DNA of 64,000 nucleotides. Source: Sphaerochaetaceae bacterium. Lineage in GTDB: Bacteria > Spirochaetota > Spirochaetia > Sphaerochaetales > Sphaerochaetaceae. Both the position numbers and the translations under genes were made by a program. Below the pieces are notes generated by a model that worked only from the letters and a program-made list of their open reading frames with translations, made no database searches and was not told the DNA's origin. Positions 1 through 64,000 of the stretch are shown here, piece by piece (position 1 is the first letter of the stretch; each line of letters opens with the position of its first letter). The stretch lies in assembly GCA_024405015.1 (NCBI GenBank), contig JAKSPE010000005.1, positions 36,149 to 100,148 on the forward strand, read 5' to 3'.

Positions 1-2
1 AG

Positions 3-89
3 GTCCGATTTGAGACTATTCAGCGATACTATAGAGATGGTCGATATGAAAAACTTATGAATCGCATGAAAGAAATGAAATATATGTAA
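3..89 (+). CDS. 3' end of an unidentified CDS (partial, runs off the window start)
   Basis: Frame 3 is open from the window edge to TAA at 87-89 (VRFETIQRYYRDGRYEKLMNRMKEMKYM*). No family recognised. Confidence 0.3.
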   Translation, partial: VRFETIQRYYRDGRYEKLMNRMKEMKYM

Positions 90-220
90 ATAAAAAGGAC
101 GCGCCATTTGTTAAATGCAACGCGTCCAAATCGCAGAGCTACGAGCTCAATGATTAGTGGTTTTTTCATTATAGCGCGTAGCTCTTGCGATTTTCAATCT
201 ATATTCGCAGGAGAGCGTAT

Positions 221-919
221 ATGAAGTATCCTATCCGTTCAAATGTCACGTCAGGAATGTATCCGTCATATACGGATATGTTCAAAGCCTCAGAATTGAG
301 GGAGGCTCAGTTTTCAGTTCCCTATAACTTTCCACTGTTTGCAAGTGCGAATGTTGTTCCTAGGAAGCTGATACCGTTTGATAAGATCACCAAAACTAAG
401 GAGGAAGATTTTGATGCTTTTGTCCATTTCTATCTTCCTGATGTCTGTTTTGAACGATTTTGGAAAAATCCAACTAAGTATATTCCCATATTGAAAAAGT
501 TTGCGGGATGCATTCTTCCAGATTTCAGCCTATGTTATGATTTCCCATATCCTCTTCAGCTGTATAACTGTTATAAAAACAGAGTACTAGGCTATATCCT
601 TGCCAAAAATGAGATACCAGTGATTATGAATGTTTCATTTGCTGATTCTCGGACTTACGATTTCTGTTGTAATGGGATTCCCCATGGAAACATCATTGCG
701 ACTGGTAGCCTAGGAACAATAAAGAATCCTGAAAACCGCGAGTATTTTACTCGGGGATTGATATTCATTTTGGATAAATTGAAGCCGAGAGATTTGATTA
801 TTTATGGGTCAGTTACTGAAGAGATTCGTAATATATGCAGTTTGAAAGGTGTAGGGTTGCATGTGTTTTCTCCTACTTGGGATTCCTCATTTGTTACAAC
901 GGAGGCGATTTATGGGTAA
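221..919 (+). CDS. DUF4417-like protein (phage/accessory associated, function unknown)
   Basis: ATG at 221 follows an AGGAG at 209-213. The segment FVHFYLPDVCFERFWKNP...LPDFSLCYDFP...YKNR..G resembles my memory of the DUF4417 consensus. I trimmed the upstream extension of track ORF 185-919. Confidence 0.6.
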   Translation: MKYPIRSNVTSGMYPSYTDMFKASELREAQFSVPYNFPLFASANVVPRKLIPFDKITKTKEEDFDAFVHFYLPDVCFERFWKNPTKYIPILKKFAGCILPDFSLCYDFPYPLQLYNCYKNRVLGYILAKNEIPVIMNVSFADSRTYDFCCNGIPHGNIIATGSLGTIKNPENREYFTRGLIFILDKLKPRDLIIYGSVTEEIRNICSLKGVGLHVFSPTWDSSFVTTEAIYG

Positions 920-1331
920 AGGTAGCTATGGCTTTCCTGGTTTAAGAAACGTAAGTCGCACAGGTGTTCCAACGAACTACATCTCCAGTAACCTTAAGTC
1001 CATCGAAAGAAATTTTGGCTTGAATGCTTCTGGATACATTGCGAAAAAGTTCAAGAACACACCTAATAGGAGAACACACCTTTCCAGCGATCCTGTGGAT
1101 TCCGCAAAAAGACTTTTTCGGATACTCGGGCGTGGAGGGGTTCAGGTGCCCATCAGGAATAGAGATGGAATCATTAAGGGCTGGAAGCGTATTATGAAAG
1201 GCGGTGATGTTATCACCTATAGACCAAGAGAATCTTCAGATGGTAGTACTGTGGTTGATATAAACATCACAAGTAATCATTCTGGAGTAAAAAGCCAGAA
1301 GATTCATTTCTACAAAAAGGAGGCAAAATAA
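912..1331 (+). CDS. small basic hypothetical protein (toxin-like, 139 aa)
   Basis: GGAGG at 901-905 precedes ATG at 912, which overlaps the DUF4417 stop by 8 nt. The protein is rich in K/R, and its C-terminal VITYRPRESSDGSTVVDINI...KIHFY resembles C-terminal polymorphic-toxin modules. No family is identified. Confidence 0.5.
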   Translation: MGKGSYGFPGLRNVSRTGVPTNYISSNLKSIERNFGLNASGYIAKKFKNTPNRRTHLSSDPVDSAKRLFRILGRGGVQVPIRNRDGIIKGWKRIMKGGDVITYRPRESSDGSTVVDINITSNHSGVKSQKIHFYKKEAK

Positions 1332-1927
1332 TGGAAAGTATCGGATTGGATTTTGATTTTTTGGAAAAGTATGCAGAAAAGAAACTGATCTCCATTCAGT
1401 CTGCACCTCAGTGGCCGGCAATGGGAAACCATGTCAGTGATGAAGTTGCGTTGAACTTTGATGATGGTTCTCAATTAATCGTTTCCTCGTCTTTTGCAAA
1501 TGTGGACACATTCTTCGATGTCGATGAAGACGTTGTTTTTGGAATCCGAGAGGATTCGGGGTATGAACCATTTTGCAATATTGGAGAAATGAAAATGGAG
1601 TCAATTTTGGTAAATGAGGTTCCAGAATCGATTACTGTAGTCTTTGATGAGATTTCATACTGTGATAAATCGATTTCGGATAAATTGGTGGTTTTCCCTG
1701 TTGGATTGTTTATCAAAACCTCAACCAGAACAATAGGTATTTGTAGAGATATGCTGAACGCTGTTTGGCTTGATGCAAATTACTTCGATGCGAATTTCAA
1801 GTTAATGTATTCTCTTGATTCTCGTTGGGGTGATTTTGAGGATGTTGATTCGTTTATGGTAAGACGAATCGCAAAGGAATACTGTACAGGTACTGTTCTG
1901 CGTGTTGAGCAGAAGCAATTCTGCTAA
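1331..1927 (+). CDS. acidic hypothetical protein (immunity-like, 198 aa)
   Basis: Its ATG overlaps the upstream TAA (TAATG). The protein is D/E-rich, and a strong terminator follows. No family recognised. Confidence 0.55.
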   Translation: MESIGLDFDFLEKYAEKKLISIQSAPQWPAMGNHVSDEVALNFDDGSQLIVSSSFANVDTFFDVDEDVVFGIREDSGYEPFCNIGEMKMESILVNEVPESITVVFDEISYCDKSISDKLVVFPVGLFIKTSTRTIGICRDMLNAVWLDANYFDANFKLMYSLDSRWGDFEDVDSFMVRRIAKEYCTGTVLRVEQKQFC

Positions 1928-1944
1928 GTTTCTTGATCACTGAA

Positions 1945-1997
1945 GAAGGCTGCAACTTGAGGCTCTGTCTCTTATAGTTGCAGCCTTCTATTCTTTA
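1945..1997 (+). terminator. rho-independent terminator
   Basis: A 12-bp stem (GAAGGCTGCAAC ... GTTGCAGCCTTC) is followed by TATTCTTT. Confidence 0.6.
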
Positions 1998-2139
1998 GAT
2001 GAATGTCCTTTCAGGGTAGTTTTTTTGTTAATAATGAAAAAACAGTCCCCTGAAACGGCATTTAACGGTAGATACTTCGGTAAACTGCCAAACGAAAAAC
2101 CTGAGAATCAAAGAAGAGAAAGGCTCGATTTCCCGCCAT

Positions 2140-2970
2140 TCACAGGCAGATATGCTCTCCGATCTTCAGGGCCAGGGAATCGATGGAGTGACCCACCATG
2201 TGCGTTCTTGCGACAGGGATGTCGCTTCCCACAACATCGAGCACAAGTTTTTCTATGCAGTGTGGCCCTTCCTCCTTGTCCAGCTTTGTATACTGGCCGA
2301 CAATCAAGCCGGAAATCTTATCAAAGGTTCCCATGCTTTTGTGCTGGGCTAAAAGGGCACTGACGGAGTTGATGCTGTTGCCAAAGCCTTCGATGAAAAG
2401 CACCTTGCCTGTGAGATCTGGAAAGTATCTTGTTCCTGCAAGTTTCAGAAGACAGCGGATGTTTCCGCCAAGAAGGGTACCTTCCATGTGAGAACCCTGC
2501 AGGAAGGTCAGGTCCGAAGGGAGGTCAGAATTTTCCGTTTCTAGAAGAGCATTCATGTAGGAAAGCCTTTCGCTTCTGGCAAGCTGGGTTGCCTGCATGA
2601 GAAGACTGCTCTTGCCGGTCATGGCATAGATGGCATTGATGACACAAGTCAGGTCGCTGTAACCCCAGAATGTGGCATGTGAGGCGGCAATGGCAGAAAA
2701 ATCAAGATAGTCGATGCACTGGTTTGCCAGATCTCCTCCGCTGATGTCCATGACAGCTTTGACCTGTGGGTCTTGAAACATGGCGTTGGCAAAGGCTGCG
2801 CGCTCTTGTGCACTTGCGCTTTGAAGACCACGTTCCTGATAGAGCTTTGGGAAAACCACAGGCTCAAAGCCCAAAGTCTGTACCATAGAGATCGTCTTAT
2901 CAATCATGTCCTTTTCGTTTGGAAAACGGCCATCAGAAAGGCAACAGAGTGCGACTTTCGCTTTGCTCAT
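2140..2970 (-). CDS. LD-carboxypeptidase / peptidase S66 family (MccF/LdcA-like)
   Basis: 276-aa ORF. The N-terminal VALCCLSDG..., GYSDLT (nucleophile Ser region) and C-terminal VGHS are typical of the S66 family. An SD (AAGGAG) lies upstream. Confidence 0.8.
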   Translation of the reverse strand: MSKAKVALCCLSDGRFPNEKDMIDKTISMVQTLGFEPVVFPKLYQERGLQSASAQERAAFANAMFQDPQVKAVMDISGGDLANQCIDYLDFSAIAASHATFWGYSDLTCVINAIYAMTGKSSLLMQATQLARSERLSYMNALLETENSDLPSDLTFLQGSHMEGTLLGGNIRCLLKLAGTRYFPDLTGKVLFIEGFGNSINSVSALLAQHKSMGTFDKISGLIVGQYTKLDKEEGPHCIEKLVLDVVGSDIPVARTHMVGHSIDSLALKIGEHICL

Positions 2971-3128
2971 GCATAATGTCTCCTTATATAGACAAAGTAT
3001 AGCACAGATTGTGTTTTTGGTATTTCCTTGATTATGGCAACGATTCTTTTGGAATATCTCAAAAATGAAAACAGAACTTGCACGAAATGAAAAGTCTATG
3101 TAGAATTTAACTGGAGTGGAATGGGATT

Positions 3129-3533
3129 ATGCTTATATCAACAAAAGGACGTTATGCAATACGAATTCTCGTAGATATCGCTGAGAACTCAAAGGGTGGG
3201 GTCATTTCCCTTTCTGGTGTTTCCGAACGACAAGAAATCTCCTCCAAGTATATGGAAATCATTGCCCATATGCTGGTTGATGGAGGAATCCTCGTCGGTT
3301 TCCGAGGAAAGAACGGTGGCTACAAACTGGCCAAGGCTCCAGAAGAGATCAGCATTCTCGAAGTCCTGGAACTGACAGAGGGTACCGTTGCACCTGTGCA
3401 TTGTCTGGAAAAATGTGACAATGTATGCCCAAAGAAGGCAACCTGCCGCACTGTAGGCATGTGGACGGAGGTCGGAACACTGATTTCTGAGTATTTCGGT
3501 TCCAAGACCATTCGTGATCTGATGAAGGTTTGA
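3129..3533 (+). CDS. Rrf2 family transcriptional regulator
   Basis: MLISTKGRYAIRILVDIA... is the Rrf2 wHTH signature. C-terminal Cys residues (CLEKCDNVCPKKATC) suggest a cluster-binding subtype. Confidence 0.85.
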   Translation: MLISTKGRYAIRILVDIAENSKGGVISLSGVSERQEISSKYMEIIAHMLVDGGILVGFRGKNGGYKLAKAPEEISILEVLELTEGTVAPVHCLEKCDNVCPKKATCRTVGMWTEVGTLISEYFGSKTIRDLMKV

Positions 3534-3535
3534 GA

Positions 3536-4243
3536 TCAGATATACTGCTCTGAAATGGAGGCTGTGGTCTTCTTTGCCGGCTGTGGGATTCCGTGCTTGC
3601 AGCTTCTTCCGAATTTCCAAAGTTTTTCAAGTTCTCTCTGTGAAAGGTCGTTGCTTCTGTTCGGGAACAGCTGTCTGTTGATGGTGTAGGTCCTAAGAAC
3701 CAGTTCCAAAGTGGAGCATTTGCTGCTTGCGTCGCAAAGGTCCTTTCCGACAGAGACGACTCCATGGTTCTCCAAAAGCAGAGTGTCGTAGTCGACAAGT
3801 TCCTTTGACATTCCCTTGTAAATGGCATGTGTTCCAGGCTCACCGTAAGGAATCACAGGGACTTTTCGGTAGAAGATGGCGAACTCTGCGCTGTTTCTGA
3901 TGTCAACAGGCTCGCCTGACATAGCGAAAGCGGTACAGTAAGGGGAGTGGGTGTGTACGATAGCCGTCACATCCGGTCTCATCTTGTACATGGCAACATG
4001 CATGGCGGATTCGGAACTTGGCTTATGAGGTCCACCAATCCAGTTTCCCTCGAGGTCAAGCACTGCCATCTGCTCAGGCTGAAGCTCATCCTTTGCCATT
4101 GCGGACGGGGTGATGAGAATCACATCTCCGACCTTGCAGGAAAGGTTTCCTTCCTGCGCGCCGATGACTCCAGCCTTTGTGAGTTTCTTGCCGTATTTGA
4201 TGATTTCCTTTGCTGCTTCAATGAGTTTGCTGTTCTGATCCAT
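3536..4243 (-). CDS. class II aldolase/adducin family protein (FucA/AraD-like)
   Basis: Has GNLS..., the HTHSPY.TA metal-ligand motif and LLENHG. The start is set at the internal MDQNSK (cat at 4241-4243); the upstream extension to 4372 was rejected. Confidence 0.8.
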   Translation of the reverse strand: MDQNSKLIEAAKEIIKYGKKLTKAGVIGAQEGNLSCKVGDVILITPSAMAKDELQPEQMAVLDLEGNWIGGPHKPSSESAMHVAMYKMRPDVTAIVHTHSPYCTAFAMSGEPVDIRNSAEFAIFYRKVPVIPYGEPGTHAIYKGMSKELVDYDTLLLENHGVVSVGKDLCDASSKCSTLELVLRTYTINRQLFPNRSNDLSQRELEKLWKFGRSCKHGIPQPAKKTTASISEQYI

Positions 4244-4434
4244 GGTCCTAACTCTCTCTAAAGTATTTAGTGTCATCAGGACAAAATATATCAATATGTT
4301 GAAGCGGGGCAAATGAAAAAAAAGTCCACTTTTTTCGATCTTCTGTTTGTGCGGAAACAAAAATCGGGCCAAATCTATTTACTTTAGTGTGATAAAGTGG
4401 TAAATTGCAGCCATATTTTGGTAAGGAGCTTCCT

Positions 4435-4719
4435 ATGGACAAGATAGACGCAAAGGTTGCCGATCAGTTCTATTCGGCAATCCTATCCCTCAAGACAAAA
4501 GAGGAGTGCATGGCATTTTTCGATGACATCTGCACAATCAAGGAACTTCAGGACCTGAGCCAGAGACTGCAGGTTGCACTCATGCTCGACAAAGGAATGA
4601 ACTATCAGGAGATCTCCAGACAGACAAGCGTTTCAAGCGCAACAATCTCCAGAGTGAACCGATGTCTGAACTATGGTGACGGCGGATACCGCACCGTGCT
4701 AGATAGGATGGACAAGTGA
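4435..4719 (+). CDS. YerC/YecD (TrpR-related) family DNA-binding protein
   Basis: AAGGAG lies 7 nt upstream of ATG 4435. ...ELQDLSQRLQVALML..G..YQEI...T.VS.ATISRV.RCL.YG.GGY is the YerC/TrpR-like signature. Its stop overlaps the hisZ start. Confidence 0.8.
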   Translation: MDKIDAKVADQFYSAILSLKTKEECMAFFDDICTIKELQDLSQRLQVALMLDKGMNYQEISRQTSVSSATISRVNRCLNYGDGGYRTVLDRMDK

Positions 4720-5804
4720 TGGCACAGCGTAAGATTAGACTCAAGGGAGAGGAGAAGGTTGTCCAGGACCTTCGTGCCCTGTATCTCTCCTATGGATATT
4801 CCACCTATAAGATGAGCCGCTTCGAGGAATATGACCTGTATGCAGGTAACAAGGACTTTCTCGTTTCCGGCAACATCATCACCTTCACCGACACTGACGG
4901 AAGCCTTATGGCTTTAAAGCCGGACGTGACGCTTTCCATCGTCAAAAGCATCAAGAACAACGCATCCGGTGTTGCCCGTGTCTGCTACGATGAGAACGTC
5001 TATCGTGTATCTGACCGCTCAGGGACATTCCGCGAAATCATGCAGGCAGGTCTTGAGTGCATTGGTGACATCGGTCTTGTTGAACTTGGGGAAGTGGCAC
5101 TTCTTGCCCAGAAGAGTCTCAAGACCATTTCCGACAACAGCATTCTCACCATCTCCCACATGGGAATCGTCGAGGGCTTTGTGAATACGCTCTCCAGCGA
5201 AGAGGCCAAGACCAAGGCTCTGGAGTATCTTCAGGCAAGAAACCTCTCCGCCCTTGAGGCGATGCAAAAGGACTATCCATGTGATGCAGCTGTTCTGAAC
5301 AAGCTGGCATCTCTTGTGATGCTTGTGGGAACCAATGATGAGGTCTTTGCAAAACTCCAGGACCTTGGTGCCGATGAGGCCTCCATAAAAGAGCTTCGAA
5401 GCGTCGTATCCGTTTTGGATCCAAATGGCATGAGAATCGATTTCTCTGTTCTTGGTGAGATGAACTATTACAACGGTATCACATTGCGCGGTTACATCCA
5501 GGGTGTTCCAGGTTCTGTGATCTCCGGCGGCCAGTATGACAAGCTCATGGCAAGAATGGGCAAGAAGGCAAAGGCAATCGGCTTTGCCGTGTACATGGAC
5601 TCTCTGGAAAAGCTGCTTGAGACGGTCATTGAATATGATGTTGATACCGTTTTGGTCTATGACGATACCTGCTCCATGAAGGATGTTCTTGCGAAGGCCG
5701 ATCAGCTGCGAGAGAGCGGCAGTTCGGTTGCTGCTATGAAGAGCATTCCACAGAGTCTCAGATACCGGGAGACGGTCGTGATGGAAGGAGGTTGCAATGC
5801 TTAA
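4719..5804 (+). CDS. hisZ: ATP phosphoribosyltransferase regulatory subunit
   Basis: HisRS-paralogue-like sequence (YDENVYR, GLECIG) sitting immediately upstream of, and overlapping, a short-form hisG. Confidence 0.85.
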   Translation: MAQRKIRLKGEEKVVQDLRALYLSYGYSTYKMSRFEEYDLYAGNKDFLVSGNIITFTDTDGSLMALKPDVTLSIVKSIKNNASGVARVCYDENVYRVSDRSGTFREIMQAGLECIGDIGLVELGEVALLAQKSLKTISDNSILTISHMGIVEGFVNTLSSEEAKTKALEYLQARNLSALEAMQKDYPCDAAVLNKLASLVMLVGTNDEVFAKLQDLGADEASIKELRSVVSVLDPNGMRIDFSVLGEMNYYNGITLRGYIQGVPGSVISGGQYDKLMARMGKKAKAIGFAVYMDSLEKLLETVIEYDVDTVLVYDDTCSMKDVLAKADQLRESGSSVAAMKSIPQSLRYRETVVMEGGCNA

Positions 5805-6450
5805 TGTAGCACTTCCAAAAGGAAGACTTGGAGAAAAGGTCTATGCCATGTTCGCAAAGGCTGGCTTTGAATGCCCAGAGGCTTTAAGAGAATCCCGAAA
5901 GCTGATTTTTGAAAACAAAGAGGCTGGAGTCCGTTATTTCTGGGTCAAACCAAGTGACGTTTCCGTCTATGTCGAGCGTGGAGCTGCCGACATCGGCGTT
6001 GCCGGAAAGGACATCATCGATGAGTATGAGCCGGATGTGTATGAGATTTTGGATCTGAACACCGGAAAGTGCAGAATGGCTGTTGCTGCAAAGAAGGGCT
6101 TTCGGGACAATCCTGACACAACTCTTCGTGTCGCAACAAAATTTTCCAACATTGCCAAGTCATATTACTCCTCAATCGGACGCGATATTGATATTATACA
6201 CCTCAATGGTTCCATAGAGCTCGCACCAGTTCTCGGCATGTCCGATGTCATTGTGGATATCGTCGAGACGGGAACTACGCTCAAGGAGAATGGGCTTGAG
6301 GTCATTGAGAGCATCATGCCGATATCGGCAAGGGTCATCGTGAACAAGGCATCGTTTGAGTTCAAGAAGGGTGACATCATGAAGGTCCTCGGAAGTCTCA
6401 AGACCCAGGTCGAGGAGAAGCTTGCAAAAGAGATGGGAGAGCAGAAATGA
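5797..6450 (+). CDS. hisG: ATP phosphoribosyltransferase, short form
   Basis: MLNVALPKGRL...WVKP.DV..YVE.G.ADIG..GKD... 217 aa, with no C-terminal regulatory domain. Confidence 0.9.
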   Translation: MLNVALPKGRLGEKVYAMFAKAGFECPEALRESRKLIFENKEAGVRYFWVKPSDVSVYVERGAADIGVAGKDIIDEYEPDVYEILDLNTGKCRMAVAAKKGFRDNPDTTLRVATKFSNIAKSYYSSIGRDIDIIHLNGSIELAPVLGMSDVIVDIVETGTTLKENGLEVIESIMPISARVIVNKASFEFKKGDIMKVLGSLKTQVEEKLAKEMGEQK

Positions 6451-7739
6451 TCAGGATTATGAAATATGGGGTGGTCTCCGACAATGAGATATTCGCAAGA
6501 TCCACATCCTCAAGGGATGTCTCAGACGTTGTGTCTGCCATTCTCAAGGATGTGAAGGATCGCGGAGACGAAGCTCTTCGAGAGTACACGCTCAAGTTTG
6601 ATGGTGCTGCCATCGATGCCATTGAGGTCTCTAGGGAGGAACTTAAGGCTGCAGCCGATTCCATGGACCCGGAGTTTCTTCGTGTGCTTAACCGCGCCTC
6701 TGAGAACATTCGCAAGTTCCACAGCCACCAGGTGAGAAACAGCTTTGTCATCACCGAGGAAAACGGTGTTGTCATGGGACAGAAAGTTGTGCCTGTTGAA
6801 GTTGCCGGCATTTACGTTCCAGGCGGAACCGCAGCACTTTCCTCCACTGTTCTCATGGATACCATCCCAGCCAAGATTGCAGGTTGCAAGCAGGTTGTCA
6901 TGGTCTCTCCTCCAGGCAAGGATGGAAAGATCAATGCTGCTGTATTGGCTGCTGCCTATGTCGCTGGTGTTGACCGCGTGTTCCGCGTCGGCGGAGCCCA
7001 GGCCATTGCCGCCTTGGCCTATGGTACCCAGTCCATTCCAAAGGCTGACAAGATCGTCGGACCTGGTAACATCTTCGTTGCTGAGGCCAAGAAGGAAGTC
7101 AGCGGTTTTGTCGGAATCGACATGATTGCAGGACCAAGCGAGATTCTCATCATTGCAGACGGCGCCTCCAATCCAAGGGTTCTTGCCGCAGACATGCTCA
7201 GCCAGGCCGAGCACGACAGAAACGCATCAGCGGTTCTTGTCACAGACAGTGCGGAACTTGCACAGAAGGTCAGCGATGAGCTGGAAAAGCAGCTTGCCGT
7301 GCTTCCACGACAGGATATTGCAAGAGCCTCCATCGATGTGAACGGCAAGATCATCATCGTTGACGATCTGGAGACTGCCATCGCGGTCAGCGACAGAATC
7401 GCTCCGGAGCACCTGGAAGTCTGTGTAGACAGTCCGTTTGACTATCTGGATCGCATCCATAACGCAGGTTCTGTGTTCCTTGGTCGCAACTGTCCAGAGG
7501 CACTGGGAGACTACCTGGCAGGTCCGAACCACACATTGCCAACCAGTGGTACCGCACGTTTCAGCTCCCCGGTTTCCGTCGATGATTTTGTGAAGAAGTA
7601 CCAGTTCACCTATTACACAGAAAAGGCACTTGGCAACGTTGCTGACGACATTGCCCTGTTTGCCAGAATGGAAGGCCTTGAAGCACATGCCAGAAGCGCT
7701 CTGGTTCGTGGACAGGTCGCAAAGGAGAGCAAAGCATGA
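6447..7739 (+). CDS. hisD: histidinol dehydrogenase
   Basis: Has PGG.A...S.VLM...PA..AG, IAGPSE and SQAEHD motifs. 430 aa. Confidence 0.95.
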   Translation: MIRIMKYGVVSDNEIFARSTSSRDVSDVVSAILKDVKDRGDEALREYTLKFDGAAIDAIEVSREELKAAADSMDPEFLRVLNRASENIRKFHSHQVRNSFVITEENGVVMGQKVVPVEVAGIYVPGGTAALSSTVLMDTIPAKIAGCKQVVMVSPPGKDGKINAAVLAAAYVAGVDRVFRVGGAQAIAALAYGTQSIPKADKIVGPGNIFVAEAKKEVSGFVGIDMIAGPSEILIIADGASNPRVLAADMLSQAEHDRNASAVLVTDSAELAQKVSDELEKQLAVLPRQDIARASIDVNGKIIIVDDLETAIAVSDRIAPEHLEVCVDSPFDYLDRIHNAGSVFLGRNCPEALGDYLAGPNHTLPTSGTARFSSPVSVDDFVKKYQFTYYTEKALGNVADDIALFARMEGLEAHARSALVRGQVAKESKA

Positions 7740-8803
7740 GCCGATTCTTCTCTTCCAAATATGCAGCACTTGAGCCGTACACACCAGGTGAGCAGCCGAT
7801 GGATATGGACCGCTATGTGAAACTGAATACCAACGAGTCCCCATTTCCACCATCCCAAAAGGCTTTGGACTATGCTGCAAACAACACCAGAACCCTGAAC
7901 CTTTACAGTGACCCGAATTCCTATGATCTGACCTGCGCTATTGCCAAGACCTACGGCGTGGACAAGGATATGGTTCTTGCCACAAACGGCTCGGATGAGA
8001 TTCTGAACTTCGCCTTCATGGCCTTCACGGACCAGAAAACACCGGCACTGTTTGCCGACATCACATACGGCTTTTACCCAGTCTATGCACAGCTGAACAA
8101 TTCGGCTGTAGAGATTGTGCCGCTTCGTGAGGACTTCTCCCTGAATGTCGATGACTACATCGGAAAGAAGGGAACTGTGTTCATCGCAAACCCGAATGCT
8201 CCGACAGGAACCGCCATCCCGGTTTCCGAGATTGAGCGTCTGGTTGCCAGTGACCCAAACAGGGTCGTTGTGGTGGATGAGGCCTATGTGGATTTCGGCG
8301 GTGAGAGCAGCGTATCTTTGGTCAAGAAGTATGAGAACGTTCTGGTGTGCCAGACCTTCTCAAAGAGCAGAAGCTTCGCAGGTGGACGATTGGGTTATGG
8401 TATCGGAAGCAAGACACTGATCTCCGATCTCAATACCGTCAAGTATTCCACCAATCCATATAACATCAACTCTATGACAAGCGCCATGGGAATCGGAATC
8501 CTGTCAGATCCTGACTACACAAAGGCCAACTGCAAGACCATCATGGAAAACAGAGCCTTCACCGTTGCAGGACTAAAGAAAATGGGATTCAAGGTGCTTC
8601 CTTCCAGTGCCAACTTCATCTTCGTCTCAAGCGACAGGATTGAAGGCGGCGCCTATTACCGAAGCCTCAAGGAGAAGGGTGTTCTTGTCCGCCATTTTGA
8701 CAAGGCCCGCATCTCCAACTGGTGCAGAGTATCCATCGGTACACGAGAGAGCATGCAGAAATATTTGGATGTGACAGAGCAGATTCTGAAGGAGAGAACA
8801 TGA
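7736..8803 (+). CDS. hisC: histidinol-phosphate aminotransferase
   Basis: Has LN.NESP...NGSDE and the TFSKS..(A)G.R.GY PLP-lysine motif. Confidence 0.9.
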   Translation: MSRFFSSKYAALEPYTPGEQPMDMDRYVKLNTNESPFPPSQKALDYAANNTRTLNLYSDPNSYDLTCAIAKTYGVDKDMVLATNGSDEILNFAFMAFTDQKTPALFADITYGFYPVYAQLNNSAVEIVPLREDFSLNVDDYIGKKGTVFIANPNAPTGTAIPVSEIERLVASDPNRVVVVDEAYVDFGGESSVSLVKKYENVLVCQTFSKSRSFAGGRLGYGIGSKTLISDLNTVKYSTNPYNINSMTSAMGIGILSDPDYTKANCKTIMENRAFTVAGLKKMGFKVLPSSANFIFVSSDRIEGGAYYRSLKEKGVLVRHFDKARISNWCRVSIGTRESMQKYLDVTEQILKERT

Positions 8804-9387
8804 GACGATCAGAGATTGTAAGAAAGACAGGCGAGACAGACATCAGACTTACCCTGGACCTCGACGGACAGGGAACAAGTGAAATCGCAACAGGAGTCGG
8901 TTTTCTGGACCACATGCTCACACTGTTTGCCCGCCACGGCAGATTCAACCTCTGCGTCAGCTGCAAGGGCGACACCTATGTCGATGACCACCACAGCACC
9001 GAGGACATTGCCATAGCCCTTGGTCAGGCCTTCAAGGAGGCTCTGGGCGACAAGCGTGGCATCAAGCGCTATGGAGACATCACACTTCCGATGGACGAGG
9101 CTCTGATTCTTGCTGCTGTGGATGTCTCTGGTCGCGGTATGCTTTGCTACAACGCAAATTTCCTGACCGAGAAGGTTGGAACCTTTGACATGGAGCTTGT
9201 TGAGGATTTCTTCATTTCTCTTGCCACCAATGCAGGTATGACACTTCACATCAAGCAGCTTGACGGAAGAAACTCCCACCACATCGCCGAGGGTATGTTC
9301 AAGGCCGTAGCCCGTGCGCTCAGAACTGCAGTCTCCATCGATGAATGCGCAAAGGATGAGATTCCATCCACAAAGGGAGTTCTCTGA
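8800..9387 (+). CDS. hisB: imidazoleglycerol-phosphate dehydratase
   Basis: R.TGETDI...GFLDHML..F..H, DDHHS.ED and NSHH..E motifs. The ATGA overlap with the hisC stop sets the start at 8800. Confidence 0.95.
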   Translation: MRRSEIVRKTGETDIRLTLDLDGQGTSEIATGVGFLDHMLTLFARHGRFNLCVSCKGDTYVDDHHSTEDIAIALGQAFKEALGDKRGIKRYGDITLPMDEALILAAVDVSGRGMLCYNANFLTEKVGTFDMELVEDFFISLATNAGMTLHIKQLDGRNSHHIAEGMFKAVARALRTAVSIDECAKDEIPSTKGVL

Positions 9388-9998
9388 TGACCGCCATTAT
9401 CGATTACGGGGTAGGTAACCTCTTTTCGCTCAAAAGCTCCTTTTCCGCCATTGGGGAAGAGGCTGTCATCACAAAGGACATTTCTGTCCTCGAGCGTGCT
9501 GACCGCCTGATTTTGCCAGGTGTCGGTGCTTTTCGCGATGCCCGAAAGGCCTTAAGCGAAAGCGGCCTGGAAGAGAAGGTGCTTGAACTGGTGAAAGGCG
9601 GAAAGCCGATGATGGGCATCTGTCTTGGCATGCAGCTTCTATTTGAGAAGGACTATGAGGACGGCGAATATGACGGTCTTGGACTCATTCCAGGCGAGGT
9701 TCGTCCGATTCGTGAGAAAATCGGTGACTCTCTGAAGATTCCACAGATCGGCTGGAACGCCCTGATCTACAAGAACCCTTCCAAGATCTTCAAGTACATC
9801 AAGGAAGGCGACTTTGTCTACTTTGTCCATTCCTACCACGCTACAGGCTGTGAGACTTACACAACCGCAGTGACCGAATATGGTGCCAACCTCACGGCAA
9901 GTGTGGAGAACGGCAACGTCTTTGGTTGCCAGTTCCATCCGGAAAAGAGTGGTGATGTGGGCCTGAACATCCTCAGGGCCTTTGTGGAGATGAAGTGA
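9387..9998 (+). CDS. hisH: imidazole glycerol phosphate synthase, glutaminase subunit
   Basis: IIDYGVGNL.S, LPGVGAF, GICLGMQLL and FHPEKS motifs. Confidence 0.95.
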   Translation: MTAIIDYGVGNLFSLKSSFSAIGEEAVITKDISVLERADRLILPGVGAFRDARKALSESGLEEKVLELVKGGKPMMGICLGMQLLFEKDYEDGEYDGLGLIPGEVRPIREKIGDSLKIPQIGWNALIYKNPSKIFKYIKEGDFVYFVHSYHATGCETYTTAVTEYGANLTASVENGNVFGCQFHPEKSGDVGLNILRAFVEMK

Positions 9999-9999
9999 T

Positions 10000-10713
10000 A
10001 TGGTTCTGTTTCCTGCAATCGATATTCTGGATGGAAAGGCCGTAAGGCTTTTCAAGGGTGACTACAACCAGGTGACAATTTACAGTGAGCGCCCATGGGA
10101 GTTTGCTGAGGACTTTGTGGCCAAAGGCTGTTCTGCCATCCACATTGTGGACCTTGATGGTGCAAAGACCGGCCAGACCGTGAACCTTGAGACGGTCAGA
10201 CGCATCGCTCAGGTCAAAGGACTATACAGTGAAATCGGCGGAGGAATCCGCAACATGGAGACAGTCGAGCGCTACCTGGAAGCCGGAATTGACCGTGTCA
10301 TTCTCGGAACTGCAGCCCTCAAGGACCCTGATTTTCTCAAAGCTGCTGTGAAGCAGTATGCAAACAGAATCGCTGTCGGCGTTGATCTGAACAATGGAAA
10401 GGTCGCAGTCAAGGGCTGGCTTGAGACCACCCAGAAGGATGGCATCGAGTTCATGAAGGAACTTGAGGATCTTGGTGTGGAATCTGTCATTGTCACAGAC
10501 ATCTCTCGTGACGGTGTCATGAAGGGTACCAATCTTGACCTGTACAAAAGACTTTCCCAGGAGGTCTCTCTGAAGGTGACCGCCTCTGGTGGCGTTTCCA
10601 CCTTGGACGATGTGAAAGCTCTCAGGGCTCTGAATGTCTATGGTGCCATCATCGGAAAGGCCTATTACACAGGTGCTGTCAAGCTTGAAGAGGCTTTGGA
10701 GGCTGCAAAATGA
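10000..10713 (+). CDS. hisA: 1-(5-phosphoribosyl)-5-[(5-phosphoribosylamino)methylideneamino]imidazole-4-carboxamide isomerase
   Basis: PAIDILDGK.VRL.KGDY, VDLDGA, SGGV and IIGKA.Y motifs. Confidence 0.95.
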   Translation: MVLFPAIDILDGKAVRLFKGDYNQVTIYSERPWEFAEDFVAKGCSAIHIVDLDGAKTGQTVNLETVRRIAQVKGLYSEIGGGIRNMETVERYLEAGIDRVILGTAALKDPDFLKAAVKQYANRIAVGVDLNNGKVAVKGWLETTQKDGIEFMKELEDLGVESVIVTDISRDGVMKGTNLDLYKRLSQEVSLKVTASGGVSTLDDVKALRALNVYGAIIGKAYYTGAVKLEEALEAAK

Positions 10714-11474
10714 TCACAAAACGAATCATACCTTGCTTGGATGTGCGAAACGGAAGAGTTGTCAAAGGCACAAACTTCGAAGGTCTTAGGGATGTCTCAT
10801 CTCCTGTGGATCTTGCCGACTACTACTCCCGCTGCGGAGCCGATGAGCTTGTCTTTTACGACATCACAGCTTCCTCGGATGGCAGAAAGCTTTTTACCGA
10901 CATCCTTCGTGAAACCGCTTCCAGAGTTTTCATTCCACTGACTGTCGGTGGTGGCATCAACACGGTCGATGACTTTGACCGCGTGCTCAAATGTGGCGCA
11001 GACAAGGTCAGCGTCAACTCCGGTGCCATCCGCAACCCGAGTCTTGTCAAAGAGGCAGCACTCAAGTACGGAAGCCAGTGCGTTGTCATCTCGGCAGATG
11101 TCAAACGTGTGAACGGCGAGTTTCGCGTCTTTGCCAAGGGTGGAAGAGAGGATACTGGTCTTGAGGCGATTTCGTGGATCTGCCGTTGTGTCGACAACGG
11201 TGCCGGTGAGGTTGTCCTGAACAGCATTGATACCGATGGGGTGAAGAAGGGCTTTGACCTTGAGATGCTCAAGGCGGTCTCTGATCGTGTGAATGTCCCT
11301 GTCATCGCAAGCGGCGGTGCAGGTTGCATCCAGGACTTCATTGACCTGTTCAAGACACTTCCAAGAGTTGATGCCGGACTTGCTGCCTCCATTTTCCATT
11401 TCGGAGAGGTGAAGATCGCAGATCTCAAGCATGAAATGGCCAAAAACGGCATTCCTGCCAGGGAGATACTCTAA
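10710..11474 (+). CDS. hisF: imidazole glycerol phosphate synthase, cyclase subunit
   Basis: [27 protein letters not shown]...G.D and ASGGAG motifs. Confidence 0.95.
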
Positions 11475-11809
11475 TGGTGAACATCGACGATCTTCGATTT
11501 GATGACAGAGGTCTGATTCCTGCCATTGTGGTGGACAGCAAGACAAAGCAGGTTCTGACATTGGCTTACATGAACCGTGAGTCCCTTGGCATCTCCATGG
11601 AAAAGGGGCTGACCTGTTTCTGGTCTCGCTCAAGGAAGGAACTTTGGCTCAAAGGTGCCACCAGCGGCAACTATCAGCACATCGTCTCCATTACAAGCGA
11701 TTGCGACGACGATGCTCTTGTGGTTGAGGTGGAGCCTGACGGACCTGCCTGCCACACAGGAACTTTCTCCTGCTTTACCCATACACTCTACAAGAGAGAA
11801 GAGAACTGA
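11474..11809 (+). CDS. hisI: phosphoribosyl-AMP cyclohydrolase (monofunctional, no HisE domain)
   Basis: LIPAIVVD......LTLAYMN.ES, WSRSR..LW.KG.TSG, DCD.D and CH.G..SCF motifs. The protein is only 111 aa. Confidence 0.9.
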
Positions 11810-11823
11810 GTAGGCTTTTTTCC

Positions 11824-12519
11824 ATGAACGCACAGAATGTGATCATCGCTGATAGACATTGCACTCTTGTGACCGCAGAAGTCCAGAAGGAAAGCTGTCC
11901 TACCATTTTGTGCTGCATGCACGAAGGTCTTGGCACCGATGAGGGAAGACTAGAGGATGCCAAAGCTGTTGCTTCTCTTATGGCAGAGATGACAGCAAAA
12001 CCGTTCAACCTGCTGTGTTTTGATGTGGCTTCCTGGGACCGCTTTCTGTCCCCGTGGCCTTATGAGAATTTCACAGGAGAGGCCGGTGACACCTTGTCCT
12101 GGATCTCCGAGCAGGGGATTCCATACCTTTCATCCATTGGCCTTACCGGCAAGACCCTGATTGCAGGTTACTCGCTTGCAGGTCTTTTTGCCTTATGGGC
12201 TGCCCGTATCACAACCCTGTTTGAAGGCTGTGCCAGCTGCTCCGGATCTCTGTGGTATCCACATTGGGCGGAATTCTCAAAATCCCATCCTCTGAAGCAA
12301 AACAATATTGTTTACCTCAGCCTTGGTGGCAAGGAGGCAAAGACTTCCCATCCTGTGATCTCTACCATTGAGGTGTGCACAAAAGAAGAATTTGCCCGCA
12401 TCCAAAGTGACCCACATGTCAAAAAATCCACCTTCGAGATGAATGCCGGCGGCCATTTCACAAAGACACTGTGGCGCCTAGCCAAGGGTATGGCATGGCT
12501 GGTGAATGGTCTTGGTTGA
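11824..12519 (+). CDS. alpha/beta hydrolase (putative esterase family)
   Basis: GYSLAG nucleophile elbow (GxSxG). 231 aa. Substrate unknown. Confidence 0.6.
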   Translation: MNAQNVIIADRHCTLVTAEVQKESCPTILCCMHEGLGTDEGRLEDAKAVASLMAEMTAKPFNLLCFDVASWDRFLSPWPYENFTGEAGDTLSWISEQGIPYLSSIGLTGKTLIAGYSLAGLFALWAARITTLFEGCASCSGSLWYPHWAEFSKSHPLKQNNIVYLSLGGKEAKTSHPVISTIEVCTKEEFARIQSDPHVKKSTFEMNAGGHFTKTLWRLAKGMAWLVNGLG

Positions 12520-12535
12520 TTATTGTTTTAATGGT

Positions 12536-13870
12536 CTAGAAATCTACTTTGGACAAGTATCGTTTCAGGAGAAATAGGCAGAAATATGGGAATGTATGAA
12601 TATTGTTCTCATATCCAATATTGCCATTAGTGAACTTGATGCCAGTTGTGATGTCAGAATATTTTTCGCTAGTAATCAAAGTTCTCAAGGATTTCGCTCT
12701 GTTATTCGTTGACTTGATTTCCACTGGGACAAGAGATTTCTTTGTGCGCACAAAGAAATCCTGTTCGAGAGTAGAGTCTTCTCGTTTGTAGTAGAACAAG
12801 CCAAATCCTTGCTTGCTTAGGCTTTCTGCCGCAATGTTCTCATACAGGGCTCCTTTGTATACGTTCATATTTCTGTTTGCCCGCAGATCCTCTTGGGACT
12901 CTGCATCAAGGGAGGCAATCAGAAGACCGGTATCCCTATAGTAGATTTTGTACTTGCTCTCATCATAATTTCCCTGCAAAGGAAGGTCTGCCGTATGAAG
13001 ACAATAGCAGAGGTTGATCATGCCTGCATCATTCAGCCATTCAATGCAACCCCAATAATCCTTGAACCTGGCTCCTGATGCAACTTTTGATATCTGGAAT
13101 TTCTTATTTTCTTTTGCAAGTTGGACCGGAATATGGTTAAAAACATTCAGAACCCTGGTTTTATCGATTCCTTCAACGTATTTTTTGACATCTTCCTTAT
13201 AGTCGTTCAAGAGTTCTTTCTGGATATCTAAAGTACCTTCAAAAGAACCTTTCTCTATGAATGTACGCACAACAGCAGGCATTCCTCCAAGGAGGCAATA
13301 ATCCAAATACAAGGACATGAAGGTTTCCATTGTCGTCTGATTGAATGTTTTGTCTTGGAGCATGTGGTCCAACAAATCTGTGATGGTGTCTTCCCCATAA
13401 CCCTTTGCCCAAAGGAATTCTTCAAAATCCATTGATTGCATGTCAAACTCTGTCTTATATCCGACACTGTTGCTTTGGATCCTTTGGTAATTGATGCCAA
13501 GCATGGAGCCGGAACAAATGACATCAAATCTCTTGTCGATGCAGAACGCCTTCAAAGAGGTGGCTATTTCTGGATAATCCTGGATTTCATCAAAAAGAAT
13601 GAGTGTATGACCATCAATGAATCGTTTGGAAGGATCGATCAGGGAAATGTTTCGGATGATGCTTTGAACATCATATCCATCTTCACAGATGGTCCTATAT
13701 TTATTCTCCAATGCAAAATTGATTTCGACAAAGCTTTCGTATCTTGTTGAGAAATGCTCAATGGAAGCTGTCTTTCCAATTTGTCGAGCACCTTTGACAA
13801 TCAGAGGTTTCCTGGCGTCAGAGTTTTTCCATTCGTTTAGAAATTCATCGATCTTTCTTTTCAAATACAT
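12536..13870 (-). CDS. AAA+ ATPase with DUF4143 domain (ATP-binding protein)
   Basis: Walker A GARQIGKT and Walker B LILFDEIQ, with a C-terminal DUF4143-like region. The start is set at MYLKRKIDEF (cat at 13868-13870); the 30-codon upstream extension was rejected. Confidence 0.8.
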   Translation of the reverse strand: MYLKRKIDEFLNEWKNSDARKPLIVKGARQIGKTASIEHFSTRYESFVEINFALENKYRTICEDGYDVQSIIRNISLIDPSKRFIDGHTLILFDEIQDYPEIATSLKAFCIDKRFDVICSGSMLGINYQRIQSNSVGYKTEFDMQSMDFEEFLWAKGYGEDTITDLLDHMLQDKTFNQTTMETFMSLYLDYCLLGGMPAVVRTFIEKGSFEGTLDIQKELLNDYKEDVKKYVEGIDKTRVLNVFNHIPVQLAKENKKFQISKVASGARFKDYWGCIEWLNDAGMINLCYCLHTADLPLQGNYDESKYKIYYRDTGLLIASLDAESQEDLRANRNMNVYKGALYENIAAESLSKQGFGLFYYKREDSTLEQDFFVRTKKSLVPVEIKSTNNRAKSLRTLITSEKYSDITTGIKFTNGNIGYENNIHTFPYFCLFLLKRYLSKVDF

Positions 13871-13885
13871 GAGTCCAGTATAACA
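13868..13885 (-). promoter_or_regulatory. extended -10 promoter abutting the start codon (candidate leaderless mRNA)
   Basis: The minus strand reads TGtTATACT, then 6 nt (GGACTC), then ATG. No SD is present. Confidence 0.45.
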
Positions 13886-13899
13886 CAGAAAACAAAAAA

Positions 13900-13975
13900 A
13901 TGAGGGAATATTTATGAAAACTTTGCAAAAGATGAGGGAATATATGGTAAATCGTTGCAAAAGATGAGGGAATAT
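13900..13975. repeat. three direct repeats (core ATGAGGGAATAT; longer unit TTGCAAAAGATGAGGGAATAT) with 32-nt period
   Basis: Core copies lie at 13900-13911, 13932-13943 and 13964-13975, read directly from the sequence. They lie just upstream of the DUF4143 ATPase promoter. Confidence 0.7.
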
Positions 13976-14107
13976 TGTCTATCCGTCAATACTTTCTGTT
14001 ACATGAAATGTTCGTGAGAAGAGTATTGGAATAGCAGCCATCTCAGTTATATCTTGCAATCCACGATACAATGCCTTATAGTAAATTTTGTCAAAATATT
14101 AGAAAAG

Positions 14108-14126
14108 TGATATAATTTACAATATG
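14108..14126 (+). promoter_or_regulatory. extended -10 promoter abutting the start codon (candidate leaderless mRNA)
   Basis: TGaTATAAT at 14108-14116, then 7 nt, then ATG at 14124. No SD is present. Confidence 0.45.
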
Positions 14127-14792
14127 GGAAAAGATGCTGCATTGAATTTGCCAGAAGGAATCATTGATTCGAAGAGACTCGCCTCTATGATTGAATCCAA
14201 ATCCGTTTACCGGGAAATTGGCAAACTCATTCAAGACAACAGAATCACCCGTCTTGGTCGTGGTCAGTACATCGCAGGTAGTAAATCTAAGTATGACTAC
14301 ACTCCATCTGAAGACCTTAAGAAAGTTGAGAAGGTTATTCGGAAGCAGTTTCCAGATCTTGATTTCAGAATCGGGGAGGCCTACCAGTTGAACTGGTTTG
14401 TCAATCACCAGATTTCAAGAAATGTAATCATTGTTGATGTTGAGAAGATGTTGGCGGAATCTGTTTTCTTCACCTTGAGGGAGAAATTTCATACTTTGCT
14501 AAGGCCTGGCATGAAGGAAATGGCAAACTACATCCAAGATGGAACTGTGATTGTTCAAAACCTTGTTTCTGGATCTCCAAGCACAAAAGACAGCAATGTT
14601 GCACCATTGGAAAAGCTCCTTGTCGATATCGTTTGTGACAAGAAATATTTGAACTTCATCCAAAAATCGGAATTTTCTGGCATTTATGAAAATGCATTTG
14701 CATCGTACAATATCAACAGAGCGGCAATGCTTCGGTATGCCGGTAGGCGTAGTTGTAGGGAAGAGGTGGAAAGTTTGATGGAGAATCTATGA
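14124..14792 (+). CDS. AbiEi-like antitoxin / transcriptional regulator partner of AbiEii (DUF6577-like)
   Basis: The N-terminal segment ...IGKLIQDNRITRLGRGQY resembles the AbiEi wHTH R.G.Y motif. Its stop overlaps the start of an AbiEii gene (ATGA). Confidence 0.6.
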   Translation: MGKDAALNLPEGIIDSKRLASMIESKSVYREIGKLIQDNRITRLGRGQYIAGSKSKYDYTPSEDLKKVEKVIRKQFPDLDFRIGEAYQLNWFVNHQISRNVIIVDVEKMLAESVFFTLREKFHTLLRPGMKEMANYIQDGTVIVQNLVSGSPSTKDSNVAPLEKLLVDIVCDKKYLNFIQKSEFSGIYENAFASYNINRAAMLRYAGRRSCREEVESLMENL

Positions 14793-15832
14793 TAGATCCA
14801 AGAACGTATTCCATTGAACATATCAAGGAACTTCAGAAGAAAACAAAGAGTGATCCTCAGCTGATCGAACGAAGTCTTCATGCGTTTGGTCTCCTGGAAG
14901 CTCTTGTAACTGTAGACACTCCTCTGATTTTTAAAGGTGGCACTTGTCTAATGATCCTTTTGGATTCTCCAAAAAGGTTCTCAACTGATATTGATATCAT
15001 TGTGGCCCCTGAAACTGATTTGCAGACATATCTTGAAAAGGCTTCAAAGATCATTCCGTTCAAACATTTTGAGGAACAGACCAGAACCTCAACGACGGGG
15101 ATTGTCAAAAAGCATTTCAAGTTCTTCTATGATTCTCCTCTGACGGGGCAGGAATTCTTTATTATATTGGATTCCGTATTTGAAACGAATGTTTATTCCC
15201 AAATCGTCGATACCCCAATTGATAACAGTTTTATCATACTCAACGGTGAGCCAACGCACGTTCATACTCCAAGTGTTGATAGTCTTCTCGGTGATAAACT
15301 TACTGCTTTTGCTCCCCATTCAAGTGGGATCCTCATCAATACTGGAAAAGCGCAGGAAATAATCAAGCAGCTGTTTGATTGTGCAAACTTGTATGAGAAG
15401 ATGAATTCCTTCGAGACAGTAAAGGCAACGTATAGGAGAGTATTGGAGAAGGAACTGTTATATAGGTCTTCTGCTAGCACTTTCAGTAATATTCTTGATG
15501 ACACCATAGGAGCTTGTTTCTCTATAATTAGCAAAGGTCTTCTGAATCCTGAGGATTACAAAGAGTATCTTCTTGGCATACAGGCCGTAAGTTCACATGT
15601 GATATCGCAGAAATATAATCCTGACTACGCACTAAAGCAGGCTTGTCGAGTGTTGTTCTTGGCTGTCTCAATAAAACATGATTTGCCTGAGTGCAAACTC
15701 GCTAAGAAAGGTACGATGATTGAAAACCCTGCTTATTCCAAACTGAACTTCATTAGGAAAATTGATCAGAAGAGCTTTGAGTATCTCATCAATGCGATGG
15801 AGTTGCTACAGGTGTCTTTCAGTAGCCTGTAG
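14789..15832 (+). CDS. nucleotidyltransferase AbiEii/AbiGii toxin family protein
   Basis: FKGGTCLMILLDSPKRFSTDIDIIV matches the GGTAL...R.S.DID nucleotidyltransferase motif of DUF1814/AbiEii. Confidence 0.8.
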   Translation: MIDPRTYSIEHIKELQKKTKSDPQLIERSLHAFGLLEALVTVDTPLIFKGGTCLMILLDSPKRFSTDIDIIVAPETDLQTYLEKASKIIPFKHFEEQTRTSTTGIVKKHFKFFYDSPLTGQEFFIILDSVFETNVYSQIVDTPIDNSFIILNGEPTHVHTPSVDSLLGDKLTAFAPHSSGILINTGKAQEIIKQLFDCANLYEKMNSFETVKATYRRVLEKELLYRSSASTFSNILDDTIGACFSIISKGLLNPEDYKEYLLGIQAVSSHVISQKYNPDYALKQACRVLFLAVSIKHDLPECKLAKKGTMIENPAYSKLNFIRKIDQKSFEYLINAMELLQVSFSSL

Positions 15833-15838
15833 GTGTTC

Positions 15839-16081
15839 TTAGTTGATTTCCTGTTCCAATGAATTGAAAGCCTCTGTGTCAAAGAACTCTGCTAGTGTGA
15901 TTTCAAATCCATCGCAGAGTTTCTTCAGTGTGACGACTCCTGGATTTTTGCTTTCTCCGTTGAGAATGCTTTTGATGGTTGACTGGGAAACTGCAGAGAT
16001 ATTGGCAAGTCCATTGGGAGTGATTCCTTTCTGCTTGCATAGTTCAAGTATCCTTTCTGCGACGATTTCTCTAGTCCCCAT
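15839..16081 (-). CDS. XRE family HTH transcriptional regulator
   Basis: 80 aa. ...LCKQKGITPNGLANISAVSQSTIKSILNGESKNP is a Cro/C1-type HTH. Confidence 0.85.
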   Translation of the reverse strand: MGTREIVAERILELCKQKGITPNGLANISAVSQSTIKSILNGESKNPGVVTLKKLCDGFEITLAEFFDTEAFNSLEQEIN

Positions 16082-16096
16082 AGTTTCCCTTTTTTA

Positions 16097-16160
16097 AGTG
16101 ATATGTCACTGAAAAGTATGGTATTTAGGATTAGAGTGTGATATTAGTGATATATCACTA
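16097..16160. promoter_or_regulatory. two palindromic operator candidates in the XRE/PEGA divergent promoter region
   Basis: AGTGATATGTCACT at 16097-16110 is an imperfect palindrome. TAGTGATATATCACTA at 16145-16160 is a perfect 16-bp palindrome that overlaps a TGnTATAT -10-like box. Confidence 0.5.
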
Positions 16161-16212
16161 ACATAATAAAAAACTTGTAAGTTAATGCACTTACTTACAG
16201 AAGGGGAGAAAA

Positions 16213-16590
16213 ATGAAAAAGACGATGTTGTTTATTCTCGCGGTTGTTTGCGTTCTTGTACTTTCAAGTTGTGCGACAATGTTTTCAGACGATTATGAAA
16301 CAGTCACATTTAGCTCTGATCCAAGTGGAGCTACTGTGAAAATTGATGGTGCAGAAAGAGGTACGACTCCAACGGCACTGGTTTTGAGAACAGATAGGAC
16401 TTATGTTGTTGAGGTCTCAAAAGAAGGGTATCGTCCACAGATTGCGACAATAAGTAAAAATGTTAAGTGGGGATGGCAGCTTGTAGATTTCTTTGTGTGG
16501 CCAGTAATCGGGAACGTTGTGGATTTTATTAATGCTGACGGTTACACATTAGACCCAACTAATGTAGTTGTTTACTTGCCTAAGGAATAA
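16213..16590 (+). CDS. PEGA domain lipoprotein
   Basis: Signal peptide with lipobox LSSC. VKIDGAERGTTP...VEVSKEGYRP is a PEGA-type motif. Confidence 0.75.
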   Translation: MKKTMLFILAVVCVLVLSSCATMFSDDYETVTFSSDPSGATVKIDGAERGTTPTALVLRTDRTYVVEVSKEGYRPQIATISKNVKWGWQLVDFFVWPVIGNVVDFINADGYTLDPTNVVVYLPKE

Positions 16591-16618
16591 TTTAGAAATT
16601 GTTCAAGGAGCAATGAAA

Positions 16619-17188
16619 ATGAAAAAATTATCAATTGTATTGGTTTTACTATTGATTGTCGGAGCTTTTGCTTTCTCTTCTGACGATTTTTACAAGTGCT
16701 CTAGTCTTATTGATAAGAAATTGGATAATTCCAAGGTCTCAATGATTCAGACATATTCTGCAAATCTTACAGAGCTTGAAAGATATAATCTTTATGAAGC
16801 TAATAAATCGTCCACCGGAGTTCCATTACTGTGTAACTTACTTCTTGGTGCTGGTATTGGATCTTACATACAGGGTGATACCGTTGGTGGAACTGTTTTC
16901 CTCTGCGGCGAATTGGCATCTGCTATTCTTTATGGTGCAAGTTATATGAGAATGGTTTTTGCGGAGACAGAATCAGAGTTTGAGAATGCTGCAGCCCAAG
17001 CTACAATTTGGAGTATAGCTCTTTTGGGTGTTCGAGTCGCAGAATGTATCAGACCTTTTACTTATGCAAAAGAGTATAATAAGCGACTTTCAAATGCTCT
17101 TTATGGAGTTCCATCAATAGCAGCTATACCAACCATCAATTCTGATGGACAAACTGGACTTATGCTGAGTGCAAGAATAGATTTGTAA
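16619..17188 (+). CDS. hypothetical membrane protein with signal peptide
   Basis: AAGGAG lies 8 nt upstream of ATG 16619. It has an N-terminal signal, and Gly-rich hydrophobic segments (LLLGAGIGSYIQGD, FLCGELASAILYG). No family assigned. Confidence 0.6.
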   Translation: MKKLSIVLVLLLIVGAFAFSSDDFYKCSSLIDKKLDNSKVSMIQTYSANLTELERYNLYEANKSSTGVPLLCNLLLGAGIGSYIQGDTVGGTVFLCGELASAILYGASYMRMVFAETESEFENAAAQATIWSIALLGVRVAECIRPFTYAKEYNKRLSNALYGVPSIAAIPTINSDGQTGLMLSARIDL

Positions 17189-17597
17189 ATAATTTTGTTT
17201 TCTAGGCTGAGAGGCTGCAACGTATGTTGTGGCCTCTTCTTTTATCTGGATCATACCCAGATAAAAAAACAGATGCTTGGGAGTGAAGAAGGTTCCCAAG
17301 CATCTCACACTAAAAGGAGGTATGAAAAAAACTGTTGCTCTGCCTAATTAATAGCAAGTACCGTGCCAACTTCTGTTTTTGGCCTGAAAAAATTTCAAAA
17401 CAGCAGTTTTTCATCCTACTTTTGCCTAAAATTGTCGTAACTCATTGTCTTTGGCCTTCTTCTGGGGTGTGCAGAAAATGCACAGATGTGAAGAAAATGA
17501 AATGGGTGTGAAATTTTTGCACACTGGTATGGTCTCCTGTCTTGACAGATTGGAATAAAAGGCAATTTGCAATATGCTAAGGACAACGGAGAATCCT

Positions 17598-18245
17598 ATG
17601 GACAAAGCATGTGTCATTTTCGATATGGATGGAACATTGATCGATTCAATGCCTTATTGGAACATCAGTGTGGAAGAGGTTGTCGCCAAGCGTGGAGTCA
17701 CCAAGATCCCAAAGGCATTGCGTGACAAGACTGTCGCAATGACCGTCATCGATTCCTGCAACCTGTTCATCAAGGAATTCGGTCTGGATTGCGATGCCCA
17801 ACAGATGATGGACGACGTCTACAAGATGATGGAGTACCACTATGTCCATGACGTACCGCTTAAGCCAGGTGTCCCGGAGTATCTTGAGGCTTTGAAGAAA
17901 AAGGGCATCAAGATGTGTACCGCCTCTGCCACCCGTGAGGACCAGCAGGCAATTGCGCTCAAGCGATTTGGAATCTATGACTATTTTATCGACACGGTCT
18001 CTGCCGAGCGAGTTGGTGTGAGTAAGAGCGATGGCCCTGACATTTACGACTATTGTGCAAAGCTCATGGGCTGTGACCGAACAAACGCTGCCGTCTTTGA
18101 GGATTCCTATGTTGCCGCAAAAACCGCAAAGGATGCCGGCTATTATGTTGTTGGCTGCTGTGATGAGGTCTCACAGGATACTTGGAAAGACCTGATTTCC
18201 GTGACCGACGAGCACTTTGAGGACTGGAGAACGCTTAATGCCTAG
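17598..18245 (+). CDS. HAD family hydrolase (beta-phosphoglucomutase/phosphatase-like)
   Basis: DMDGTLIDS motif I and a later FEDS..... motif. Start at MDKACVIFDMDG. Confidence 0.8.
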   Translation: MDKACVIFDMDGTLIDSMPYWNISVEEVVAKRGVTKIPKALRDKTVAMTVIDSCNLFIKEFGLDCDAQQMMDDVYKMMEYHYVHDVPLKPGVPEYLEALKKKGIKMCTASATREDQQAIALKRFGIYDYFIDTVSAERVGVSKSDGPDIYDYCAKLMGCDRTNAAVFEDSYVAAKTAKDAGYYVVGCCDEVSQDTWKDLISVTDEHFEDWRTLNA

Positions 18246-18864
18246 GTGCGTCATCGTCGCAGGTGGAGAGATCTCAGACTATGCTCATGTGCGCTCTTAT
18301 CTCAAAGCGGAAGACTATGTCGTGTACTGCGACTGTGGTTTGAGACACCTTGCACATCTGAACGCCAAGGCAGACCTTGTGGTCGGTGATTTCGATTCTT
18401 TTGAAAAGCCTTCGATTGATGTTGAGGTCATTGCCCTTCCGCGAGAGAAGGATGACACCGATTCCCTTTATGCTATCAAAGAATGCCTTTGTCGTGGCTA
18501 TGATGAATTTCTTCTTGTCGGCATGCTGGGCGGTAGGGTAGACCATTCTCTTGCCAACATCTATTGTCTTCTGTTCCTCTATGAGAAGAACTGCAGCGCC
18601 ATGCTTGTCTCCGACACCCAGGAGATGTGGATGGTGGAAAAGGATATCTGCTACATCGATGACAACTGTAAGTATTTCTCCCTAGTGAACATCTCCGGCA
18701 TCGCGCGGGGCATCACTATAAGAAACGCCAAGTATGAACTGGAGAATGCGGAAATCCAAAGCAGTTTCCAGCTGGGAATCAGCAATGAGGTGCTTTTAGG
18801 CAAAACCGCAGAGGTCTCTGTTCAGGAAGGTTGTGTCCTTTTGATCCGAACCCTCACTGAATGA
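18238..18864 (+). CDS. thiamine diphosphokinase
   Basis: VIVAGGE......D.VV.CD.G, VGDFDS, KDDTD and G..GGR.DH motifs are typical of the ThiN/TPK family. It overlaps the HAD stop. Confidence 0.8.
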   Translation: MPRCVIVAGGEISDYAHVRSYLKAEDYVVYCDCGLRHLAHLNAKADLVVGDFDSFEKPSIDVEVIALPREKDDTDSLYAIKECLCRGYDEFLLVGMLGGRVDHSLANIYCLLFLYEKNCSAMLVSDTQEMWMVEKDICYIDDNCKYFSLVNISGIARGITIRNAKYELENAEIQSSFQLGISNEVLLGKTAEVSVQEGCVLLIRTLTE

Positions 18865-18938
18865 GTTTTTTCAACAGTATGGTAAGTCTTTGACTTGTTA
18901 TGAATTGTTACAAAATTCCCACTTTTTTCTGTAGTTTG

Positions 18939-18967
18939 TTGACACATCCATAAATAAAAAATACAAA
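18939..18967 (+). promoter_or_regulatory. candidate sigma-70 promoter for ddh
   Basis: TTGACA at 18939-18944, a 17-nt spacer, then TACAAA at 18962-18967, about 25 nt upstream of the ddh start. Confidence 0.4.
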
Positions 18968-18992
18968 TTTCACCAGAAGTGAGGTTTCCCAA

Positions 18993-19979
18993 ATGAGTAC
19001 AAGAATCGGTATTTACGGATATGGTAATCTCGGTCGCGGTATCGAGTGTGCAGTCAAGCAGAACAAGGATATGGAACTTGTTGCTGTCTTTACAAGAAGA
19101 GATCCATCAAGCGTCAAGATCCAGACACAGGGTGTTCCTGTCGTCGCATCAAGCGATGTTGAGTCCTGGGTCGGAAAGATTGATGTTCTGGTCATCTGTG
19201 GCGGAAGTGCAACAGACCTGCCAACCATGACACCAAAGCTTGCAGCCATGTTCAACGTCATCGATTCCTTCGATACACACGCACGTGTTCCAGAGCACTT
19301 TGCAAATGTCGATGCAGCAGCAAAGCAGAACAATAAGGTTGCCGTCATCTCCTGTGGTTGGGACCCAGGTATGTTCTCTCTCAACAGACTGTATGCCAAC
19401 TGCGTTCTTCCATGCGGAAGCGACTACACCTTCTGGGGCAAGGGCGTCAGCCAGGGCCACTCCGATGCCATCAGACGCATTGAGGGTGTTCAGGATGCAC
19501 GACAGTACACCATCCCTGTCCAGGAAGCACTGGATGCTGTAAGAAGCGGAAAGAACCCAGAGCTCACCACTCGCCAGAAGCATACCAGAGAGTGCTTTGT
19601 CGTTCTCAAGGAAGGTGCTGATGCAAAGAGAGTCGAAAACGAGATCGTCACCATGCCAAACTACTTCTCCGACTATGACACAACCGTCCATTTCATCAGC
19701 CAGGAAGAGCTTGATTGTGACCACAAGGGAATCCCACACGGTGGCTTTGTCATCCGCTGTGGCAAGACCGGTTGGAACGAAGAGAACACACACGTCATCG
19801 AGTACAGCCTCAAACTTGACTCCAACCCAGAGTTCACAACCTCTGTCATCGTTGCCTATGCCCGCGCCATCGCAAGACTTGCCAAGGAAGGCTCCTATGG
19901 CTGCAAGACAGTCTTTGACATCGCTCCAGCATATCTTAGCCCTCTGAGCGGCGAAGAGATCAGAGCTCATCTTCTGTAA
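18993..19979 (+). CDS. ddh: meso-diaminopimelate D-dehydrogenase
   Basis: IGIYGYGNLGRG.E.A, VFTRRDP, CGGSATD, SCGWDPG and WGKGVSQGHSDA motifs. 328 aa. Confidence 0.9.
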   Translation: MSTRIGIYGYGNLGRGIECAVKQNKDMELVAVFTRRDPSSVKIQTQGVPVVASSDVESWVGKIDVLVICGGSATDLPTMTPKLAAMFNVIDSFDTHARVPEHFANVDAAAKQNNKVAVISCGWDPGMFSLNRLYANCVLPCGSDYTFWGKGVSQGHSDAIRRIEGVQDARQYTIPVQEALDAVRSGKNPELTTRQKHTRECFVVLKEGADAKRVENEIVTMPNYFSDYDTTVHFISQEELDCDHKGIPHGGFVIRCGKTGWNEENTHVIEYSLKLDSNPEFTTSVIVAYARAIARLAKEGSYGCKTVFDIAPAYLSPLSGEEIRAHLL

Positions 19980-19996
19980 TTGGAGAAATGCTGACA

Positions 19997-20035
19997 AAAG
20001 GCTTCGTTCCAAAGCGGTTCGGAGCCTTTTTCTGT
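19997..20035 (+). terminator. rho-independent terminator after ddh
   Basis: Stem AAAGGCTTCG ... CGGAGCCTTT followed by TTTTCT. Confidence 0.6.
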
Positions 20036-20064
20036 AAAAACGAATGCTATTTGCAAAGGATAAT

Positions 20065-20082
20065 TGCTATAATCAGCCTATG
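20065..20082 (+). promoter_or_regulatory. extended -10 promoter abutting the lysA start codon (candidate leaderless mRNA)
   Basis: TGcTATAAT at 20065-20073, then 6 nt (CAGCCT), then ATG at 20080. There is no SD before either candidate start. Confidence 0.4.
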
Positions 20083-21384
20083 ATCACAAACATCGCAGAC
20101 AACATCAGTTCAAAAGACGGACATCTCACATTTGCAGGACAGGATACTGTTGAACTTGCAAAGAAATATGGAACTCCACTTTATCTTCTGGACGAGGATA
20201 AGATCCGGGAGAACTGCCGCACCTACACCGCAGCCTTCAAGAAGTATTTCGGTGAAGGATCCAGACCTCTCTATGCTTCCAAGGCCAACTCCTTCAAGGG
20301 CATCTACCGCATCATGCAGGAAGAGGGTATGGGCATTGATGTCGTTTCCCCAGGTGAGATCTATGTCGCAAAAGCCGCAGGCTACGACCTGTCCCAGGCC
20401 TATTTCCACGGCAACTGCAAGACGGATGCTGACATCGCCTTTGCTTTTGACAACGGTGTTGGCGTCTTTGTCGCAGACAACCAGGAAGAGGTGATTGCGG
20501 TGGAGGCCGAAGCTGCAAAGCGCGGCGTCAAGCAGCGTGTCATGATTCGTGTGACTCCAGGCATTGACCCACACACCTACGAGGCAATCTCAACAGGAAA
20601 GGTCGACTCCAAGTTCGGAAGTGCCGTCGAGACAGGCCAGGCCGATGAGATTGTGGCACTGACACTCAAGCAGCCACATCTTGAGCTTGTCGGTTTCCAT
20701 TGCCATGTTGGCTCCCAGGTCTTTGCTGAGGATGTGTATGAGAGAACCGTCATCGTCATGATGGAGTTCGCTGCCGACATGAAGAGAAAGTATGGCTATG
20801 AGCTGACTGAACTTGATCTTGGTGGTGGTTTTGGTGTCCCTTATGTGGATACTGACGGACGCTTTGACATTGACCAGAAGCTTTCTGAGATTGCAAAGAC
20901 ACTCGAGGACGTCTGTGCAAGACTTGGCATCAGAAAGCCACTGTACCACATGGAACCAGGTCGCTCTGTCGTTGCTGCAGCCGGTATGACACTGTACACC
21001 GTCGGCTCCACAAAGAGAATTCCAGGTTACAAGAACTATGTTGCCATCGATGGCGGAATGACCGACAACCCACGCTATGCTTTGTACGGCTCCAAGTACA
21101 CATGCTTTGTCGCTTCCCGCATCGACGAACAGAAGGACCTTGAGGTTTCCATCGTCGGTCGCTGCTGTGAAAGCGGAGACATCATCCAGCGTGATGTCAT
21201 GGTTCCATCCACTGTACAGAGAGGTGATATCGTTGCTGTCTGTACCACAGGTGCCTACAATTACGCCATGGCATCCAACTACAACAAGATCCCATATCCT
21301 GCCATGGTGCTGCTCAAGGACGGGGAGAGCAAAATCGCCATCAAGCGCCAGTCCTATGCTGACCTTTGCATGAATGATGTCTGA
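20080..21384 (+). CDS. lysA: diaminopimelate decarboxylase
   Basis: YGTPLYLLDE, the YASKAN PLP-lysine motif, LDLGGGFGV, EPGR and CESGD motifs. Start 20080 gives the usual distance of about 30 aa to GTPLY. Confidence 0.9.
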   Translation: MITNIADNISSKDGHLTFAGQDTVELAKKYGTPLYLLDEDKIRENCRTYTAAFKKYFGEGSRPLYASKANSFKGIYRIMQEEGMGIDVVSPGEIYVAKAAGYDLSQAYFHGNCKTDADIAFAFDNGVGVFVADNQEEVIAVEAEAAKRGVKQRVMIRVTPGIDPHTYEAISTGKVDSKFGSAVETGQADEIVALTLKQPHLELVGFHCHVGSQVFAEDVYERTVIVMMEFAADMKRKYGYELTELDLGGGFGVPYVDTDGRFDIDQKLSEIAKTLEDVCARLGIRKPLYHMEPGRSVVAAAGMTLYTVGSTKRIPGYKNYVAIDGGMTDNPRYALYGSKYTCFVASRIDEQKDLEVSIVGRCCESGDIIQRDVMVPSTVQRGDIVAVCTTGAYNYAMASNYNKIPYPAMVLLKDGESKIAIKRQSYADLCMNDV

Positions 21385-21406
21385 TAAAGTTATCGCTTCG
21401 ATATGA

Positions 21407-21440
21407 AAAATCCCGCAGGACTCTGCGGGATTTTCTGTTT
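21407..21440. terminator. bidirectional rho-independent terminator
   Basis: AAAATCCCGCAG-GACTC-TGCGGGATTTT is flanked by A and T runs and lies between convergent genes. Confidence 0.7.
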
Positions 21441-21453
21441 AAGAAGTATGTTC

Positions 21454-21852
21454 TCAGTTGTTGTCGAACATTCCCTTCTTCTGCTCGAGGTACCACATGA
21501 TTACACATGTGATTGCGCAGTTGAGGAGGCAGGAGAGAAGTCCTCCGAAGCTGAATCCGCCACGAACGGTTCCGACGATGAAGTTGAGAATTGTCCAGGC
21601 AATGTTCACCAGGTTTGTCAGCTGCAGAAGCTTTCTGCCGTTTTCACGGAAGAATGCTGCATTGTAGGCGCCAAGAAGCTGAACAGCTGCGATGGCAAGG
21701 CCAAGAAGTGACATGATGCCGAAACCTGCGAACAGGTTGATCAGTGAAATCAGTGCCATGAGTGGGAACCACACGAGGATGACTGCGGCGAGAATGTTCA
21801 TTGACTCACCGTTCTTTTCTGTATTGAACTTGAGAAGGAAATTGAAATCCAT
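21454..21852 (-). CDS. hypothetical small membrane protein
   Basis: 132-aa ORF with about four hydrophobic helices. No family recognised. Confidence 0.55.
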   Translation of the reverse strand: MDFNFLLKFNTEKNGESMNILAAVILVWFPLMALISLINLFAGFGIMSLLGLAIAAVQLLGAYNAAFFRENGRKLLQLTNLVNIAWTILNFIVGTVRGGFSFGGLLSCLLNCAITCVIMWYLEQKKGMFDNN

Positions 21853-21994
21853 AATATACTCCTTTGAATTGGACTTTCTGCATGATAGTCAAAACAAATG
21901 ATTCTTACAACACTATATATGTTTATGAACAATTCAATTTACGATTCTTTTCAATTGTGCTAACATGACCTTTGCCCATCATTTGGAGGTTTCT

Positions 21995-22519
21995 ATGAAA
22001 AAAGTTGAAGATTACATCATCACAATCCCAGATTTCCCGGAGCCTGGAATTATGTTCCGCGACGTCACCGGCATTCTTGAGAGTGCTGATGGTCTTAAGC
22101 TTGCCATCGATGAGCTCGTGAAGCTCCTTGATGGAGTGGAGTTCGATGCCATCGCTGGTGCAGAGTCTAGAGGTTTCATCCTTGGTATGCCAATTGCATA
22201 TCTTCTTCATAAGCCTTTCATCCCTGTCAGAAAGGCCGGAAAGCTTCCAAGAGAGGTTGTCCGAGAATCCTATGACCTTGAGTATGGAAAGGCAACCATC
22301 GAGATCCACAAGTCCTCTGTCAAACCTGGAGACCGCATCGTTCTCATCGATGACCTGATTGCTACAGGCGGAACAATGGCCGCAGCAATCAAGCTTGTTG
22401 AGCAGCTTGGCGGAAAGGTCCAGAAGATCATCGCTCTCATCGAACTCAAGGGCCTTAACGGCAGAGCCGCAATGCCAGGTTATGACATTGAGAGTGTCAT
22501 TGCCTACGACGGAAAATAA
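21995..22519 (+). CDS. apt: adenine phosphoribosyltransferase
   Basis: GGAGG lies 5 nt upstream. DFP.PGI.FRD.T and the VLIDDLIATGGT PRPP motif. Confidence 0.9.
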   Translation: MKKVEDYIITIPDFPEPGIMFRDVTGILESADGLKLAIDELVKLLDGVEFDAIAGAESRGFILGMPIAYLLHKPFIPVRKAGKLPREVVRESYDLEYGKATIEIHKSSVKPGDRIVLIDDLIATGGTMAAAIKLVEQLGGKVQKIIALIELKGLNGRAAMPGYDIESVIAYDGK

Positions 22520-22595
22520 TAGAACTGTACGATTGCATGACATTTCACTATATTTGGTGAAGTGCAGGGGAAGTATCCCCGTTTGGAGTATATAA

Positions 22596-23927
22596 ATGGC
22601 TGTAGTTAAGAAACAGAAGACACCTATCACACTGCTTTGCGGCTATCTTGGCGCCGGAAAGACAACCCTGATGAACAAGGTCCTGACAAACCAGCAGGGC
22701 TATAAGGTTGCAGTTATCGTCAACGATATCGGAGAGATCAACGTCGATGCCTCTCTCATCGCAAAGGGTGGAAACATAACAGATACCAGTGACATCGTCC
22801 CACTGACAAACGGATGCATCTGCTGCACCCTCAAGAGCCAGATGGCCAAGGACATTGAGAAGCTCATCAAGACCGGTCGATATGACTATATCATGATTGA
22901 GGCTTCCGGAGTCTGTGAACCAATGCCAATTGCACAGGAGCTTCAGCTGATCAAGAACGGCAAGCTCGACAACGTTGTTGGTGTTGTTGATGCTGCAAGA
23001 CTTGTCGATGAGTTCGCAGGTGGAGACAACCTTCTCAAGAAGGATTCCATTGATGAAGAGGATATCGAGAGCCTTCTCGTTCAGCAGATTGAGTTCTGCT
23101 CAACTCTGATCATCAACAAGTGTGACCTCGTTTCCGAGTCTGACCTCAAGAAGGTCCGCAAGGTCGTTGAGGCACTGCATCCAGGTGCAAAGGTCATCGA
23201 GACAAGCCATGGCGACGTTCCTGTTGCTGATGTTCTTGCAACCGGATCGTTTGATTTCGATGAGGTCTATGCTGCCGCAGGTTGGTGTAGAGCTCTCGAG
23301 GAAGGTGAACTCGGCGATGAGGAAGATGATGATGACGATCACGACCATGACCATGAAGATCATGACCATGAGGAGCATGAGCACCATCACCACCATCATC
23401 ATGACCATGACGATGATGACGACGATGACGAAGATCATGATCACGAGCATCACCATGACGATGACGACGATGATGACGATGACCACGACCATGAGCACGA
23501 GGGACACGAGCACCATCATCACCATCACCACGAGCACAAGCACGAAGGCGAGAGTGAGGATGAGTATGGAATCGGAACCTTCATTTACTACAGAAGAACT
23601 CCTTTCGACAGAGAGAAGCTCAGAAAGTATGTCAATGACTTCCCAAGAAACATCATCCGCAGCAAGGGTCTTGCCTGGTTCAGCGATGAGTACAACACAG
23701 CCTACGTCTTTGAGACTTCCGGCCGCCAGGTCCTTTGCGGTCCTTATGGAATGTGGATTGCATCCGCTCCAGCTGCACAGAGAAAGGAGATTCTTGCAAA
23801 CAATCCTCAGATCAGAGCAGACTGGGATGACAAGGTCGGTGACAGAATGGTCAGACTTTGCATCATCGGAAAGAATCTTGATAAGAAGAAGATTGCAGCA
23901 GAGCTTGATGCTTGCCTTGCAAAGTAA
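22596..23927 (+). CDS. COG0523/CobW-family metallochaperone GTPase with an 83-aa Asp/His/Glu-rich insert
   Basis: GYLGAGKTTL P-loop, GCICC metal motif, IEASG and NK.DL. The D/H/E tract is encoded at about 23316-23564 and is followed by a CobW_C-like domain. Confidence 0.85.
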   Translation: MAVVKKQKTPITLLCGYLGAGKTTLMNKVLTNQQGYKVAVIVNDIGEINVDASLIAKGGNITDTSDIVPLTNGCICCTLKSQMAKDIEKLIKTGRYDYIMIEASGVCEPMPIAQELQLIKNGKLDNVVGVVDAARLVDEFAGGDNLLKKDSIDEEDIESLLVQQIEFCSTLIINKCDLVSESDLKKVRKVVEALHPGAKVIETSHGDVPVADVLATGSFDFDEVYAAAGWCRALEEGELGDEEDDDDDHDHDHEDHDHEEHEHHHHHHHDHDDDDDDDEDHDHEHHHDDDDDDDDDHDHEHEGHEHHHHHHHEHKHEGESEDEYGIGTFIYYRRTPFDREKLRKYVNDFPRNIIRSKGLAWFSDEYNTAYVFETSGRQVLCGPYGMWIASAPAAQRKEILANNPQIRADWDDKVGDRMVRLCIIGKNLDKKKIAAELDACLAK

Positions 23928-23950
23928 GTTTCACGAAATTGTGAGTACAG

Positions 23951-23983
23951 AGGGTGTGACGAAAGTTGCACCCTTTCTTTTTG
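23951..23983 (+). terminator. rho-independent terminator
   Basis: AGGGTG...CACCCT stem followed by TTTCTTTTT. Confidence 0.7.
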
Positions 23984-23987
23984 TCCG

Positions 23988-24127
23988 CTCATGTGCATAT
24001 GCCGTGTAAGACCTGGTCATACCCCTTTTTCAAGGACGCCATGCCATGGACTGCGCCAGGGCTTTGTGGCCCGCTTGCCATTTGGCAGGCTGGAATGCAC
24101 AAGCATCACACCGCCTGCCCACAATCG
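23988..24127 (+). repeat. intergenic repeat family A, copy 1 (inverted partner at 61120-61254)
   Basis: A by-eye alignment of CTCATGTGCATATGCCGTGTAAGACCTGGTCATACCCC...GCCCGCTTGCCAT...CAGGCTGG...CACAATCG against the reverse complement of 61120-61254 shows mostly matching bases with several small indels. Confidence 0.7.
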
Positions 24128-24164
24128 CAGTTCTAGGGTCTAAAAGAGTAAAGGACTTCAGGTA

Positions 24165-24350
24165 CTAGCTTTTCCCGAACTTTCCGTGAAGAACCATACT
24201 TTTTGCAATTTCCCAGGAAAGTAGGGTGTGCACTACATACCATTCGATGGTTTCCCTAGACGGTTTGTAGTCATTCAAACAGGAAGCAACTTTCCCTATG
24301 TTCTTATAAGAAAACAGGGACCATTGCAAAGCAACAGTCCCTGTTTTTTT
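24165..24350 (+). repeat. intergenic repeat family B, copy 1 (direct partner at 44655-44830), ending in a terminator hairpin
   Basis: It shares the CCCGAA anchor, GTAGTCATYCARACARGA, and the hairpin GGGACCATTGCA.A.GCAACAGTCCC with 44655-44830. The hairpin here is flanked by A and T runs, so it acts as a bidirectional terminator and serves uxaB. Confidence 0.65.
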
Positions 24351-24365
24351 GTGTTCAGATTACGA

Positions 24366-25865
24366 TCAGAGGCAGCTCTTGTAAGCCTCGAGTGCTCCCT
24401 TTTCTCTGATGAGAGTGACATTCTTGACTGTGAGCTCCTCGAAGCCTTCGATCTTTGTGAGATCCTGACCCCACATCTGCTCGTTTGTCATGACGGCGTG
24501 GACAAGGTCCTTGACGCTGTCGTTCTTGTGAGCATAGTAGAACTCGAGAACCCATCTGTCGTCGGAGATGAGGTACTCGTTGCCAGCTGGGCGCTTTGCG
24601 ACAAGACCCTTCTCATTGAGCTCCTGGAGGTCATTTGAGAAGAATGCGATGTATGCAGCATAACCCATGGAGATGCAGGTTGGGAGCTTGCCGTTCTTCT
24701 CGACATACTCGAGGAAGGAAGGCATGCAGCGTGCGCGCCACTTGGAAGTGGAGTTGAGTGAGATGCTCATGAGCTCGTGGTTGACGAATGGGTTGTTGAA
24801 ACGGTCCTGGACAGCAGCGGCGAAAGCCTTGCAGTCATCCTGTGGGAGTGGAAGGATAGGGACTGTCTCCTCAAGAAGCATCTTGTTCATGTAGCCGAGG
24901 ATTGTGCTGTCGTGCATGCAGTCTCTGACAATGTCATAACCGCCAAGGTAAGCACCAAGAACGAAACCTGTGTGTGCACCATTGAGGATTCTGACCTTTC
25001 TCTTCTTGTATGGTGTCATGTCAGCTGTGACAAAGACGTTCTTCTCAAGACCAGCCTTCTTGAATGGAAGTCTGTCGTTGAGCTCTTCTGGTCCTTCGAT
25101 GACCCAAAGACCAAAGCACTCACCAACGTCGAGAAGTGGGTCAGCATAGCCGTGCTTCTCTTCGAGCTCTGCAACTTCCTTTGGATCTCTGATTCTACCT
25201 GGAACGATTCTGTCGACGAGGGAACCGCAGAAAAGGCACTTGTTGTTGACATAGTCGCAGAAGTCAGCCTCGAGGCCCCACTGCTCAATGTACTTGTTGA
25301 CGCACTTCTGGAGCTCTTTACCGTTGTTGTCAATCAGCTCACATGCAAGGATTGTGACAGGAGCCTTCTTGGCCATCCAACGTCTGTAAAGGACCTGTGT
25401 CATCTTTGCTGGGAAGCTTGATGGTGGAACGTCGTCCTTCTGGCAAGCTGGATCGTAGACGATACCGGCTTCTGTTGTATTGGAAACGATGATCTCGAGG
25501 TCGTCGCTGACTGCAACTTCCATCATCTTCTCATAGTCGTCCTTCTCGTACGGATTGAGACATCTGGAGACACTTGAGATGACGCGCTTTGCATCAACTT
25601 TCTGTCCGTTCTCGCTTCCGCGGAGATAGAGAGTGTAAAGACCTTCCTGTGCATTGATCATCTTTGCAAGGCCTGGAGCGATTGGCTGAACGAGAACGCA
25701 CTTTCCGTTCCAGTTTGCCTTCTCGTTTGCAAGGTCGAACCAGTAGTCAACGAAAGCTCTGAGGAAGTTTCCCTCACCAAACTGGAGAACCTTCTCCGGT
25801 GCATCCTTGAGAATGTATCCGTCATAGCCGGTCTTGGCCAGGACATCATAGTTAAGTGTTTCCAT
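24366..25865 (-). CDS. uxaB: tagaturonate reductase (altronate oxidoreductase)
   Basis: VLQFGEGNFLRAF.D......N.......G..V.VQP mannitol-dehydrogenase-type N-terminus. It is 499 aa and lies adjacent to uxaA. Confidence 0.85.
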   Translation of the reverse strand: METLNYDVLAKTGYDGYILKDAPEKVLQFGEGNFLRAFVDYWFDLANEKANWNGKCVLVQPIAPGLAKMINAQEGLYTLYLRGSENGQKVDAKRVISSVSRCLNPYEKDDYEKMMEVAVSDDLEIIVSNTTEAGIVYDPACQKDDVPPSSFPAKMTQVLYRRWMAKKAPVTILACELIDNNGKELQKCVNKYIEQWGLEADFCDYVNNKCLFCGSLVDRIVPGRIRDPKEVAELEEKHGYADPLLDVGECFGLWVIEGPEELNDRLPFKKAGLEKNVFVTADMTPYKKRKVRILNGAHTGFVLGAYLGGYDIVRDCMHDSTILGYMNKMLLEETVPILPLPQDDCKAFAAAVQDRFNNPFVNHELMSISLNSTSKWRARCMPSFLEYVEKNGKLPTCISMGYAAYIAFFSNDLQELNEKGLVAKRPAGNEYLISDDRWVLEFYYAHKNDSVKDLVHAVMTNEQMWGQDLTKIEGFEELTVKNVTLIREKGALEAYKSCL

Positions 25866-25899
25866 TATGTTTTTTTTCTCCTTAAAGAATTATCTAAGA

Positions 25900-27414
25900 T
25901 TAAAGGATGACTCCATCCTTGAAGAGTGAGATTTCACGGTAGCCGTTGATCTCGTTCTTTGTATGCTTCTCACCGTTTGCGAACTGGACGAGAAGGTCAA
26001 TGAAATCGGAAGTGACCTCTTCAGCGTCACGCTCAAGAAGCTGACCTGCATTGAAGTCGATCCAGTTTGCCTTCTTCTGGGCAAGTGGGGTGTTTGTTGC
26101 GACCTTGACGGTTGGAACCGGAGATCCCAGTGGAGTTCCACGGCCTGTTGTGAACAGGATCATGTTACATCCGGAAGCGGACATTGCTGTGGTTGAGACA
26201 ATGTCGTTACCTGGACCGAGAAGCAGGTTGAGACCTGGCTTTGTCACCATGTCACCGTAACCGAGAACGGCCTCGACAGGAGCTCTTCCGCCTTTCTGGA
26301 CACAACCGAGGCTCTTGTCCTCGAGTGTTGAGATTCCACCAGCCTTGTTACCTGGAGAAGGGTTCTCGTAGACAACCTGGTTGTGGGCGACAAAGTACTC
26401 CTTGAAGTTGTTGATCAGATCGACTGTCTGGTTGTAGACGTCCTCTGTGACGCAGCGGTTCATGAGCATCTGCTCTGCACCGAACATCTCTGGAACCTCT
26501 GTGAGGATTGCTGTTCCGCCCATTGCGGTAAGAGCATTGCAGAAGCGACCGACCAGTGGGTTTCCTGTGATACCGGAAAGACCGTCAGAACCACCGCACT
26601 TGAAACCGACGACGAGTCTGGACATTGGAGCCTGAGTTCTCTTGTCACCTGCCATAGCGCTTGCAATCTGCTTGAGAAGCTCCTTGGCATCCTCAACTTC
26701 ATCGACGCTCTCCTGGCTGACGAGGAACTTCACTCTGTTTGTATCCACTTCGCCGACAAGCTGCTTGAAGGAATCCATGGTGTTGTTCTCACAACCAAGT
26801 CCAAGAACGAGGACTCCACCTGCATTTGGATGGTGGACGAGGTCAGCAAGGATTCTTCTTGTGTTCTCGTGGTCTGTTCCCATCTGTGAGCAGCCGTATG
26901 GGTGTGTGAAGGCATGAACGCCATCCTCGAGTCCGAGAACTTCGTTTGCCCAGGCCTCAAGACGCATGGCAACTCTGTTGACACAACCGACGGTTGGAAT
27001 GATCCAAAGTTCGTTTCGGATTCCGACCTTGCCGTTGGCTCTCTCGTAGACGTTGACCATTGGAACCTTTCCTTCCCACTTGGCCTTGTCCTGCTTTGCC
27101 ATTTCCATGCAGTCCACTGCAGTCTGTCTGTCGTATGTGTATTCTGCAGTCTCTGAGAGGCAGGTGTGGATGTTGAAGGCATGTACATGGGAACCCATTG
27201 CAATGGCCTGCTTGGCAGCGCCGATAGGGTAGCCGTACTTGATGACCTTCTCCTCAGCCTCAAGATCCTTGAGTGCGATCTTGTGACCTGCCGGGATGTC
27301 TGTGACTGCTGTGACCTGGATGCCTTCCACTTCAATCGTCTCTCCCTTTGTGATAGGGGCGATGGCGACTGCTACGTTGTCAAGGCTGTTAATTCTGATC
27401 AGTTTGCTTTCCAA
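25900..27414 (-). CDS. uxaA: altronate dehydratase
   Basis: N-terminal SAF domain (INSLDNVAVA...I..G), then a UxaA/GarD family body (HPYGCSQ, LGLGCE). Confidence 0.9.
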   Translation of the reverse strand: MESKLIRINSLDNVAVAIAPITKGETIEVEGIQVTAVTDIPAGHKIALKDLEAEEKVIKYGYPIGAAKQAIAMGSHVHAFNIHTCLSETAEYTYDRQTAVDCMEMAKQDKAKWEGKVPMVNVYERANGKVGIRNELWIIPTVGCVNRVAMRLEAWANEVLGLEDGVHAFTHPYGCSQMGTDHENTRRILADLVHHPNAGGVLVLGLGCENNTMDSFKQLVGEVDTNRVKFLVSQESVDEVEDAKELLKQIASAMAGDKRTQAPMSRLVVGFKCGGSDGLSGITGNPLVGRFCNALTAMGGTAILTEVPEMFGAEQMLMNRCVTEDVYNQTVDLINNFKEYFVAHNQVVYENPSPGNKAGGISTLEDKSLGCVQKGGRAPVEAVLGYGDMVTKPGLNLLLGPGNDIVSTTAMSASGCNMILFTTGRGTPLGSPVPTVKVATNTPLAQKKANWIDFNAGQLLERDAEEVTSDFIDLLVQFANGEKHTKNEINGYREISLFKDGVIL

Positions 27415-27456
27415 AAGAATCCTCCCTTATCTTCCTGGTGCCGACTTGGCAGATGG

Positions 27457-27484
27457 AAAATAATGAAACCTTGTTTCATTTTAG
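27457..27484. promoter_or_regulatory. KdgR-box-like palindrome upstream of uxaA
   Basis: AATGAAAC-CTT-GTTTCATT at 27462-27480 is a perfect 8-bp inverted repeat. It resembles the published KdgR consensus AAATGAAACAnTGTTTCATTT and lies about 50-65 nt upstream of the uxaA start. Confidence 0.5.
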
Positions 27485-27588
27485 AGATAGTGGGCCTGAT
27501 TGTCAAAGACTAAACAGTCCTTAACTATATTATTGGGGTGGATTTTGAGGATTTTTCCTTTCTTTTTTTGGACAGAACTTACCTTGAC

Positions 27589-28236
27589 TTAGAAGAGACC
27601 TTCGATTTCTTCGATCTTGGCAATCAGAAGATTCTCATCAACACCTGTGGCCAGAAGCATCTCTTTGGACCTGGAGCCCCATGTGAGAATCCTGTAATCG
27701 GCATTGGCGTTGCGGGCAGTCCTATAGTCCACATCACTGTCGCCGACGTAGAGAATGTCTGTCATTGTAAGACCAAGTTGGTCGCAGAAGGCATGCACTG
27801 CCTGGGCTGATGGCTTTGGTTCATATTTGCCGTGCCAGCCGGCTTCAAAGCAGAAATCGATGTCCGGAAAACAGATGGAAAGTACAGTCTCCACGAGGTC
27901 CTGATCCTTGTTGGAGTAGACGCCAAGGGCGATGCCTTTGCTCTGAAGTCTTCGCAGAAGGTCATGCACGCCAGGATAAGGTTTGGTGTAGCGCACCGGA
28001 ACCTGTCGGTAGGCTACATCAAGGCGTTTTTTCGCTGCATCCACAGCCTCGTCAGACGTTTCAAAACCAAGCTCCTTCATGGCATTGATGACGGCGTTTC
28101 TCAGACCATGACCGATGAATCGGTTAACCTGTTCATAGGTGAAAGTCGTGCCTAAGGCTGTGCCAAGGGCAAGACCGATGTCATTGGAGGTATCAAGGAT
28201 TGTTCCGTCAAGATCAAATAAGACTGCTTTCTTCAT
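27589..28236 (-). CDS. HAD family hydrolase (phosphoglycolate phosphatase-like)
   Basis: FDLDGTILDT motif I, S.K and GDSD.D motifs. Confidence 0.8.
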   Translation of the reverse strand: MKKAVLFDLDGTILDTSNDIGLALGTALGTTFTYEQVNRFIGHGLRNAVINAMKELGFETSDEAVDAAKKRLDVAYRQVPVRYTKPYPGVHDLLRRLQSKGIALGVYSNKDQDLVETVLSICFPDIDFCFEAGWHGKYEPKPSAQAVHAFCDQLGLTMTDILYVGDSDVDYRTARNANADYRILTWGSRSKEMLLATGVDENLLIAKIEEIEGLF

Positions 28237-28367
28237 GCCTTGGATTATAGCCGCTAGAGGAATTTGAATACAGATGGTTTGCCTGGAAAGCGAATTGTTT
28301 TCAAAAACAATTCTGTTGCATCCTGTTGCAGATGTGAAGTAGAATCCAATCAGATAAGAGGTTAGAC

Positions 28368-29393
28368 ATGAAGCTGCTCAGAACTCAGGATGCTGTAGGA
28401 CAGGTACTCTGCCACGACATCACACAGATCATCAAAGGCGAAAAGAAAGGACCGGTGTTCCGAAAGGGTCACATCATCACAGAAGAGGACATTCCTGTGC
28501 TTCTGAGCGTGGGAAAGGACCATGTCTACATCTGGGAAAACGATGAGAACACGCTTCATGAGAACGATGCGGCAGAGATTCTGAGACAGATTTGTCAGGG
28601 TGAGAACCTCACTTCCACAGCACCAAAAGAGGGGAAGATCGAACTTGTGGCCTCCTGTGACGGTATGCTGAAAATCAATGTGGAGGCACTTCGCCGTCTG
28701 AACTCCTATGGCCAGATCATGTGTGCGACACTCCCTTCGGGCTTTACCGTCAAACAGGGACAGCACGTCGCAGGTACCAGAATCATTCCCCTTGTGATCG
28801 AGAAAGCCAAGATGGATCAGGCAAAGGCCGACGCAGGTGATGTGAAGATCGTCAATGTGCTGCCGTACAAGCCAAAGAAGGTTGCCGTCATCACTACCGG
28901 AAACGAGGTCTACTACGGCAGAATCAAGGATACCTTCACCGATGTTATCGTCGCAAAACTTGCAGAATACAATTCCGAAATGGTTTATCACGCAATCTGC
29001 AATGACGATGACAAGATGATCACCGGTGAAATCAATAAGGCTCTTTCGTTGGGGGTTGATATGGTCATCTGCACCGGTGGCATGAGTGTGGACCCGGACG
29101 ACAAGACGCCACTTGCCATCAAAAACAGTGGTGCCAATATCGTTTCCTATGGCTCACCAGTTCTTCCTGGTGCCATGCTGTTGGTCTCTTACATGGAAAA
29201 CGGTATTCCAGTACTTGGTCTTCCAGGTTGTGTCATGTATGCAAGAAGAACCGTCTTTGACCTGATTCTTCCGTATCTTTTCACAGATACGCCGATTACG
29301 GCAGATCATCTGGCAGGACTTGGTCATGGGGGATATTGCAGAAACTGTGAAGTCTGCTCCTTCCCGAACTGTTCTTTTGGCAAAGGCTACTGA
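28368..29393 (+). CDS. molybdopterin-binding (MoCF_biosynth domain) protein
   Basis: N-terminal segment LRTQDAVGQVLCHDIT and a central TTGNE......D MoCF-type domain. It lies next to mog/modABC. Confidence 0.7.
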   Translation: MKLLRTQDAVGQVLCHDITQIIKGEKKGPVFRKGHIITEEDIPVLLSVGKDHVYIWENDENTLHENDAAEILRQICQGENLTSTAPKEGKIELVASCDGMLKINVEALRRLNSYGQIMCATLPSGFTVKQGQHVAGTRIIPLVIEKAKMDQAKADAGDVKIVNVLPYKPKKVAVITTGNEVYYGRIKDTFTDVIVAKLAEYNSEMVYHAICNDDDKMITGEINKALSLGVDMVICTGGMSVDPDDKTPLAIKNSGANIVSYGSPVLPGAMLLVSYMENGIPVLGLPGCVMYARRTVFDLILPYLFTDTPITADHLAGLGHGGYCRNCEVCSFPNCSFGKGY

Positions 29394-29462
29394 TAAGGAA
29401 GGTGCTTTCGAGCAAATACTGTGTCGCGCACTCGAGCTGAAAAGGAAAAGGAGTTTTGGAAA

Positions 29463-29957
29463 ATGCGAATTGTTTTCATAAACATGTCGGATAGATGCTA
29501 TCGGGGAGAGGCTGTGGACCTCAGTGGAGACAAGGCTGTCCAACTGATGCAGGATGCAGGCTTTCCGATTACGGAGCGCCATACCTTGCCAGATGAGAAA
29601 TCTATGCTGGAAGAGCTTCTTATCCGTCTTTGCGACGAAGGTTCCGATCTGATTCTTACAAGCGGTGGTACAGGCCTTTCCCCTCGCGACATCACTCCGG
29701 AAGCTACACTGGCAGTGGCGGACAGGCAGATTCCAGGCATTTGTGAGGCAATGCGTGCAGAGGGACTCAATCACAAGCCAAGCGCAATGCTTTCAAGGGC
29801 TGTTGCCGTTCAGCGGGGTAAGACCGTGATTGTCAACCTTCCGGGAAGTACAAAGGCTGTCGAGGAGAATCTTGGTGTTCTGATTCCTGCCTTGGACCAT
29901 ATGTTTCACATGGTGTCTGGGGAAGGCCATAGCCATGAAGCATATCTAAAGAGGTGA
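29463..29957 (+). CDS. MogA/MoaB family molybdenum cofactor biosynthesis protein
   Basis: D.SG......L......D..ILTSGGTG.SPRD.TPEA...NLPGS motifs. The start is set at MRIVFI. Confidence 0.8.
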   Translation: MRIVFINMSDRCYRGEAVDLSGDKAVQLMQDAGFPITERHTLPDEKSMLEELLIRLCDEGSDLILTSGGTGLSPRDITPEATLAVADRQIPGICEAMRAEGLNHKPSAMLSRAVAVQRGKTVIVNLPGSTKAVEENLGVLIPALDHMFHMVSGEGHSHEAYLKR

Positions 29958-29971
29958 AAGGAGTCTGAAAG

Positions 29972-30760
29972 ATGAAAAGAATCACTGCAGTTTTGTTGGT
30001 TTTCGTTTCCATTTTCGCACTTTTCGCACAGGCTGCCACTGAGGGAAGGACCAATCCGACAGATCTCATTGTCTTTGCTGCGGCCTCCATGACTGAGACG
30101 ATGACAACGATCAAGGGGCTTTATGAGGCTTTGAATCCGAATGTGAACATCATCTACAACTTTGATTCTTCCGGAACACTCAAGACACAGATCGAAAACG
30201 GAGCCGACTGTGACATCTTCATCTCGGCAGCAGTCAAGCAGATGAATGCTCTTACAGATCTTGGTATGGTTGATGCAGATACCCGAGTTGACCTTCTAGA
30301 GAACAGGACAACCTTGGCAGTACCAGCAGGAAACCCAAAGGGAATCACCGGTTTTGACCAGCTTGCAGAGCTTCTTGAACAGGGGAATGTGTTCCTTGCA
30401 GTCGGCAATTCAGATGTTCCTGTCGGACAGTATACACAGAAGATTTTTGCATACTATGGCATTGATGAGGCTGCGATTACAAAATGCCTGACCTATGGAT
30501 CCAACGTAAAGGAAGTCACAACACAGGTGGGTGCCGCTTCTGTTGACTGCGGAATCATCTATGCCACTGATGCATTCAGTGCGGGCCTTACGGTTGTTGA
30601 CACAGCAACATCGGAAATGACGGGTGGTAGGGTGATCTATCCTGCAGCCATTCTCAATGCAAGTAAGAATCTTGATGCCGCACAGGCCTTTCTGGAATAC
30701 CTGAAGGATACTGACGCCATGGCTGTGTTCGAGTCTGTCGGTTTTGCAAAGGCCCTATGA
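29972..30760 (+). CDS. modA: molybdate ABC transporter substrate-binding protein
   Basis: Signal peptide, then FAAAS......Y..SG.L..QIE.GA..D.F.SA, which is ModA-like. Confidence 0.85.
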   Translation: MKRITAVLLVFVSIFALFAQAATEGRTNPTDLIVFAAASMTETMTTIKGLYEALNPNVNIIYNFDSSGTLKTQIENGADCDIFISAAVKQMNALTDLGMVDADTRVDLLENRTTLAVPAGNPKGITGFDQLAELLEQGNVFLAVGNSDVPVGQYTQKIFAYYGIDEAAITKCLTYGSNVKEVTTQVGAASVDCGIIYATDAFSAGLTVVDTATSEMTGGRVIYPAAILNASKNLDAAQAFLEYLKDTDAMAVFESVGFAKAL

Positions 30761-30802
30761 TTGGGGTTATGCGAAAGCCGCATTTCATGCTTTAATTGTG
30801 TC

Positions 30803-31462
30803 ATGGACCTGTATCCGCTCTACAACTCGCTGAGAATCGCATTCTTCAGCACAATCATCATATTCTTCTCGGGGATCTTCTTTGCCTACTATGTGGCAAA
30901 GCTGCCAAGGCTTGTGAAAGGCATCTTGGATGTTGTGCTGACCCTTCCGTTGGTTCTTCCTCCAACGGTAGTCGGATATTTTCTGATTCTGGTTTTCGGC
31001 GTTCGTACCCCAATCGGAGGTTTTCTCAACCGATTGGGCATCCGGGTTGTCATGACCTGGTATGGTGGAATCCTTGCTGCCAGTGTGGTTGCGTTTCCGC
31101 TTATGTACCGCACCGCACGTGGTGCCTTTGAGGCCTTCGATGAGAATCTGTCCCATGCAGGTAAGACCTTGGGACTTTCCAATTCCTACGTCTTCTGGCA
31201 CATCCGTATGCCAGCTTGTCGAGATGGAATCATTGCCGGGGTGGTCCTTTCCTTCGCTCGTGCTCTGGGTGAGTATGGTGCCACTAGCATGCTCATCGGT
31301 TATACACCTGGAAGAACAGCGACGATCTCAACAACCGTGTACCAGCTTTGGAGAATCAACGATGAGAGATCTGCATTCATCTGGGTACTGGTCAACCTCG
31401 CAATCTCTGCAGTGGTTCTTTTGGCTGTGAACCTCCTTGAGGACAAAAGGAGGAGAAGATGA
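30803..31462 (+). CDS. modB: molybdate ABC transporter permease
   Basis: LPLVLPPTV.GY and the EAA-loop-like A..LG.S....F motifs. Start at MDLYPLY. Confidence 0.85.
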   Translation: MDLYPLYNSLRIAFFSTIIIFFSGIFFAYYVAKLPRLVKGILDVVLTLPLVLPPTVVGYFLILVFGVRTPIGGFLNRLGIRVVMTWYGGILAASVVAFPLMYRTARGAFEAFDENLSHAGKTLGLSNSYVFWHIRMPACRDGIIAGVVLSFARALGEYGATSMLIGYTPGRTATISTTVYQLWRINDERSAFIWVLVNLAISAVVLLAVNLLEDKRRRR

Positions 31463-32202
31463 GTCTTTGTGTGGACATCAGAAAGGATTTCGGCAATTTC
31501 AGTTTGGCTGTGAACTTTGAGACACAGGACCTGATCACAGGTCTTTTGGGTGCATCCGGCGCTGGAAAGAGCCTGACTCTCAAGTGCATCGCAGGCATAG
31601 AGAGACCGGACAGTGGCAGAATCGTGTTGAATGGTCGTGTGCTGTTCGATTCCCAAAAGGGCATAGACCTTAGGGTTCAGGATCGCAAGGTCGGATATCT
31701 GTTTCAGAACTATGCCCTGTTTCCGACAATGAGCGTGAAAAAGAATATCCTTGTAGGTCTTCACAACGAGAAGGACAAATCCGTGAAGGAAACCCTCTAC
31801 AACCAGGTCGTTGCAATGCTGCATCTCGAGGAAATCCAGGACCAAAGACCTGCAACCTTGTCTGGCGGACAGGCTCAGCGCGTGGCTCTTGCCAGAATCC
31901 TTGTGAACCGACCTGATGTGATTTTGCTGGATGAGCCGTTCTCCGCTTTGGATTCGGATCTGAAGGCGGAACTGGAGCCTCAGCTTCTGGACCTCCTGAA
32001 AGATTATGGCAAACCGGTTGTCATGGTTACCCATAATAGGGACGAGGCGTCGTTTCTGTGCAGTCATGTGGCAACCATCCAGGACGGCAGGATTACCGCC
32101 TTCGGCAAGACCGATGACCTGATTGATATCGGTCTTCGTGGCAATCTGACCCGGGAGGATCTGAAAGTTCTGCTTTCAGCCTTCTACAAACAGATGCTTT
32201 GA
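31459..32202 (+). CDS. modC: molybdate/sulfate-type ABC transporter ATP-binding protein (no C-terminal Mop/TOBE domain)
   Basis: GASGAGKS Walker A, LSGGQAQRVALAR signature and LLDEPFSALD Walker B. It overlaps the modB stop. Confidence 0.75.
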   Translation: MSLCVDIRKDFGNFSLAVNFETQDLITGLLGASGAGKSLTLKCIAGIERPDSGRIVLNGRVLFDSQKGIDLRVQDRKVGYLFQNYALFPTMSVKKNILVGLHNEKDKSVKETLYNQVVAMLHLEEIQDQRPATLSGGQAQRVALARILVNRPDVILLDEPFSALDSDLKAELEPQLLDLLKDYGKPVVMVTHNRDEASFLCSHVATIQDGRITAFGKTDDLIDIGLRGNLTREDLKVLLSAFYKQML

Positions 32203-32256
32203 TTGCGCTTTCATGAATGCAATTTTATGCTATCATAGCAATAAGGAGCAAAAGAG

Positions 32257-32871
32257 ATGGAATACAGTAGCGTCAATCTGGAACTTCAGCAGGTACCATA
32301 CAAGGATTTCACCAGCTATGATGCACAGTCTATCGCCGACAAGTTCAGACAGGTCATTGAGGGTGAAGGCCCTGTCGTCGATGATTTTCTGGAACTCAAG
32401 GTTCTCAAGTCGTATTCGATTTTCCAACGAGGCAGTCTGATTGCTCCATTCTTGCGTGGAATTCTCCTTTCCTTGTGCGCTGTGACCACCGTCCAGCTGG
32501 ACTGTGACGGGCAGGAGCATTTTGTGTTCTGGCCTGAACGTTTTCGCGGCCATGAATCTGAGATTGAAGCTCTGTCATTTCCGGAATTCGCAGAGTACCG
32601 AACCTCCGGCCAGAAAGAGGAATTGGAGGATGGATGCTTTCGCTCCATCGCAGACTATCCGCAGCTTGAGATCTTCAATGCCATGAAAGAGCAGCTTTCC
32701 AGCGGTGAGCCTGTCGACCGGGAAGAGCTTCTGACTCTCACAAACCACGCACTTGGCTTTCTGGTCAAAGGTCGTCAGATTCGTGAAACCTTGGAGATGG
32801 TTCTCAAAGCCGGTGTCGCCAATGGGGCTTTTGTGTATAACCGCCGTGGCAGAACCATCAGGCTCAGATAG
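32257..32871 (+). CDS. stand-alone DUF3320-like protein
   Basis: The 204-aa sequence (EGPVVDDFL...R) resembles the C-terminal DUF3320 module of very large helicase-related proteins. This is by-eye recognition only. Confidence 0.5.
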   Translation: MEYSSVNLELQQVPYKDFTSYDAQSIADKFRQVIEGEGPVVDDFLELKVLKSYSIFQRGSLIAPFLRGILLSLCAVTTVQLDCDGQEHFVFWPERFRGHESEIEALSFPEFAEYRTSGQKEELEDGCFRSIADYPQLEIFNAMKEQLSSGEPVDREELLTLTNHALGFLVKGRQIRETLEMVLKAGVANGAFVYNRRGRTIRLR

Positions 32872-32882
32872 GGTGGATTGCT

Positions 32883-33827
32883 ATGAACTTTCTTCACATG
32901 AAATATGCGGTGTCCGTTGCGGAGACCCAGTCACTGAACAAATCAGCCTTGCTTCTCAATGTCGGCCAGCCAAATCTCAGTAGAGCCATCAAAGAGCTTG
33001 AGTCCAACCTCGGTGTTGTGCTCTTTGAGCGAAGTCCACGAGGCATGACACTCACCCCAGAGGGTGCACAGTTTGTTCAGTATGCTCGCTCGATTCTGAA
33101 GCAGGTCGAACAGGTAGAGGATGCCATGAAAAGCAAGAAGGCTCCTAAGAAAACCTTCTCTGTAGCAGTCCCTAGAGCCAGTTACATGTGCGATGCCTTT
33201 ACCCGCTTTGTCAATGACATCCCAGCCGATGAGGAGATTGACCTCTTTTATCGAGAGACCAATGCGGCCAGGGCCATTCGAAACATCATCCGTGACGATT
33301 ATCAGATGTGTATCCTGCGTTATGCGAAGAACTATGACCAGTATTACAAGGACATGATCAAGGAAAACGGCCTTACCTATGAGGTGATCGCCGAGTTCCG
33401 CTATGTGCTGATGATGAGTCGCGACTGTCCACTAGCACGCCAGAGCTCCATCAAGTACAGTGACCTTTCGTATTACACCGAAATTGCCCATGCCGACCCA
33501 TATGTTCCGTCACTTCCGTTCTCGGTGGTCCAGAAGGACGAGCTTCCGAACAACACCAAACAGCGTGTCTTCGTCTTTGAGCGTGGAAGTCAGATGGAGC
33601 TTCTCAGCCAGAACACAGAATGCTTCATGTGGGTATCGCCAAGTCCTCAGTATATGCTTGATAGGTATAACCTCGTGCAGATTCCGTGCGCAGAAAATAA
33701 TAGGATTTATCGCGATGTATTAGTGTACAGAAACGATTATCTTCTGACGAAATACGACAGAATGTTCATTTCTCGACTAAATGAGGTAAAAAAGGAGATT
33801 ATTGACCCATTTTCTCCTTTAAATTGA
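32883..33827 (+). CDS. LysR family transcriptional regulator
   Basis: MNFLHMKYAVSVAETQSLNKSALLLNVGQPNLSRAIKELE is the LysR HTH. Confidence 0.85.
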   Translation: MNFLHMKYAVSVAETQSLNKSALLLNVGQPNLSRAIKELESNLGVVLFERSPRGMTLTPEGAQFVQYARSILKQVEQVEDAMKSKKAPKKTFSVAVPRASYMCDAFTRFVNDIPADEEIDLFYRETNAARAIRNIIRDDYQMCILRYAKNYDQYYKDMIKENGLTYEVIAEFRYVLMMSRDCPLARQSSIKYSDLSYYTEIAHADPYVPSLPFSVVQKDELPNNTKQRVFVFERGSQMELLSQNTECFMWVSPSPQYMLDRYNLVQIPCAENNRIYRDVLVYRNDYLLTKYDRMFISRLNEVKKEIIDPFSPLN

Positions 33828-34044
33828 CCAGTTTTCACATAAATGGAAATTGCCTATCTCATTGTATGTAAATAAGTTGTATCAAAATAAATATGGTATG
33901 CAATTTTGATATAACATAATGAAAAACTCGTATTTCACAAATCTCTCCATTTTTGATACACCTTAAGCAGGACAAATAAATCCTTCAGACGCAAGAATGT
34001 GTCGATGAATCGATTATAAGTTCCCTTTTGTTTTTTTGCCTTTT

Positions 34045-34076
34045 CGGATCCTGCAATATCGGGATCCGTTTTTTTA
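34045..34076 (+). terminator. orphan rho-independent terminator in a 345-nt intergenic region
   Basis: CGGATCC-TGCAATATCG-GGATCCG followed by TTTTTTT. It lies about 220 nt downstream of the LysR stop. Confidence 0.6.
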
Positions 34077-34104
34077 TTCGAGGTCCTCATAGATTGTCAT
34101 GTGT

Positions 34105-34159
34105 GCGGAATAAAGTCGGAATAAAGGTCGGTATAAATTGACATTTGGGTCGGTATAAG
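34105..34159 (+). repeat. four direct repeats of G(T)CGGWATAA upstream of the AlbA_2 gene
   Basis: GCGGAATAAA 34105-34114, GTCGGAATAAA 34115-34125, GGTCGGTATAAA 34126-34137 and GGTCGGTATAAG 34148-34159. Confidence 0.65.
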
Positions 34160-34172
34160 TTATTCTTGATGC

Positions 34173-35588
34173 ATGACTGAAGAACAGATTTCAAAAATGC
34201 TATCCTTGGGTGAATCCTCTACCGTTGAATTCAAGCGTTGCGGTAATGGCTTTGAGGCCGATACCTATGAGACCGTGTGCTCATTTTCCAACCGATTCGG
34301 TGGTACCATCTTGTGTGGTGTGCAGGATGATGGAACTGTCATCGGACTTCCTGATTCCAATACCACTAGCATGGTTCGCAATTTCATTACCGTGCTTTCC
34401 AATCCGAATCTGTTTCAGCCGACCTTGGCTCTTGATCCTGAAGTGATCTTCTACAAGGGTAAGACCATCATCGCTATTCATGTGCCGGTTTCTGCGGAGG
34501 TCCATTCCTATAAGCATGTCGTCTATGACAGGGTGGGAGACTGCGACATCCGTAGCGTCTCAACATCGAATCTTGCTGACATGTATATCCGAAAACGAAA
34601 CGTTTTCACGGAGCAGAAGATCTATGAATATGTTGGCCTGGAGGATCTCAGACCTGATCTGATTTCCCTTTGCCGAAAAAGGGCTGTCAACAAACGCTCT
34701 GACCATCCATGGAAAAACCTTGATGATCTGGAGCTTCTCAAGAGCGCCAGACTGTATGCAAAGGACTATGAGACCGGAAAGCAAGGCCTTAACCTTGCTG
34801 CAGTTCTTCTTTTGGGTAGGGATGAAGTAATCGGTTCCATCTGTCCTGCATACAAGACCGATGCCATTCTTCGCAAGTACAATGTTGACCGCTATGACGA
34901 CCGGGAAACCATAAGCACGAATCTTATTGATAGCTATGATCGGCTGATTGCATTCTCCCATAAGCATCTTTGGGACAAGTTCTGCCTGGAGAATGACCAA
35001 ACCATAAGTCTTAGGGACATTATCGTCAGGGAAATGGTATCCAACATCCTGATCCATCGAGAGTACTCAAGCACATTCGTCGCTAGGTTTGTCATTGAGA
35101 ATACTCACATGTACACGGAAAACGCATGCAGGGCTACAAGACAGGAGCAATTGACTCCAGAAAACCTGGTTCCTGTTTCAAAGAATCCTATCATTGCATC
35201 GTTCTTCTCCACCATCGGAAATGCTGATGAACTTGGCTCGGGAACAAGGAATCTGTTCAAGTATTCCAAACTGTACTCCGGAAAGTGCCCAACCATGATG
35301 GAAGACGATATCTTCAAGTTGGATGTGCCACTTGATGATTCCTATTCCTATGCAATTGGCAGACAAGGTGGCAGTTTTGTTGGAGAAAAGGCCCCTGCAT
35401 ATTTGACCAGCAACCAGCGAAAAATCGTTGCGGCAATGGCATCCGATGGCTCTGTTACAGCGGCAAGGCTTTCTGAGATTGTTGGAATCTCCACCCGCAA
35501 GGTCGAGGAGAACATAAGGACTTTAAGGGAATCAGGCATCATCCGACGCGAAGGTTCCAATAAGAGTGGTAGGTGGGTGGTCCTGTAG
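34173..35588 (+). CDS. AlbA_2 (Schlafen-like) DNA-binding domain plus HATPase_c_4 plus C-terminal wHTH protein (RecG-like putative regulator)
   Basis: ESSTVEFKR... is the AlbA_2 N-terminus. The middle region REMVSNILIHREY is HATPase_c_4-like, and the C-terminus has a wHTH (IVGISTRKVEENIRTLRESGII). Confidence 0.75.
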   Translation: MTEEQISKMLSLGESSTVEFKRCGNGFEADTYETVCSFSNRFGGTILCGVQDDGTVIGLPDSNTTSMVRNFITVLSNPNLFQPTLALDPEVIFYKGKTIIAIHVPVSAEVHSYKHVVYDRVGDCDIRSVSTSNLADMYIRKRNVFTEQKIYEYVGLEDLRPDLISLCRKRAVNKRSDHPWKNLDDLELLKSARLYAKDYETGKQGLNLAAVLLLGRDEVIGSICPAYKTDAILRKYNVDRYDDRETISTNLIDSYDRLIAFSHKHLWDKFCLENDQTISLRDIIVREMVSNILIHREYSSTFVARFVIENTHMYTENACRATRQEQLTPENLVPVSKNPIIASFFSTIGNADELGSGTRNLFKYSKLYSGKCPTMMEDDIFKLDVPLDDSYSYAIGRQGGSFVGEKAPAYLTSNQRKIVAAMASDGSVTAARLSEIVGISTRKVEENIRTLRESGIIRREGSNKSGRWVVL

Positions 35589-35702
35589 TCGAACGTGGCT
35601 CAAGTTTCTGAGCAGGTGCGCTTTATCACATCTTATCGATGCGAATAAAAAAACCGCACCTGGAAGATTCCTGATGCGGTTTCTCATATTGCTTTTTTGT
35701 GA

Positions 35703-36014
35703 TTACAGCTCAATCAGAATATGAGCGGCTACCAAAATGGCGATCTGAAGGATTGCCATGACAGGGAAGAAGAGGGCGAAGTACCAGTGCTTGGTCTTGT
35801 GTCTCTTCAGATACATGCCAAGGCATCCGCCGATTCCACCGAAAAGACCTGTCATGAGAAACAGCTTCTTCTCTGGGACTCTTGTCTCTGGGTGGCAATG
35901 GCCCTTGTCTTTCTGTGCCTGCTTCTTGTCATGTGCCATCCAGCAGAAGGCATTGATGTTCATGATCAGAAGAACAGCTGCAATCACGAGGTTTACAATC
36001 ATTTTTGTCTCCAT
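35703..36014 (-). CDS. DUF1294 family membrane protein
   Basis: AHDKKQAQKDK....RVPEK.L......GG.GG..GMY..RHKTKH is DUF1294-like. Confidence 0.75.
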   Translation of the reverse strand: METKMIVNLVIAAVLLIMNINAFCWMAHDKKQAQKDKGHCHPETRVPEKKLFLMTGLFGGIGGCLGMYLKRHKTKHWYFALFFPVMAILQIAILVAAHILIEL

Positions 36015-36112
36015 ATTACAACTCCTGCACTGAATCTATCACATTTGCAAAACACATGGCTAGAAGTCTTTTCGCTATTGACGGAAAAACGGATTTTGAT
36101 TAGTTTTACAAT

Positions 36113-36129
36113 ATACCCCCAGGGGGTAT
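36113..36129. promoter_or_regulatory. CsoR operator (GC-tract palindrome)
   Basis: ATACCCCC-A-GGGGGTAT is a perfect inverted repeat 23 nt upstream of the csoR start. It matches the known CsoR-type TACCC...GGGTA operator pattern. Confidence 0.7.
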
Positions 36130-36151
36130 CTGATATGTGATGGGAGGCAGT

Positions 36152-36460
36152 ATGCCGGAAACATGTTGCTGCTGCAGCAGTGAAAAGACGACAACCAGAA
36201 CCGACGACCAGAAAAAGCTTCTGGTCAACAGGCTCAAACGCATAGAAGGCCAAATCCGTGGCATCCAGACAATGGTCCAGGACGATGCTTATTGCAACGA
36301 TATTCTCGTGCAGGCGGCAGCAGTCAGTGCCGCACTCAACTCCTTTTCCAAAGAGGTGCTTGGTGCACACATCCACGGTTGTGTGGCAAGGGATATCCGC
36401 GACGGCAAGGATGAGGTCATTGACGAGCTTATGACGACCATCCAGAAACTGATGAGGTGA
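36152..36460 (+). CDS. csoR: CsoR family metal-sensing transcriptional repressor
   Basis: L..RL.RIEGQ.RGI..M......C.DIL.Q..AV..AL motif (DUF156). GGGAGG lies upstream of ATG 36152. Confidence 0.85.
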   Translation: MPETCCCCSSEKTTTRTDDQKKLLVNRLKRIEGQIRGIQTMVQDDAYCNDILVQAAAVSAALNSFSKEVLGAHIHGCVARDIRDGKDEVIDELMTTIQKLMR

Positions 36461-36462
36461 AT

Positions 36463-38973
36463 ATGGAGCAGTACAATGTAAAAGGAATGAGCTGTGCCGC
36501 CTGCCAGGCTAGGGTCGAGAAGGCTGTTTCCAAGGTGCCGGGCGTCACATCCTGCTCGGTGAGCCTATTGACCAATTCCATGGGTGTGGAAGGCACTGCA
36601 ACAGAGGCCTCCATCATCAAGGCTGTGCGCGATGCAGGCTATGATGCCAGCAAAAAAGGTGGTGAGACAAGCAGTGCTTCTTCAGTAAGTTCGGAGGAAC
36701 TTGCCGACCACGAGACCGGAAAGCTCAAGATGCGCCTTGGCATTTCCGTGATCTTCCTGATTGTCCTCATGTATTTCTCCATGGGCCACATGATGTGGGG
36801 ATGGCCGATTCCTTCCTGGTTTGAAGGTAACCACGTGGCAATGGGCCTTGTGCAGCTACTGCTTTCTGCCATCATCATGGTCATCAACCAGAAGTTCTTC
36901 ATCAGCGGATTCAAGAGCCTGTTCAAGGGCTCTCCGAACATGGATACCCTTGTTGCGTTGGGCTCCAGTGCCAGTTTTCTGTGGAGTGTCTATATTCTGT
37001 TTGCCATGACAGGCGCACAGACAAGAGGTGATATGGAATCGGTCATGGTCTACATGGACCAGTTCTACTTCGAGTCTGCCGCCATGATTCTGACATTGAT
37101 TACTGTAGGAAAAATGCTGGAATCCCGCTCCAAGGGTAAGACCACTGATGCTCTGAAAAGCCTCATGGATCTTGCGCCAAAGACGGCAACGCTTCTGAAG
37201 GATGGCCAGGAGGTTGAGGTTCCGATCCATATGGTGAAAAAGGGTGATGTCTTTGTGGTGCGCCCTGGCGACAGCATTCCTGTGGACGCCATAGTACTGG
37301 AGGGTGTCAGCGCCGTCAACGAATCGGCTCTCACCGGTGAAAGCATTCCTGTAGACAAGACTGTGGGCGATAGCGTATCGGCTGCTACCATCAACCAAAG
37401 CGGTTATCTCAAGTGCGAAGCCACTCGTGTCGGTGAGGATACGACCCTGTCACAGATCATCAGAATGGTCAGTGATGCTGCTGCCACCAAGGCCCCGATT
37501 GCAAAGATCGCCGACAAGGTCTCCGGCGTCTTTGTTCCGACGGTCATCTCCATCGCCGTTGTGACAACCTTGGTTTGGCTTGTCATCGGTAAGCCGTTTG
37601 GCTACGCCCTTGCACGTGGAATCTCCGTTCTGGTCATCAGCTGTCCTTGTGCTTTGGGTCTTGCAACGCCAGTTGCTATCATGGTGGGTAGCGGTGTGGG
37701 TGCCAAGAACGGGGTGCTTTTCAAGACAGCTGCTTCCCTGGAGGAAACGGGAAGAATCCAGATTGTCGCACTAGATAAGACGGGGACCATCACAAGTGGA
37801 AACCCAGAGGTGACCGATGTGATCCCTTGCGATGGTGTAGACAGCATTGTGCTTTTAGGTCTTGCAGGTTCTGTGGAAAGCCGAAGTGAACATCCGCTTG
37901 CTAAGGCCATTGTCAAAAAGGCACAGGAAGATGGTGCTTCTCTCACTGATGTGGAGACTTTCAAAGCCCATGTCGGTAGCGGTGTGTCCGCAGTCGTTGA
38001 CGGTAAGCTTGTGAAGGCAGGAAGCCTTTCCTATATGGAAAAGCAGGTTTCCATTCCCCAGAGCATGAAGGACAAGGCCAATGCATTGTCCCTTCAGGGT
38101 AAGACTCCGATTCTGTTCTCCTGTGACGATGTTCTTGTCGGTATGGTCGGTGTTGCCGACACCATAAAGGCAGACAGCCCGCAGGCGGTGAAGCAGCTTC
38201 AGGGAATGGGCATCCGCGTCATTATGCTTACCGGAGACAACGAGAAGACCGCAAAGGCAATCGGATTGCAATCTGGTGTGGATGAGGTCATAGCCGGTGT
38301 GCTTCCGGATGGAAAGGAGGCGGTGATCCGAAAACTCATGATGCAGGGAAAGGTCGCTATGGTCGGCGATGGCATCAACGATGCTCCTGCTCTGACAAGA
38401 GCCGATATCGGAATTGCTATTGGAGCTGGCTCGGATGTGGCCCTGGATGCGGCAGATGTTGTTCTGATGAAAAGCAGCCTTTTGGATGTGCCTGCTGCGA
38501 TTCGCCTAAGCCGATCTACGCTTCGAAACATCCATCAGAACCTTTTCTGGGCCTTCTTCTATAACACCATAGGAATCCCATTGGCTGCAGGATGCTTTGT
38601 GGCTCTGGGTCTGACGCTGAACCCGATGTTCGGCGCGGCGGCAATGAGCCTGTCCAGCTTCTGTGTCGTTTCCAATGCATTGAGATTGAACCTCTGCAGA
38701 ATCCACGATTCGGGCAGAGACAGAAAGATAAAGCAAAACAAAGGAAAGGAGAATGATATGCCAACCGTACGTAACATGGAAATCAGCGGAATGATGTGCC
38801 CACACTGCGAGGCCAGAGTCAAGAAGACACTTGAGGGAATCGAGGGTGTTGTGAGTGCAGAAGTCAGTCACGAGAAGGGAAGTGCAGTTGTCACTCTTGG
38901 TGCAGCTGTCTCTGATGAGACCCTCTCAAAGGCTGTCACCGATGCAGGATATGATGTCATTTCTGTCAAATAG
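36463..38973 (+). CDS. copA: copper-translocating P1B-type ATPase with N-terminal and C-terminal HMA domains
   Basis: N-terminal GMSCAAC, the CPC TM6 motif (SCPCALGLATP), DKTGT, GDGIND and a C-terminal GMMCPHC HMA domain. The start could be GTG 36457 or ATG 36463. Confidence 0.9.
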   Translation: MEQYNVKGMSCAACQARVEKAVSKVPGVTSCSVSLLTNSMGVEGTATEASIIKAVRDAGYDASKKGGETSSASSVSSEELADHETGKLKMRLGISVIFLIVLMYFSMGHMMWGWPIPSWFEGNHVAMGLVQLLLSAIIMVINQKFFISGFKSLFKGSPNMDTLVALGSSASFLWSVYILFAMTGAQTRGDMESVMVYMDQFYFESAAMILTLITVGKMLESRSKGKTTDALKSLMDLAPKTATLLKDGQEVEVPIHMVKKGDVFVVRPGDSIPVDAIVLEGVSAVNESALTGESIPVDKTVGDSVSAATINQSGYLKCEATRVGEDTTLSQIIRMVSDAAATKAPIAKIADKVSGVFVPTVISIAVVTTLVWLVIGKPFGYALARGISVLVISCPCALGLATPVAIMVGSGVGAKNGVLFKTAASLEETGRIQIVALDKTGTITSGNPEVTDVIPCDGVDSIVLLGLAGSVESRSEHPLAKAIVKKAQEDGASLTDVETFKAHVGSGVSAVVDGKLVKAGSLSYMEKQVSIPQSMKDKANALSLQGKTPILFSCDDVLVGMVGVADTIKADSPQAVKQLQGMGIRVIMLTGDNEKTAKAIGLQSGVDEVIAGVLPDGKEAVIRKLMMQGKVAMVGDGINDAPALTRADIGIAIGAGSDVALDAADVVLMKSSLLDVPAAIRLSRSTLRNIHQNLFWAFFYNTIGIPLAAGCFVALGLTLNPMFGAAAMSLSSFCVVSNALRLNLCRIHDSGRDRKIKQNKGKENDMPTVRNMEISGMMCPHCEARVKKTLEGIEGVVSAEVSHEKGSAVVTLGAAVSDETLSKAVTDAGYDVISVK

Positions 38974-39002
38974 TTAGAAATCATCATTCGGTTTTGAATA
39001 GA

Positions 39003-39060
39003 CGCTTGGTCAATGGATTCACTTTGGTTAGTAATGACTATTGCCAAGCGCTTTTTTTTA
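39003..39060 (+). terminator. rho-independent terminator after copA
   Basis: CGCTTGG ... CCAAGCG stem followed by a T run of 8. Confidence 0.7.
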
Positions 39061-39120
39061 TAGTATCTTATTTTTGACAAAATTAAGATTACTGTCAAAA
39101 AAGAGCAAAGGGGACATCCG

Positions 39121-40797
39121 ATGATCACGATCAAAGAATACACTGTTACTTCCATTCTTGACGAATCTGCCGTTCGATTCGCGAATCTTCAGGCAGTTGC
39201 CACATGGAGAGAAAAGGGAAGTGAGATGACATATGCCACTTTGAAGGCAAGGTCTCAAAGTGTAGCCCGCTATCTTGTCTCCATCGGTATCGAGAAAGAT
39301 GACAAGGTTGCCATTCTTGGCGAAAGCAGCCACAACTGGGCTCTTTCCTATTTCTCCATCAACCGTGCAGGTGCCATCGCTGTTCCTATTTTGCCGAATT
39401 TCAGCAAGCACGAGGTGAAGGATATTCTGACCCATAGCGACTCAAAGGTCGTCATCGTCAATGCCAAGCATGCAGATAAGGTCATGGACCTGGGTCTTGA
39501 TGTGATTCGCATGGAGGACATGTTCCACATTCACAAGGACTCTTTGAGCCTGTATGACGGTAAGAACTTCAAGGACCTCAGTGGATATGACACAAAGGGC
39601 ACGATTCTCTCTGAGAACGACAAGAAGGTTCTAGCATCCAGAAGACCAAAGGAAGAGGACCTGGCATCCATCATCTACACAAGCGGAACAACAGGAACAC
39701 CAAAGGGTGTCATGCTCACCAACAAGAACATCTGTTTCAATGCCTATGAATGCTCGTTCCCATTCATCAAGATCCACAGTGGTTGGCGTGCACTTTCCAT
39801 TTTGCCAATGAGCCATGTCTATGAATTCACAATTGGACTGATTCTGCTGATTCTCAACGGAATCCAGATCACATATCTTGGCAAGGCCCCAAGCACAGAC
39901 TCCCTTTTGCCTGCTATGAAAGAGGTCCAGCCTGAGGTCATGCTCTCCGTTCCTCTTCTGATTGAGAAGATCTATCGTCGTGCTCTTCTGCCAAAGTTCA
40001 AGGAGGGCACAAAACTGGGCAAGTTTGCCAAGAACAGACTAACCGCTCCGATTGTCTACAAAATCATCGGAAAGAAGGTCAAGACCATCTTCGGAGGAAG
40101 ACTCAAGTTCTTCGGAGTCGGTGGAGCTGCCTTTGACAGTGAGGCAGAGGCCTTCTTCCACAGAATCAAGTTCCCATATGCTTTGGGATATGGTCTTACA
40201 GAGACCTCTCCACTGATTGCAGGTTGCGGACCTAAGGATCAGGTTCCTTGCACCATTGGACATGTCCTTGACAGCCTTTCCGTCAAACTCGACCCTGAAA
40301 CACGCGAAATCATGGTCAAGGGTCCTTCCGTCATGAGAGGCTACTACAAGAACCAGGCATTGACAGAAGAAGTCTTCACAGAAGACGGCTATTTCCGAAC
40401 CGGAGACATCGGTGAGTTCTCAAAAGACGGACGTCTTGCCCTCAAGGGTCGAATCAAGACCATGATCTTGGGCCCTGCTGGTGAGAACATCTTCCCGGAG
40501 AGCATCGAGTTTCTCATCAATGCCGAAGAGGATGTCGTGGAAAGCCTTGTCATTGCCGATGAGCACGGTCAGCTTCTGGCAATGATCCGCTTGGACATCC
40601 GCGCCCTCAAGAGAAAGGGTATCGTTGCTGTCGGAGAGATTGAGAACTACCTTTCCCAGATCAAGGATCGTGTCAACGAGAAGCTTTCCTCCTTCAGCAA
40701 GATCCGAACCGTCGAGATCCAGAACGAACCGTTTGAGAGAACCCCTTCCGAGAAGATCAAGCGATTCCTTTATCAGAGAAAGAAGACAAACAAATAA
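39121..40797 (+). CDS. AMP-binding long-chain fatty acid--CoA ligase
   Basis: IIYTSGTTGTPKGVML AMP-binding motif, GYGLTETS, and TGD.G......L.GR.K. Confidence 0.85.
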   Translation: MITIKEYTVTSILDESAVRFANLQAVATWREKGSEMTYATLKARSQSVARYLVSIGIEKDDKVAILGESSHNWALSYFSINRAGAIAVPILPNFSKHEVKDILTHSDSKVVIVNAKHADKVMDLGLDVIRMEDMFHIHKDSLSLYDGKNFKDLSGYDTKGTILSENDKKVLASRRPKEEDLASIIYTSGTTGTPKGVMLTNKNICFNAYECSFPFIKIHSGWRALSILPMSHVYEFTIGLILLILNGIQITYLGKAPSTDSLLPAMKEVQPEVMLSVPLLIEKIYRRALLPKFKEGTKLGKFAKNRLTAPIVYKIIGKKVKTIFGGRLKFFGVGGAAFDSEAEAFFHRIKFPYALGYGLTETSPLIAGCGPKDQVPCTIGHVLDSLSVKLDPETREIMVKGPSVMRGYYKNQALTEEVFTEDGYFRTGDIGEFSKDGRLALKGRIKTMILGPAGENIFPESIEFLINAEEDVVESLVIADEHGQLLAMIRLDIRALKRKGIVAVGEIENYLSQIKDRVNEKLSSFSKIRTVEIQNEPFERTPSEKIKRFLYQRKKTNK

Positions 40798-40916
40798 GTG
40801 ACATATGGGCAACAGAAAGGGCCATCTGTGAGCAAACCTCGCGGGTGGTCTTTTCATCTCTTGCCCTTTTGCCTGCGTGATTGTATGTTTAAGAGGGCAT
40901 AGCCAAGGAGAGAAGT

Positions 40917-41339
40917 ATGAACATTGTCGTCATCGATGGACAGGGTGGAAGAATCGGAAAGGCAATCATTGAGCAGATCAGAGCATGTTCCATCAACTGT
41001 GAAATCACCGCAATCGGTACGAACTCCCTTGCCACCTCAGCAATGCTCAAGGCTGGAGCTGACAACGGTGCAACCGGTGAGAACCCAGTTGTCATCGCCT
41101 GCAGAAAGGCCGACTACATTGTAGGCCCTATCGGAATCGTCATCGCAGACTCCATGCTTGGTGAAATCACACCGAAGATGGCAGAATCTGTAGGACAGAG
41201 CGATGCCCGCAAGATTCTCATTCCGGTGAACAAATGCATCTCTGTCGCTGGTGTGCAGGAGATGACCTTGAGCCAGTATGTCGCCAATGCCGTGCAGATG
41301 ATTGTTGACAAGAAGGCCTCAAACGGATTAACTGTCTAA
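40917..41339 (+). CDS. DUF3842 family protein
   Basis: MNIVVIDGQGGRIGK......GTN..AT..MLKAGA by-eye match to DUF3842. Confidence 0.65.
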   Translation: MNIVVIDGQGGRIGKAIIEQIRACSINCEITAIGTNSLATSAMLKAGADNGATGENPVVIACRKADYIVGPIGIVIADSMLGEITPKMAESVGQSDARKILIPVNKCISVAGVQEMTLSQYVANAVQMIVDKKASNGLTV

Positions 41340-41408
41340 CAACGGCGGTCATGAAGGCCCCATCCAAAACGAATTTCCGTAAAAACTGAACGTAGGCCAT
41401 GAAGGTCT

Positions 41409-42068
41409 GTGGAATCCCAGAAGGGAGGCCATGGAGAAAGTGTGTCCAAAGGTTCTGCCATCACAATAGACAATCTGACAGTCAAATACTCCAACAAGAC
41501 CGTTCTTGATCACTTTTCCCTTTCTGTGAAAAGCGGTGAGAATGTGATCATCGCAGGTCCGAACGGCTGTGGAAAGACCACTTTGCTCAAGGCCCTTATG
41601 GGGATGGTCCGACCAGATGGTGGTACCATTGAAATCACAGACCGACGCAAAGGCAGCATCGCCTACTGCGGGCAGGAGAAGGCCAGTTCAGACTTTCCGA
41701 TCTCCGTCAGAGAGGTTCTGAAACTCGGAATCCCTGCCTCATGTAGTGCAGAGCAGGCCAAGCACAGAATCCAAGAGGCTCTTGGCATGACCCATTGCTC
41801 CAGCCTTGAGAACCGCAATTTCTTCTCACTTTCCGGTGGAGAGAAGCAGAGGGTGTCCATTGCCCGCTGCCTATGCCAGGACCCAAGTCTGATTCTGCTG
41901 GATGAACCTTCCACCTACCTGGATGCCAACGGAAAGGATGAGCTTTTTGCCATTTTGGACCGCCTTGCCAAATCACCGCTTACCATTCTCATGGTCACCC
42001 ATGAGGCCGAGCTTTTTGAGCATTTTGCAACTTGGAACCGGGTTCAGCTTCCGAAGGTGGGTGCCTGA
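41409..42068 (+). CDS. metal (Zn/Mn-type) ABC transporter ATP-binding protein
   Basis: GPNGCGKTTL, LSGGEKQRV and LLDEP motifs. The start is uncertain: GTG 41409, or GTG 41442 after GGGAGG. Confidence 0.8.
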   Translation: MESQKGGHGESVSKGSAITIDNLTVKYSNKTVLDHFSLSVKSGENVIIAGPNGCGKTTLLKALMGMVRPDGGTIEITDRRKGSIAYCGQEKASSDFPISVREVLKLGIPASCSAEQAKHRIQEALGMTHCSSLENRNFFSLSGGEKQRVSIARCLCQDPSLILLDEPSTYLDANGKDELFAILDRLAKSPLTILMVTHEAELFEHFATWNRVQLPKVGA

Positions 42069-42886
42069 TGCAGAGACTTCTTTTCCTGTTTTCCCTCAAA
42101 CCGATTATCTATGGCCTTATCGGCATGCTGATTGCCGGTGCCTCCTTTCCGCTTGCTGGTGTCATCATTTTGAGAAATGGTCTGATTCCACTTCGCTACA
42201 TGCTTATGCACGGGGTGATTCTTGGTGGAACGCTTTCCATTGCATTCCATTTGCCTATGGTGCCGGTGGTGGCTGCTTTGAACATCCTTTTGGTGTTGGT
42301 TCTGATGGCAATGAAGGGTCGAACCAGCACTCTCTCGGTTGCAAGTACGGCTATGATGGTTCTGACGATGGGCCTGGCATCGATGCTGTCCCATGTCTTT
42401 GATGTTCCATCCAAGGATACCCTAGAGCTGCTTTGGGGAAGCCCGTTTGCTTTGAAAGTGTCGGACCTTTGGATGCTCTTTGGTGTATGTCTGATTCTTG
42501 TTTTGTACTGCATCATCTTTTTCCGACCGATGACCGCCATCTTCTTTGATACGGATGTCGCATCTTCCTTGGGTGTGAATGTGAAGCTGCATCATACGGT
42601 CATGGTTCTTGTCACAGCACTTGTCATAGCGCTTTCCATGAAGATCATGGGAGCTCTTCTGATGGATGCGCTTGTCATTCTTCCTGTGCTCAGTGTCTCC
42701 AGAAACAGCACCTCCATGAAGGGGGCTTTCCTCAAGAGCTCCATCTGTGGCCTTGTGCTGTCTCTTCTGGGCTATTTCTTCGCCGTTCTTTGGAATTTGC
42801 CGGTCAGTGGAACGCTTTCCATTTTGGCCGTTGCCTATTATCTGTTGTCTTTCCTGATTCAGAAGCTTAAGCGTCTGGGATCCTGA
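42068..42886 (+). CDS. metal ABC transporter permease (ZnuB/TroCD-like)
   Basis: Polytopic ABC-3 type membrane protein. Its start overlaps the ATPase stop (ATGA). Confidence 0.8.
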   Translation: MQRLLFLFSLKPIIYGLIGMLIAGASFPLAGVIILRNGLIPLRYMLMHGVILGGTLSIAFHLPMVPVVAALNILLVLVLMAMKGRTSTLSVASTAMMVLTMGLASMLSHVFDVPSKDTLELLWGSPFALKVSDLWMLFGVCLILVLYCIIFFRPMTAIFFDTDVASSLGVNVKLHHTVMVLVTALVIALSMKIMGALLMDALVILPVLSVSRNSTSMKGAFLKSSICGLVLSLLGYFFAVLWNLPVSGTLSILAVAYYLLSFLIQKLKRLGS

Positions 42887-42901
42887 AGACTTGGGGGTTC
42901 T

Positions 42902-43681
42902 ATGAAAAAAGCAGTTGCTTTTATCGCAAGCCTTGTTCTTGCATGTGTCGTGTGCACAGGCCTTTTCGCCAGTGCAGTCTCTGAGGTTCCATCTTCACCA
43001 AAGTATGTGGCATCCACAAGCTGGGTCGCAGCAATCGCTGAACTTGCAGGTCTGGACGATGTCGTCACCATTGCTCCTGCAAACCTCAAGCATCCACCAG
43101 AGTACGAGATCACAGCCGATGATCTTGCCACCGTCATGAAGAGCGAGCTGTTTCTGTATGCAGGTTATGAGCGCATGATGGAAAGCATCAGGAGCGCAGC
43201 AGGTCTTGATGAGAATGCATCCATCAAGTGCAAGACCCAGAACAATCTCAATGTCCTTTCCGGCCTTGTCAAAACCATCAGCGAAAAGGCAGGAACCCAG
43301 GAAAAGGCTGCCCAGCGCTATGGAGCCTACGAGGCAATGATTGTTGAGGCCCGAGCAAAGGTCAAGCAGCTTGGCATCGACCAGATTCCGGCTTATGTGA
43401 ACACAAACCAGACTCCTTTGGCAGAGGACCTTGGACTGAACATCGTCGCCATCTTCGGAGCAGGGGACCTGACCTCTGACCAGATTGCTGATGCTGCCAA
43501 GAACCAGTATGCCCTGATCATCGATAACGTACACGCCATCGTGACAGAGCCTCTTAAGACCGTCTGCCCGGATTCCACCATCCTCATCTGGAGAAACTTC
43601 CCTGAGTACACAGGAAACAACGCTCTTTATACAGTTGTGGAAGAGAATCTGAAAATGCTTTTTGACGCTTTTGGCAAGTAA
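42902..43681 (+). CDS. metal ABC transporter substrate-binding protein (short ZnuA/TroA-like)
   Basis: Signal peptide and its position in the operon. It is only 259 aa, and I could not place the usual His ligands by eye. Confidence 0.6.
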   Translation: MKKAVAFIASLVLACVVCTGLFASAVSEVPSSPKYVASTSWVAAIAELAGLDDVVTIAPANLKHPPEYEITADDLATVMKSELFLYAGYERMMESIRSAAGLDENASIKCKTQNNLNVLSGLVKTISEKAGTQEKAAQRYGAYEAMIVEARAKVKQLGIDQIPAYVNTNQTPLAEDLGLNIVAIFGAGDLTSDQIADAAKNQYALIIDNVHAIVTEPLKTVCPDSTILIWRNFPEYTGNNALYTVVEENLKMLFDAFGK

Positions 43682-43711
43682 GACTTATAATGCTGGCCAT
43701 GGAGGCACTCT

Positions 43712-44581
43712 ATGTTGCATGAAATCGTTTCAGACCAAGGCCTTGTTGTGAATGTCGCAGAGCGCGGTGCAGAGCTCAATCGTATCTTTGATAGCCGCGA
43801 AGGTGTCGATTACCTTTGGGATGCAAACCCTGAAATCTGGGCAAGACATGCACCTGTGCTGTTCCCGTTTGTCGCAAGACTCTGGGAAGGCAAATACGAG
43901 TACAAAGGCATCCAGTACGAGATGACTGCCCATGGCTTTGCTCCAACTTCTGACTTCTGTGTTGACGCAAAGACAAGCGATAGCATAACGCTGTCCATCA
44001 GCGGTGTGCGCGACAACTGGCCGTTTGACACGAAATTCAGCGTTACCTACAAGGTGGTGGGAAAGACGCTTGATGTCACATACAAAGTCGACAATCGGGA
44101 TTCCAAGACCGTCTACTTCGCCATTGGAAGTCACCCAGGTTTCAATGTGCCGCTGGAGAAGGGGCTTTCCTTTGAGGACTACTACGCCTATTTTCCGGAG
44201 TCGGGAGATGTGAACAAAGTTATCTTCTCAGAGAGGGTGTTCGATTCCGGTGAGCGTGTGAAGGTTGAGCTGCCGGATCACAAGATTGCGCTTCGCCATG
44301 ACTTGTTTGACAACGATGCCATCGTCATGGACAACACCGGAAGCGTTGTGGTGATCAGAAGCGACAAGGGTAGGCATGGCGTCGAGGTTCGATACCCAAA
44401 CACCCATTGGTGCGCCCTGTGGCATAAGGTGAAGATGCAGGCTCCGTTTGTATGCGTCGAGCCTTGGTCCTCGCTTCCAGCAAGGGATGGACAGCTTGTC
44501 GATGTTGAGACAAAGGGTGACCTCATCGCTTTGGCACCTGGTGCATCCTATGAGCAGAAGCTGATCATCACCGTGTTCTGA
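43712..44581 (+). CDS. aldose 1-epimerase family protein
   Basis: LFP.V.R, the GSHPGF motif and EPW are typical of the YeaD/galM-like mutarotase fold. Confidence 0.8.
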   Translation: MLHEIVSDQGLVVNVAERGAELNRIFDSREGVDYLWDANPEIWARHAPVLFPFVARLWEGKYEYKGIQYEMTAHGFAPTSDFCVDAKTSDSITLSISGVRDNWPFDTKFSVTYKVVGKTLDVTYKVDNRDSKTVYFAIGSHPGFNVPLEKGLSFEDYYAYFPESGDVNKVIFSERVFDSGERVKVELPDHKIALRHDLFDNDAIVMDNTGSVVVIRSDKGRHGVEVRYPNTHWCALWHKVKMQAPFVCVEPWSSLPARDGQLVDVETKGDLIALAPGASYEQKLIITVF

Positions 44582-44602
44582 TATTGGATTTCTGATTTTT
44601 GC

Positions 44603-44637
44603 AAACCCGCTACAGCCTAGCAGAGGCGGGTTTTTTC
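44603..44637 (+). terminator. rho-independent terminator
   Basis: AACCCGC ... GCGGGTT stem followed by TTTTTT. Confidence 0.75.
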
Positions 44638-44654
44638 ATGTCCTTTAGGCATAC

Positions 44655-44830
44655 ATAGGAACCCGAAAAGGTGAAGGTTCTACGATTGGCATTCATTTTT
44701 CGTTGTATCGTAGTCTTTTACTACGATTGACCTTTATTCTTGGAAGAATCGTAGTCATCCAGACAAGAGACATCGATTCCAAATCCCATAAACAATGAAG
44801 GGACCATTGCAGATGCAACAGTCCCTGATA
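44655..44830 (+). repeat. intergenic repeat family B, copy 2, containing two tandem CTACGAT-N20-ATCGTAG units
   Basis: By eye it is homologous to 24165-24350. The 34-nt units lie at 44680-44713 and 44721-44754, with the hairpin GGGACCATTGCAGATGCAACAGTCCC at about 44800-44826. Confidence 0.65.
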
Positions 44831-44849
44831 AGCAACAGTTTGAAAGGAT

Positions 44850-46244
44850 TTACTTTACTGCAGCCTGATTGTCGAAATAGTCTTTGTTCATCTTGACGAC
44901 TTCGTTGGAGAGGAGAATCAGACCAATGAGGTTAGGGATGATCATAAGACCGTTGAATGTGTCGGCAAGATCCCAAGCGAAGCCGAGTGTTGTGACGGAA
45001 CCCACAAATACGAACACAACCCACAGTGCTTTGATGACGACTTTGCTCTTCGGTCCGAAAATGAACTCTGCTGCACGCTCAGCGTATGTGTAGTAGCTGA
45101 TGATGCAGGAGAAGCCGAAGAGGATGACACAACCCAGACATACGATTCCACCGACGCTTCCCAGTGTAGCCTGGAAGGAGTGCATGGTAAGGACCGCACC
45201 GTCCAGACCCTCTGTGTTGTTCCACAGACCGGAAAGGACGATTGCCAGAGCGGTGATGGTACAGATGACAACTGTATCAAGGAAAACCTCAACAGGTGCC
45301 CAGATGGCCTGCTCGATCGGATCGTCGACCTGAGCGCCGCAGTGGATCATGGCTGCTGTTCCGAGACCTGCTTCGTTGGAGTAGATACCTCTTGCGAAAC
45401 CGTAGCGGATTGCGATGAAGATGGATCCGATTGCACCACCTGTGACAGCTCTAGGTGCAAATGCTGATTTGAAGATCAGAGCGATTGCACTTGGAACGTG
45501 GGTTATGTTGATGAGGATGATGAGAATTCCGCAGATGATGTAGGCTCCACCCATGAATGGGGAGATGACTTCACAGACGTGACCGATTCTCTTGATTCCA
45601 CCGAAGATAACGATTGCTGTAAGCACTGCAAGAACGGCACCGACGATCATTGGGTTGATTCCAACCTTGTCAGCGATTGTTGATGAGATTGTGTTACTGT
45701 CAACGATAGGTGAAATGACGAATGCGAATGGGAGGACGAGAACGGAGAAGAGAACTCCGAGCCATCTTGCATGAAGACCTTCGGAAAGGTAATACATGGC
45801 ACCACCGGAGACGGTTCCGTCTTCGTGGACCTGTCTGTACTTCATACCAAGGGCGATCTCGGCGAACTTTGTTGCCATTCCGACACAAGCGGCGAGAATC
45901 ATCCAGATGAGAGCTCCAGGACCTCCAGCAATGAGGGCTGTTGCAACACCGGCAATGTTTCCGGAACCGACGATTGCCGATACGGAGACCATTGCGGCCT
46001 GGAAACTGGTCAGCTCACCAGGTGCGGTTACAGTGTCCTTCTTCTTGAAAGCTTTGATGACGGTGTTCTTCCAAAGATATCCAGGTCTACGGAACTGTAG
46101 AAATCCCAAGCGGATGGTAAAGAACACACCCGTTCCGAAAAGGAGTACCAGAACAGGTACACCCCAGACGATTCCATTGATGAAATCGTTAGCAGCGACA
46201 ATGGCATTGCCTATTGTCTGAAAAAAAGCAGAAAAGGAATCCAT
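44850..46244 (-). CDS. alanine/glycine:cation (sodium) symporter, AGCS family
   Basis: 464-aa polytopic protein with GE.TSFQA...S.....G.GNI.GVA.A...GGPGA..WM, the AGCS signature. Confidence 0.9.
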   Translation of the reverse strand: MDSFSAFFQTIGNAIVAANDFINGIVWGVPVLVLLFGTGVFFTIRLGFLQFRRPGYLWKNTVIKAFKKKDTVTAPGELTSFQAAMVSVSAIVGSGNIAGVATALIAGGPGALIWMILAACVGMATKFAEIALGMKYRQVHEDGTVSGGAMYYLSEGLHARWLGVLFSVLVLPFAFVISPIVDSNTISSTIADKVGINPMIVGAVLAVLTAIVIFGGIKRIGHVCEVISPFMGGAYIICGILIILINITHVPSAIALIFKSAFAPRAVTGGAIGSIFIAIRYGFARGIYSNEAGLGTAAMIHCGAQVDDPIEQAIWAPVEVFLDTVVICTITALAIVLSGLWNNTEGLDGAVLTMHSFQATLGSVGGIVCLGCVILFGFSCIISYYTYAERAAEFIFGPKSKVVIKALWVVFVFVGSVTTLGFAWDLADTFNGLMIIPNLIGLILLSNEVVKMNKDYFDNQAAVK

Positions 46245-46507
46245 GATGGGCTTCCCCCTTTGTAAAAAAATGAATTTGTTTTTTTTGTGGTGACCTTGTT
46301 ATAAGGTATTTGAGGGGTAGGGACAATAGTTTTTAGCCGGATTTTTGACACTATTTGAAGTTTAGTTTAAATGATGACGGTTTGTACTTGTGACGCTTTT
46401 TGCATGCCAAAGGGTGTATTGCGACAATAAGCATCCAAAGGTGCGTTTTAATATAATTTGATTCACATTATATATAAAAATACATGCGCTGAAATGGCGC
46501 CACTTCG

Positions 46508-46560
46508 TTGACTAGAAACATTAAAAGATAGATACTAACTGTGTTTAGGTCTGACCTAAA
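46508..46560 (+). promoter_or_regulatory. candidate promoter plus 17-bp palindrome upstream of the six-module gene
   Basis: TTGACT at 46508-46513, a 17-nt spacer, GATACT at 46531-46536, then the perfect palindrome TTTAGGTC-T-GACCTAAA at 46544-46560. Confidence 0.35.
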
Positions 46561-46598
46561 TATCATTTTGGCTACTATTTTTTTAGGGAGATAAGAAA

Positions 46599-49550
46599 AT
46601 GAAGAAATTCATCGTTTTCGCTCTTGTCCTCGCTCTCGCAATGACATCCGTTTTCGCAATGGGTCTTGCTGAAGATATGAAGGCACAGGAAGCTGCAGCA
46701 GCTGCTGTCGTTGAGACTCCAGTTGTTGAAACAGTTGCTCCAGTTGTTGCTGGTCCTGCAACTTACACATTCGGAATGGGAATCACATTCGATGATGAAC
46801 AGTCCAACGACACAACAGCAGCTTACGATGCAGTTGTCGCAGCAGTCGTTCTCGACGCTGAGGGAAGAATCGTTGCAGTTCAGATCGATGACGCTCAGAA
46901 CAAGATGACAAAGGACGATGTCGACCCAGAGAAGACATTCAAGTCCAAGTATGAGCTCCAGTATGACTACAACATGGTCAAGTTCTCTGAGGCAACAAAC
47001 GAGTGGTTCGAGCAGGCAGCTGCATTCGAAGACTACTGCGCTGGCAAGACTGCTGCAGAGATTGCTGATCTCGCAACAAGAGTCAGAACAGAGGCTGAGC
47101 CACATCCAGGCTACGTCGTCACAGCTGACGAGGAGCTTTTCGCATCCTGCTCCATGTCCATCACAAGCTTCAAGGAAGCAGTCGTGAAGGCATGTGCAGA
47201 CACAAAGGCAAAGACATTCACAACAGATGCTCCATTCTGTGTCGGACTCAAGGTCAGCACAACAGCTGAGGAGTCAACAGATGAAGTCATCAAGATGTAC
47301 GCAAACTTCGGTGCAGTCGTCGTAGACGAGAACGGAGTCATCCTTGCTGCTCTCCTCGATGCAATCCAGCCACAGTTCAAGGTTGAGGATGATGCATTCA
47401 CATTCAAGGGCACAAAGAAGGAGCTCGAGTTCGGCTACAACATGGTCAAGTTCTCCGAGGCAACAAACGAGTGGTTCGAGCAGGCAGCAGCATTCGAGGA
47501 TTACTGTGCAGGTAAGACAGGTGCTGAGGTTGCAACACTCGCAACAAGAGTCAGAACAGCAGACGAGCCACATCCAGGCTACGTCGTCACAGCTGACGAG
47601 GAGCTTTTCGCTTCCTGTTCCATCCAGATTGTTGAGTTCAAGTCCGTCCTCGCACAGGCAGCCGGTGCTGAGCCAGTTGTTGAAGCAGTTGTTGAGGGAC
47701 CTGCAACATATACATTCGGAATGGGTATCACATTCAGCGATGAGCAGTCCAACGAGACAACAGCAGCATACGACGCAGTCACAGCAGCAGTCGTCCTCGA
47801 CGCTGAGGGAAGAATCGTTGCAGTTCAGATCGATGACGCTCAGAACAAGATGACAAAGGACGATGTCGACCCAGAGAAGACATTCAAGTCCAAGTATGAG
47901 CTCCAGTATGACTACAACATGGTCAAGTTCTCTGAGGCAACAAACGAGTGGTTCGAGCAGGCAGCTGCATTCGAAGACTACTGCGCTGGCAAGACTGCTG
48001 CAGAGATTGCTGATCTCGCAACAAGAGTCAGAACAGAGGCTGAGCCACATCCAGGCTACGTCGTCACAGCTGACGAGGAGCTTTTCGCATCCTGCTCCAT
48101 GTCCATCACAAGCTTCAAGGAAGCAGTCGTCAAGGCTTGCAACGATACAAAGGCAAAGACATTCACAACAGATGCACCATTCACAGTCGGACTCAAGATC
48201 AGCACAACAGCTGAGGAGTCAACAGACGAGGTCATCAAGATGTACGCCAACTTCGGTGCAGTCGTTGTAGACGAGAACGGCGTCATCCTTGCAGCACTTC
48301 TTGATGCCATCCAGCCACAGTACAAGGTCGAGGAAGAGGCATTCACATTCAAGGGAACAAAGAAGGAACTTGAGTTCGGTTACAACATGGTCAAGTTCTC
48401 CGAGGCTACAAACGAGTGGTTCGAGCAGGCAGCAGCATTCGAGGATTACTGTGTAGGTAAGACAGGTGCTGAGGTTGCAACACTCGCAACAAGAGTCAGA
48501 ACAGCTGACGAGCCACATCCAGGCTACGTCGTCACAGCTGATGAGGAGCTTTTCGCTTCCTGTTCCATCCAGATCGTTGAGTTCAAGTCTGTTCTCGCAC
48601 AGGCTGCTGGCGCTGAGGCTGTTGCTCCAGCTACATACACTCTCGGTATGGGAATCACATTCGATGATGAGCAGTCCAACGAGACAACAGCTGCTTACGA
48701 TGCAGTTGTCGCAACAGTCGTCCTCGATGCTGAGGGCAAGATCGTTGCAGTCCAGATCGATGACGCTCAGAACAAGATGACAAAGGACGATGTCGACCCA
48801 GAGAAGACATTCAAGTCCAAGTATGAGCTCCAGTATGACTACAACATGGTCAAGTTCTCTGAGGCAACAAACGAGTGGTTCGAGCAGGCAGCTGCATTCG
48901 AAGACTACTGCGCTGGCAAGACTGCTGCAGAGATTGCTGATCTCGCAACAAGAGTCAGAACAGAGGCTGAGCCACATCCAGGCTACGTCGTCACAGCTGA
49001 CGAGGAGCTTTTCGCATCCTGCTCCATGTCCATCACAAGCTTCAAGGAAGCAGTCGTCAAGGCTTGCAACGATACAAAGGCAAAGACATTCACAACAGAT
49101 GCTCCATTCTGCCTCGGTGTTGCAGTCAATACAAAGGCTGACGAGTCTACAGATGAAGTCATCAAGATGTATGCTGAGTTCGGTGCTGCAGTTGTTTCCG
49201 CTGATGGAACAGTTCTCGCTTGTCTGACAGATGCTATCCAGCCACAGTTCAAGGTTGAAGATGATGCATTCACATTCAAGGGCACAAAGAAGGAACTCGA
49301 GTTTGACTACAACATGGTCAAGTTCTCTGAGGCAACAAACGAGTGGTTCGAGCAGGCAGCTGCATTCGAAGACTACTGCGCTGGCAAGACTGCTGCAGAG
49401 ATTGCTGATCTCGCAACAAGAGTCAGAACAGAGGCTGAGCCACATCCAGGCTACGTCGTCACAGCTGATGAGGAGCTTTTCGCTTCATGCTCCATGCAGA
49501 TCACAGGCATGAAGGCTGTCATCTCCAAGGCTGCTAACAACGCCAACTAA
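46599..49550 (+). CDS. secreted six-module repeat protein (FMN_bind-like modules with A-S-C-S in place of S-G-A-T)
   Basis: GGGAG SD. Sec signal peptide (…MTSVFA/MG) with no lipobox. Six modules of 152-159 aa make up the rest of the protein. The gene ends 8 nt before apbE. Confidence 0.85.
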   Translation: MKKFIVFALVLALAMTSVFAMGLAEDMKAQEAAAAAVVETPVVETVAPVVAGPATYTFGMGITFDDEQSNDTTAAYDAVVAAVVLDAEGRIVAVQIDDAQNKMTKDDVDPEKTFKSKYELQYDYNMVKFSEATNEWFEQAAAFEDYCAGKTAAEIADLATRVRTEAEPHPGYVVTADEELFASCSMSITSFKEAVVKACADTKAKTFTTDAPFCVGLKVSTTAEESTDEVIKMYANFGAVVVDENGVILAALLDAIQPQFKVEDDAFTFKGTKKELEFGYNMVKFSEATNEWFEQAAAFEDYCAGKTGAEVATLATRVRTADEPHPGYVVTADEELFASCSIQIVEFKSVLAQAAGAEPVVEAVVEGPATYTFGMGITFSDEQSNETTAAYDAVTAAVVLDAEGRIVAVQIDDAQNKMTKDDVDPEKTFKSKYELQYDYNMVKFSEATNEWFEQAAAFEDYCAGKTAAEIADLATRVRTEAEPHPGYVVTADEELFASCSMSITSFKEAVVKACNDTKAKTFTTDAPFTVGLKISTTAEESTDEVIKMYANFGAVVVDENGVILAALLDAIQPQYKVEEEAFTFKGTKKELEFGYNMVKFSEATNEWFEQAAAFEDYCVGKTGAEVATLATRVRTADEPHPGYVVTADEELFASCSIQIVEFKSVLAQAAGAEAVAPATYTLGMGITFDDEQSNETTAAYDAVVATVVLDAEGKIVAVQIDDAQNKMTKDDVDPEKTFKSKYELQYDYNMVKFSEATNEWFEQAAAFEDYCAGKTAAEIADLATRVRTEAEPHPGYVVTADEELFASCSMSITSFKEAVVKACNDTKAKTFTTDAPFCLGVAVNTKADESTDEVIKMYAEFGAAVVSADGTVLACLTDAIQPQFKVEDDAFTFKGTKKELEFDYNMVKFSEATNEWFEQAAAFEDYCAGKTAAEIADLATRVRTEAEPHPGYVVTADEELFASCSMQITGMKAVISKAANNAN
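46752..49547 (+). repeat. in-frame tandem repeat: three super-units of about 930-945 bp, each with an A and a B half (6 modules)
   Basis: Module boundaries are A1 46752-47219, B1 47220-47696, A2 47697-48164, B2 48165-48623, A3 48624-49091 and B3 49092-49547. Blocks of more than 250 nt (for example from 46918, 47863 and 48790) are essentially identical at the nucleotide level. Confidence 0.9.
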
Positions 49551-49558
49551 TTGATGAT

Positions 49559-50746
49559 ATGCAAAGAAAGACAATAGTGTCGGGCATCGCCATTGTGGTG
49601 ATGCTCGGCATCCTTTCTATTACAGGTTGCACAAAGGCTGCCTCTGAAAAACCTTCAGAGGCAGTTTCTGCGTCTAAAGAACAGATTGTCGTGGCCGTTT
49701 CCGAGCCTGTGACATCTGCGGAAAAGACACAGCCTGTTGTGGAGAAGGAACCTGAAAAGCCTGTAAAGGAGACTGCCCCAGTGCAGAACCCAAAGGGCCG
49801 AGGTAAGGTCTATTACAATCTCTTTGATACTGTTTCCTATGTCTACAGCTATGCCGGAGACAGCGACGACAGATTCCTCGGAATCTGCGACCAGGTCTAC
49901 GACATTCTGAACGACTATCACATGATGTTTGACATCTACTATGAGTATTCTGGCGTCAACAATCTCAAAACCATCAACCTCAACGCTGGTGGAGAACCGA
50001 TTGCTGTGGACGCAAGGCTCATAAAGTTCCTTCAGTATGCAAAGGAACTTTATGAACTGACAGGCGGCGAGATGGACGTCATGATGGGTTCTGTTCTCTC
50101 TATCTGGCACGAGGCTCGAAACGCATCTGTCCCATATGTACCTTCCACGGAGAAACTGGAAGAGGCAAACAGATTCGTTGGATTCGACTACCTCGAGATA
50201 GATGAAGAGAATGGAACTGTAAGAATTACAGATTCCAGAGCATCACTTGATGTTGGTGCACTCGGAAAGGGCTATGCGACGGAGATGGCTGCAAGGTACC
50301 TTGAGAAAATCGGTGCTGAGCACTATGTCCTGAACATAGGAGGCAACATCCGCATCGTCGGCACAAAGGTCGATGGAAGTGGATGGGTGACAGGAATCCG
50401 AAATCCGAAGGACCCTGATAACTCATTCTCACTGAAGGTCAATATCAGTGATTGTGCATGTGTCACAAGTGGTAGCTATGAGCGATATTTCACCGTCAAT
50501 GGCGTGAAGTACCCTCATATTATCGATAAGGATACCCTGCAGCCTGCCCGTTATTATGAATCACTGACCGTCATCACAAAGGACAGCGGTCTTGCGGATG
50601 CCTTGTCTACCGCACTGTACTGCATGCCTTATGAGGATGGCCTGAAGCTTGTGGAAAGTCTGAAAGACGTGGGGTGCGTCTGGATCTTCTCAAACGGAAG
50701 TATCCGATATACTCCAAATCTGAAAGACGTCGTCATTAATGTCTGA
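49559..50746 (+). CDS. apbE: FAD:protein FMN transferase (ApbE/Ftp) lipoprotein
   Basis: Lipobox LSITGC, a long Pro/Glu/Lys linker, then the ApbE motifs DVGALGKGYA, TSGSYERYF, HIIDK.T and ADALSTAL. Confidence 0.9.
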   Translation: MQRKTIVSGIAIVVMLGILSITGCTKAASEKPSEAVSASKEQIVVAVSEPVTSAEKTQPVVEKEPEKPVKETAPVQNPKGRGKVYYNLFDTVSYVYSYAGDSDDRFLGICDQVYDILNDYHMMFDIYYEYSGVNNLKTINLNAGGEPIAVDARLIKFLQYAKELYELTGGEMDVMMGSVLSIWHEARNASVPYVPSTEKLEEANRFVGFDYLEIDEENGTVRITDSRASLDVGALGKGYATEMAARYLEKIGAEHYVLNIGGNIRIVGTKVDGSGWVTGIRNPKDPDNSFSLKVNISDCACVTSGSYERYFTVNGVKYPHIIDKDTLQPARYYESLTVITKDSGLADALSTALYCMPYEDGLKLVESLKDVGCVWIFSNGSIRYTPNLKDVVINV

Positions 50747-50783
50747 TCATTAAAAAGGAAAACAATATAAGGAGGCATGTTAA

Positions 50784-52076
50784 GTGCTTTTCAGTAAGAA
50801 GATTTCAGCAGTACATGTACCGCATTGCAAGTCCACACAGGACAAGCATTCCGTACGCATTGCACCACCTGAGTCTGTAACAATTCCTATGTCAATGCAC
50901 TCTGGTGCACCAGCAGTTCCAGTTGTAGCTGTCGGTGACCACGTTTACATTGGCCAGCTGATCGCAAAAGAGGGAGAGGGCAGAGTCTCTTCTCCAATCC
51001 ATGCATCAATCTCCGGAACTGTTTCAGCTGTTGGTGAGAAGTCCATCTCCATCAAGTCTGATGGAAAGATGGAGATCGATCCTCAGATGAAGGCTCCAAA
51101 GCTCGAGACTTTGGATGACTTCCTGGATGGTTGCCGCAAGAGCGGTATCGTCGGTCTCGGTGGAGCAGCATATCCTCTTCACGGTAAGTGGGAAGCTGTC
51201 AGAAAGAACAAGATTGAGACTGTTCTCATCAACGGTGCTGAGTGTGAGCCATATTGTACAGCTGACAACAGAACCATGGTTGAGGACTATGATCATATCA
51301 AGCAGGGTATCGAGATTCTCAAGAGATTCGTAGGTGCAAAGGAGTATGTCATCGGTATCGAGGCAAACAAGCCAGAAGCCATCAAGCTCCTTACAGACCT
51401 CTTCAAGGATGACAGCTCTGTCATCGTCAAGTCCCTTGAGTCCGTCTACCCACAGGGTGCAAAGCAGGTTCTTCTTTGGAACGCAACCGGAAAGGTTGTC
51501 GCTGCTGGTCAGAGACTTGCATCCCTCGGTGTCATCATCACAAACGTCACAACACTCGCAAAGATGGCTCTCTACTTCGAAACCGGTATGCCACTTGTTG
51601 ACAAGTGTGTTTCTGTTGACGGTTCTGCCATCAAGGAGCCAAAGAACATCATCGCTCCAATCGGAACCAGCTACGGTTACTGCATTGAGCAGTGTGGTGG
51701 TTTCAGCTGTGAGCCTGGTCGTGTCATTGAGGGTGGTCCTATGATGGGTCGCACAATCGCATCTCTCGATGAGCCTGTCATCAAGGCTACCAACGGTCTT
51801 GTTGCCATGAGTCAGGCCGATTCCGTCATCCTTGAGCCAACTGCATGTCTGCATTGCGGAAAGTGCGTTGAGGCATGTCCACTGGATCTCAACCCAGTTG
51901 CATACTCCGATGCTCTTGATATCGATGATGAGGACAAGAGAGAGCTGATTCTCAAGAAGGAAGATGTCCCACAGTGCATGGAGTGCGGATGCTGCGCATA
52001 CGTATGTCCAGCTCACAGACCTCTCGTCGCAAACAACAGGGCTGCTAAGAAGTTCCTGAGAGGAAGGAGAAAGTAA
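50784..52076 (+). CDS. rnfC: Rnf complex subunit C
   Basis: AAGGAGG lies 8 nt upstream of GTG 50784. GLGGA..P, NGAECEPY and two 4Fe-4S motifs (CLHCGKCVEACP, CMECGCCAYVCP). Confidence 0.9.
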   Translation: MLFSKKISAVHVPHCKSTQDKHSVRIAPPESVTIPMSMHSGAPAVPVVAVGDHVYIGQLIAKEGEGRVSSPIHASISGTVSAVGEKSISIKSDGKMEIDPQMKAPKLETLDDFLDGCRKSGIVGLGGAAYPLHGKWEAVRKNKIETVLINGAECEPYCTADNRTMVEDYDHIKQGIEILKRFVGAKEYVIGIEANKPEAIKLLTDLFKDDSSVIVKSLESVYPQGAKQVLLWNATGKVVAAGQRLASLGVIITNVTTLAKMALYFETGMPLVDKCVSVDGSAIKEPKNIIAPIGTSYGYCIEQCGGFSCEPGRVIEGGPMMGRTIASLDEPVIKATNGLVAMSQADSVILEPTACLHCGKCVEACPLDLNPVAYSDALDIDDEDKRELILKKEDVPQCMECGCCAYVCPAHRPLVANNRAAKKFLRGRRK

Positions 52077-53017
52077 TGGCAAACAACTATAATCTCATTA
52101 CAGTATCATCACCTCATTTCCACAACGGTTCATCCGGAAGAAGAATCATGCTCGATGTCATCATCGCTCTGATTCCTGCTGCAATCGCTGCTGTGGTGAT
52201 CTTTGGTATGAAGTCCCTTGCTCTGATGGCAACCTGTATCATTGCTGCAATCGCCGCAGAGTCCCTGTTTGACGTCATCGTCAAGAAAAAGAATACCGTT
52301 GGTGACCTTTCAGCTATCGTTACAGGTCTTCTTCTTGCACTGAACCTCGGTACAGAAGTCGCCCTCTGGGAAGCTGCAGTCGGTAGCGTATTCGCAATCG
52401 TATTCGTCAAGTGCATCTTCGGTGGCCTTGGAAAGAACTTCGCAAACCCAGCAATCACAGGTCGTGTCTTCATGATCATCGCCTTCGGTTCCGTCACATC
52501 ATTCGTCAATCCGAAGTGTGTAGAGCTCGTCTCATCTGCTACACCTCTTGCAAACCTTGCACAGGGTGCAATGGATCAGCTCCCAACTGTTGGACAGATG
52601 CTTCTGGGTCTCCATGGTGGTACAATCGGTGAGACATGTATCATCGCTCTTGTCCTCGGATGGGTCTATCTCTCAGTCAGAAAGGTCATCAAGTGGTACG
52701 TCCCAGCTGCATTCATCGCAACAGTCTTTGTTCTGTTCCTGGTCTTCACTGGATCTCCAGTGGTCGCATTCTATGAGATTCTCTCCGGTGGTCTTTTCCT
52801 CGGTGCAATCTTCATGGCAACCGACTACGTCTCAACTCCTATCACAGTCAAGGGTAAGGTCGTCTTCTGCATCTGCTGTGGTATCATCACATTCATCATT
52901 CGTAAGTTCTGTGCTCTTCCAGAAGGTGTCTCATTTTCCATCCTGATCATGAACATCCTCACTCCATGGGTAGAGAAGCTTACTCACAATGTTCCACTTG
53001 ACAGGAGGGGAAAGTAA
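52076..53017 (+). CDS. rnfD: Rnf complex subunit D
   Basis: Polytopic NqrB/RnfD family protein. The SSATPL segment corresponds to the known (S/G)GAT flavinylation site. Confidence 0.9.
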   Translation: MANNYNLITVSSPHFHNGSSGRRIMLDVIIALIPAAIAAVVIFGMKSLALMATCIIAAIAAESLFDVIVKKKNTVGDLSAIVTGLLLALNLGTEVALWEAAVGSVFAIVFVKCIFGGLGKNFANPAITGRVFMIIAFGSVTSFVNPKCVELVSSATPLANLAQGAMDQLPTVGQMLLGLHGGTIGETCIIALVLGWVYLSVRKVIKWYVPAAFIATVFVLFLVFTGSPVVAFYEILSGGLFLGAIFMATDYVSTPITVKGKVVFCICCGIITFIIRKFCALPEGVSFSILIMNILTPWVEKLTHNVPLDRRGK

Positions 53018-54966
53018 TGGCAACCAAGAAAGCTACACAGTTAATTCTCCTCATTGCAACAGTCATCGTCTTCGCAGGCATCCTTGTTGCACTGAACACA
53101 GTAACCGGCCCAAAGATCCTCGCAAACCAGAACAGTGCCGTATTCGAGCCACTGTTCGCGGTCATGCCTGAGGCAAAGGGATTCACAGCTCTTGATCTTG
53201 CTGCAGCTGATACAGTCAAGGCTGCATGGAAGGAGACAAGCGGCAAGGGTTACGTCATCCAGCTCGCTACCAACAAGGGTTACACACACGAGGATATCGA
53301 TATCACAGTTGCTATCGCAGCTGACGGAAAGATCTCTGCTGTAAACCTTGAGTCCTATCCAGAGACAAAGGACTTCGGTAAGGAAACCTACCCAGCAACC
53401 TACATCGGACAGGATTCCACTCTTGCAAATGTCCAGCTCGTAGCTGGTGTCACATTCTCCTCCAAGGCATTCAAGGGTGCCATCGAGGATGCATTTGCAC
53501 TTCTCATTGACAACGGCCTTATCGGTGCTGGTGTCAAGGAGGCAAGCCAGGTCATTACAGAGATGATTCCAGTCGTGAACGCAGACATGTGTTCCGAGAC
53601 AGGCATGCTCCAGGCTAAGGAAGTTGAGGTCAAGGGTGCCAAGAAGGCTTGGGCTTCCGACAGCGGAAAGTCTGTTGCATTCTGGCTCGAGAACGGTGGT
53701 GACTTCCTTGCAATCGTTGACAACACTGGAAAGGTCACAGCATATGACCTCGATGGTAATGACGTCACATTCGCAAAGAACCCAGTCGTCACACTTGCTG
53801 AAGCAGCTTATGACGAGTACCAGAGCGTCCTCAATGCCAAGGATATTGAAGAGATCATGTCTCTCATCCCTGGTGCTGTCGGATTCAGAAAGCTCGCCGT
53901 TGAGGCTCCAGACACCGTCAAGAGCGTTTGGGCAGAGACAAGCGGTCTCGGTTATGTCGTCAGAAGCGCAACAAACAAGGGCTTCACACACGAGTACATC
54001 AACCTCTCTGTTGCATTCACAGCAGATGGTAAGATCTCCAACGTCGTTCTCGAGTCCTACCCAGAGACAAGAGACTTCGGTGCTGATTATCCAGCAACTT
54101 ACATCGGTCAGGATTCCACACTCTCTGGTGTCCAGATCATCGCTGGTGTCACATACTCATCCACAGCATTCAAGGGTGCAGTCAATGATGCATTCACAGT
54201 TCTCACCTCAAACGGTCTCGTTGTTGAGGCAGTCAAGGAGCCAAGCCAGGTCATCGATGAGATGATTCCAGAGAAGGCTACTGCACTGATCAACCCACAG
54301 GGCATCTTCCAGGGTGAAGAGATTGAGGTTAAGGCTGACGGCGTCGTCAAGGCTTGGAGAAACCCAGCCAAGAGCGTTGCCGCTTACTGGATGAACAATG
54401 CTGACGGTGACTTCCTTGTTCTTGCAAACGCATATGGCTGTGCAACCGTCTATGACCTTAAGGGTAACGATGTCACAGGCTCTCAGAAGGCTCTTTCTGA
54501 TGCAGCTCTTGCTAACAGCACATCTGTTCTTGCCAAGGCAACATCCAAGGAGATTGCAAAGGTCACAAAGCTTCTCCCAGCAGGTTCTACTGCTGTTGAG
54601 GTCGCTTGCGACATCTACACATCTGTTGCTGACATCGTCAAGGCCGAGACAGCGGACGGCGTCTACTATGGTTTCCTCTGCCACACTTATGGCTTCGGTA
54701 ACCACGAGATGACCTACTACGTTGCAATCGATCCAAACGGAAAGATCTCTGGTCTTAACACAAGTACACTCATCATCGAAGCTGAGTATTACCCACAGGC
54801 ATCCGTCAAGAAGGCTGACTATGTCGCAGCCCTTACAGGTGTCACAGCAGACTGGACAGGAGAGGAGGCACTGATTGCCAATGCAACTCTCACAACACAG
54901 TCCACACAGACTGCTCTCAACGAGGCATTCGCAGCCTTCGAGCTTCTCACAGGAGGTGCAAACTAA
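53017..54966 (+). CDS. rnfG: Rnf complex subunit G, expanded (649 aa, three FMN_bind-like domains)
   Basis: N-terminal TM helix and the usual position between rnfD and rnfE. The FMN_bind-like C-terminal segments are VAGVTFSSKAFKGAIEDAF (Thr146), IAGVTYSSTAFKGAVNDAF (Thr379) and IANATLTTQSTQTALNEAF (Thr624). Confidence 0.8.
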   Translation: MATKKATQLILLIATVIVFAGILVALNTVTGPKILANQNSAVFEPLFAVMPEAKGFTALDLAAADTVKAAWKETSGKGYVIQLATNKGYTHEDIDITVAIAADGKISAVNLESYPETKDFGKETYPATYIGQDSTLANVQLVAGVTFSSKAFKGAIEDAFALLIDNGLIGAGVKEASQVITEMIPVVNADMCSETGMLQAKEVEVKGAKKAWASDSGKSVAFWLENGGDFLAIVDNTGKVTAYDLDGNDVTFAKNPVVTLAEAAYDEYQSVLNAKDIEEIMSLIPGAVGFRKLAVEAPDTVKSVWAETSGLGYVVRSATNKGFTHEYINLSVAFTADGKISNVVLESYPETRDFGADYPATYIGQDSTLSGVQIIAGVTYSSTAFKGAVNDAFTVLTSNGLVVEAVKEPSQVIDEMIPEKATALINPQGIFQGEEIEVKADGVVKAWRNPAKSVAAYWMNNADGDFLVLANAYGCATVYDLKGNDVTGSQKALSDAALANSTSVLAKATSKEIAKVTKLLPAGSTAVEVACDIYTSVADIVKAETADGVYYGFLCHTYGFGNHEMTYYVAIDPNGKISGLNTSTLIIEAEYYPQASVKKADYVAALTGVTADWTGEEALIANATLTTQSTQTALNEAFAAFELLTGGAN

Positions 54967-55544
54967 TGATGGAAAAGGATATTATCAGCAAGAATCCTGT
55001 AATGGTTCTTTTTCTTGGAGCCTGTCCTGCTCTGGCTGCAACAACCACAGCAACAGCTTCCGTTGGAATGGCAGTTTCCGTTTGTCTGATTCTGGTTCTC
55101 TCATCAGTTCTCATGTCCCTCATGAGAAAGGGTGTTGGTGATGCCATCAGACTTCCTCTTGCAATCGTCATCAGCGCAGGATTTGCTTCCATCGCACAGA
55201 TGGTCATGGCAGCTTACCTTCCTAAGGTCTATGCAATGCTTGGTGTTTATCTTGCAATCGTTGCAGTTAACGCAATGGTCGTGACACACCAGCAGAACAC
55301 AGCTTCCCAGGAAGGCTTCGGAGCTTCTCTGAAGCAGGCTGTCATCACAGGAATCGAGTTCTGCGCTCTCGTGATTGTCATGGGAATCGTCAGAGAGATT
55401 CTCGGCAACGGAACATGTTTCGGTGCAAAGGTCCCATTCTTCGCAAACCACACAATCGCAGTTTTCGGTAAGGCAGGCGGTGCATTCATCGTATTCGCAA
55501 TTCTCCTTGCAGTTGCCGGATGCTTCAGAAAGGAGGCAAAGTGA
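54966..55544 (+). CDS. rnfE: Rnf complex subunit E
   Basis: NPV.V..LG.CPALA.TT is the RnfE/NqrD signature. 192 aa. Confidence 0.9.
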   Translation: MMEKDIISKNPVMVLFLGACPALAATTTATASVGMAVSVCLILVLSSVLMSLMRKGVGDAIRLPLAIVISAGFASIAQMVMAAYLPKVYAMLGVYLAIVAVNAMVVTHQQNTASQEGFGASLKQAVITGIEFCALVIVMGIVREILGNGTCFGAKVPFFANHTIAVFGKAGGAFIVFAILLAVAGCFRKEAK

Positions 55545-56095
55545 TGTCAGCTAAGGAAGTTATCGCAATCATGTTTGCCTGCATTCTCGCAAACAACTAC
55601 GTATTCCAGAATTTCTTCGGTGTTGAGGCTGTCGCTCTCGATTCTGAGAAGGGTATCAAGTGCATGCTCTTCAACGGACTCACAGTCACAGCAGTCCTCA
55701 TCGTCTCCACACTCATCACATGGCCAATCAACGCCATGCTCGCCAGTGCAAGCTACCTTCAGACACTTGTCTTCGCAATCGTCACAACAGCTGTTGTCTA
55801 CGTTGCAGACTTCGTCGCCAAGAAGGTTTGCAAAGAGAACAAGTGTTCTGTCCTTTCCATCGCCATCAACAGCGTCGTCATGGGTGCATGCCTTGTAAAC
55901 GCTGCTAACGGTTACGGATTTGGAACTTCTGTTCTTGCATCTGTCGGTGTCGGACTCGGATACCTTCTGGCAACATTCGTTGTCGCTGGTGTCAGAGAAA
56001 GAGTCAATGAGAAGTTCATTCCAAAGGCATGGAGAGGCGCTCCAATCCTTGCTGCTGAGATGGCTATCATCGCTCTTACACTGTTCGCTCTCTGA
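55544..56095 (+). CDS. rnfA: Rnf complex subunit A
   Basis: ILANNYVFQNFFG... is an RnfA/NqrE-like six-TM protein. Its start overlaps the rnfE stop (ATGA). Confidence 0.85.
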   Translation: MSAKEVIAIMFACILANNYVFQNFFGVEAVALDSEKGIKCMLFNGLTVTAVLIVSTLITWPINAMLASASYLQTLVFAIVTTAVVYVADFVAKKVCKENKCSVLSIAINSVVMGACLVNAANGYGFGTSVLASVGVGLGYLLATFVVAGVRERVNEKFIPKAWRGAPILAAEMAIIALTLFAL

Positions 56096-56469
56096 TGAAG
56101 AGTACTAGCAAAAAGGCACGGATCCTGAGGGATCTGTGCCTGATTTTTGCATTGGTCATCCTTGGTTTGGCTTCTCTTGTGATCATGCGAAGCCGAGGAA
56201 CCGAGGGTGCCTATGCGATTGTGCAGGTCAATGGCATTGAGATTTCACGCCATTCCTTGCATATGGAAGGAACAATTCCAGTAAACGGTGGTACCAATCT
56301 CCTGGAGATCAAGGGAAACCGTGCAAGACTTGTTGATGCAGATTGTCCGGACAAGCTCTGTGTGAGACAGGGTTGGATCCAGTACACCGGACAGTGCATC
56401 ACCTGCCTCCCGAACAAACTTACTGTTACGATTTCGGGTGGCGACGATTCAGTTGAACTGATTCTGTAG
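56095..56469 (+). CDS. NusG domain II-containing protein (DUF1312)
   Basis: N-terminal TM helix, then ...VDADCPDKLCVRQGWI...CITCLPNKL, typical of DUF1312/NusG_II. Confidence 0.8.
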   Translation: MKSTSKKARILRDLCLIFALVILGLASLVIMRSRGTEGAYAIVQVNGIEISRHSLHMEGTIPVNGGTNLLEIKGNRARLVDADCPDKLCVRQGWIQYTGQCITCLPNKLTVTISGGDDSVELIL

Positions 56470-56477
56470 AGGAATAG

Positions 56478-57008
56478 ATGGAAACGAGAAAGATCGCACA
56501 GATGGGACTTCTGATTGCCCTGGCAATGATCCTGTCCTATGTGGAAAGCAGAATACCAGCCTTTGTGGCCATACCTGGAATCAAGATGGGTCTGGCAAAC
56601 ATTGTCGTGGTTTTCGCTTTGTACCGACTGGGGTTCAAAGAGGCTCTTGTCATCACAGCGCTTCGAGTCGTTTTGGCATCTCTGCTTTTCGGATCGGTTC
56701 TTTCCATGGCCTATTCGGCCTCTGGAGCACTGCTTTCACTTGTCGGAATGACACTTCTGAAGAAAAGCAGACTTTTCGGTACGGTTGCGGTCAGCGTAAC
56801 AGGTGGAGTGCTTCATAATCTTGGACAGATTGCCACAGCTTGTCTCATCCTTGAGACCAATGCAATTGCATATTACATACCGTTTCTCATCATCAGCGGT
56901 GTTGTCACAGGAATTGTAATCGGCTTGGCTGCAGCTATAGTGATCAACAGACTCGATCCTGACAGAAAGGTCAAGGACGACGAGGAAGATGATGAAGAAG
57001 GAGTATGA
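56478..57008 (+). CDS. Gx transporter family protein (Hpre_diP_synt_I; ECF S-component-like clan)
   Basis: RKIAQMGLLIALAMILSYVE...IPG.K.GLANIV.......G is typical of PF07456. It has an acidic C-terminal tail. Confidence 0.8.
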   Translation: METRKIAQMGLLIALAMILSYVESRIPAFVAIPGIKMGLANIVVVFALYRLGFKEALVITALRVVLASLLFGSVLSMAYSASGALLSLVGMTLLKKSRLFGTVAVSVTGGVLHNLGQIATACLILETNAIAYYIPFLIISGVVTGIVIGLAAAIVINRLDPDRKVKDDEEDDEEGV

Positions 57009-57460
57009 AAATGGCTGAAGATAAGTTTTCACCAACCGGAATGAACGGAAAAGACAAGAACTTCTCACCAAAGTTCTTTGAGACAGAAGGCAAGATGGGT
57101 GCTTTCCAGAAGGGAATGCACTGGGTAACCTCTGTTCTTGAGACAATCCTTGCAATTGTGCTTGTTCTTGGTATTCTGTTCTCATTCGTACAGATGCCTG
57201 AAAAGCTTCTGGACATCATCAGCGGTGGTTCCAGCACATTGCTTGAGCTTGTCGAGTACATTGCTCTCATCATCATCGCCATCGAGCTCATCCATGTGAT
57301 CATGGTGCAGAACCTCGATTCCGTCATTGAGATTCTCATGATGGCATTTACTCGAGAACTTGTCATCAAGGAGTGGGCTATGTGGGAGCTTCTGCTTGGT
57401 GTTCTCGTCATTGCCGGACTTTTCGCCATCAAGAAATATCTGCTCAGCAAGGAAGATTGA
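57005..57460 (+). CDS. PsiE-like (phosphate-starvation-inducible E family) membrane protein
   Basis: Four-helix membrane protein. LLELVEYIALIIIAIELIHVI resembles the PsiE family. It overlaps the upstream stop (ATGA). Confidence 0.6.
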   Translation: MKMAEDKFSPTGMNGKDKNFSPKFFETEGKMGAFQKGMHWVTSVLETILAIVLVLGILFSFVQMPEKLLDIISGGSSTLLELVEYIALIIIAIELIHVIMVQNLDSVIEILMMAFTRELVIKEWAMWELLLGVLVIAGLFAIKKYLLSKED

Positions 57461-57468
57461 CATCTGCA

Positions 57469-58326
57469 ATGCCACTGATTGAAGTCGACAATGTAACATT
57501 CTCATACCCTGCCAAAGATGGTGGGGTCAATGCACTGACCGGTCTGAACCTGAAGGTTGAGGCCGGTTCGTTTGTTACTGTCCTCGGCTCAAACGGAAGC
57601 GGAAAGTCCACGTTGGGAAAGCTTCTGAATGCTCTTCTTGTCCCACAGAGCGGACGCGTGGTTGTCGATGGTCTTTGCTCTTCTGACAAGGCCAATGTAT
57701 ATGAGATCCGAAAAAGGGTGGGAATCGTATTCCAGAATCCGGACAACCAGATTGTCGCAGATACAGTGGAAGACGACGTTGCTTTCGGGCCTGAGAACAT
57801 TGGTCTTGCACTTGATCAGATGAAGGTTCGCATCGCTGACAGCCTTGCATCTACTGGCATCTCTGACCTTGCTTTGACTAAGCCGGAAAAGCTTTCCGGA
57901 GGCCAGAAACAGCGAGTTGCCATCGCAGGTGTCATGGCGCTGGAGCCGAAGTGCATCGTTTTGGATGAGTCCACATCCATGCTCGATCCAAAGGGTAGGA
58001 CAGAGGTCCTAGGTGCCATCCAGAAACTTCGAATGGAGAAGGGTATCGCTGTGATTCTCATTACCCATTACATGGAGGAGGCCGTGGATGCCGACTATGT
58101 CTATGTTCTGGATAAGGGAAGTGTGGCGTTGGAAGGAACGCCTTCTGAGGTGTTTTCCGATGCAGATACTCTGGAAGCCCTTGGCCTTGAACTTCCTCCT
58201 GCTGTTAAAGTATGGCAGATGCTTCGTGCAAAAGGGGTTGTCGTTTCCGTCCCTGTTCTGACCGAAGAGGACCTGGTCTCTGCGCTTTCCAAGCTGATGC
58301 GTCAGAAAGGGGGTGCCTCATGCTGA
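57469..58326 (+). CDS. ecfA1: ECF transporter ATPase component
   Basis: GSNGSGKSTL, LSGGQKQRVAIAG and LDESTSMLD motifs. The N-terminus (LIEVDNVTFSY) is EcfA1-like. Confidence 0.85.
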   Translation: MPLIEVDNVTFSYPAKDGGVNALTGLNLKVEAGSFVTVLGSNGSGKSTLGKLLNALLVPQSGRVVVDGLCSSDKANVYEIRKRVGIVFQNPDNQIVADTVEDDVAFGPENIGLALDQMKVRIADSLASTGISDLALTKPEKLSGGQKQRVAIAGVMALEPKCIVLDESTSMLDPKGRTEVLGAIQKLRMEKGIAVILITHYMEEAVDADYVYVLDKGSVALEGTPSEVFSDADTLEALGLELPPAVKVWQMLRAKGVVVSVPVLTEEDLVSALSKLMRQKGGASC

Positions 58327-59078
58327 AGGATGTGACCCTCGGACGCTACTATCCAATCGAATCTCCACTTCATGAGCTGGATCCTAGAACCAAGATGGTT
58401 GCGATTCTCATTTACATTGTGACCACCTTTCTTGCCTCTACACCAATTACCTGTGCACTGACATTTCTTGTTCTTTGTCTTCTGATCCACCTTTCCAAAG
58501 TGCCGGTACGATACATGGTCAAAGGTCTCCGGGCGGTAGTCATCATTGTTGTGATTACTGATCTGATCAACATTTTCTTTGTGGAGAATGGCCTTTGGAA
58601 GGCTTTCATTGTGACGCTTCGAATGATTGAGATTGTCCTTGGTTCGAACATCCTTTCCCTTACCACTAAGCCTAAAACCATGGCAGCCGGAATCGAGAAA
58701 GGCTTGGGCTGGATGAAGAGACTCCATGTTCCAGTGCACGATTTTGCCACAATGATCTCCATTGCCTTCCGTTTCCTTCCGATTCTGACGCAGGAAGCCG
58801 ACAAGGTCATGGAAGCCCAGAAGGCACGTGGTGCTGATTTTGAAAGCGGAAATCTGCTGCGTCGAGCAAAGGCTCTGATGCCGATCCTGATTCCTCTGTT
58901 TGTGTCCGCATTCCGAAGAGCAGATGAACTTGCGCTTGCTATGGATAGCCGTCTCTATGGTTCTGGAGAGCCTACCAGTTTGCACCCTCTGAAGTACAAC
59001 ACCTCCGATGGCGTTTCCTATCTTCTTGCTTTTGCCTACCTGGCACTGGTGATTGTTCTCAAGGTGGTGCATGTATGA
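58320..59078 (+). CDS. ecfT: ECF transporter transmembrane (T) component
   Basis: LGRYYP..SPLH.LDPR.K and A...ARG are EcfT/CbiQ motifs. It overlaps both flanking ATPase genes. Confidence 0.85.
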   Translation: MLKDVTLGRYYPIESPLHELDPRTKMVAILIYIVTTFLASTPITCALTFLVLCLLIHLSKVPVRYMVKGLRAVVIIVVITDLINIFFVENGLWKAFIVTLRMIEIVLGSNILSLTTKPKTMAAGIEKGLGWMKRLHVPVHDFATMISIAFRFLPILTQEADKVMEAQKARGADFESGNLLRRAKALMPILIPLFVSAFRRADELALAMDSRLYGSGEPTSLHPLKYNTSDGVSYLLAFAYLALVIVLKVVHV

Positions 59079-59890
59079 TTGAAATCAGAGATCTTTGCTA
59101 CCGTTACGATGTAGGTACCCCTTTTGAGAAGGTCGCTGTGCAGAATGTGTCATTCACCATTGAGGATGGAGCATTTCTTGGTATCGCTGGAAGCACAGGA
59201 AGCGGAAAGTCCACACTCATCAAACATCTGAATGGTCTACTTAGGCCGACATCCGGTACGGTTCTGCTCAATGGAGAGGATATCTTCGCATCGACCTATG
59301 ATCGAATCGCCCTTCGTGGAAAAGTGGGTCTTGTGTTTCAGTATCCGGAGTACCAGCTCTTTGAGGAGACTGTCCTTCGCGATGTGATGTTTGGTCCTAA
59401 GAACATGGGACTTTCCGACAAGGATGCAAAGCAGAGAGCAAAGGATGCCCTTTCGCTTGTCGGTCTTGGCAAAGAGTATTACAAAAGATCTCCATTTGCC
59501 CTCTCTGGAGGTGAAAAGCGCAGAGTCGCAATTGCTGGAATGCTTGCCATGCAGCCGCAGGTTCTGGTTCTTGATGAACCTGCAGCTGGTCTTGATCCGA
59601 GAATGCACAACGAAATCTTCAGCCTTCTGAAGCGTCTGAACGAAGAGGGTACCACCATCGTTGTCGTGTCTCACAGCATGGAAGACATTGCCCAGTATTG
59701 CACCACAATGGCTCTTATGGACAACGGAAGGCTTGTGGACTTTGGAAAACCTGCAGAGGTGTTCGCCAAAGACCATGTGTCCAAGCCTTTTGCTGCAAGA
59801 GTTGCCCAGATGCTTGGTGACTTCGGTTGTGATCTTTCCGGCGTCTGCACCATTGAGGATCTTGTGGAGCGAATCTGCAAAGAGATGTGA
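59075..59890 (+). CDS. ecfA2: ECF transporter ATPase component
   Basis: Y..GTPFEK.A...VSF.IE.G.F.GI.G.TGSGKSTLI.HLNGLL.PTSG is EcfA2-like, with LSGGEKRRVAIAG. Confidence 0.85.
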   Translation: MIEIRDLCYRYDVGTPFEKVAVQNVSFTIEDGAFLGIAGSTGSGKSTLIKHLNGLLRPTSGTVLLNGEDIFASTYDRIALRGKVGLVFQYPEYQLFEETVLRDVMFGPKNMGLSDKDAKQRAKDALSLVGLGKEYYKRSPFALSGGEKRRVAIAGMLAMQPQVLVLDEPAAGLDPRMHNEIFSLLKRLNEEGTTIVVVSHSMEDIAQYCTTMALMDNGRLVDFGKPAEVFAKDHVSKPFAARVAQMLGDFGCDLSGVCTIEDLVERICKEM

Positions 59891-59903
59891 ATCTTCAAGT
59901 GGG

Positions 59904-60698
59904 TCAAAGGAAATGCTCTTTGATGAACTGCATCAGGTATTCTTCGTTCAACGGATGTTTTCGTGATTCAAAGGTCATTACCAGGTTTTTTCCGGAAATA
60001 ATTCCCTTTTTTGCGTAGAGCTCAATTTTCCTAAGAAAACTTTTGTCGACGTAATCTTCGTCATCCAACCTTCCAAAGTGCTCATAGACGTATTCCTTTC
60101 CTGTTCGAACATTCAAAACAAGGAAATCTGGATACAATCGTTCGTCTTCAACAGTGATTGGGTATTCAAATATGTATGGGATTCTGAGATCCTCGAATAT
60201 GTTGACAATGATTTCTTCTGTCTTTGATCTTACTCTAAGTCCGTTTCTTGCAACTATGACTCTTTCGTCAAAGGCGAAACCAAGCTTTCTGTAAGGAGGC
60301 CGTGTCTTCCACTTTTCGATGTCTGTGGCGGAGATGGATGTCTTCGTCACATATTCTCTGCGAATAGCAGATAAGTTGTCATAGATATCTTCAGGATCTT
60401 GGCAACGGCTCAATAGCTTAATGCACTTTTGAAGTTCAATGACAGTCTTCTTTGAACAATTGATGACAGAATCATCGTAATCCTGTTGAGCAAGAGCTTT
60501 GATGGTGTTGATTTTAGATTTGGGGAGGTATGTGCCATTTGTTTTGGCAGGATCATTTTTCCAATAGAATCTTACAATTCCTTTTTCGTTTCTGACACTC
60601 AAAGACCCTGGAATTCGACTTGTCTGCTTCTTGTTGATGAATTCAGACAGCTTCTCACAATACTTTTCGATTATTTCAACAATGTATGATGTTCTCAT
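59904..60698 (-). CDS. PD-(D/E)xK superfamily nuclease-like protein (TnsA-N/Vsr-like core), orphan
   Basis: RSKTEEII....L.IPY..EYP......LYPDFLVLN....KEYVYEHFG has an E...PD...E.. arrangement like TnsA_N or DUF559-type endonucleases. The start is set at MRTSY (60696-60698). Confidence 0.55.
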   Translation of the reverse strand: MRTSYIVEIIEKYCEKLSEFINKKQTSRIPGSLSVRNEKGIVRFYWKNDPAKTNGTYLPKSKINTIKALAQQDYDDSVINCSKKTVIELQKCIKLLSRCQDPEDIYDNLSAIRREYVTKTSISATDIEKWKTRPPYRKLGFAFDERVIVARNGLRVRSKTEEIIVNIFEDLRIPYIFEYPITVEDERLYPDFLVLNVRTGKEYVYEHFGRLDDEDYVDKSFLRKIELYAKKGIISGKNLVMTFESRKHPLNEEYLMQFIKEHFL

Positions 60699-60713
60699 GC
60701 CAACTATATACCA
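60696..60713 (-). promoter_or_regulatory. extended -10 promoter abutting the start codon (candidate leaderless mRNA)
   Basis: The minus strand reads TGgTATATA, then 6 nt (GTTGGC), then ATG. No SD is present. Confidence 0.4.
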
Positions 60714-60899
60714 GCAAACTGTCAATAATATTTTTTGTGACAGAACTTCGTGTTCTATAGATTTTCAAAAAATAAAAGAAAGCATAGTGAATGTACTATG
60801 ATTATGAAAAAAACTGGTTGAAACATGGAACAAATGAATCTGGTATCGATGAAAGTTCTATGCATTTTGGAAGAAATTGGATTTCAATAGTGAAAACAC

Positions 60900-61254
60900 T
60901 ATGATTTCGAGAAATGAGACAAAAAAAATAGAATATATGCACGGACTGTCTGATGAAATGTGTTCATGTGTATGGGTCGTGCATAGCCTGATGCATGCTT
61001 CCCTTCGGGACCGCAGCCAGCCAAAAGACGACGCCGGGCTATCCTGCCCGCGCGCTCTTGGCCCACGGCTCCTAGAAAGCACAGGCTACGCGACAACCAA
61101 TCCACAATCACACAGTTTTCGATTGTGCCAGATGCTGTGGGATGCCTGTTCAGACCAGCCTGCATGGATGGCAAGCGGCCCCTAAGCCTGGCGCGCCATC
61201 GCATGGCGTCCTGAAAGGGGTATGATCAGGCCTTACATGGCATATGCACATGAG
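60900..61254. other. GC-rich, hairpin-dense non-coding block (candidate structured RNA); its right-hand 135 nt is repeat family A copy 2
   Basis: By rough count it is about 60% GC, set against a very AT-rich flank (60730-60900). Local hairpins include CACAATC-N11-GATTGTG (61102-61126), CGGGC-TATCCT-GCCCG and CCC-UUC-GGG. The 61120-61254 part is the reverse complement match of 23988-24127. Confidence 0.5.
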
Positions 61255-61258
61255 AAAC

Positions 61259-62443
61259 TTATGCTTTTTCAATGACAAAGTTAACTAAAGCATCCCTTTC
61301 TTCAAGGGTGTCTGCTTTGATCAAAAACACATGGTTTCCGATTTCTGGGATGGCGAGCTCTGGAGCATCGATTTCCATGACGATGTGGTTTCCAAGATGG
61401 GCTCTGATTTCGTCATTTGAGTGCGTGTAGGCGATACTGTCTCTTCGTCCGATGTGGGTGACATAGTGTCGGAAGTTGCAGTCCATGAAACTTCTGTCGT
61501 AGATGATGGAATCCGCCCAGATGGTGTACACATCAGAATCGGTGGCGTAGTTCATCTGATCTGGAATCCAACCGCCTGGAACGCGCATGTTCACTTCAAG
61601 GCCGATGATGTCTCCCTTTCTGCCAAGACCTTTCTTGGAGTGGTCCATGCGGAAGAACTCAAAGTGGAAGAATCGGTTGCGCACGCCAAATTCCTTGAGA
61701 ACCGCTTCTCCTGCTTTTCTGAGGTCTGCAGGAACGCTTTCACAATGGGAGATCGATTCGGTCTGGTTTGTGACAACTTCAAGTGGTGGAATTGGCTGAT
61801 TGGAGCTCAGGGCGACAAGTATTTCACAGTTGCTGTCTGTAATGCCATCGAAGGTCACAATGTGGCCTGGGATGAACTCCTCTTCGATGAACTGGATGCC
61901 AAAGCTGTTGTTGAAAATATCAGTCAGCTGGGCTCTGTCGCGGATTTTCCAGGTGTTGGCAGCGCCGACACCTCTGTCTGGTTTGAGAATGACAGGGTAA
62001 CCGACCTCTTCGGCAAAGGCTGTGGCCTGATCCAGATTCTGAGGGAGTGCCCAGCGAGCAGTCTTGACGCCTGCTGCGGCATAGGCCTGTTTCATAAGTG
62101 ACTTGTGGGTCATGCGCTCAATGTCGGAAGGCCATGGACCGCTTGGGATGTTGAAATCCTGTCGAAGTCTTGCATCCAGTTCAAGCCAGTATTCGTTCTG
62201 GCTTTCGATGTGGGAGATTCTGCCATAGCGGGCAATGAACTGTGCGACAGCACGATAAACACTGTCGTAATCGGAAAGCTGAGGCACACAGATGTAGTCG
62301 CAAAGGCTGTCCCTACAAGCGGAAGAGAGGGAATCCCAACTTGCATCGCCGATACCAAGAACATTGACTCCACGATCTTTGAGTCGTTTTGTGAACTGGA
62401 AGTAATGGGAAGGGTAGTTTGGGGAGATGAAGATGAAATTCAT
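61259..62443 (-). CDS. ATP-grasp domain protein
   Basis: K...K......GV.T......VGYPVILKPD.GVGA and E.N.R..GG are ATP-grasp motifs. 394 aa. Confidence 0.8.
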   Translation of the reverse strand: MNFIFISPNYPSHYFQFTKRLKDRGVNVLGIGDASWDSLSSACRDSLCDYICVPQLSDYDSVYRAVAQFIARYGRISHIESQNEYWLELDARLRQDFNIPSGPWPSDIERMTHKSLMKQAYAAAGVKTARWALPQNLDQATAFAEEVGYPVILKPDRGVGAANTWKIRDRAQLTDIFNNSFGIQFIEEEFIPGHIVTFDGITDSNCEILVALSSNQPIPPLEVVTNQTESISHCESVPADLRKAGEAVLKEFGVRNRFFHFEFFRMDHSKKGLGRKGDIIGLEVNMRVPGGWIPDQMNYATDSDVYTIWADSIIYDRSFMDCNFRHYVTHIGRRDSIAYTHSNDEIRAHLGNHIVMEIDAPELAIPEIGNHVFLIKADTLEERDALVNFVIEKA

Positions 62444-62527
62444 AGGGCGCCTCTAGGAATCATGTTACTATATACAGAAAAATCGTTCAATGAATCCAAA
62501 ACCCTTTTCGTGTGCTATACTACTGGC

Positions 62528-63280
62528 ATGAAGAAAGAATATGTCAAACACCACAGCACAAGCTTGGACTATGAGATGGAAGTTGCCATCTACGGTCATG
62601 ATGGTCTTCCGATCATCGCATTTCCAACCCAGAACTCAAAAGCCAGAAACTATGAGGATTTCGGCATCGTCAATGAGATTTCCTGGGCAATCGAGAGCGG
62701 AATGGTGCAGATGTTTGTGGTTGACACAATCGATGAGCAGAGCTGGTCTTTGGAAAACGGAGAAAACAGTTGGCGAAGTGCACGACAGGAGCAGTATTTC
62801 CATTTCATCGTGGATGAACTGTATCCGTTTGTGAAGCAGAAGAACGGTACAGGGAAGCTTCCTGTCACCTATGGTTGCAGCATGGGTGCAAACCATGCGC
62901 TGAATGTGTTTCTCAGACGTCCTGAACTCTTTTCCGGCGTCCTTGCCCTGTCTGGTGTCTATGACAGCGGATGCTTCTTTCAAAACGGCTGGTGTGACCG
63001 AAACCTCTATGACAATTCCCCTGAGATGTATCTCAGAAACATGGACATGAACCATCCATACATCGATATCTACAATTCAAAGCGCATCATCATCTGCGTC
63101 GGTCAGGGTGGCTACGAGGAGCAGGGCATCCGAACACTCCGATACCTGGAAGAGACCTTCCGACTCAAGGGCATCCATGCTTGGTGTGACTTCTGGGGCT
63201 ATGATGTGAACCATGATTGGCCATGGTGGTTCAAACAGACGAATTATTTCTTGCCATATCTTTTGGGCGATCGAGACTGA
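62528..63280 (+). CDS. esterase family (alpha/beta hydrolase) protein
   Basis: GCSMGA nucleophile elbow. The start is set at MKKEYVKHH (ATG 62528); the long upstream extension is antisense to the ATP-grasp gene and was rejected. Confidence 0.7.
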   Translation: MKKEYVKHHSTSLDYEMEVAIYGHDGLPIIAFPTQNSKARNYEDFGIVNEISWAIESGMVQMFVVDTIDEQSWSLENGENSWRSARQEQYFHFIVDELYPFVKQKNGTGKLPVTYGCSMGANHALNVFLRRPELFSGVLALSGVYDSGCFFQNGWCDRNLYDNSPEMYLRNMDMNHPYIDIYNSKRIIICVGQGGYEEQGIRTLRYLEETFRLKGIHAWCDFWGYDVNHDWPWWFKQTNYFLPYLLGDRD

Positions 63281-63283
63281 CCT

Positions 63284-64000
63284 ATGGTTTTGTGCATCGT
63301 TCTGACTTTGGCTTTGCTTGCCTTGGGTGTGGTAGAGTCCATAGTACATCAGAAGAATCTCAAACGGATCAAAATCCGCATTCTCGTCAACGGAACACGA
63401 GGAAAGACCACAACGGCGAAGCTTCTTGTGGCAGCAATGAACGAGGGTGGAATCCGAACCTTGGGAAGAACAACCGGCTCGGAAGCCCAGATTCTGTTTC
63501 CGGATGGCCACGTGGAGCCTTTTGTGCGTAAGCGCGGTGCCAGTATTCTTGAGATGAAAAGTCTTTTTCGTCTTGCCGTAAAGGAGAATGTGGAGGCTGT
63601 TGTGGTTGAGTGTATGGCGCTGAGGCCTGAAAACCAGAGCGCAATCGCAAAGACTCTGGTCAAACCGACACATGTCGTCATCACAAACACATACATTGAC
63701 CACATTCCGGAAATGGGTGACAGCATCAAACAGACTGCCTATGTCATGGGTCTGAGTGTTCCTGCTGGGGCAAAACTGTTTGTCACAGAGCCCCATTATG
63801 AAAATCTGAAGGCGGAAATCCATCAGGTTGAAGCTTCACAGAAAACCATCGAAGGCAGTGTCCCGATCCATGCAGAGAACTATGCGCTTGCGAAGGCTGT
63901 TCTGGATAGTCTGCACATTGGACCTGAGGCACTGGAAAATGGGGCAAAGACAATTGTTCCAGATGTGGGACTTCATGAGTCGTTTACCGCAAAAGGCGGA
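63284..64000 (+). CDS. pgsB: poly-gamma-glutamate synthase PgsB/CapB (Mur-ligase-like), 5' partial, runs off the window
   Basis: My own translation shows 239 codons with no stop. It is absent from the ORF track because no stop is reached. It has an N-terminal TM helix, HQKNL..I.IRILVNGTRGKTTT (P-loop) and VVECMAL.PE.Q, which parallels my recollection of B. subtilis PgsB. Confidence 0.85.
   Translation, partial: MVLCIVLTLALLALGVVESIVHQKNLKRIKIRILVNGTRGKTTTAKLLVAAMNEGGIRTLGRTTGSEAQILFPDGHVEPFVRKRGASILEMKSLFRLAVKENVEAVVVECMALRPENQSAIAKTLVKPTHVVITNTYIDHIPEMGDSIKQTAYVMGLSVPAGAKLFVTEPHYENLKAEIHQVEASQKTIEGSVPIHAENYALAKAVLDSLHIGPEALENGAKTIVPDVGLHESFTAKGG

Follow-up and report, generated by a model that had tools for sequence, protein, structure and literature searches.

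An RnfB-less Rnf complex joined to a secreted module protein, ApbE and flavin-export genes: a candidate electron-export system in Sphaerochaetaceae

The Rnf complex (RnfABCDGE; structures 7ZC6, 8AHX and 9ERI) is a Na+/H+-translocating ferredoxin:NAD+ oxidoreductase. Its RnfA/RnfE [2Fe-2S] cluster and the four Cys of this site have been described as strictly conserved in Rnf/Nqr, and an RnfC-RnfD-RnfG path bypasses that cluster (PMC12174285). Thr/Ser flavinylation is the sole established protein-modifying role of ApbE, and its canonical motif is D-x-x-[ST]-G-A-[ST]; a change of Ala to Val at position −1 still allows about 50% flavinylation, and changing the Asp to Ala matters little (PMC12052999). 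Multiple ApbE sites on single extracytosolic proteins have been described, together with RNF clusters in which RnfG carries two or more FMN-binding domains and for which a second, outward electron path was proposed (Meheust et al. 2021, eLife, PMC8238504). The FMN-bind2 domain, of about 160 aa and with no InterPro entry, occurs in even counts (2, 4, a 6x example), and its published model is a pseudo-symmetric pair of domains that holds two flavin sites; the type example comes from Erysipelotrichaceae (Huang et al. 2024, mSystems, PMC11334425). In Listeria, the FAD exporter EetB/FmnA/EcfA/EcfA′ operates with FmnB (ApbE) and PplA; EetB (PF07456) binds FAD and is required for FAD export, and eetB/ECF genes are co-located with apbE and Rnf in 572 Clostridia genomes (Rivera-Lugo et al. 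2023, mBio, PMC9973259).

The window analysed here is a 64-kb stretch of Sphaerochaetaceae DNA, in which the 13 tightly spaced, co-directional plus-strand ORFs of a preliminary description were confirmed at 46599-59890 (Table 1). Searches of Pfam and NCBIfam upheld the identities proposed there, with the exception of one protein called "PsiE-like". The true starts of rnfA, ecfA1 and ecfT are probably later than those of the longest ORFs (about 55544, 57469 and 58320, respectively). With starts corrected, neighbouring genes of the block overlap by at most 7 nt and stand at most 37 nt apart, and a convergent gene begins 14 nt past its 3′ end. The upstream intergenic region holds one sigma-70-like site at 46508-46536, which is weak evidence, the site count not being above that of shuffles. 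Since the promoter and terminator scan of the block gave no information, we infer co-transcription of the 13 genes from spacing and synteny only.

Table 1. Features of the block (positions in the 64-kb window)
Feature	Position	Strand	Basis
Upstream intergenic region, presumed promoter region	46245..46598	+	sole long non-coding gap adjoining the block, 354 bp
X, secreted 983-aa protein, probable multi-flavinylated "FMN-bind2" type	46599..49550	+	signal peptide, six modules
ApbE-family FAD:protein FMN transferase, lipoprotein (lipobox ITGC)	49559..50746	+	PF02424, E 8.5e-63
RnfC, NADH/FMN domain and two [4Fe-4S] motifs	50784..52076	+	TIGR01945, 373 bits vs cut-off 246
RnfD, canonical flavinylation motif S-S-A-T-P-L	52076..53017	+	PF03116, E 3.6e-96; TIGR01946, 260 vs cut-off 207
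Expanded RnfG, 649 aa	53017..54966	+	two FMN_bind stretches in Pfam, third domain FMN_bind-like
RnfE	54966..55544	+	PF02508; alignment to 9eri_E, 7zc6_E, 8ahx_E
RnfA (longest ORF; true start probably 55544)	55520..56095	+	PF02508; alignment to 9eri_A, 7zc6_A, 8ahx_A
NusG_II-domain membrane-anchored protein, EetA position	56095..56469	+	PF07009, E 8e-28
EetB-type Gx-clan membrane protein, ECF S-component-like FAD exporter subunit	56478..57008	+	PF07456, E 6.5e-40
151-aa membrane protein, 3-4 hydrophobic segments, no family	57005..57460	+	hydropathy, 15-homologue alignment
EcfA1 ATPase, likely start ATG 57469 (longest ORF from 57373)	57469..58326	+	TIGR04520, 357 bits vs cut-off 315
EcfT transmembrane component (longest ORF from 58212)	58320..59078	+	PF02361 CbiQ, E 1e-35
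EcfA2 ATPase	59075..59890	+	TIGR04521, 335 bits vs cut-off 330

Gene order was compared in 84 related loci carrying the module protein (hereafter X), in fermentative hosts that belong to gut, rumen and spirochaete lineages. X adjoins apbE in 83 of the 84, apbE lying directly downstream, and apbE also follows a second six-module X (P0129). Rnf genes come after the pair in 62 loci, the EetA/EetB genes (NusG_II/PF07456) are present in addition to Rnf in 52, and the complete 13-gene order was found again in 12 spirochaete-type loci. Finding this order again in dozens of genomes puts it well outside what chance would give, and the block is a real, operon-like 13-gene unit. Gene neighbourhoods thus bear out the earlier proposals that these genes form one conserved unit and that ApbE accompanies the module protein; the ECF genes, however, are confined to the spirochaete clade and lie outside the conserved core. 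In about 19 of the 84 loci the X-ApbE pair stands alone amid unrelated neighbours, some of these contigs being truncated, and X can evidently do without adjacent Rnf in some loci. The order X-ApbE-EetA-EetB-151-aa protein-ECF was found without Rnf in one locus (L011), indicating that the transporter is tied to flavinylation and not to Rnf.

A scan for CxxCxxCxxxC motifs revealed no RnfB-like ORF anywhere in the 64-kb window, RnfC being its only real ORF that carries two such motifs, and RnfB is also absent from about 57 related clusters. At the membrane [2Fe-2S] site, three of the four Cys ligands are replaced in the window: both in RnfA, with Glu and Ser at those positions, and the second in RnfE (N-A for N-C), the first RnfE Cys being kept (LGACP). 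In all of the approximately 57 RnfB-less clusters three or four of these ligands are gone, among them both Cys of RnfA and the second of RnfE, whereas all four are kept in 7/7 RnfB-containing relatives. The earlier claim of an Rnf without RnfB holds, and the missing RnfB is matched by the loss of the RnfA/E iron-sulfur ligands, a combination that seems to be unreported, and the matched losses strengthen the idea of outward electron flow. The term "Rnf pump" is doubtful, since the complex no longer has the cluster to which Na+ coupling is linked, and ion pumping of the canonical kind by the RnfB-less complex is unlikely. The NADH branch is intact: both RnfC FeS motifs are retained in 56/56 RnfB-less relatives and the RnfD flavinylation motif in 51/56, and the RnfC of the window has the Pfam domains Complex1_51K, RnfC_N and SLBB.

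The expanded RnfG, an identical copy of which was assembled independently in SRR26714004, consists of a TM anchor, FMN_bind domain 1 (AGVT), a middle domain, FMN_bind domain 2 (AGVT), a second middle domain and a C-terminal domain 3 (ANAT), the domain 1 plus middle segment being internally duplicated. The Thr of domain 1 aligns with the flavinylated Thr region of the solved RnfG 7zc6_G. Domain 3 matches the Pfam FMN_bind model below threshold (E 0.072) along its full length, and in a homologue it matches domain 1 with 99% hhalign probability. The three outward-facing FMN_bind-like domains described earlier are sustained, the first two by Pfam and the third by hhalign and the subthreshold match. 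The double-domain RnfG is also present in RnfB-containing clusters; the outward branch therefore arose before RnfB was lost, and it may be no more than a side path.

The protein X, found in exact form in GCA_024500545.1, has a signal peptide without lipobox followed by six modules of about 155 aa in an A-B-A-B-A-B pattern, (A-B)x3, the three A-B units being 86-92% identical in DNA. X had no Pfam hit, and FMN_bind failed to detect it even at E<=10. Its family comprises at least 1,535 clusters and has no Pfam model; homologues of X, too, have signal peptides or lipoboxes. Module counts are 2, 4 or 6, usually two, and P0129 was the only other six-module member among the 150 top-scoring representatives. 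In these 150 diverse proteins, Thr or Ser occupies the motif site of 316 of 316 modules (326 of 326 in another tally), within an ApbE-like [AST]-[GS]-[CVA]-[TS] motif flanked by Leu at −5 and Asp/Glu at −6. Each of the six modules in the window carries D-E-E-L-F-A-S-C-S; its A-S-C-S, preceded by Glu at −6, departs more from the canonical ApbE motif than the family consensus does. A/V/C variation at −1 also occurs in RnfG domains of X-ApbE clusters. By hhalign, X is collinear with both RnfG FMN_bind domains, Ser132 falling on their Thr, at low probabilities (42% and 29%), and the motif and the helix after it align with the RnfG flavinylation site. An AF2 model of one A+B unit was confident (pLDDT 95, pTM 0.92). 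These data favour the view of the X modules as ApbE-type targets, and X probably carries covalent flavin.

Downstream of the Rnf genes, RnfA is followed in 52 loci by the NusG_II protein, which usually accompanies PF07456; we take EetA to be PF07009. The 151-aa protein is conserved in the spirochaete clade (15 homologues aligned) and matched neither PsiE nor any other family, whether in NCBIfam or, at E<=10, in Pfam; the "PsiE-like" label is unsupported. EcfT homologues have 251-257 aa. The reading of the Gx/ECF genes as a flavin transporter agrees with the published FAD-export system through EetB (PF07456; PMC9973259).

Altogether, the block most likely moves NADH electrons out of the cell, and we hold with moderate confidence that it is a self-contained electron-export system working through protein-bound flavins on a derived Rnf complex. 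RnfC, with its FMN and two [4Fe-4S] clusters, would take electrons from NADH in the cytoplasm and pass them to RnfD (covalent FMN, and riboflavin) and on to the outward-facing three-domain RnfG. This would deliver them to X, whose six modules may act as three two-flavin units, and X to a periplasmic or extracellular acceptor or reductase. With RnfB and the RnfA/E Cys ligands missing, the ferredoxin branch would be gone, implying one-way flow instead of the semicircular ferredoxin:NAD+ path, and RnfA and RnfE would probably be kept as scaffold. The ApbE lipoprotein is predicted to place FMN on RnfD, RnfG and X, and EetA/EetB, the 151-aa protein and EcfA1-T-A2 to export the FAD that it needs. 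We infer the RnfG-X contact, the flow direction, the terminal acceptor and the covalent flavin on X, and also the electron flow through the block and its long-range "wire" function.

It is very unlikely that the complex is an ordinary ferredoxin:NAD+ pump served by an RnfB from another locus, with X, ApbE and ECF only maturing and supplying its flavins or forming a minor side branch. The block does have five of the six Rnf subunits, all scoring as Rnf, the absence of RnfB was read within the 64-kb window, and related X-ApbE clusters with RnfB are known (L055, L056, L062, L069, L077 and L078). Against this stand the ligand replacements that separate RnfB-less from RnfB-containing relatives; without the RnfA/E cluster there is no route for RnfB into the complex (PMC12174285), and one locus (L037) has a complete canonical Rnf beside an RnfB-less one, indicating distinct paralogues. 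The joint loss of RnfB and Cys argues instead for the NADH-RnfC-RnfD-RnfG-X path. Improbable, too, is a reversal of this path, in which X would gather electrons from reduced flavins, an electrode-like surface or periplasmic dehydrogenases and the complex would reduce NAD+ inside. Rnf-family complexes are reversible (PMC12174285) and nothing in the sequence fixes the direction, but reducing NAD+ (about −320 mV) from flavin-level donors would cost energy, the cluster presumed to link electron flow with the ion gradient is lost, and the fermentative hosts would typically need NADH sinks.

A further reading, which we regard as unlikely, denies X the role of electron carrier and makes it an extracytoplasmic lipoprotein that binds flavin or another cofactor and stores it, scavenges it or exchanges flavin with the ECF system. 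ApbE would then act in flavin trafficking, or else the IscU-like fold would indicate a metal or thiol function. IscU scaffolds were the top Foldseek matches of a single X module, weakly (probability 0.99, E 0.02, TM 0.40-0.49), no FMN_bind structure being within the top 50; most family modules have a Cys just before the conserved Ser/Thr, X-ApbE pairs exist without Rnf, and in L011 X and the transporter occur together without it. However, the IscU Cys triad is absent from X, in about 30% of modules Val or Ala takes the place of the Cys next to a Thr/Ser that never varies, and the alignment to the RnfG flavinylation site and the established role of ApbE (PMC12052999) point to flavinylation. Moreover, X most often precedes Rnf with an enlarged outward RnfG.

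The preliminary description held that this combination had not been described as a unit. Most parts of the block have in fact been published, including the eetB/ECF-apbE-Rnf link (PMC9973259), the multi-flavinylated RnfG with its second outward path (PMC8238504) and FMN-bind2 in even numbers, 6x among them (PMC11334425); the new point is the loss of RnfB together with that of the RnfA/E Cys. The RNF definition of Meheust et al. required RnfB, leaving RnfB-less clusters outside, their substrates were found via Pfam FMN_bind, which misses X, and RnfA/E ligand loss was not reported there (PMC8238504). X is probably the published FMN-bind2 domain: its modules are of about 155 aa and number 2, 4 or 6, the model of two domains together is confident, and Erysipelotrichia have homologues. 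It was likened to the examples NTW96865.1 and WP_312031774.1 by description, and FMN-bind2 proteins were not linked to Rnf in that study (PMC11334425).

The block has homologues of RnfC, D, G, E and A, arranged C-D-G-E-A as is usual for the Rnf complex; RnfC and RnfD retain their cofactor motifs, and RnfG is likewise anchored by one TM helix. Unlike that complex, the block lacks RnfB and three ligands of the membrane cluster, its RnfG has 649 aa and three FMN_bind-like domains instead of ~190-200 aa and one domain, and it adds a secreted multi-domain partner, ApbE and a flavin exporter. As in Listeria, a PF07456 protein lies beside an EetA-position gene, ECF T and two ATPases, with apbE and an extracytosolic protein, flavinylated in Listeria and presumably so in X. 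Electron input in Listeria is through Ndh2 and demethylmenaquinone, whereas the block would use the Rnf-derived complex with no evident quinone step; its ECF order is A1-T-A2, with the extra 151-aa membrane protein ahead. Na+-NQR and the two-subunit NQR/RNF-like systems derive, like the block, from an Rnf ancestor after rnfB loss, and one-way electron transfer, starting at NAD(P)H and ending at an outward FMN domain, was proposed for the latter, in which RnfD is fused to an NqrF-type NAD-binding domain. In Na+-NQR, RnfB is replaced by NqrF, the [2Fe-2S] cluster is kept and NqrA is without cofactors. In contrast to both types, the block has an RnfC that keeps its cofactors, an unfused RnfD, and RnfA and RnfE maintained without the cluster ligands.

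The preliminary description had claimed a co-directional 13-gene block linking a secreted six-module protein (X) to apbE, an rnf operon and a transporter module, and the block was borne out by 13 plus-strand ORFs whose junctions, after start correction, vary between an overlap of 7 nt and a gap of 37 nt. Upstream of the block lies a non-coding region of 354 bp, and a convergent ORF on the minus strand starts 14 nt past its end. The longest ORFs probably overshoot the true starts of ecfA1, ecfT and rnfA, likely to lie at ~57469, ~58320 and ~55544, respectively. A scan for promoters and terminators gave the same site counts as shuffled sequences, so that it says nothing on transcription units. 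Analysis of the ORFs with Pfam and NCBIfam profiles upheld most of the identities assigned earlier, but not the label "PsiE-like" for the 151-aa protein (p151), which had no match at E ≤ 10 in Pfam or at E ≤ 0.01 in NCBIfam; this small membrane protein is conserved and belongs to no assigned family. The NusG_II protein, which we take to be EetA, the partner of the PF07456 protein EetB, is anchored by a TM segment and contains four Cys residues (C-x4-C ... C-x2-C; CPDKLC ... CITC), an arrangement that suggests a metal or disulfide site.

Features of the window and the profile matches or properties that characterize them
Feature	Position	Strand	Match or property
Low-GC stretch	12000-18000		GC 0.40-0.42, vs ~0.49 elsewhere
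ATPase gene	12536-13960	minus	AAA_14/DUF4143
471-aa protein	34173-35588		Schlafen AlbA_2 domain and C-terminal winged-helix domain
13-gene block	46599-59890	plus	
X, 983 aa	46599-49550	plus	six modules
Module 1 of X	46758-47207		
Most conserved helix of X	46800-47100		~residues 70-100 of each module
ApbE	block	plus	PF02424, E 8.5e-63
RnfC	block	plus	TIGR01945, 373 bits, over cut-off
RnfD, 313 aa	block	plus	TIGR01946, 260 bits, over cut-off
RnfG-like, 649 aa	block	plus	two FMN_bind stretches
RnfE and RnfA	block	plus	PF02508
NusG_II protein	56095-56469	plus	PF07009
Gx-clan membrane protein (EetB type)	block	plus	PF07456, E 6.5e-40
EcfA1 and EcfA2	block	plus	TIGR04520 / TIGR04521, each over cut-off
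EcfT	block	plus	CbiQ
Convergent ORF past ecfA2, 273 aa	59904-60725	minus	no Pfam/NCBIfam match

No tRNAs were found in the window, and the remaining genes examined were housekeeping genes. The low-GC stretch, inside which the AAA_14/DUF4143 gene is located, may be an acquired island. Proteins combining AlbA_2 and winged-helix domains, as the 471-aa protein does, are often annotated as putative transcriptional regulators or as ATP-dependent DNA helicase-like.

A scan of about 186,000 species genomes identified at least 545 confirmed relatives, and gene order was compared in a set of 84 related loci. The gene neighbourhood proved to be conserved, with apbE directly downstream of X in 83 of the 84 loci and in L088; the other six-module protein is likewise followed by apbE, and this adjacency persists where all other neighbours are unrelated. 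X, ApbE and rnfC, D, E and A occur together in 62/84 loci, the NusG_II/PF07456 pair joins X, ApbE and Rnf in 52/84, where it comes after RnfA, and the full 13-gene order is found in 12/84. Several of the loci scored as carrying only X and ApbE are contigs that end early; the neighbours at such loci are unrelated genes (pyruvate kinase, glycosidase, LRR proteins), among which no alternative electron-input module was found. In this locus set, the tail formed by p151 and ecfA1-T-A2 is restricted to the clade nearest the window, labelled mostly as Sphaerochaeta, Sphaerochaetaceae or Spirochaetaceae. Loci L005, L007, L008, L010, L011, L014, L015, L018 and L019 come from MAGs of a single "cleanbin" project labelled as Bacteroidaceae, Lachnospiraceae, Selenomonadaceae, Eggerthellaceae, Muribaculaceae and others. 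The near-complete ones carry the 13-gene block as it occurs in Sphaerochaetaceae MAGs, with X 64-69% identical to that of the window, and it looks as if either their organism names are unreliable or the contigs are mis-binned.

The Rnf of the block had been described as lacking RnfB, and a search of the 64-kb window for an N-terminal TM helix, a C-G-A-C-G region and several [4Fe-4S] motifs revealed no RnfB-like ORF there. RnfB was also absent from ~57 related clusters, and was present only in L055, L056, L062, L069, L077, L078 and the second cluster of L037. Alignment of the RnfA and RnfE proteins of the window to the solved Rnf structures 9ERI, 7ZC6 and 8AHX showed that both [2Fe-2S] Cys residues of RnfA are replaced, by Glu and Ser, and that RnfE keeps Cys20 and has Ala103 in place of its second ligand. 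Across the related loci, the presence of RnfB and the retention of the four Cys residues in RnfA/E were perfectly correlated: the four are intact in the seven RnfB-encoding clusters (GICPF/GICSF and TNCAV in RnfA; G[MT]CPT and VNCII in RnfE), whereas all ~57 RnfB-less clusters have lost both RnfA Cys residues and the second one of RnfE, and most of them the first RnfE Cys as well. No Rnf lacking both RnfB and the RnfA/E cluster ligands was found in the literature searched. The main new result of the analysis is this coupled loss, which is clear and testable and seems not to have been reported before.

According to a 2025 review, the membrane cofactors of Rnf/Nqr are strictly conserved, and electrons pass from RnfB to the [2Fe-2S] cluster of RnfA/E, then to RnfG-FMN, to RnfD-FMN plus riboflavin, to RnfC and finally to NAD+ (PMC12174285). 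The NADH-side half of this path (RnfC, RnfD and RnfG) can do without the lost cluster. In the window, the NADH/FMN domain and the two CxxCxxCxxxC [4Fe-4S] motifs of RnfC are intact, as is the flavinylation motif S-S-A-T-P-L of RnfD; in the RnfB-less set, both FeS motifs are present in 56/56 RnfC and the flavinylation motif in 51/56 RnfD proteins. The RnfG of the window, which reaches 24.9 bits against TIGR01947 (cut-off 102), contains a TM helix and three domains with the motifs A-G-V-T, A-G-V-T and A-N-A-T, against a single FMN_bind domain with a flavinylated Thr in S/T-G-A-T in the canonical subunit. In related RnfG proteins of ~415 aa, the TM helix is followed by an FMN_bind domain with A-G-V-T, a middle domain and, at the C terminus, an FMN_bind-like domain with S/T-G-A-T, and the window protein corresponds to this form plus one extra copy of FMN_bind and middle domain. 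On alignment with a solved RnfG (7zc6_G), the Thr of its first domain falls in the G-A-T Thr region. The 649-aa protein was assembled independently from another sequencing run and is thus not an assembly artefact. A second, independent enlarged RnfG (638 aa) is encoded in a distant Eubacteriales MAG (L082:14495-16410), and a regular-expression search detected no S/T-G-A-T-type motifs in it.

Protein X carries a signal peptide followed by six modules of 151-160 aa in the order A-B-A-B-A-B, and its three A-B units are 86-92% identical at the DNA level, which indicates a fairly recent triplication. The exact protein is also on record in assembly GCA_024500545.1. A sequence search with one A-B unit retrieved >1,000 homologues, all annotated as "hypothetical"; nearly all homologues are two-module proteins of 330-400 aa, most of them with a lipoprotein signal. 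A profile search against 1.84 billion cluster representatives extended the family to at least 1,535 clusters at E ≤ 1e-3. Of the best 150 proteins, only X and P0129 reach six modules; about a dozen contain four and a single one three, all others being two-module proteins. AlphaFold modelled one A-B unit with very high confidence (pLDDT 95, pTM 0.92), so that the two modules would pack in a fixed arrangement.

Similarity searches with X outside its own family yielded little. Pfam and NCBIfam matches of X and of its single modules (tRNA_synt_1c_R1, RimP and others) were sub-threshold and considered spurious, a PDB sequence search with a single module gave no match, and Foldseek with the two-module model returned nothing at E ≤ 1e-3, its weaker hits being MHC-like, porin-like and toxin-like noise. 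The only PDB match of the module profile was the uncharacterised NMR structure 2kzx_A (32 residues, E 2.4e-5), which gives no indication of function. It covers the most conserved helix of X, with the motif Y-N-M-V-K-[YF]-S-x-A-T-x-E-W-[YF]-x-Q-A, and this shared motif may mark a wider family without known function. In Foldseek, the AF2 model of module 1 was nearest to IscU scaffolds, a weak match (probability 0.99, E 0.02, TM 0.40-0.49), and the A-S-C-S-[IM] stretch of X resembles the H-C-S motif of IscU. A role as Fe-S scaffold is unlikely, given that the Cys triad of IscU is missing and that the lone conserved Cys is replaced by Val or Ala in ~30% of modules, often by Val; with the other IscU Cys residues absent, we took the match as fold resemblance only.

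The evidence that X is a substrate of ApbE flavinylation is indirect and consistent, and one line of it is the adjacency of X and apbE. ApbE recognizes the motif D-x-x-[S/T]-G-A-[S/T], and experimentally an Ala-to-Val change at −1 left flavinylation at about half of its maximum, with a minor effect of the Asp-to-Ala change (PMC12052999). In 316-326 modules from 150 diverse representatives, the position proposed to carry the flavin is always occupied by Thr (274) or Ser (42). The flanking residues are Cys/Val/Ala at −1, Gly/Ser at −2, Ala/Ser/Thr at −3 and Leu at −5, with Asp/Glu at −6 in about two thirds of modules; the window version is E-L-F-A-S-C-S. The −1 residue is mainly Cys or Val, as opposed to the Ala of the ApbE consensus, and the RnfG FMN_bind domains of the same clusters vary likewise at this position (A-G-V-T, A-G-C-T, S-G-A-T, S-G-C-T). 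In hhalign, X modules aligned weakly with two RnfG FMN_bind domains (probability 42% and 29%). The alignment runs collinearly along the entire domain and places the invariant Ser/Thr on the column of the flavinylated Thr. Pfam FMN_bind (PF04205) did not match the modules even at E ≤ 10, and FMN_bind structures were absent from the Foldseek top 50 for X. An extracytosolic location is indicated by the signal peptide of X and the lipoboxes of its homologues. A first reading of the site, as the Ser following the invariant Ala (D-x-x-x-x-A-S), was dropped because this residue is Gln, Gly or Val in 14/70 A and 9/70 B modules, whereas the Ser two residues further on is always Ser or Thr.

The preliminary description had also proposed a dedicated flavin transporter, an idea that is well founded and already published, and that is predicted for the window by homology. 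EetB is an S-component-like subunit of the PF07456 type that binds FAD and without which Listeria cannot export FAD to its ApbE enzyme, FmnB; its gene is reported to be co-located with eetA in 3,328 genomes, with apbE in 2,169, with ECF-A/A' in 796, with ECF-T in 291 and with Rnf in 572 Clostridia genomes (PMC9973259). The window resembles such an EetB-type exporter in having PF07456, CbiQ and TIGR04520/TIGR04521 genes in the block of apbE. Locus L011 (731-11660) has the order X-ApbE-NusG_II-PF07456-p151-ecfA1-T-A2 with no rnf genes in between, and L013 and L015, in which X-ApbE is followed by NusG_II-PF07456-p151-ecfA1-T-A2, likewise miss rnf. Such spirochaete-type loci look like versions of the block that arose by natural deletion. 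The gene order of L011 ties the transporter to flavinylation and not to Rnf.

The mechanism that we consider most likely, and reasonably probable, is an electron path from NADH through RnfC, RnfD and RnfG to X. RnfC would oxidise NADH, and electrons would cross the membrane by RnfD to the multi-domain RnfG outside and then to X, while the ApbE lipoprotein would attach the flavins, drawing on FAD that the EetA/EetB-ECF module exports. With RnfB and the RnfA/E cluster gone, flow would be one-way and canonical ion coupling unlikely; the opposite direction, reversed electron flow, is energetically awkward without the coupling site and appears quite improbable. It is also improbable that X carries flavin or another cofactor rather than electrons.

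An RnfB supplied in trans is very improbable, being contradicted by the Cys losses in RnfA/E and by L037. In this Oscillospiraceae MAG contig, a canonical Rnf with RnfB and the four Cys residues (3235-9000, minus strand) lies back-to-back with an RnfB-less, Cys-less Rnf located behind X-ApbE (10001-18000), which indicates two distinct paralogous systems. In the canonical operon of L037, RnfD and RnfG are apparently fused (567 aa). Returning to the path from NADH to X, double RnfG and X-ApbE are also found with complete, RnfB-containing Rnf operons, which suggests that the outward branch was gained first and the ferredoxin branch lost later. An outward branch on a normal Rnf had been proposed for multi-flavinylated RnfG (Meheust et al. 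2021, PMC8238504).

We tentatively propose, as a possibility short of an even chance, that RnfCDGEA without RnfB and cluster ligands represents a third functional Rnf/Nqr lineage, a quinone-free, cytochrome-free NADH:extracytosolic-flavoprotein oxidoreductase. Combined with FMN-bind2 lipoproteins, this complex would provide an all-flavin electron conduit out of the cell in gut and rumen Clostridia, Erysipelotrichia and Sphaerochaetaceae, with six-module X and three-domain RnfG as an elongated version crossing the spirochaete periplasm. If so, many strictly fermentative gut, rumen and spirochaete bacteria without quinones or cytochromes would dump NADH electrons outside the cell through protein-bound flavins only, with consequences for redox balance and the reduction of extracellular acceptors. 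The Rnf/Nqr scaffold would also prove able to function in the absence of the membrane [2Fe-2S] cluster, regarded in current reviews as strictly conserved and central to ion coupling, and would provide a natural experiment separating electron transfer from pumping. The system would be recognizable in genomes by X adjoining ApbE together with Cys-less RnfA/E, and has a cultured carrier in Neglectibacter caecimuris (L081).

As for the earlier statement that this combination had not been described as a unit, the parts are published, namely ApbE-linked multi-flavinylated proteins and RnfGs, FMN-bind2, and EetB/ECF FAD export beside ApbE and Rnf; the tight X-ApbE-RnfCDGEA-EetAB unit and a link between FMN-bind2 proteins and Rnf were not found in the literature searched. 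Earlier surveys defined RNF by RnfB and the substrates by Pfam FMN_bind (PMC8238504), and would thus have missed a system of X-ApbE and RnfB-less Rnf.

A probable counterpart of X is FMN-bind2, a domain of ~160 aa that is missing from InterPro and occurs in even copy numbers. Its published model is a pseudo-symmetric two-domain unit with two flavins; an Erysipelotrichaceae bacterium supplied the type example and Hujiaoplasma a six-copy one (Huang et al. 2024, PMC11334425). The examples NTW96865.1 and WP_312031774.1 were not found among the X cluster members looked up. X matches all the stated properties of FMN-bind2, in a comparison based on description, with modules of 151-160 aa, two, four or six copies (and a single case of three among the best 150 proteins) and a two-module pTM of 0.92. 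On the Rnf side, the NQR/RNF-like system of Meheust et al. (2021) fuses RnfD/NqrB to an NqrF-type PF00175 domain, whereas the RnfD of the window contains PF03116 only and thus lacks the fusion that characterizes NQR/RNF-like systems.

Follow-up and report, generated by a model that had tools for sequence, protein, structure and literature searches.

What does a protein built from one repeated module do when its gene lies immediately upstream of a gene for an ApbE-type flavin transferase? The locus that raises this question lies in a 64,000-nucleotide stretch of DNA from a Sphaerochaetaceae bacterium, referred to here as the window. Judged from its sequence, the protein is probably an exported chain of three tandem A-B units that is loaded by ApbE with covalent flavin and is predicted to act as an electron carrier. 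Five elements of this reading are backed by computation: the modules are homologous to FMN_bind, their acceptor residue is in register, it is strictly Ser or Thr, two domains are predicted to pack together, and the apbE neighbourhood is fixed. We know of no family member that has been demonstrated experimentally to be a flavin carrier.

At 46599-49550 the ORF listing of the window gives a single forward-strand ORF, with an ATG start and a length of 983 amino acids (aa). An apparent signal peptide is followed by six modules of approximately 155 aa (153-162 aa) in the order A-B-A-B-A-B, each closing with EELFASCS. An earlier note, made from the letters of this DNA, had described the same layout and the same module ending, and both are confirmed by the ORF listing and the motif positions: FASCS is found six times, at aa 181, 337, 496, 652, 805 and 961, which places the proposed acceptors at Ser185, 341, 500, 656, 809 and 965. 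The A modules start at approximately aa 52, 367 and 676 (xPATYT[FL]GMG) and the B modules at aa 205, 520 and 829 (KTFTTDAPF). Read by eye, the N-terminus (MKKFIVFALVLALAMTSVFA, followed by MG) resembles a Sec signal peptide, as the note had stated, and seems to end in a site for signal peptidase I; the lipobox Cys is absent, whereas most relatives in the alignment have L-x-x-C at that position. The features of the gene are:

46599..49550, forward strand: gene of the six-module protein, a predicted hexa-flavinylated extracytoplasmic electron carrier (ORF, module boundaries, homology, gene context)
46599..46658, forward strand: Sec-type signal peptide, aa 1-20, MKKFIVFALVLALAMTSVFA (read by eye; no lipobox Cys)
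46659..46751, forward strand: Ala/Val/Glu/Pro-rich linker, aa 21-51 (sequence; a variable low-complexity stretch in the alignment of relatives)
46752..47210, forward strand: module A1, aa 52-204, with A-S-C-S at aa 182-185 and predicted acceptor Ser185 (codon 47151-47153; sequence)
47211..47696, forward strand: module B1, aa 205-366, predicted acceptor Ser341 (codon 47619-47621; sequence)
47697..48155, forward strand: module A2, aa 367-519, predicted acceptor Ser500 (codon 48096-48098; sequence)
48156..48623, forward strand: module B2, aa 520-675, predicted acceptor Ser656 (codon 48564-48566; sequence)
48624..49082, forward strand: module A3, aa 676-828, predicted acceptor Ser809 (codon 49023-49025; sequence)
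49083..49547, forward strand: module B3, aa 829-983, predicted acceptor Ser965 (codon 49491-49493; sequence)

Modules A1, A2 and A3 share 97% identity in protein and 95% in DNA, protein identity is 96% between B1 and B2 and 76-80% between B3 and either of these, and A and B modules are 55-62% identical to each other, a pattern that points to recent tandem duplication and not to chance. Tandem Repeats Finder reports a period of 468 nt and 5.4 copies for the gene. The number of 95%-identical repeats may be assembly-dependent, the exact protein being recorded in one assembly only (GCA_024500545.1). The C-terminal tail of B3 is similar to that of single-unit relatives.

The modules had been read in the note as FMN_bind-like, with an hmmscan against PF04205 proposed as a check. 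That check was negative: PF04205 FMN_bind matched neither the 983-aa protein (E ≤ 1) nor any of 31 single modules (E ≤ 10), and scanning the full-length sequence and the 31 modules with Pfam and NCBIfam returned only noise below the cut-offs, e.g. tRNA_synt_1c_R1 and RimP. Profile comparison, on the other hand, supports the assignment of the modules as divergent FMN_bind domains. The sole match of a module profile in the PDB was 2kzx_A (E 1e-4); the 2KZX sequence itself passes the Pfam FMN_bind model (24.9 bits, cut-off 22), 6 of its 21 database relatives have a precomputed PF04205 match, and its relation to FMN_bind is also given in PMC4348036. Aligned by hhalign with the 2KZX family, the module profile reached 95.5% probability (E 1.6e-8, 97 columns) in a register that sets lfAsCSIsI..f on aIsGatIhV..F, i.e. 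A-S-C-S on S-G-A-T, which bears out the claim that the Ser of A-S-C-S stands where the FMN-accepting Thr is normally found. Module A1 of the window on its own kept this register (76.7%, E 2.1e-5), and a family member with an SGAT-type site aligns with 2KZX residues 14-110, DAISGATIKVKKF included. Against a nine-sequence alignment of compact FMN_bind domains the hhalign match of the modules was weak (38%, P 3.4e-4) with the site register unchanged, and against the RnfG of the window as a single sequence hhalign gave nothing. Canonical FMN_bind domains are fused upstream of the A-B unit in six relatives, and the PF04205 matches found in relatives sit on such separate fused domains. In a phmmer search of the PDB, a fused canonical domain matched 8P2B, RnfG and NqrC and not 2KZX, from which it appears that PF04205 is heterogeneous.

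The genes around the six-module protein suggest how flavin could reach it and with which complex it could exchange electrons. As the note had stated, the gene ends 8 nt before apbE, the stop codon ending at 49550 and the apbE ATG lying at 49559. The neighbouring features are:

44850-46244, reverse strand: Na:Ala symporter gene, divergent neighbour of the six-module gene
46508..46536, forward strand: promoter-like site TTGACT-17-GATACT, about 60 nt upstream of the ATG, candidate operon promoter (consensus scan)
49559..50746, forward strand: flavin transferase ApbE, the predicted modifying enzyme, a lipoprotein with an ITGC lipobox close to the N-terminus (Pfam ApbE, E 8.5e-63)
50784..53017, forward strand: rnfC (50784-52076) and rnfD (52076-53017) (Pfam)
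53017..54966, forward strand: rnfG, 649 aa, two Pfam FMN_bind domains (E 2.7e-17, two stretches)
54966..56095, forward strand: rnfE (54966-55544) and rnfA (55520-56095) (Pfam Rnf-Nqr)
56095..56469, forward strand: NusG_II-domain protein, by its position possibly EetA-like (Pfam)
56478..57008, forward strand: PF07456 protein, EetB homologue (Pfam)
57373..59890, forward strand: ECF-type transporter genes ABC_tran, CbiQ (ECF-T) and ABC_tran (Pfam)

The promoter-like site lies in the divergent intergenic region beside the symporter gene, and promoter consensus sites are not enriched over shuffled sequence. On ApbE, the NCBIfam model for FAD:protein FMN transferase scores 105.6 bits (E 2.4e-30), far under its 498-bit equivalog cut-off. 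RnfD carries the site S-S-A-T-P-L, and RnfG has A-G-V-T at aa 143-146 and 376-379 and possibly a third site, A-N-A-T, at aa 621-624; self-alignment reveals an internal duplication of RnfG (aa 39-264 against 273-497, 53% identity). An rnfB-like ferredoxin ORF was not found within the window, which counts against the carrier reading. PF07456 corresponds to EetB, which in Listeria serves the FAD exporter as its FAD-binding S component, and co-localises with apbE and Rnf genes (PMC9973259), from which we infer that the ECF genes probably power FAD export. A substrate-binding lipoprotein for the downstream ECF/ABC genes was considered and dropped, because there was no match to a substrate-binding protein family and ECF systems use membrane S components.

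The protein belongs to a large family, comprising 1630 clusters at 50% identity and common in gut and rumen Clostridia, Erysipelotrichia and spirochaetes. Most of the best 150 representatives have two modules, several have four and two have six. The named members among those examined are called 'hypothetical protein' or are titled only after a fused DUF4430 domain, because the Pfam FMN_bind model misses the modules. Directly downstream of the gene lies apbE in 78 of 80 species-representative loci, the contigs of the other two ending too early, and in approximately 69 of the 80 the gene heads an operon that runs straight into rnfCDGEA. Further downstream there are usually Rnf genes, a FAD-export component of the EetB type and genes of an ECF transporter.

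In the proposed mechanism, the six-module protein would be exported through Sec, and the lipoprotein ApbE would use FAD, for which the EetB-like and ECF proteins of the operon are the probable exporters, to attach FMN via a phosphoester bond to the last Ser of each A-S-C-S (Ser185, 341, 500, 656, 809 and 965). The resulting six-flavin protein would pass electrons singly between the periplasmic flavins of Rnf and some acceptor or donor; on the Rnf side these flavins would be carried by RnfG, which is duplicated here, and by RnfD, also predicted to be a flavinylated subunit. The role of the six-module protein would then be that of PplA in the Listeria extracellular electron-transfer locus.

It is possible, though somewhat unlikely, that the protein is flavinylated and has no partner in Rnf, serving instead another extracytoplasmic sink such as peroxide or oxygen detoxification or the reduction of soluble acceptors, with Rnf merely sharing the ApbE and FAD-export genes. 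The adjacency to apbE is kept where Rnf is elsewhere or absent (L006, L014 and L087), the gene-apbE pair adjoins genes for a flavodiiron protein and rubredoxin in L006 and L088, and one relative is fused to a Redoxin/AhpC domain. Against this stand the continuation of the operon into rnfCDGEA in most loci and the expansion by duplication of both the six-module protein and RnfG in the window. The Rnf-linked carrier can also be taken further. One extension, which we regard as doubtful, is that the six-flavin protein and the duplicated RnfG form a flavin 'wire' crossing the periplasm, through which an Rnf complex encoded without RnfB would send electrons derived from NADH outward to an extracellular or periplasmic acceptor and not to or from ferredoxin, the Cys/Val position tuning the potential of each flavin to give a downhill series of sites. 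In a still bolder and purely speculative reading, the Cys would contact the flavin a second time, covalently or by charge transfer.

The motif itself invites a different interpretation. The canonical D-x-x-[ST]-G-A-[ST] is absent from the modules of the window, all six of which have E-L-F-A-S-C-S and thus depart from it at three of four fixed positions, with Glu for Asp at -6 and with neither Gly at -2 nor Ala at -1. Together with the invisibility of the domain to Pfam, and with the source name 'major membrane immunogen' of one 2KZX relative, this would fit degenerate relatives of FMN_bind that have lost flavinylation and act as a non-covalent flavin or quinone binder, as a docking or scaffold partner of ApbE or RnfG, or as a repetitive surface antigen. 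We consider such a loss quite unlikely. Across 672 distinct modules the acceptor position is Thr in 55% and Ser in 45%, i.e. a hydroxyl residue in 100%, while the flanking positions vary; the adjacency to apbE is essentially invariant; and the consensus of the family, A-[SG]-[CV]-[TS], grades toward the canonical motif through AGCT, ASCS, ASVT, SGCT, AGAT and SGAT, the last two being rare, with exact DLASGAT kept by some members. The same non-canonical variants recur in RnfG subunits of the same operons, where a motif scan of related operons counted AGVT 33 times and AGCT 7 times. Mutagenesis has found that G-to-A and A-to-V exchanges keep approximately 50% of flavinylation and that Ser is accepted (PMC12052999).

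Flavinylated modules remain the preferred reading, and these data also qualify what the earlier note had made of the Cys, namely that it is invariant and unlike anything in described ApbE substrates. It is indeed present in all six modules of the window, but the position before the acceptor is Cys in 74% and Val in 23% of the 672 modules, and the supposed peculiarity does not hold, Cys or Val at this position also being found in FMN_bind proteins that Pfam recognises, as in the site variants AGVT and AGVS of the 2KZX family and the AGVT of the window RnfG.

Structure prediction gave confident models of both a single module and a pair. An AF2 model of module A1 has a pLDDT of 94.6 and places the acceptor Ser between a helix at 127-132 and a helix at 138-149, and AlphaFold modelled the A1-B1 pair as one compact unit (pLDDT 96.9, pTM 0.93), so that an A-B pair is predicted to be a single rigid unit of two domains. 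Foldseek matches were weak: for the single-module model FMN_bind structures were absent from the top 50. The A1-B1 model drew nothing beyond insignificant matches of the MHC, TCR and porin-like kinds, in which a sheet lies under helices in a platform-like fold. IscU proteins headed the single-module list (1wfz, 5wkp_H and others; probability ≤ 0.99, TM 0.40-0.49), and the last helix of IscU also begins with a Cys-Ser, yet an IscU/NifU-like scaffold fold with the conserved Cys as a metal or Fe-S ligand is highly improbable, the Foldseek E-values being only 0.02-0.1 and the six-module protein being exported, and IscU was rejected as a functional assignment because the other two IscU Cys ligands have no equivalents, the lone Cys is Val in 23% of modules and the module profile, compared with E. 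coli IscU by hhalign, gave 0.5% probability. NifU_N likewise had no Pfam match in the whole protein or the 31 single modules.

Because the Pfam FMN_bind model misses these modules, surveys based on PF04205 probably under-count flavinylation substrates and are likely to overlook the gene that heads many apbE-rnf operons. The alignments made here could yield a family profile for annotation and, if confirmed experimentally, A-[SG]-[CV]-[ST] could be used as a candidate ApbE site. With six sites and its cognate ApbE adjoining, the protein would be a handy construct for studying the sequence tolerance of ApbE and electron transfer through several flavins.

Among known systems, FMN_bind lipoproteins of the 2KZX/3O6U type share with the modules of the window a Y-x-M-V...E-W-x-E-Q-A...E-x-Y helix, a G-H before the site and I-x-V-x-x-F after it, and a lipoprotein signal is a further feature shared with the relatives. 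In contrast to their single Pfam-visible domain of approximately 130 aa, the window modules are longer, come as duplicated A and B types and escape the Pfam model. Up to 13 ApbE sites are present in extracytoplasmic proteins that have been proposed to move electrons over longer distances, and some RNF clusters encode a multi-flavinylated RnfG (Meheust et al., eLife 2021, PMC8238504; Tong et al., BBA Adv 2023, PMC10339131), which the RnfG of the window resembles with at least two predicted sites. The biochemically characterised multi-flavinylated proteins have compact FMN_bind domains (8P2A, 8P2B), unlike the modules described here, and these surveys, which appear to have counted Pfam FMN_bind domains, would have missed this family. 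PplA of Listeria monocytogenes is an extracytoplasmic protein flavinylated at two sites by the ApbE-type FmnB and encoded with eetA, eetB and ECF-T, which supply FAD (PMC9973259). The window operon resembles this locus by gene content, in its ApbE, EetB homologue (PF07456) and ECF A/T/A' genes, and differs in its membrane complex, RnfCDGEA in place of Ndh2 with demethylmenaquinone as donor; PplA is lipid-anchored with two sites, whereas the window protein has six predicted sites and no lipobox Cys.

The closest published counterpart is FMN-bind2 (Huang, Meheust, Barquera & Light, mSystems 2024, PMC11334425). As described there, FMN-bind2 domains are approximately 160 aa long, have insertions compared with the compact FMN-bind1 domain and occur in even numbers, two domains packing through their β-sheets as a pseudo-symmetric two-flavin unit; the evidence given is a structural model and not biochemistry. 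The exemplars, NTW96865.1 (Erysipelotrichaceae, 2x), for which no InterPro entry is listed, and WP_312031774.1 (Hujiaoplasma nucleasis, 6x), were found by BLAST. The window protein agrees with this account in its even number of six modules of 153-162 aa and in its A-B pairs, modelled at a pTM of 0.93, and its family likewise has Erysipelotrichaceae relatives. Judged by the published description, the family is very likely FMN-bind2; neither exemplar was met by name in the cluster annotation or in a homologue search from an Anaeroplasmatales member. The text of that paper considered here makes no mention of the A-[SG]-[CV]-[ST] motif, the fixed place upstream of apbE or the link to Rnf operons. 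Since FMN-bind2, including a 6x protein, was published in 2024, the domain type has probably been described already, and the window protein is probably a large member of it.

The 983-aa protein is encoded by a single ORF in the ORF listing of the window and contains the motif FASCS six times (aa 181, 337, 496, 652, 805 and 961), in alternating A and B modules, which bears out the six-module architecture described in an earlier note on this DNA. The gap to apbE is also as claimed there, with the stop codon ending at 49550 and apbE starting at 49559. The features concerned are:

46599-49550 (+): six-module gene, 983 aa
A modules: starts at about aa 52, 367 and 676 of the 983-aa protein
B modules: starts at aa 205, 520 and 829 of the 983-aa protein
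50784-57008 (+): rnfCDGEA, then NusG_II and PF07456 (EetB-like) genes in place of rnfB
53017-54966 (+): RnfG, 649 aa
56478-57008: PF07456 (EetB-like) gene, with ECF A/T/A' genes after it

Tandem Repeats Finder reports a 468-nt period with 5.4 copies in the gene. Identity among the three A copies is 97% at the protein level and 95% at the DNA level, B1 and B2 share 96% identity, B3 is 76-80% identical to B1 and B2, and A and B modules share 55-62%. The high identity between copies, read from the sequence, points to a recent tandem amplification of the A-B unit and not to a chance pattern. The N-terminus resembles a Sec signal peptide that lacks a lipobox, whereas most relatives carry a lipoprotein signal. 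The gene also overlaps several long ORFs on the opposite strand (46575-49445, - strand; e.g. 48219-49445, 408 aa, and 47274-48050, 258 aa). Rich in Cys and Leu and with the same period as the gene repeat, these antisense ORFs look like by-products of repeat and codon composition, not genes.

The proposal that the modules resemble FMN_bind (Pfam PF04205) is supported by computation, through the family of the single-domain PDB entry 2KZX. Searched directly, the 983-aa protein yields only sub-threshold noise against Pfam and NCBIfam, and none of 31 individual modules matches FMN_bind, even at E<=10, so that the plain family scan suggested in the earlier note is negative as it stands. A module profile matches a sole PDB sequence, 2kzx_A (E 1e-4), and 2KZX residues 14-110 align with a family member whose site is canonical, its DADLASGATIYMGSF falling opposite DAISGATIKVKKF of 2KZX. 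This entry has been counted among PF04205 members (Borshchevskiy et al. 2015; PMC4348036), its fragment passes the FMN_bind cut-off (24.9 bits against 22 bits), and six of its 21 database relatives have a precomputed PF04205 match, FMN-binding protein being the name of two. In profile-profile comparison, the module alignment matches the 2KZX family with 95.5% probability (E 1.6e-8, 97 columns), setting lfAsCSIsI..f..av.kA of the modules over aIsGatIhV..FfeLA.kAL, and module A1 by itself does so in the same register (76.7%, E 2.1e-5). In these alignments A, S, C and S therefore fall on S, G, A and T, reproducing exactly the register first drawn by eye.

The predicted structures add a well-packed fold and one difficulty. 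AlphaFold2, run with a 79-sequence alignment, folds the A1-B1 pair into one compact body (pLDDT 96.9, pTM 0.93); A1 alone (pLDDT 94.6) has three long strands, helices and then the site loop, flanked by helix 127-132 on one side and by the last helix, 138-149, on the other. Foldseek finds no significant match to the A1-B1 model in the PDB, and for the single module A1 (46752-47210) it ranks IscU scaffolds at the top (TM 0.40-0.49, probability <=0.99, E 0.02-0.1). FMN_bind structures are absent from the top 50 matches of the single module, which is a real gap in the FMN_bind case. Either an ancient fold topology common to FMN_bind and IscU or coincidence may lie behind the IscU ranking; no relation is seen between the sequence profiles, the module profile reaching 0.5% against E. 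coli IscU as a negative control (IscU sequence entered by hand).

With the FMN_bind register in place, the predicted flavinylation site can be followed across 672 distinct aligned modules, which come both from relatives in the database and from 80 genome loci.

Residues at the four site positions (672 modules)
Position 1: A in the window; Ala 85%, Ser 11%
Position 2: S in the window; Ser 53%, Gly 36%
Position 3: C in the window; Cys 74%, Val 23%
Position 4 (acceptor): S in the window; Thr 55%, Ser 45%

A hydroxyl residue occupies the acceptor position in every module. Among representatives at 50% identity, AGCT is the most frequent motif, followed by ASCS, ASVT, ASCT, SSVT and SGCT, with few cases of AGAT and SGAT; given this range, the family motif passes by degrees into the canonical one. 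Invariant in the six modules, the Cys beside the acceptor is strongly preferred but not fixed family-wide. Nor is such a deviation foreign to ApbE substrates, as had been suggested, since the same deviations occur in undisputed ones. The window RnfG has A-G-V-T twice, within Pfam FMN_bind domains; RnfG of related operons has AGVT (33), SGAT (29), TGAT (15), AGAT (14) and AGCT (7), counted by a regular-expression scan in which a few may be off-site; and AGVT, AGVS and SGAS are present in the 2KZX family. According to a 2025 review of ApbE (PMC12052999), about half-maximal flavinylation is retained after G-to-A or A-to-V substitution, Asp-to-Ala effects are minor and a Ser acceptor is tolerated with 10-55% loss.

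The gene neighbourhood was compared across 80 loci in species-representative genomes, which belong to Oscillospiraceae, Ruminococcaceae, other Clostridia, Erysipelotrichia, Sphaerochaetaceae and Candidatus Ornithospirochaeta. In 78 of them the next gene downstream, on the same strand, is apbE, and in the other two the contig ends too early for an apbE call. The next genes are rnfCDGEA in about 69 of the 80, usually followed by those for a NusG_II and a PF07456 protein, and the apbE adjacency is kept where Rnf is absent or forms a separate divergent operon (loci L006, L014, L061, L067, L069, L085 and L087). PF07456 corresponds to EetB, the FAD-binding S component of an ECF-type FAD exporter that supplies the ApbE homologue FmnB in Listeria; 2,169 genomes were reported in which eetB co-localises with apbE, and 572 genomes of Clostridia in which it does so with Rnf (Rivera-Lugo et al. 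2023; PMC9973259). A 151-aa ORF without a Pfam match (57005-57460, +) lies between the EetB-like and first ECF ATPase genes, and an ORF of equal size and position, likewise without a match, is found in locus L004 (15670-16125). No rnfB-like ORF (CxxCxxCxxxC) occurs anywhere within the 64-kb window, unlike L061, L067, L069 and L085, where an RnfB-like ORF adjoins rnfA in the separate operon. RnfG is 649 aa long in the window, compared with 391-437 aa in relatives, and contains an internal tandem duplication (aa 39-264 and 273-497, 53% identity), each copy with one Pfam FMN_bind domain. Lengthening has therefore affected both predicted periplasmic flavin carriers of the operon in this genome, and with the extra FMN_bind unit of RnfG, nine or ten flavinylation sites are predicted from one operon. 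Two stretches, 1-2000 and 12001-18000, have a G+C content of 0.39-0.42, compared with about 0.49 in the rest of the window; they may have been acquired or be distinct in some other way.

The family comprises 1630 clusters at 50% identity (E<=1e-3), and its typical member is a 330-400-aa lipoprotein with one A-B unit. Several have four modules, and two of the 150 best representatives have six: the window protein (P0121) and P0124. In some relatives, 1-3 canonical FMN_bind domains are fused upstream of the A-B unit, and in P0164 (L088:6001-7872) the unit is joined to a Redoxin/AhpC domain. Fusion partners among P0164, P0193, P0113 and P0143 are Big_2 with Redoxin/AhpC, LRR_5 with dockerin, DUF4430 and three canonical FMN_bind domains. 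Genes for a flavodiiron protein and rubredoxin adjoin the family gene-apbE pair in L006 and L088, a hint of an electron sink for oxidative stress in certain lineages. Records of the identical 983-aa protein come from one NCBI assembly only (GCA_024500545.1). Its nearest relatives bear the label Spirochaetales or Sphaerochaetaceae; several loci at 63-73% identity come from bins titled Bacteroidaceae, Selenomonadaceae, Eggerthellaceae and Muribaculaceae, which look mislabelled.

Beyond the homology, site register, conservation, modelled packing and gene neighbourhood that the computations establish, we infer as most likely a four-step flavin-carrier mechanism. The six-module protein would be exported, and ApbE would move FMN from exported FAD to Ser185, 341, 500, 656, 809 and 965. 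Each A-B pair would then form a rigid two-flavin unit, the three units being joined by short Ala/Glu/Pro/Val linkers, and the six-flavin chain would trade electrons with the Rnf periplasmic flavins. Flavinylation, the direction of electron flow and the final partner of the protein are all predicted.

A described domain type fits these modules closely. According to Huang et al. (2024; PMC11334425), FMN_bind divides into a compact FMN-bind1 and a ~160-aa FMN-bind2; the latter, identified through BLAST, occurs in even copy numbers and packs sheet to sheet to give a unit with two sites. Its exemplar is an Erysipelotrichaceae protein without an InterPro entry, and a 6x protein of Hujiaoplasma nucleasis is already among the examples. 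All measured features of the window family agree with FMN-bind2 as compared by published description, and on that description the two are very probably the same. The window protein would then be an unusually large member of a described type, and its novelty is modest. To that description we add a sequence bridge from the module family to PF04205, the A-[SG]-[CV]-[ST] site that runs through the whole family with its invariant hydroxyl, the fixed place of the family gene directly upstream of apbE and the parallel expansion of RnfG within this genome.

What the first reader, a model, noticed from the sequence alone, without database searches (positions are those of the whole stretch)
53017..54966. 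RnfG is three times the usual size, with an internal duplication and three FMN_bind-like domains, none carrying the canonical D..SGAT motif
Typical RnfG has about 180-210 aa, with one TM helix and one FMN_bind domain. Here the architecture is a TM helix, then [FMN_bind-like domain plus a linker domain of about 110 aa] twice, then a terminal FMN_bind-like domain. The duplicated halves are visibly paralogous (ETSGKGYVIQLATNKGYTHEDIDITVAIAADGKISAV versus ETSGLGYVVRSATNKGFTHEYINLSVAFTADGKISNV). The putative acceptor segments read QLVAGVT(146)FSS, QIIAGVT(379)YSS and ALIANAT(624)LTT. Thr is kept in all three, but the upstream Asp and the G-A pair are altered. Together with the A-S-C-S modules, this suggests that the local ApbE recognises a relaxed or different motif.
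Basis: partly seen in the sequence, partly recalled or inferred. Interest (0 to 1): 0.72.

Follow-up and report, generated by a model that had tools for sequence, protein, structure and literature searches.

The report
Modular triple-domain RnfG, RnfB-less Rnf
This gene encodes an unusually long, internally duplicated version of the flavin-carrying RnfG subunit, in a conserved gut-bacterial Rnf-like operon that has lost its ferredoxin-side parts and probably passes electrons from NADH outward along a chain of periplasmic flavins.

Summary
ORF 53017-54966 encodes a 649-aa membrane-anchored RnfG homologue with the architecture TM-(N-M)-(N-M)-C. The two N-M modules are 53% identical (E 2e-80). 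N1 and N2 pass Pfam FMN_bind. C does not, but it is homologous by profile-profile comparison.

The protein is not a one-off. It is the n=2 form of a modular family, TM-(N-M)n-C, in which n=1 (about 410-445 aa) dominates and n=2 or 3 arose several times. N domains carry a near-invariant AG[V/S]T, while C domains normally carry canonical [S/T]GAT; the window's ANAT is the only one among about 200 family sequences. Published mutagenesis shows that Asp loss and Ala-to-Val at position -1 still allow ApbE flavinylation. A special local ApbE is therefore not required.

The larger finding is the context. The operon is secreted repeat protein, ApbE, RnfCDGEA, EetA/EetB and ECF. It has no RnfB, and RnfA/RnfE have lost 3 of the 4 Cys ligands of the membrane [2Fe-2S] cluster. 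Across the 81 related loci where both subunits could be scored, only the three with RnfB keep all four Cys.

The best reading is a one-way NADH-to-periplasmic-flavin relay. Multi-flavinylated RnfGs were already described, so this is a new variant of a known kind. Flavinylation itself is untested.

The parts
53017..54966 (+). Long RnfG homologue, 649 aa, architecture TM-(N-M)-(N-M)-C (NCBI MCQ2411968.1, named 'FMN-binding protein', Sphaerochaetaceae MAG)
53038..53106 (+). N-terminal membrane anchor (about aa 8-30) at the start of a long helix modelled as aa 5-49
   Evidence: The hydrophobic stretch is visible in the sequence. Helix 5-49 is in the model. It aligns to the TM and linker helix of 7zc6_G.
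53143..53511 (+). N1, an FMN_bind-type domain (aa 43-165) with motif AGVT. The Thr146 codon is at 53452-53454.
   Evidence: Pfam 35.0 bits. Contiguous phmmer alignment of aa 8-135 to RnfG 7zc6_G. Thr146 starts helix 146-165.
53527..53832 (+). M1, an orphan linker domain (aa 171-272): one helix, five short strands, then a long helix
   Evidence: No Pfam hit, no PDB sequence hit and no fold hit. A profile search of 1.84 billion representatives finds it only in this RnfG-like family.
53845..54210 (+). N2, the second FMN_bind-type domain (aa 277-398) with motif AGVT. The Thr379 codon is at 54151-54153.
   Evidence: Pfam 36.0 bits. Paralogue of N1. Thr379 is invariant in alignment A1.
54226..54531 (+). 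M2, the second copy of the linker domain (aa 404-505)
54595..54951 (+). C, a divergent FMN_bind-like terminal domain (aa 527-645) with motif ANAT. The Thr624 codon is at 54886-54888. Relatives carry [S/T]GAT here.
   Evidence: Pfam 14.2 bits, below the cut-off. hhalign N against C 98.3%. Motif statistics.
46599..49550 (+). Secreted 983-aa protein made of three tandem copies of a roughly 315-aa unit (six sub-modules, each ending ...DEELFASCS...). It is a conserved operon partner that is single-unit in most relatives.
49559..50746 (+). ApbE flavin transferase, with a lipoprotein-type signal (…ITGC)
   Evidence: Pfam ApbE E 8.5e-63
50784..52076 (+). RnfC, the NADH-binding and FMN module with two 4Fe-4S motifs
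   Evidence: TIGR01945 373 bits against a cut-off of 246. Pfam domains. Two Fer4 motifs.
52076..53017 (+). RnfD, which keeps the flavinylation site S-S-A-T156-P-L (codon 52541-52543)
54966..55544 (+). RnfE homologue. The first [2Fe-2S] Cys is kept; the second is replaced by Ala.
55520..56095 (+). RnfA homologue. The true start is probably the ATG at 55544. Both [2Fe-2S] Cys ligands are lost (Val/Glu and Ser).
56095..57008 (+). NusG_II protein (56095-56469, in the position eetA would occupy beside eetB; identity with eetA not tested) and PF07456 EetB (56478-57008), the ECF-S subunit that exports FAD to ApbE
   Evidence: Pfam. EetB function from PMC9973259.
57373..59890 (+). ECF transporter module EcfA-EcfT-EcfA', the probable energising part of the FAD exporter
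   Evidence: ORFs. The same gene order carries ABC_tran-CbiQ-ABC_tran in L001. The Pfam assignment for the window copies is inferred from that.

Best explanation
The 649-aa protein is the periplasmic electron-relay subunit of a derived, RnfB-less Rnf-type complex (RnfC-RnfD-longRnfG-RnfE-RnfA).

It is anchored by one TM helix. N1 occupies the place of the normal RnfG flavin domain next to RnfD. The string N1-M1-N2-M2-C extends outward from there.

Each of the three FMN_bind-type domains offers a Thr at the N-terminal end of its last helix (T146, T379, T624). The operon's ApbE would attach FMN to these, using FAD exported by EetB/ECF.

Electrons would run NADH -> RnfC (FMN, two 4Fe-4S) -> RnfD flavins -> RnfG flavins. 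From there they would pass to the co-encoded secreted repeat protein and/or an unknown extracytosolic acceptor. The reverse direction is possible.

The ferredoxin branch (RnfB and the RnfA/E [2Fe-2S] cluster) no longer exists. The pathway is therefore linear, not the semicircular ferredoxin:NAD+ loop of canonical Rnf.

The extra N-M module is a copy-number expansion of a naturally modular family, (N-M)n-C. It adds one more flavin station, or more reach.

Shown here: the anatomy, the homology, the family-wide conservation of the Thr motifs, the absence of rnfB from the operon, the loss of the Cys ligands, and their co-variation.

Inferred: that all three Thr carry FMN, the direction of electron flow, and the acceptor.
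For: Anatomy and duplication.

N and C are homologous FMN_bind-type domains.

The model has pLDDT 90.6, with each Thr at a helix start. Its best structural matches are RnfG chains of three solved Rnf complexes: 7zc6_G with E 3e-7 and TMt 0.65, then 9eri_G and 8rb9_G.

The TM helix plus N1 aligns contiguously with RnfG residues 11-138. N1 therefore sits in the canonical position.

AG[VS]T[YF]SS is the most conserved peptide of the family. The locus finder chose it as its search pattern. Thr379 is invariant in alignment A1. N motifs are AGVT or AGST in 121/132 and 83/87 domains.

Three complete rnfCDGEAB operons (L080, L081, L083) have an N-M-C protein with AGVT in the N domain as the only rnfG gene in the stretch fetched. 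Their N domain presumably has to carry the working flavin.

Mutagenesis from the literature shows that Ala-to-Val at -1 and Gly-to-Ala at -2 keep about 50% flavinylation, and Asp-to-Ala has little effect (PMC12052999).

No RnfB is present in the 64-kb window.

RnfA/E have lost 3 of 4 cluster Cys. In the 81 loci where both subunits could be scored, only the three with an RnfB-like ORF keep all four Cys. That ORF was confirmed as RnfB by Pfam PF04060 in L080 and L081.

The operon UP-ApbE-RnfCDGEA-NusG_II-EetB is conserved in about 80 species-level genomes.

EetB is the FAD-exporting ECF-S subunit (PMC9973259).

Multi-flavinylated RnfGs have already been proposed to feed extracytosolic acceptors (PMC8238504).
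Against: No experimental flavinylation data exist for any member.

I found no naturally occurring site with Val at -1, or Asn at -2, reported as flavinylated in the papers searched.

The C domain falls below Pfam's threshold.

pTM is only 0.59, so the relative placement of the domains, and hence flavin-flavin distances across the M domains, is unknown.

rnfB could lie elsewhere in the genome. Only 64 kb was available.

RnfE and RnfA are retained without their cluster, and this model does not explain why.

The acceptor is unknown. The upstream repeat protein could not be shown to be an FMN_bind fold.
Confidence: 0.55

Rival explanations
1. Only the terminal C domain carries covalent FMN; it bears the canonical [S/T]GAT in relatives. 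The N-M modules are flavin-free structural stalk elements. They set how far a single swinging flavin domain can reach, so n=2 simply gives a longer arm.
For: The C domain has the canonical motif in 89-91% of family members, while N never does in the majority. Canonical RnfG is known to act as a mobile shuttle (PMC12174285). Low pTM is compatible with flexible tethering.
Against: The N-domain Thr and its flanks (AG[VS]T[YF]SS) are the best-conserved part of the protein, which a mere spacer would not need. N1, not C, occupies the canonical RnfG position after the TM helix. In this very protein the C motif is the degenerate one (ANAT). Ala-to-Val at -1 still allows flavinylation.
Confidence: 0.25
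2. It is an ordinary ferredoxin:NAD+ Rnf complex whose RnfG happens to be decorated. RnfB is encoded elsewhere, and the complex works as usual.
For: N-M-C RnfGs also occur in complete rnfCDGEAB operons (L080, L081, L083). Only 64 kb of the genome could be inspected.
Against: Three of the four Cys that bind the RnfA/E [2Fe-2S] cluster are replaced. That cluster is described as strictly conserved and as the entry point for RnfB electrons (PMC12174285). The loss co-varies perfectly with absence of rnfB across the scored loci. RnfA and RnfE score far below NCBIfam cut-offs (70 against 229 bits; 136 against 213 bits).
Confidence: 0.08
3. The N-type domains bind flavin, or another ligand, non-covalently. 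The conserved Thr serves as a helix cap or phosphate ligand rather than as an ApbE target.
For: Covalent and non-covalent flavin sites are evolutionarily interconvertible (PMC11334425). The motif departs from [S/T]GA[S/T] at two positions.
Against: The domain is extracytosolic, where a dissociable flavin would be lost. An ApbE and a dedicated FAD exporter are encoded in the same operon. Thr is essentially never replaced by Ser, Ala or Gly in more than 200 N domains.
Confidence: 0.1
4. Artefact: a mis-assembled tandem repeat, or a fusion of two adjacent genes.
For: None beyond the unusual length.
Against: The two modules are only 53% identical. There is one uninterrupted ORF, translationally coupled at both ends. 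The same 649-650-aa protein is found in five assemblies. Independent n=2 and n=3 relatives exist.
Confidence: 0.01

Closest known systems
Canonical RnfG / NqrC (e.g. C. tetanomorphum RnfG, PDB 7ZC6 chain G; A. woodii 9ERI_G; A. vinelandii 8AHX_G)
   Same: [quoted passage not shown] The gene lies between rnfD and rnfE. These are the best sequence and fold matches.
   Different: It is three times longer, with two extra FMN_bind-type domains and two copies of an orphan M domain. The motif in the canonical-position domain is AGVT rather than [S/T]GAT. It scores far below the TIGR01947 cut-off (24.9 against 102 bits). The complex lacks RnfB and the RnfA/E cluster ligands.
Multi-flavinylated RnfGs and multi-flavinylated proteins (Meheust et al. 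2021, eLife, PMC8238504; Huang et al. 2024, PMC11334425; Tong et al. 2023, PMC10339131)
   Same: It is an extracytosolic protein with more than one Pfam FMN_bind domain, encoded next to ApbE. Such proteins were proposed to carry electrons over longer distances or to alternative extracytosolic acceptors.
   Different: That survey defined RNF clusters by the presence of RnfB, so RnfB-less operons such as this one were not classed as RNF. The characterised multi-flavin proteins carry DxxxGAT motifs. Here the N motif is AG[V/S]T. The SGAT-bearing C domain of relatives is invisible to Pfam. An M domain separates the flavin domains.
NQR/RNF-like two-subunit systems (Meheust 2021; Huang 2024)
   Same: Both are partial Rnf/Nqr machinery proposed to give one-way electron flow from cytosolic NAD(P)H to an extracytosolic flavinylated domain.
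   Different: Those systems consist of an NqrB/RnfD-NqrF fusion plus one RnfG/NqrC-like subunit, and their D subunit lacks the flavinylation Thr. Here RnfC, RnfD (with Thr156), RnfE and RnfA are all kept as separate genes.
Listeria monocytogenes EET system (PplA, FmnB/ApbE, EetA/EetB, FmnA ECF)
   Same: Both have a membrane-tethered or lipoprotein carrier with several ApbE-flavinylated FMN_bind domains. Both encode ApbE with an EetB-type FAD exporter and ECF components in the same locus.
   Different: The membrane electron source there is Ndh2 and demethylmenaquinone, not an Rnf-type complex.

Membership tests
RnfG (TIGR01947 / subunit G of Rnf) | Scores above the curated family cut-off | tested here: not met
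   TIGR01947 24.9 bits against a cut-off of 102. Only aa 10-117 align.
RnfG (TIGR01947 / subunit G of Rnf) | N-terminal TM helix followed by an FMN_bind alpha/beta domain, with a fold matching solved RnfG | tested here: met
   phmmer match to 7zc6_G over aa 8-135, E 1.5e-5. The top five Foldseek hits are RnfG chains, best E 3e-7 and TMt 0.65.
RnfG (TIGR01947 / subunit G of Rnf) | Encoded between rnfD and rnfE in an rnf operon | tested here: met
   The order is RnfC-RnfD-this ORF-RnfE-RnfA with overlapping stop and start codons.
RnfG (TIGR01947 / subunit G of Rnf) | Thr in a [S/T]GAT motif carrying covalent FMN | tested here: inconclusive
   Thr is present in all three domains, but the motifs are AGVT, AGVT and ANAT. 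Covalent FMN cannot be tested here.
Canonical ferredoxin:NAD+ Rnf complex | RnfB subunit present | tested here: not met
   No second poly-ferredoxin ORF in the 64-kb window. None in 78 of the 81 related loci scored. The rest of the genome was not available.
Canonical ferredoxin:NAD+ Rnf complex | Four Cys in RnfA/RnfE coordinating the intramembrane [2Fe-2S] | tested here: not met
   Only RnfE Cys1 remains. RnfE Cys2 is Ala, RnfA Cys1 is Val/Glu and RnfA Cys2 is Ser.
Canonical ferredoxin:NAD+ Rnf complex | RnfC NADH/FMN module and an RnfD flavinylation site | tested here: met
   RnfC TIGR01945 373 bits against 246. RnfD TIGR01946 260 bits against 207, with S-S-A-T156-P-L.
Multi-flavinylated protein (Meheust et al. 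2021) | More than one Pfam FMN_bind domain in a predicted extracytosolic protein | tested here: met
   Two PF04205 stretches above the gathering score. A third homologous domain is detected by hhalign. There is a single N-terminal TM anchor.
Multi-flavinylated protein (Meheust et al. 2021) | ApbE encoded in the same gene cluster | tested here: met
   ApbE at 49559-50746, E 8.5e-63.
Multi-flavinylated protein (Meheust et al. 2021) | FMN actually attached at each predicted site | not testable with these tools
   This needs mass spectrometry or in-gel fluorescence of the expressed protein.

The most novel reading that the evidence does not exclude
The operon encodes a previously unrecognised 'half-Rnf'. 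This would be a widespread gut-bacterial complex in Sphaerochaetaceae, Oscillospiraceae and Erysipelotrichaceae. It has discarded RnfB and the RnfA/E [2Fe-2S] cluster and works as a linear, possibly still ion-pumping, NADH:extracytosolic-acceptor oxidoreductase.

Its periplasmic wire would be built from covalent flavins attached at a non-canonical A-[G/S]-[V/C/S]-[T/S] site class. In this organism that could mean up to ten flavins: RnfD 1, RnfG 3, and the 983-aa partner 6.

If it still pumps ions without the RnfA/E cluster, it would be a natural experiment on which half of Rnf/Nqr couples electron transfer to ion translocation.
Probability: 0.3. Interest if true: 0.8.

Novelty: new variant of a known kind. 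Interest (0 to 1): 0.55.

Why it matters
Rnf and Nqr are central energy-converting complexes of anaerobes and pathogens. Where ion translocation is coupled is still debated: RnfD/NqrB or RnfA-E/NqrD-E (PMC12174285).

A conserved natural clade keeps all four membrane subunits but has lost RnfB and the RnfA/E iron-sulfur ligands, and extends RnfG into a multi-domain flavin string. It offers a ready-made dissection of the two half-pathways. It also points to an unrecognised route by which abundant gut Firmicutes and spirochaetes could export reducing power.

The family also shows that Pfam- or motif-based censuses of flavinylation sites miss real candidates. In n=1 relatives the SGAT-bearing C domain is not seen by PF04205, and the Pfam-visible N domain has AGVT. 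That bears on ApbE specificity and on flavin-tag engineering.

At least one cultured carrier exists, Neglectibacter caecimuris M00184 (L084), so the predictions are testable.

Tried and rejected
(1) Assembly or annotation artefact. Rejected: the modules are only 53% identical, the same protein appears in five assemblies, and independent n=2 and n=3 relatives exist.

(2) M linker domain as a known fold. Pfam gave nothing. The M-domain profile against PDB sequences returned only spurious WD-repeat-like hairpin matches. Foldseek of the whole model found no significant hit beyond RnfG chains. A weak PepSY or propeptide-like resemblance (4k90_B, probability 0.21) was not pursued.

(3) The upstream 983-aa protein as a string of FMN_bind domains. 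hhalign aligns only 22-26 columns around the motif and helix, with probability about 20%. Foldseek of a confident unit model (pLDDT 94.6) gave no hit at E <= 0.001, only weak IscU-like matches with probability 0.7-0.87 and E about 0.1. This is left open.

(4) A correlation between the RnfG module number and the unit number of the upstream protein. None was seen: loci with n=2 RnfG have single-unit partners.

(5) Literature on RnfB-less Rnf operons or AGVT-type sites. Three phrase searches found nothing specific. Absence from this library is not proof of novelty.

(6) L070 has a Fer4 ORF downstream. It lacks the RnfB N-terminal PF04060 domain, and its RnfA/E lack the Cys ligands, so it was not counted as RnfB.

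(7) Flavin-to-flavin distances could not be measured, because model coordinates are not exposed to the scripting tool.
Full report
**1. What is there**

The ORF at 53017-54966 (+) is real and encodes 649 aa. A GGAGG ribosome-binding site precedes its ATG. Its first base is the last base of rnfD's stop codon, and its own stop overlaps the start of rnfE.

It is deposited as MCQ2411968.1, 'FMN-binding protein', from a Sphaerochaetaceae MAG. The same 649-650-aa product was called in four further independent assemblies.

The gene neighbourhood, all on the + strand, is:
- a secreted 983-aa repeat protein (46599-49550)
- ApbE (49559-50746)
- RnfC (50784-52076)
- RnfD (52076-53017)
- this protein
- RnfE (54966-55544)
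- RnfA (55520-56095; the likely true start is 55544)
- a NusG_II protein (56095-56469)
- a PF07456 protein (56478-57008)
- an ECF ATPase/T module

**2. Checking the observation**

Splitting the protein shows that aa 43-272 and 277-505 are paralogous: 53% identity over 233 aa, E 2e-80.

Pfam FMN_bind hits both N-terminal halves of these modules above the gathering score (35.0 and 36.0 bits). The C-terminal domain reaches only 14.2 bits, E 0.07. Three lines of evidence show it is still an FMN_bind-type domain:
- BLASTP to domain 1 gives 30% identity, E 4e-6.
- A profile-profile comparison of N-type against C-type domains gives 98.3% probability, E 2e-14, over 108 columns.
- In an AlphaFold2 model (37-sequence alignment, mean pLDDT 90.6, pTM 0.59) all three domains share the same strand-strand-strand-strand...helix order.

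In that model T146, T379 and T624 are each the first residue of the last helix of their domain.

The two roughly 100-aa linker domains (M) have no Pfam, PDB-sequence or fold match.

**3. It is one copy-number variant of a modular family**

Among the 120 best homologues the architecture is TM-(N-M)n-C. n=1 occurs in 110, n=2 in 8 (plus one partial sequence), and n=3 in one 860-aa protein. One further relative is fused to RnfD (P0073).

A scan of one genome per species found 156 species with a relative. Of the 80 loci fetched, plus four from metagenome look-ups, 75 are n=1 (about 410-446 aa) and 6 are n=2.

An exhaustive HMM search with the M-domain profile against 1.84 billion representative proteins found 71 clusters at E <= 1e-10. 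Essentially all were RnfG-like proteins of 400-450 aa with M at about residues 170-270. About eight were 637-668-aa proteins, all but one with two M stretches. The weaker multi-stretch hits look like chance beta-hairpin repeats. M is therefore an orphan domain restricted to this family, and the long form makes up about a tenth of it.

Nearest-neighbour comparison of N domains shows that the duplication happened independently at least three times:
- in the window lineage together with P0002
- in the P0020/L005 Sphaerochaetaceae lineage, whose N1 is 82% identical to single-module proteins
- in the Oscillospiraceae/Eubacteriales group, where P0006 has a further recent duplicate at 88% identity

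**4. The motifs in family context**

N-type domains carry AGVT (109/132) or AGST (12/132). The Thr is essentially invariant.

C-type domains carry [S/T]GAT in 106/119. The alternatives are ATAT (6), AGAT (2), and single cases of ASAT, GGAT and AGAS. ANAT occurs only in the window protein (the same picture appears).

AG[VS]T[YF]SS[STK]A[FI] is the most conserved peptide of the whole protein; the locus finder selected it automatically. Thr379 is invariant in alignment A1.

In n=1 relatives Pfam detects only the N domain, not the SGAT-bearing C domain.

The deviation of the C motif from [S/T]G is enriched in multi-module proteins: 13 of 15, against about 10 of 185 single-module proteins. These cases come from few lineages, so this is only a lead.

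**5. Does this need an unusual ApbE?**

The consensus site is D-x-x-[S/T]-G-A-[S/T]. The 2025 ApbE review summarises the mutagenesis of Bertsova et al. 2019 (PMC12052999):
- Asp-to-Ala has minor effects.
- Gly-to-Ala and Ala-to-Val reduce flavinylation to about 50%.
- Only removing the Thr abolishes it.

The structurally solved C. tetanomorphum RnfG itself has Val at -6 (…EDEIVAITGAT…). The same operons also contain canonical sites: RnfD S-S-A-T-P-L here, and [S/T]GAT C domains in relatives.

A relaxed site is therefore compatible with ordinary ApbE chemistry. It is a clade-wide feature, not a local one.

The comparison with the 'A-S-C-S modules' is suggestive. Across homologues that site reads A-[G/S/Q/T]-[C/V/I]-[T/S], which overlaps AG[V/S]T. 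It remains unproven, because only 22-26 columns align (probability about 20%). A confident model of one unit (pLDDT 94.6, pTM 0.92) finds no FMN_bind structure, only weak IscU-like matches at E about 0.1.

**6. The context changes the interpretation**

No RnfB is encoded in the window. The only ORF with ferredoxin-type Cys motifs is RnfC.

I aligned RnfE and RnfA with the solved A. woodii and C. tetanomorphum subunits. Three of the four Cys that bind the intramembrane [2Fe-2S] cluster are replaced:
- RnfE VVNC becomes VNA.
- RnfA GIC-P becomes GVE.
- RnfA TTNC becomes INS.

The 2025 RNF/NQR review describes this cluster as strictly conserved, and as the station that takes electrons from RnfB across the membrane to RnfG (PMC12174285).

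In the 81 related loci where both subunits could be scored, only three keep all four Cys. They are exactly the three with an RnfB-like ORF carrying four ferredoxin-type Cys motifs (L080, L081, L083). Pfam found the RnfB-specific PF04060 domain plus 4Fe-4S domains in the two I tested, L080 and L081. All others lack RnfB and have lost three or four Cys.

RnfC and RnfD score above their curated cut-offs. RnfA and RnfE fall far below theirs.

The RnfB-less operon [about 330-416-aa secreted or lipoprotein]-ApbE-RnfC-D-G-E-A-NusG_II-PF07456 is conserved in these groups:
- Sphaerochaetaceae
- Oscillospiraceae
- Erysipelotrichaceae
- Ca. Limivicinus
- the cultured Neglectibacter caecimuris

PF07456 is EetB, the ECF-S subunit that exports FAD for ApbE. 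eetB commonly travels with eetA, apbE and rnf genes (PMC9973259).

The window's 983-aa protein is three tandem copies of the unit that is single in most relatives. It is 70% identical to the L001 partner. Sub-module counts per protein are 2 in 72 proteins, 4 in 60, 6 in 3 and 8 in 1.

**7. Most likely mechanism**

This is a linear electron path: NADH -> RnfC -> RnfD (Thr156-FMN) -> RnfG N1 -> N2 -> C -> partner protein or an unknown acceptor. ApbE installs the flavins, supplied with FAD by the EetB/ECF exporter.

N1 is placed at the canonical RnfG position for two reasons. The TM helix plus N1 aligns contiguously with RnfG residues 11-138. The whole 187-residue RnfG chain superposes with TMt 0.65.

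The three complete rnfCDGEAB operons show only an N-M-C rnfG with AGVT in the stretch fetched. This argues that the AGVT domain is a working flavin site.

The steps not shown are covalent FMN at each Thr, flavin spacing across the M domains, the direction of flow, the acceptor, and whether ions are still pumped.

The main rival is that only the C domain carries FMN and the N-M modules are a stalk. It is weakened by the extreme conservation of the N motif, but not excluded.

**8. Comparison with what is known, and novelty**

Multi-flavinylated RnfGs were already reported bioinformatically and proposed to feed alternative extracytosolic acceptors (PMC8238504). Multi-FMN proteins have been shown to be fully flavinylated in vitro (PMC10339131). 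One-way NQR/RNF-like two-subunit systems are also described. The bare idea of a long RnfG with several FMN_bind domains is therefore known.

I could not find the following in the library:
- the (N-M)n-C family with its orphan M domain
- the split between a Pfam-visible AG[V/S]T domain and a Pfam-invisible SGAT domain
- the RnfB-less clade lacking the RnfA/E cluster ligands

The earlier survey defined RNF clusters by the presence of RnfB, so such operons would not have been classed as RNF.

My rating is a new variant of a known kind, with moderate interest. The interest rises if the half-Rnf reading is confirmed experimentally.

Noticed in passing
window 54966-56095 (RnfE, RnfA); loci L001-L084: RnfA/RnfE have lost 3-4 of the 4 Cys ligands of the intramembrane [2Fe-2S] cluster in 78 of the 81 related loci scored. 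Only the three loci with an RnfB-like ORF (L080, L081, L083) keep all four.
   Followed up: yes
window 46599-49550: The 983-aa secreted protein is three tandem copies of a roughly 315-aa unit. That unit is a single-copy lipoprotein or secreted protein upstream of ApbE in most relatives. Each unit has two sub-modules ending in A-[G/S/Q/T]-[C/V/I]-[T/S]. The fold is confidently modelled but matches no solved FMN_bind structure, only weak IscU-like hits.
   Followed up: partly
homologues of the 983-aa protein (P0180, P0183, P0184, P0188, P0190, P0195, P0181, P0194): Some relatives of the repeat unit are fused to periplasmic sugar-binding domains (PF13407, PF00532, PF13416), to Big_2, or to FMN_bind (PF04205). 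This hints at a substrate-binding or redox partner role.
   Followed up: no
P0073 (747 aa): A relative in which RnfD (PF03116) and an N-M-C RnfG are fused into one polypeptide. This supports direct RnfD-RnfG cooperation.
   Followed up: no
window 55520-55546: The longest RnfA ORF starts at 55520. Relatives start at the equivalent of the ATG at 55544, which overlaps the rnfE stop, so the real start is probably 55544.
   Followed up: partly
RnfG family C domains: Departure of the C-domain motif from [S/T]GAT (ATAT, ASAT, ANAT) is concentrated in proteins with two or three N-M modules: 13 of 15, against about 10 of 185 single-module proteins. It may reflect few lineages.
   Followed up: partly
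window 57005-57460: A 151-aa hydrophobic ORF without any Pfam hit lies between eetB and the ECF genes. An unannotated 167-aa gene occupies the same position in L001/L002.
   Followed up: no
L080, L081, L083: Complete rnfCDGEAB operons, with RnfB and all four Cys, also use an N-M-C RnfG (AGVT in N, AGAT or SGAT in C). They lack the upstream repeat protein and ApbE within the stretch fetched. The long RnfG therefore appears to predate the loss of RnfB.
   Followed up: partly
window 12001-18000 and 1-2000: GC content drops to 0.39-0.42, against about 0.49 elsewhere in the window. This may be foreign DNA.
   Followed up: no
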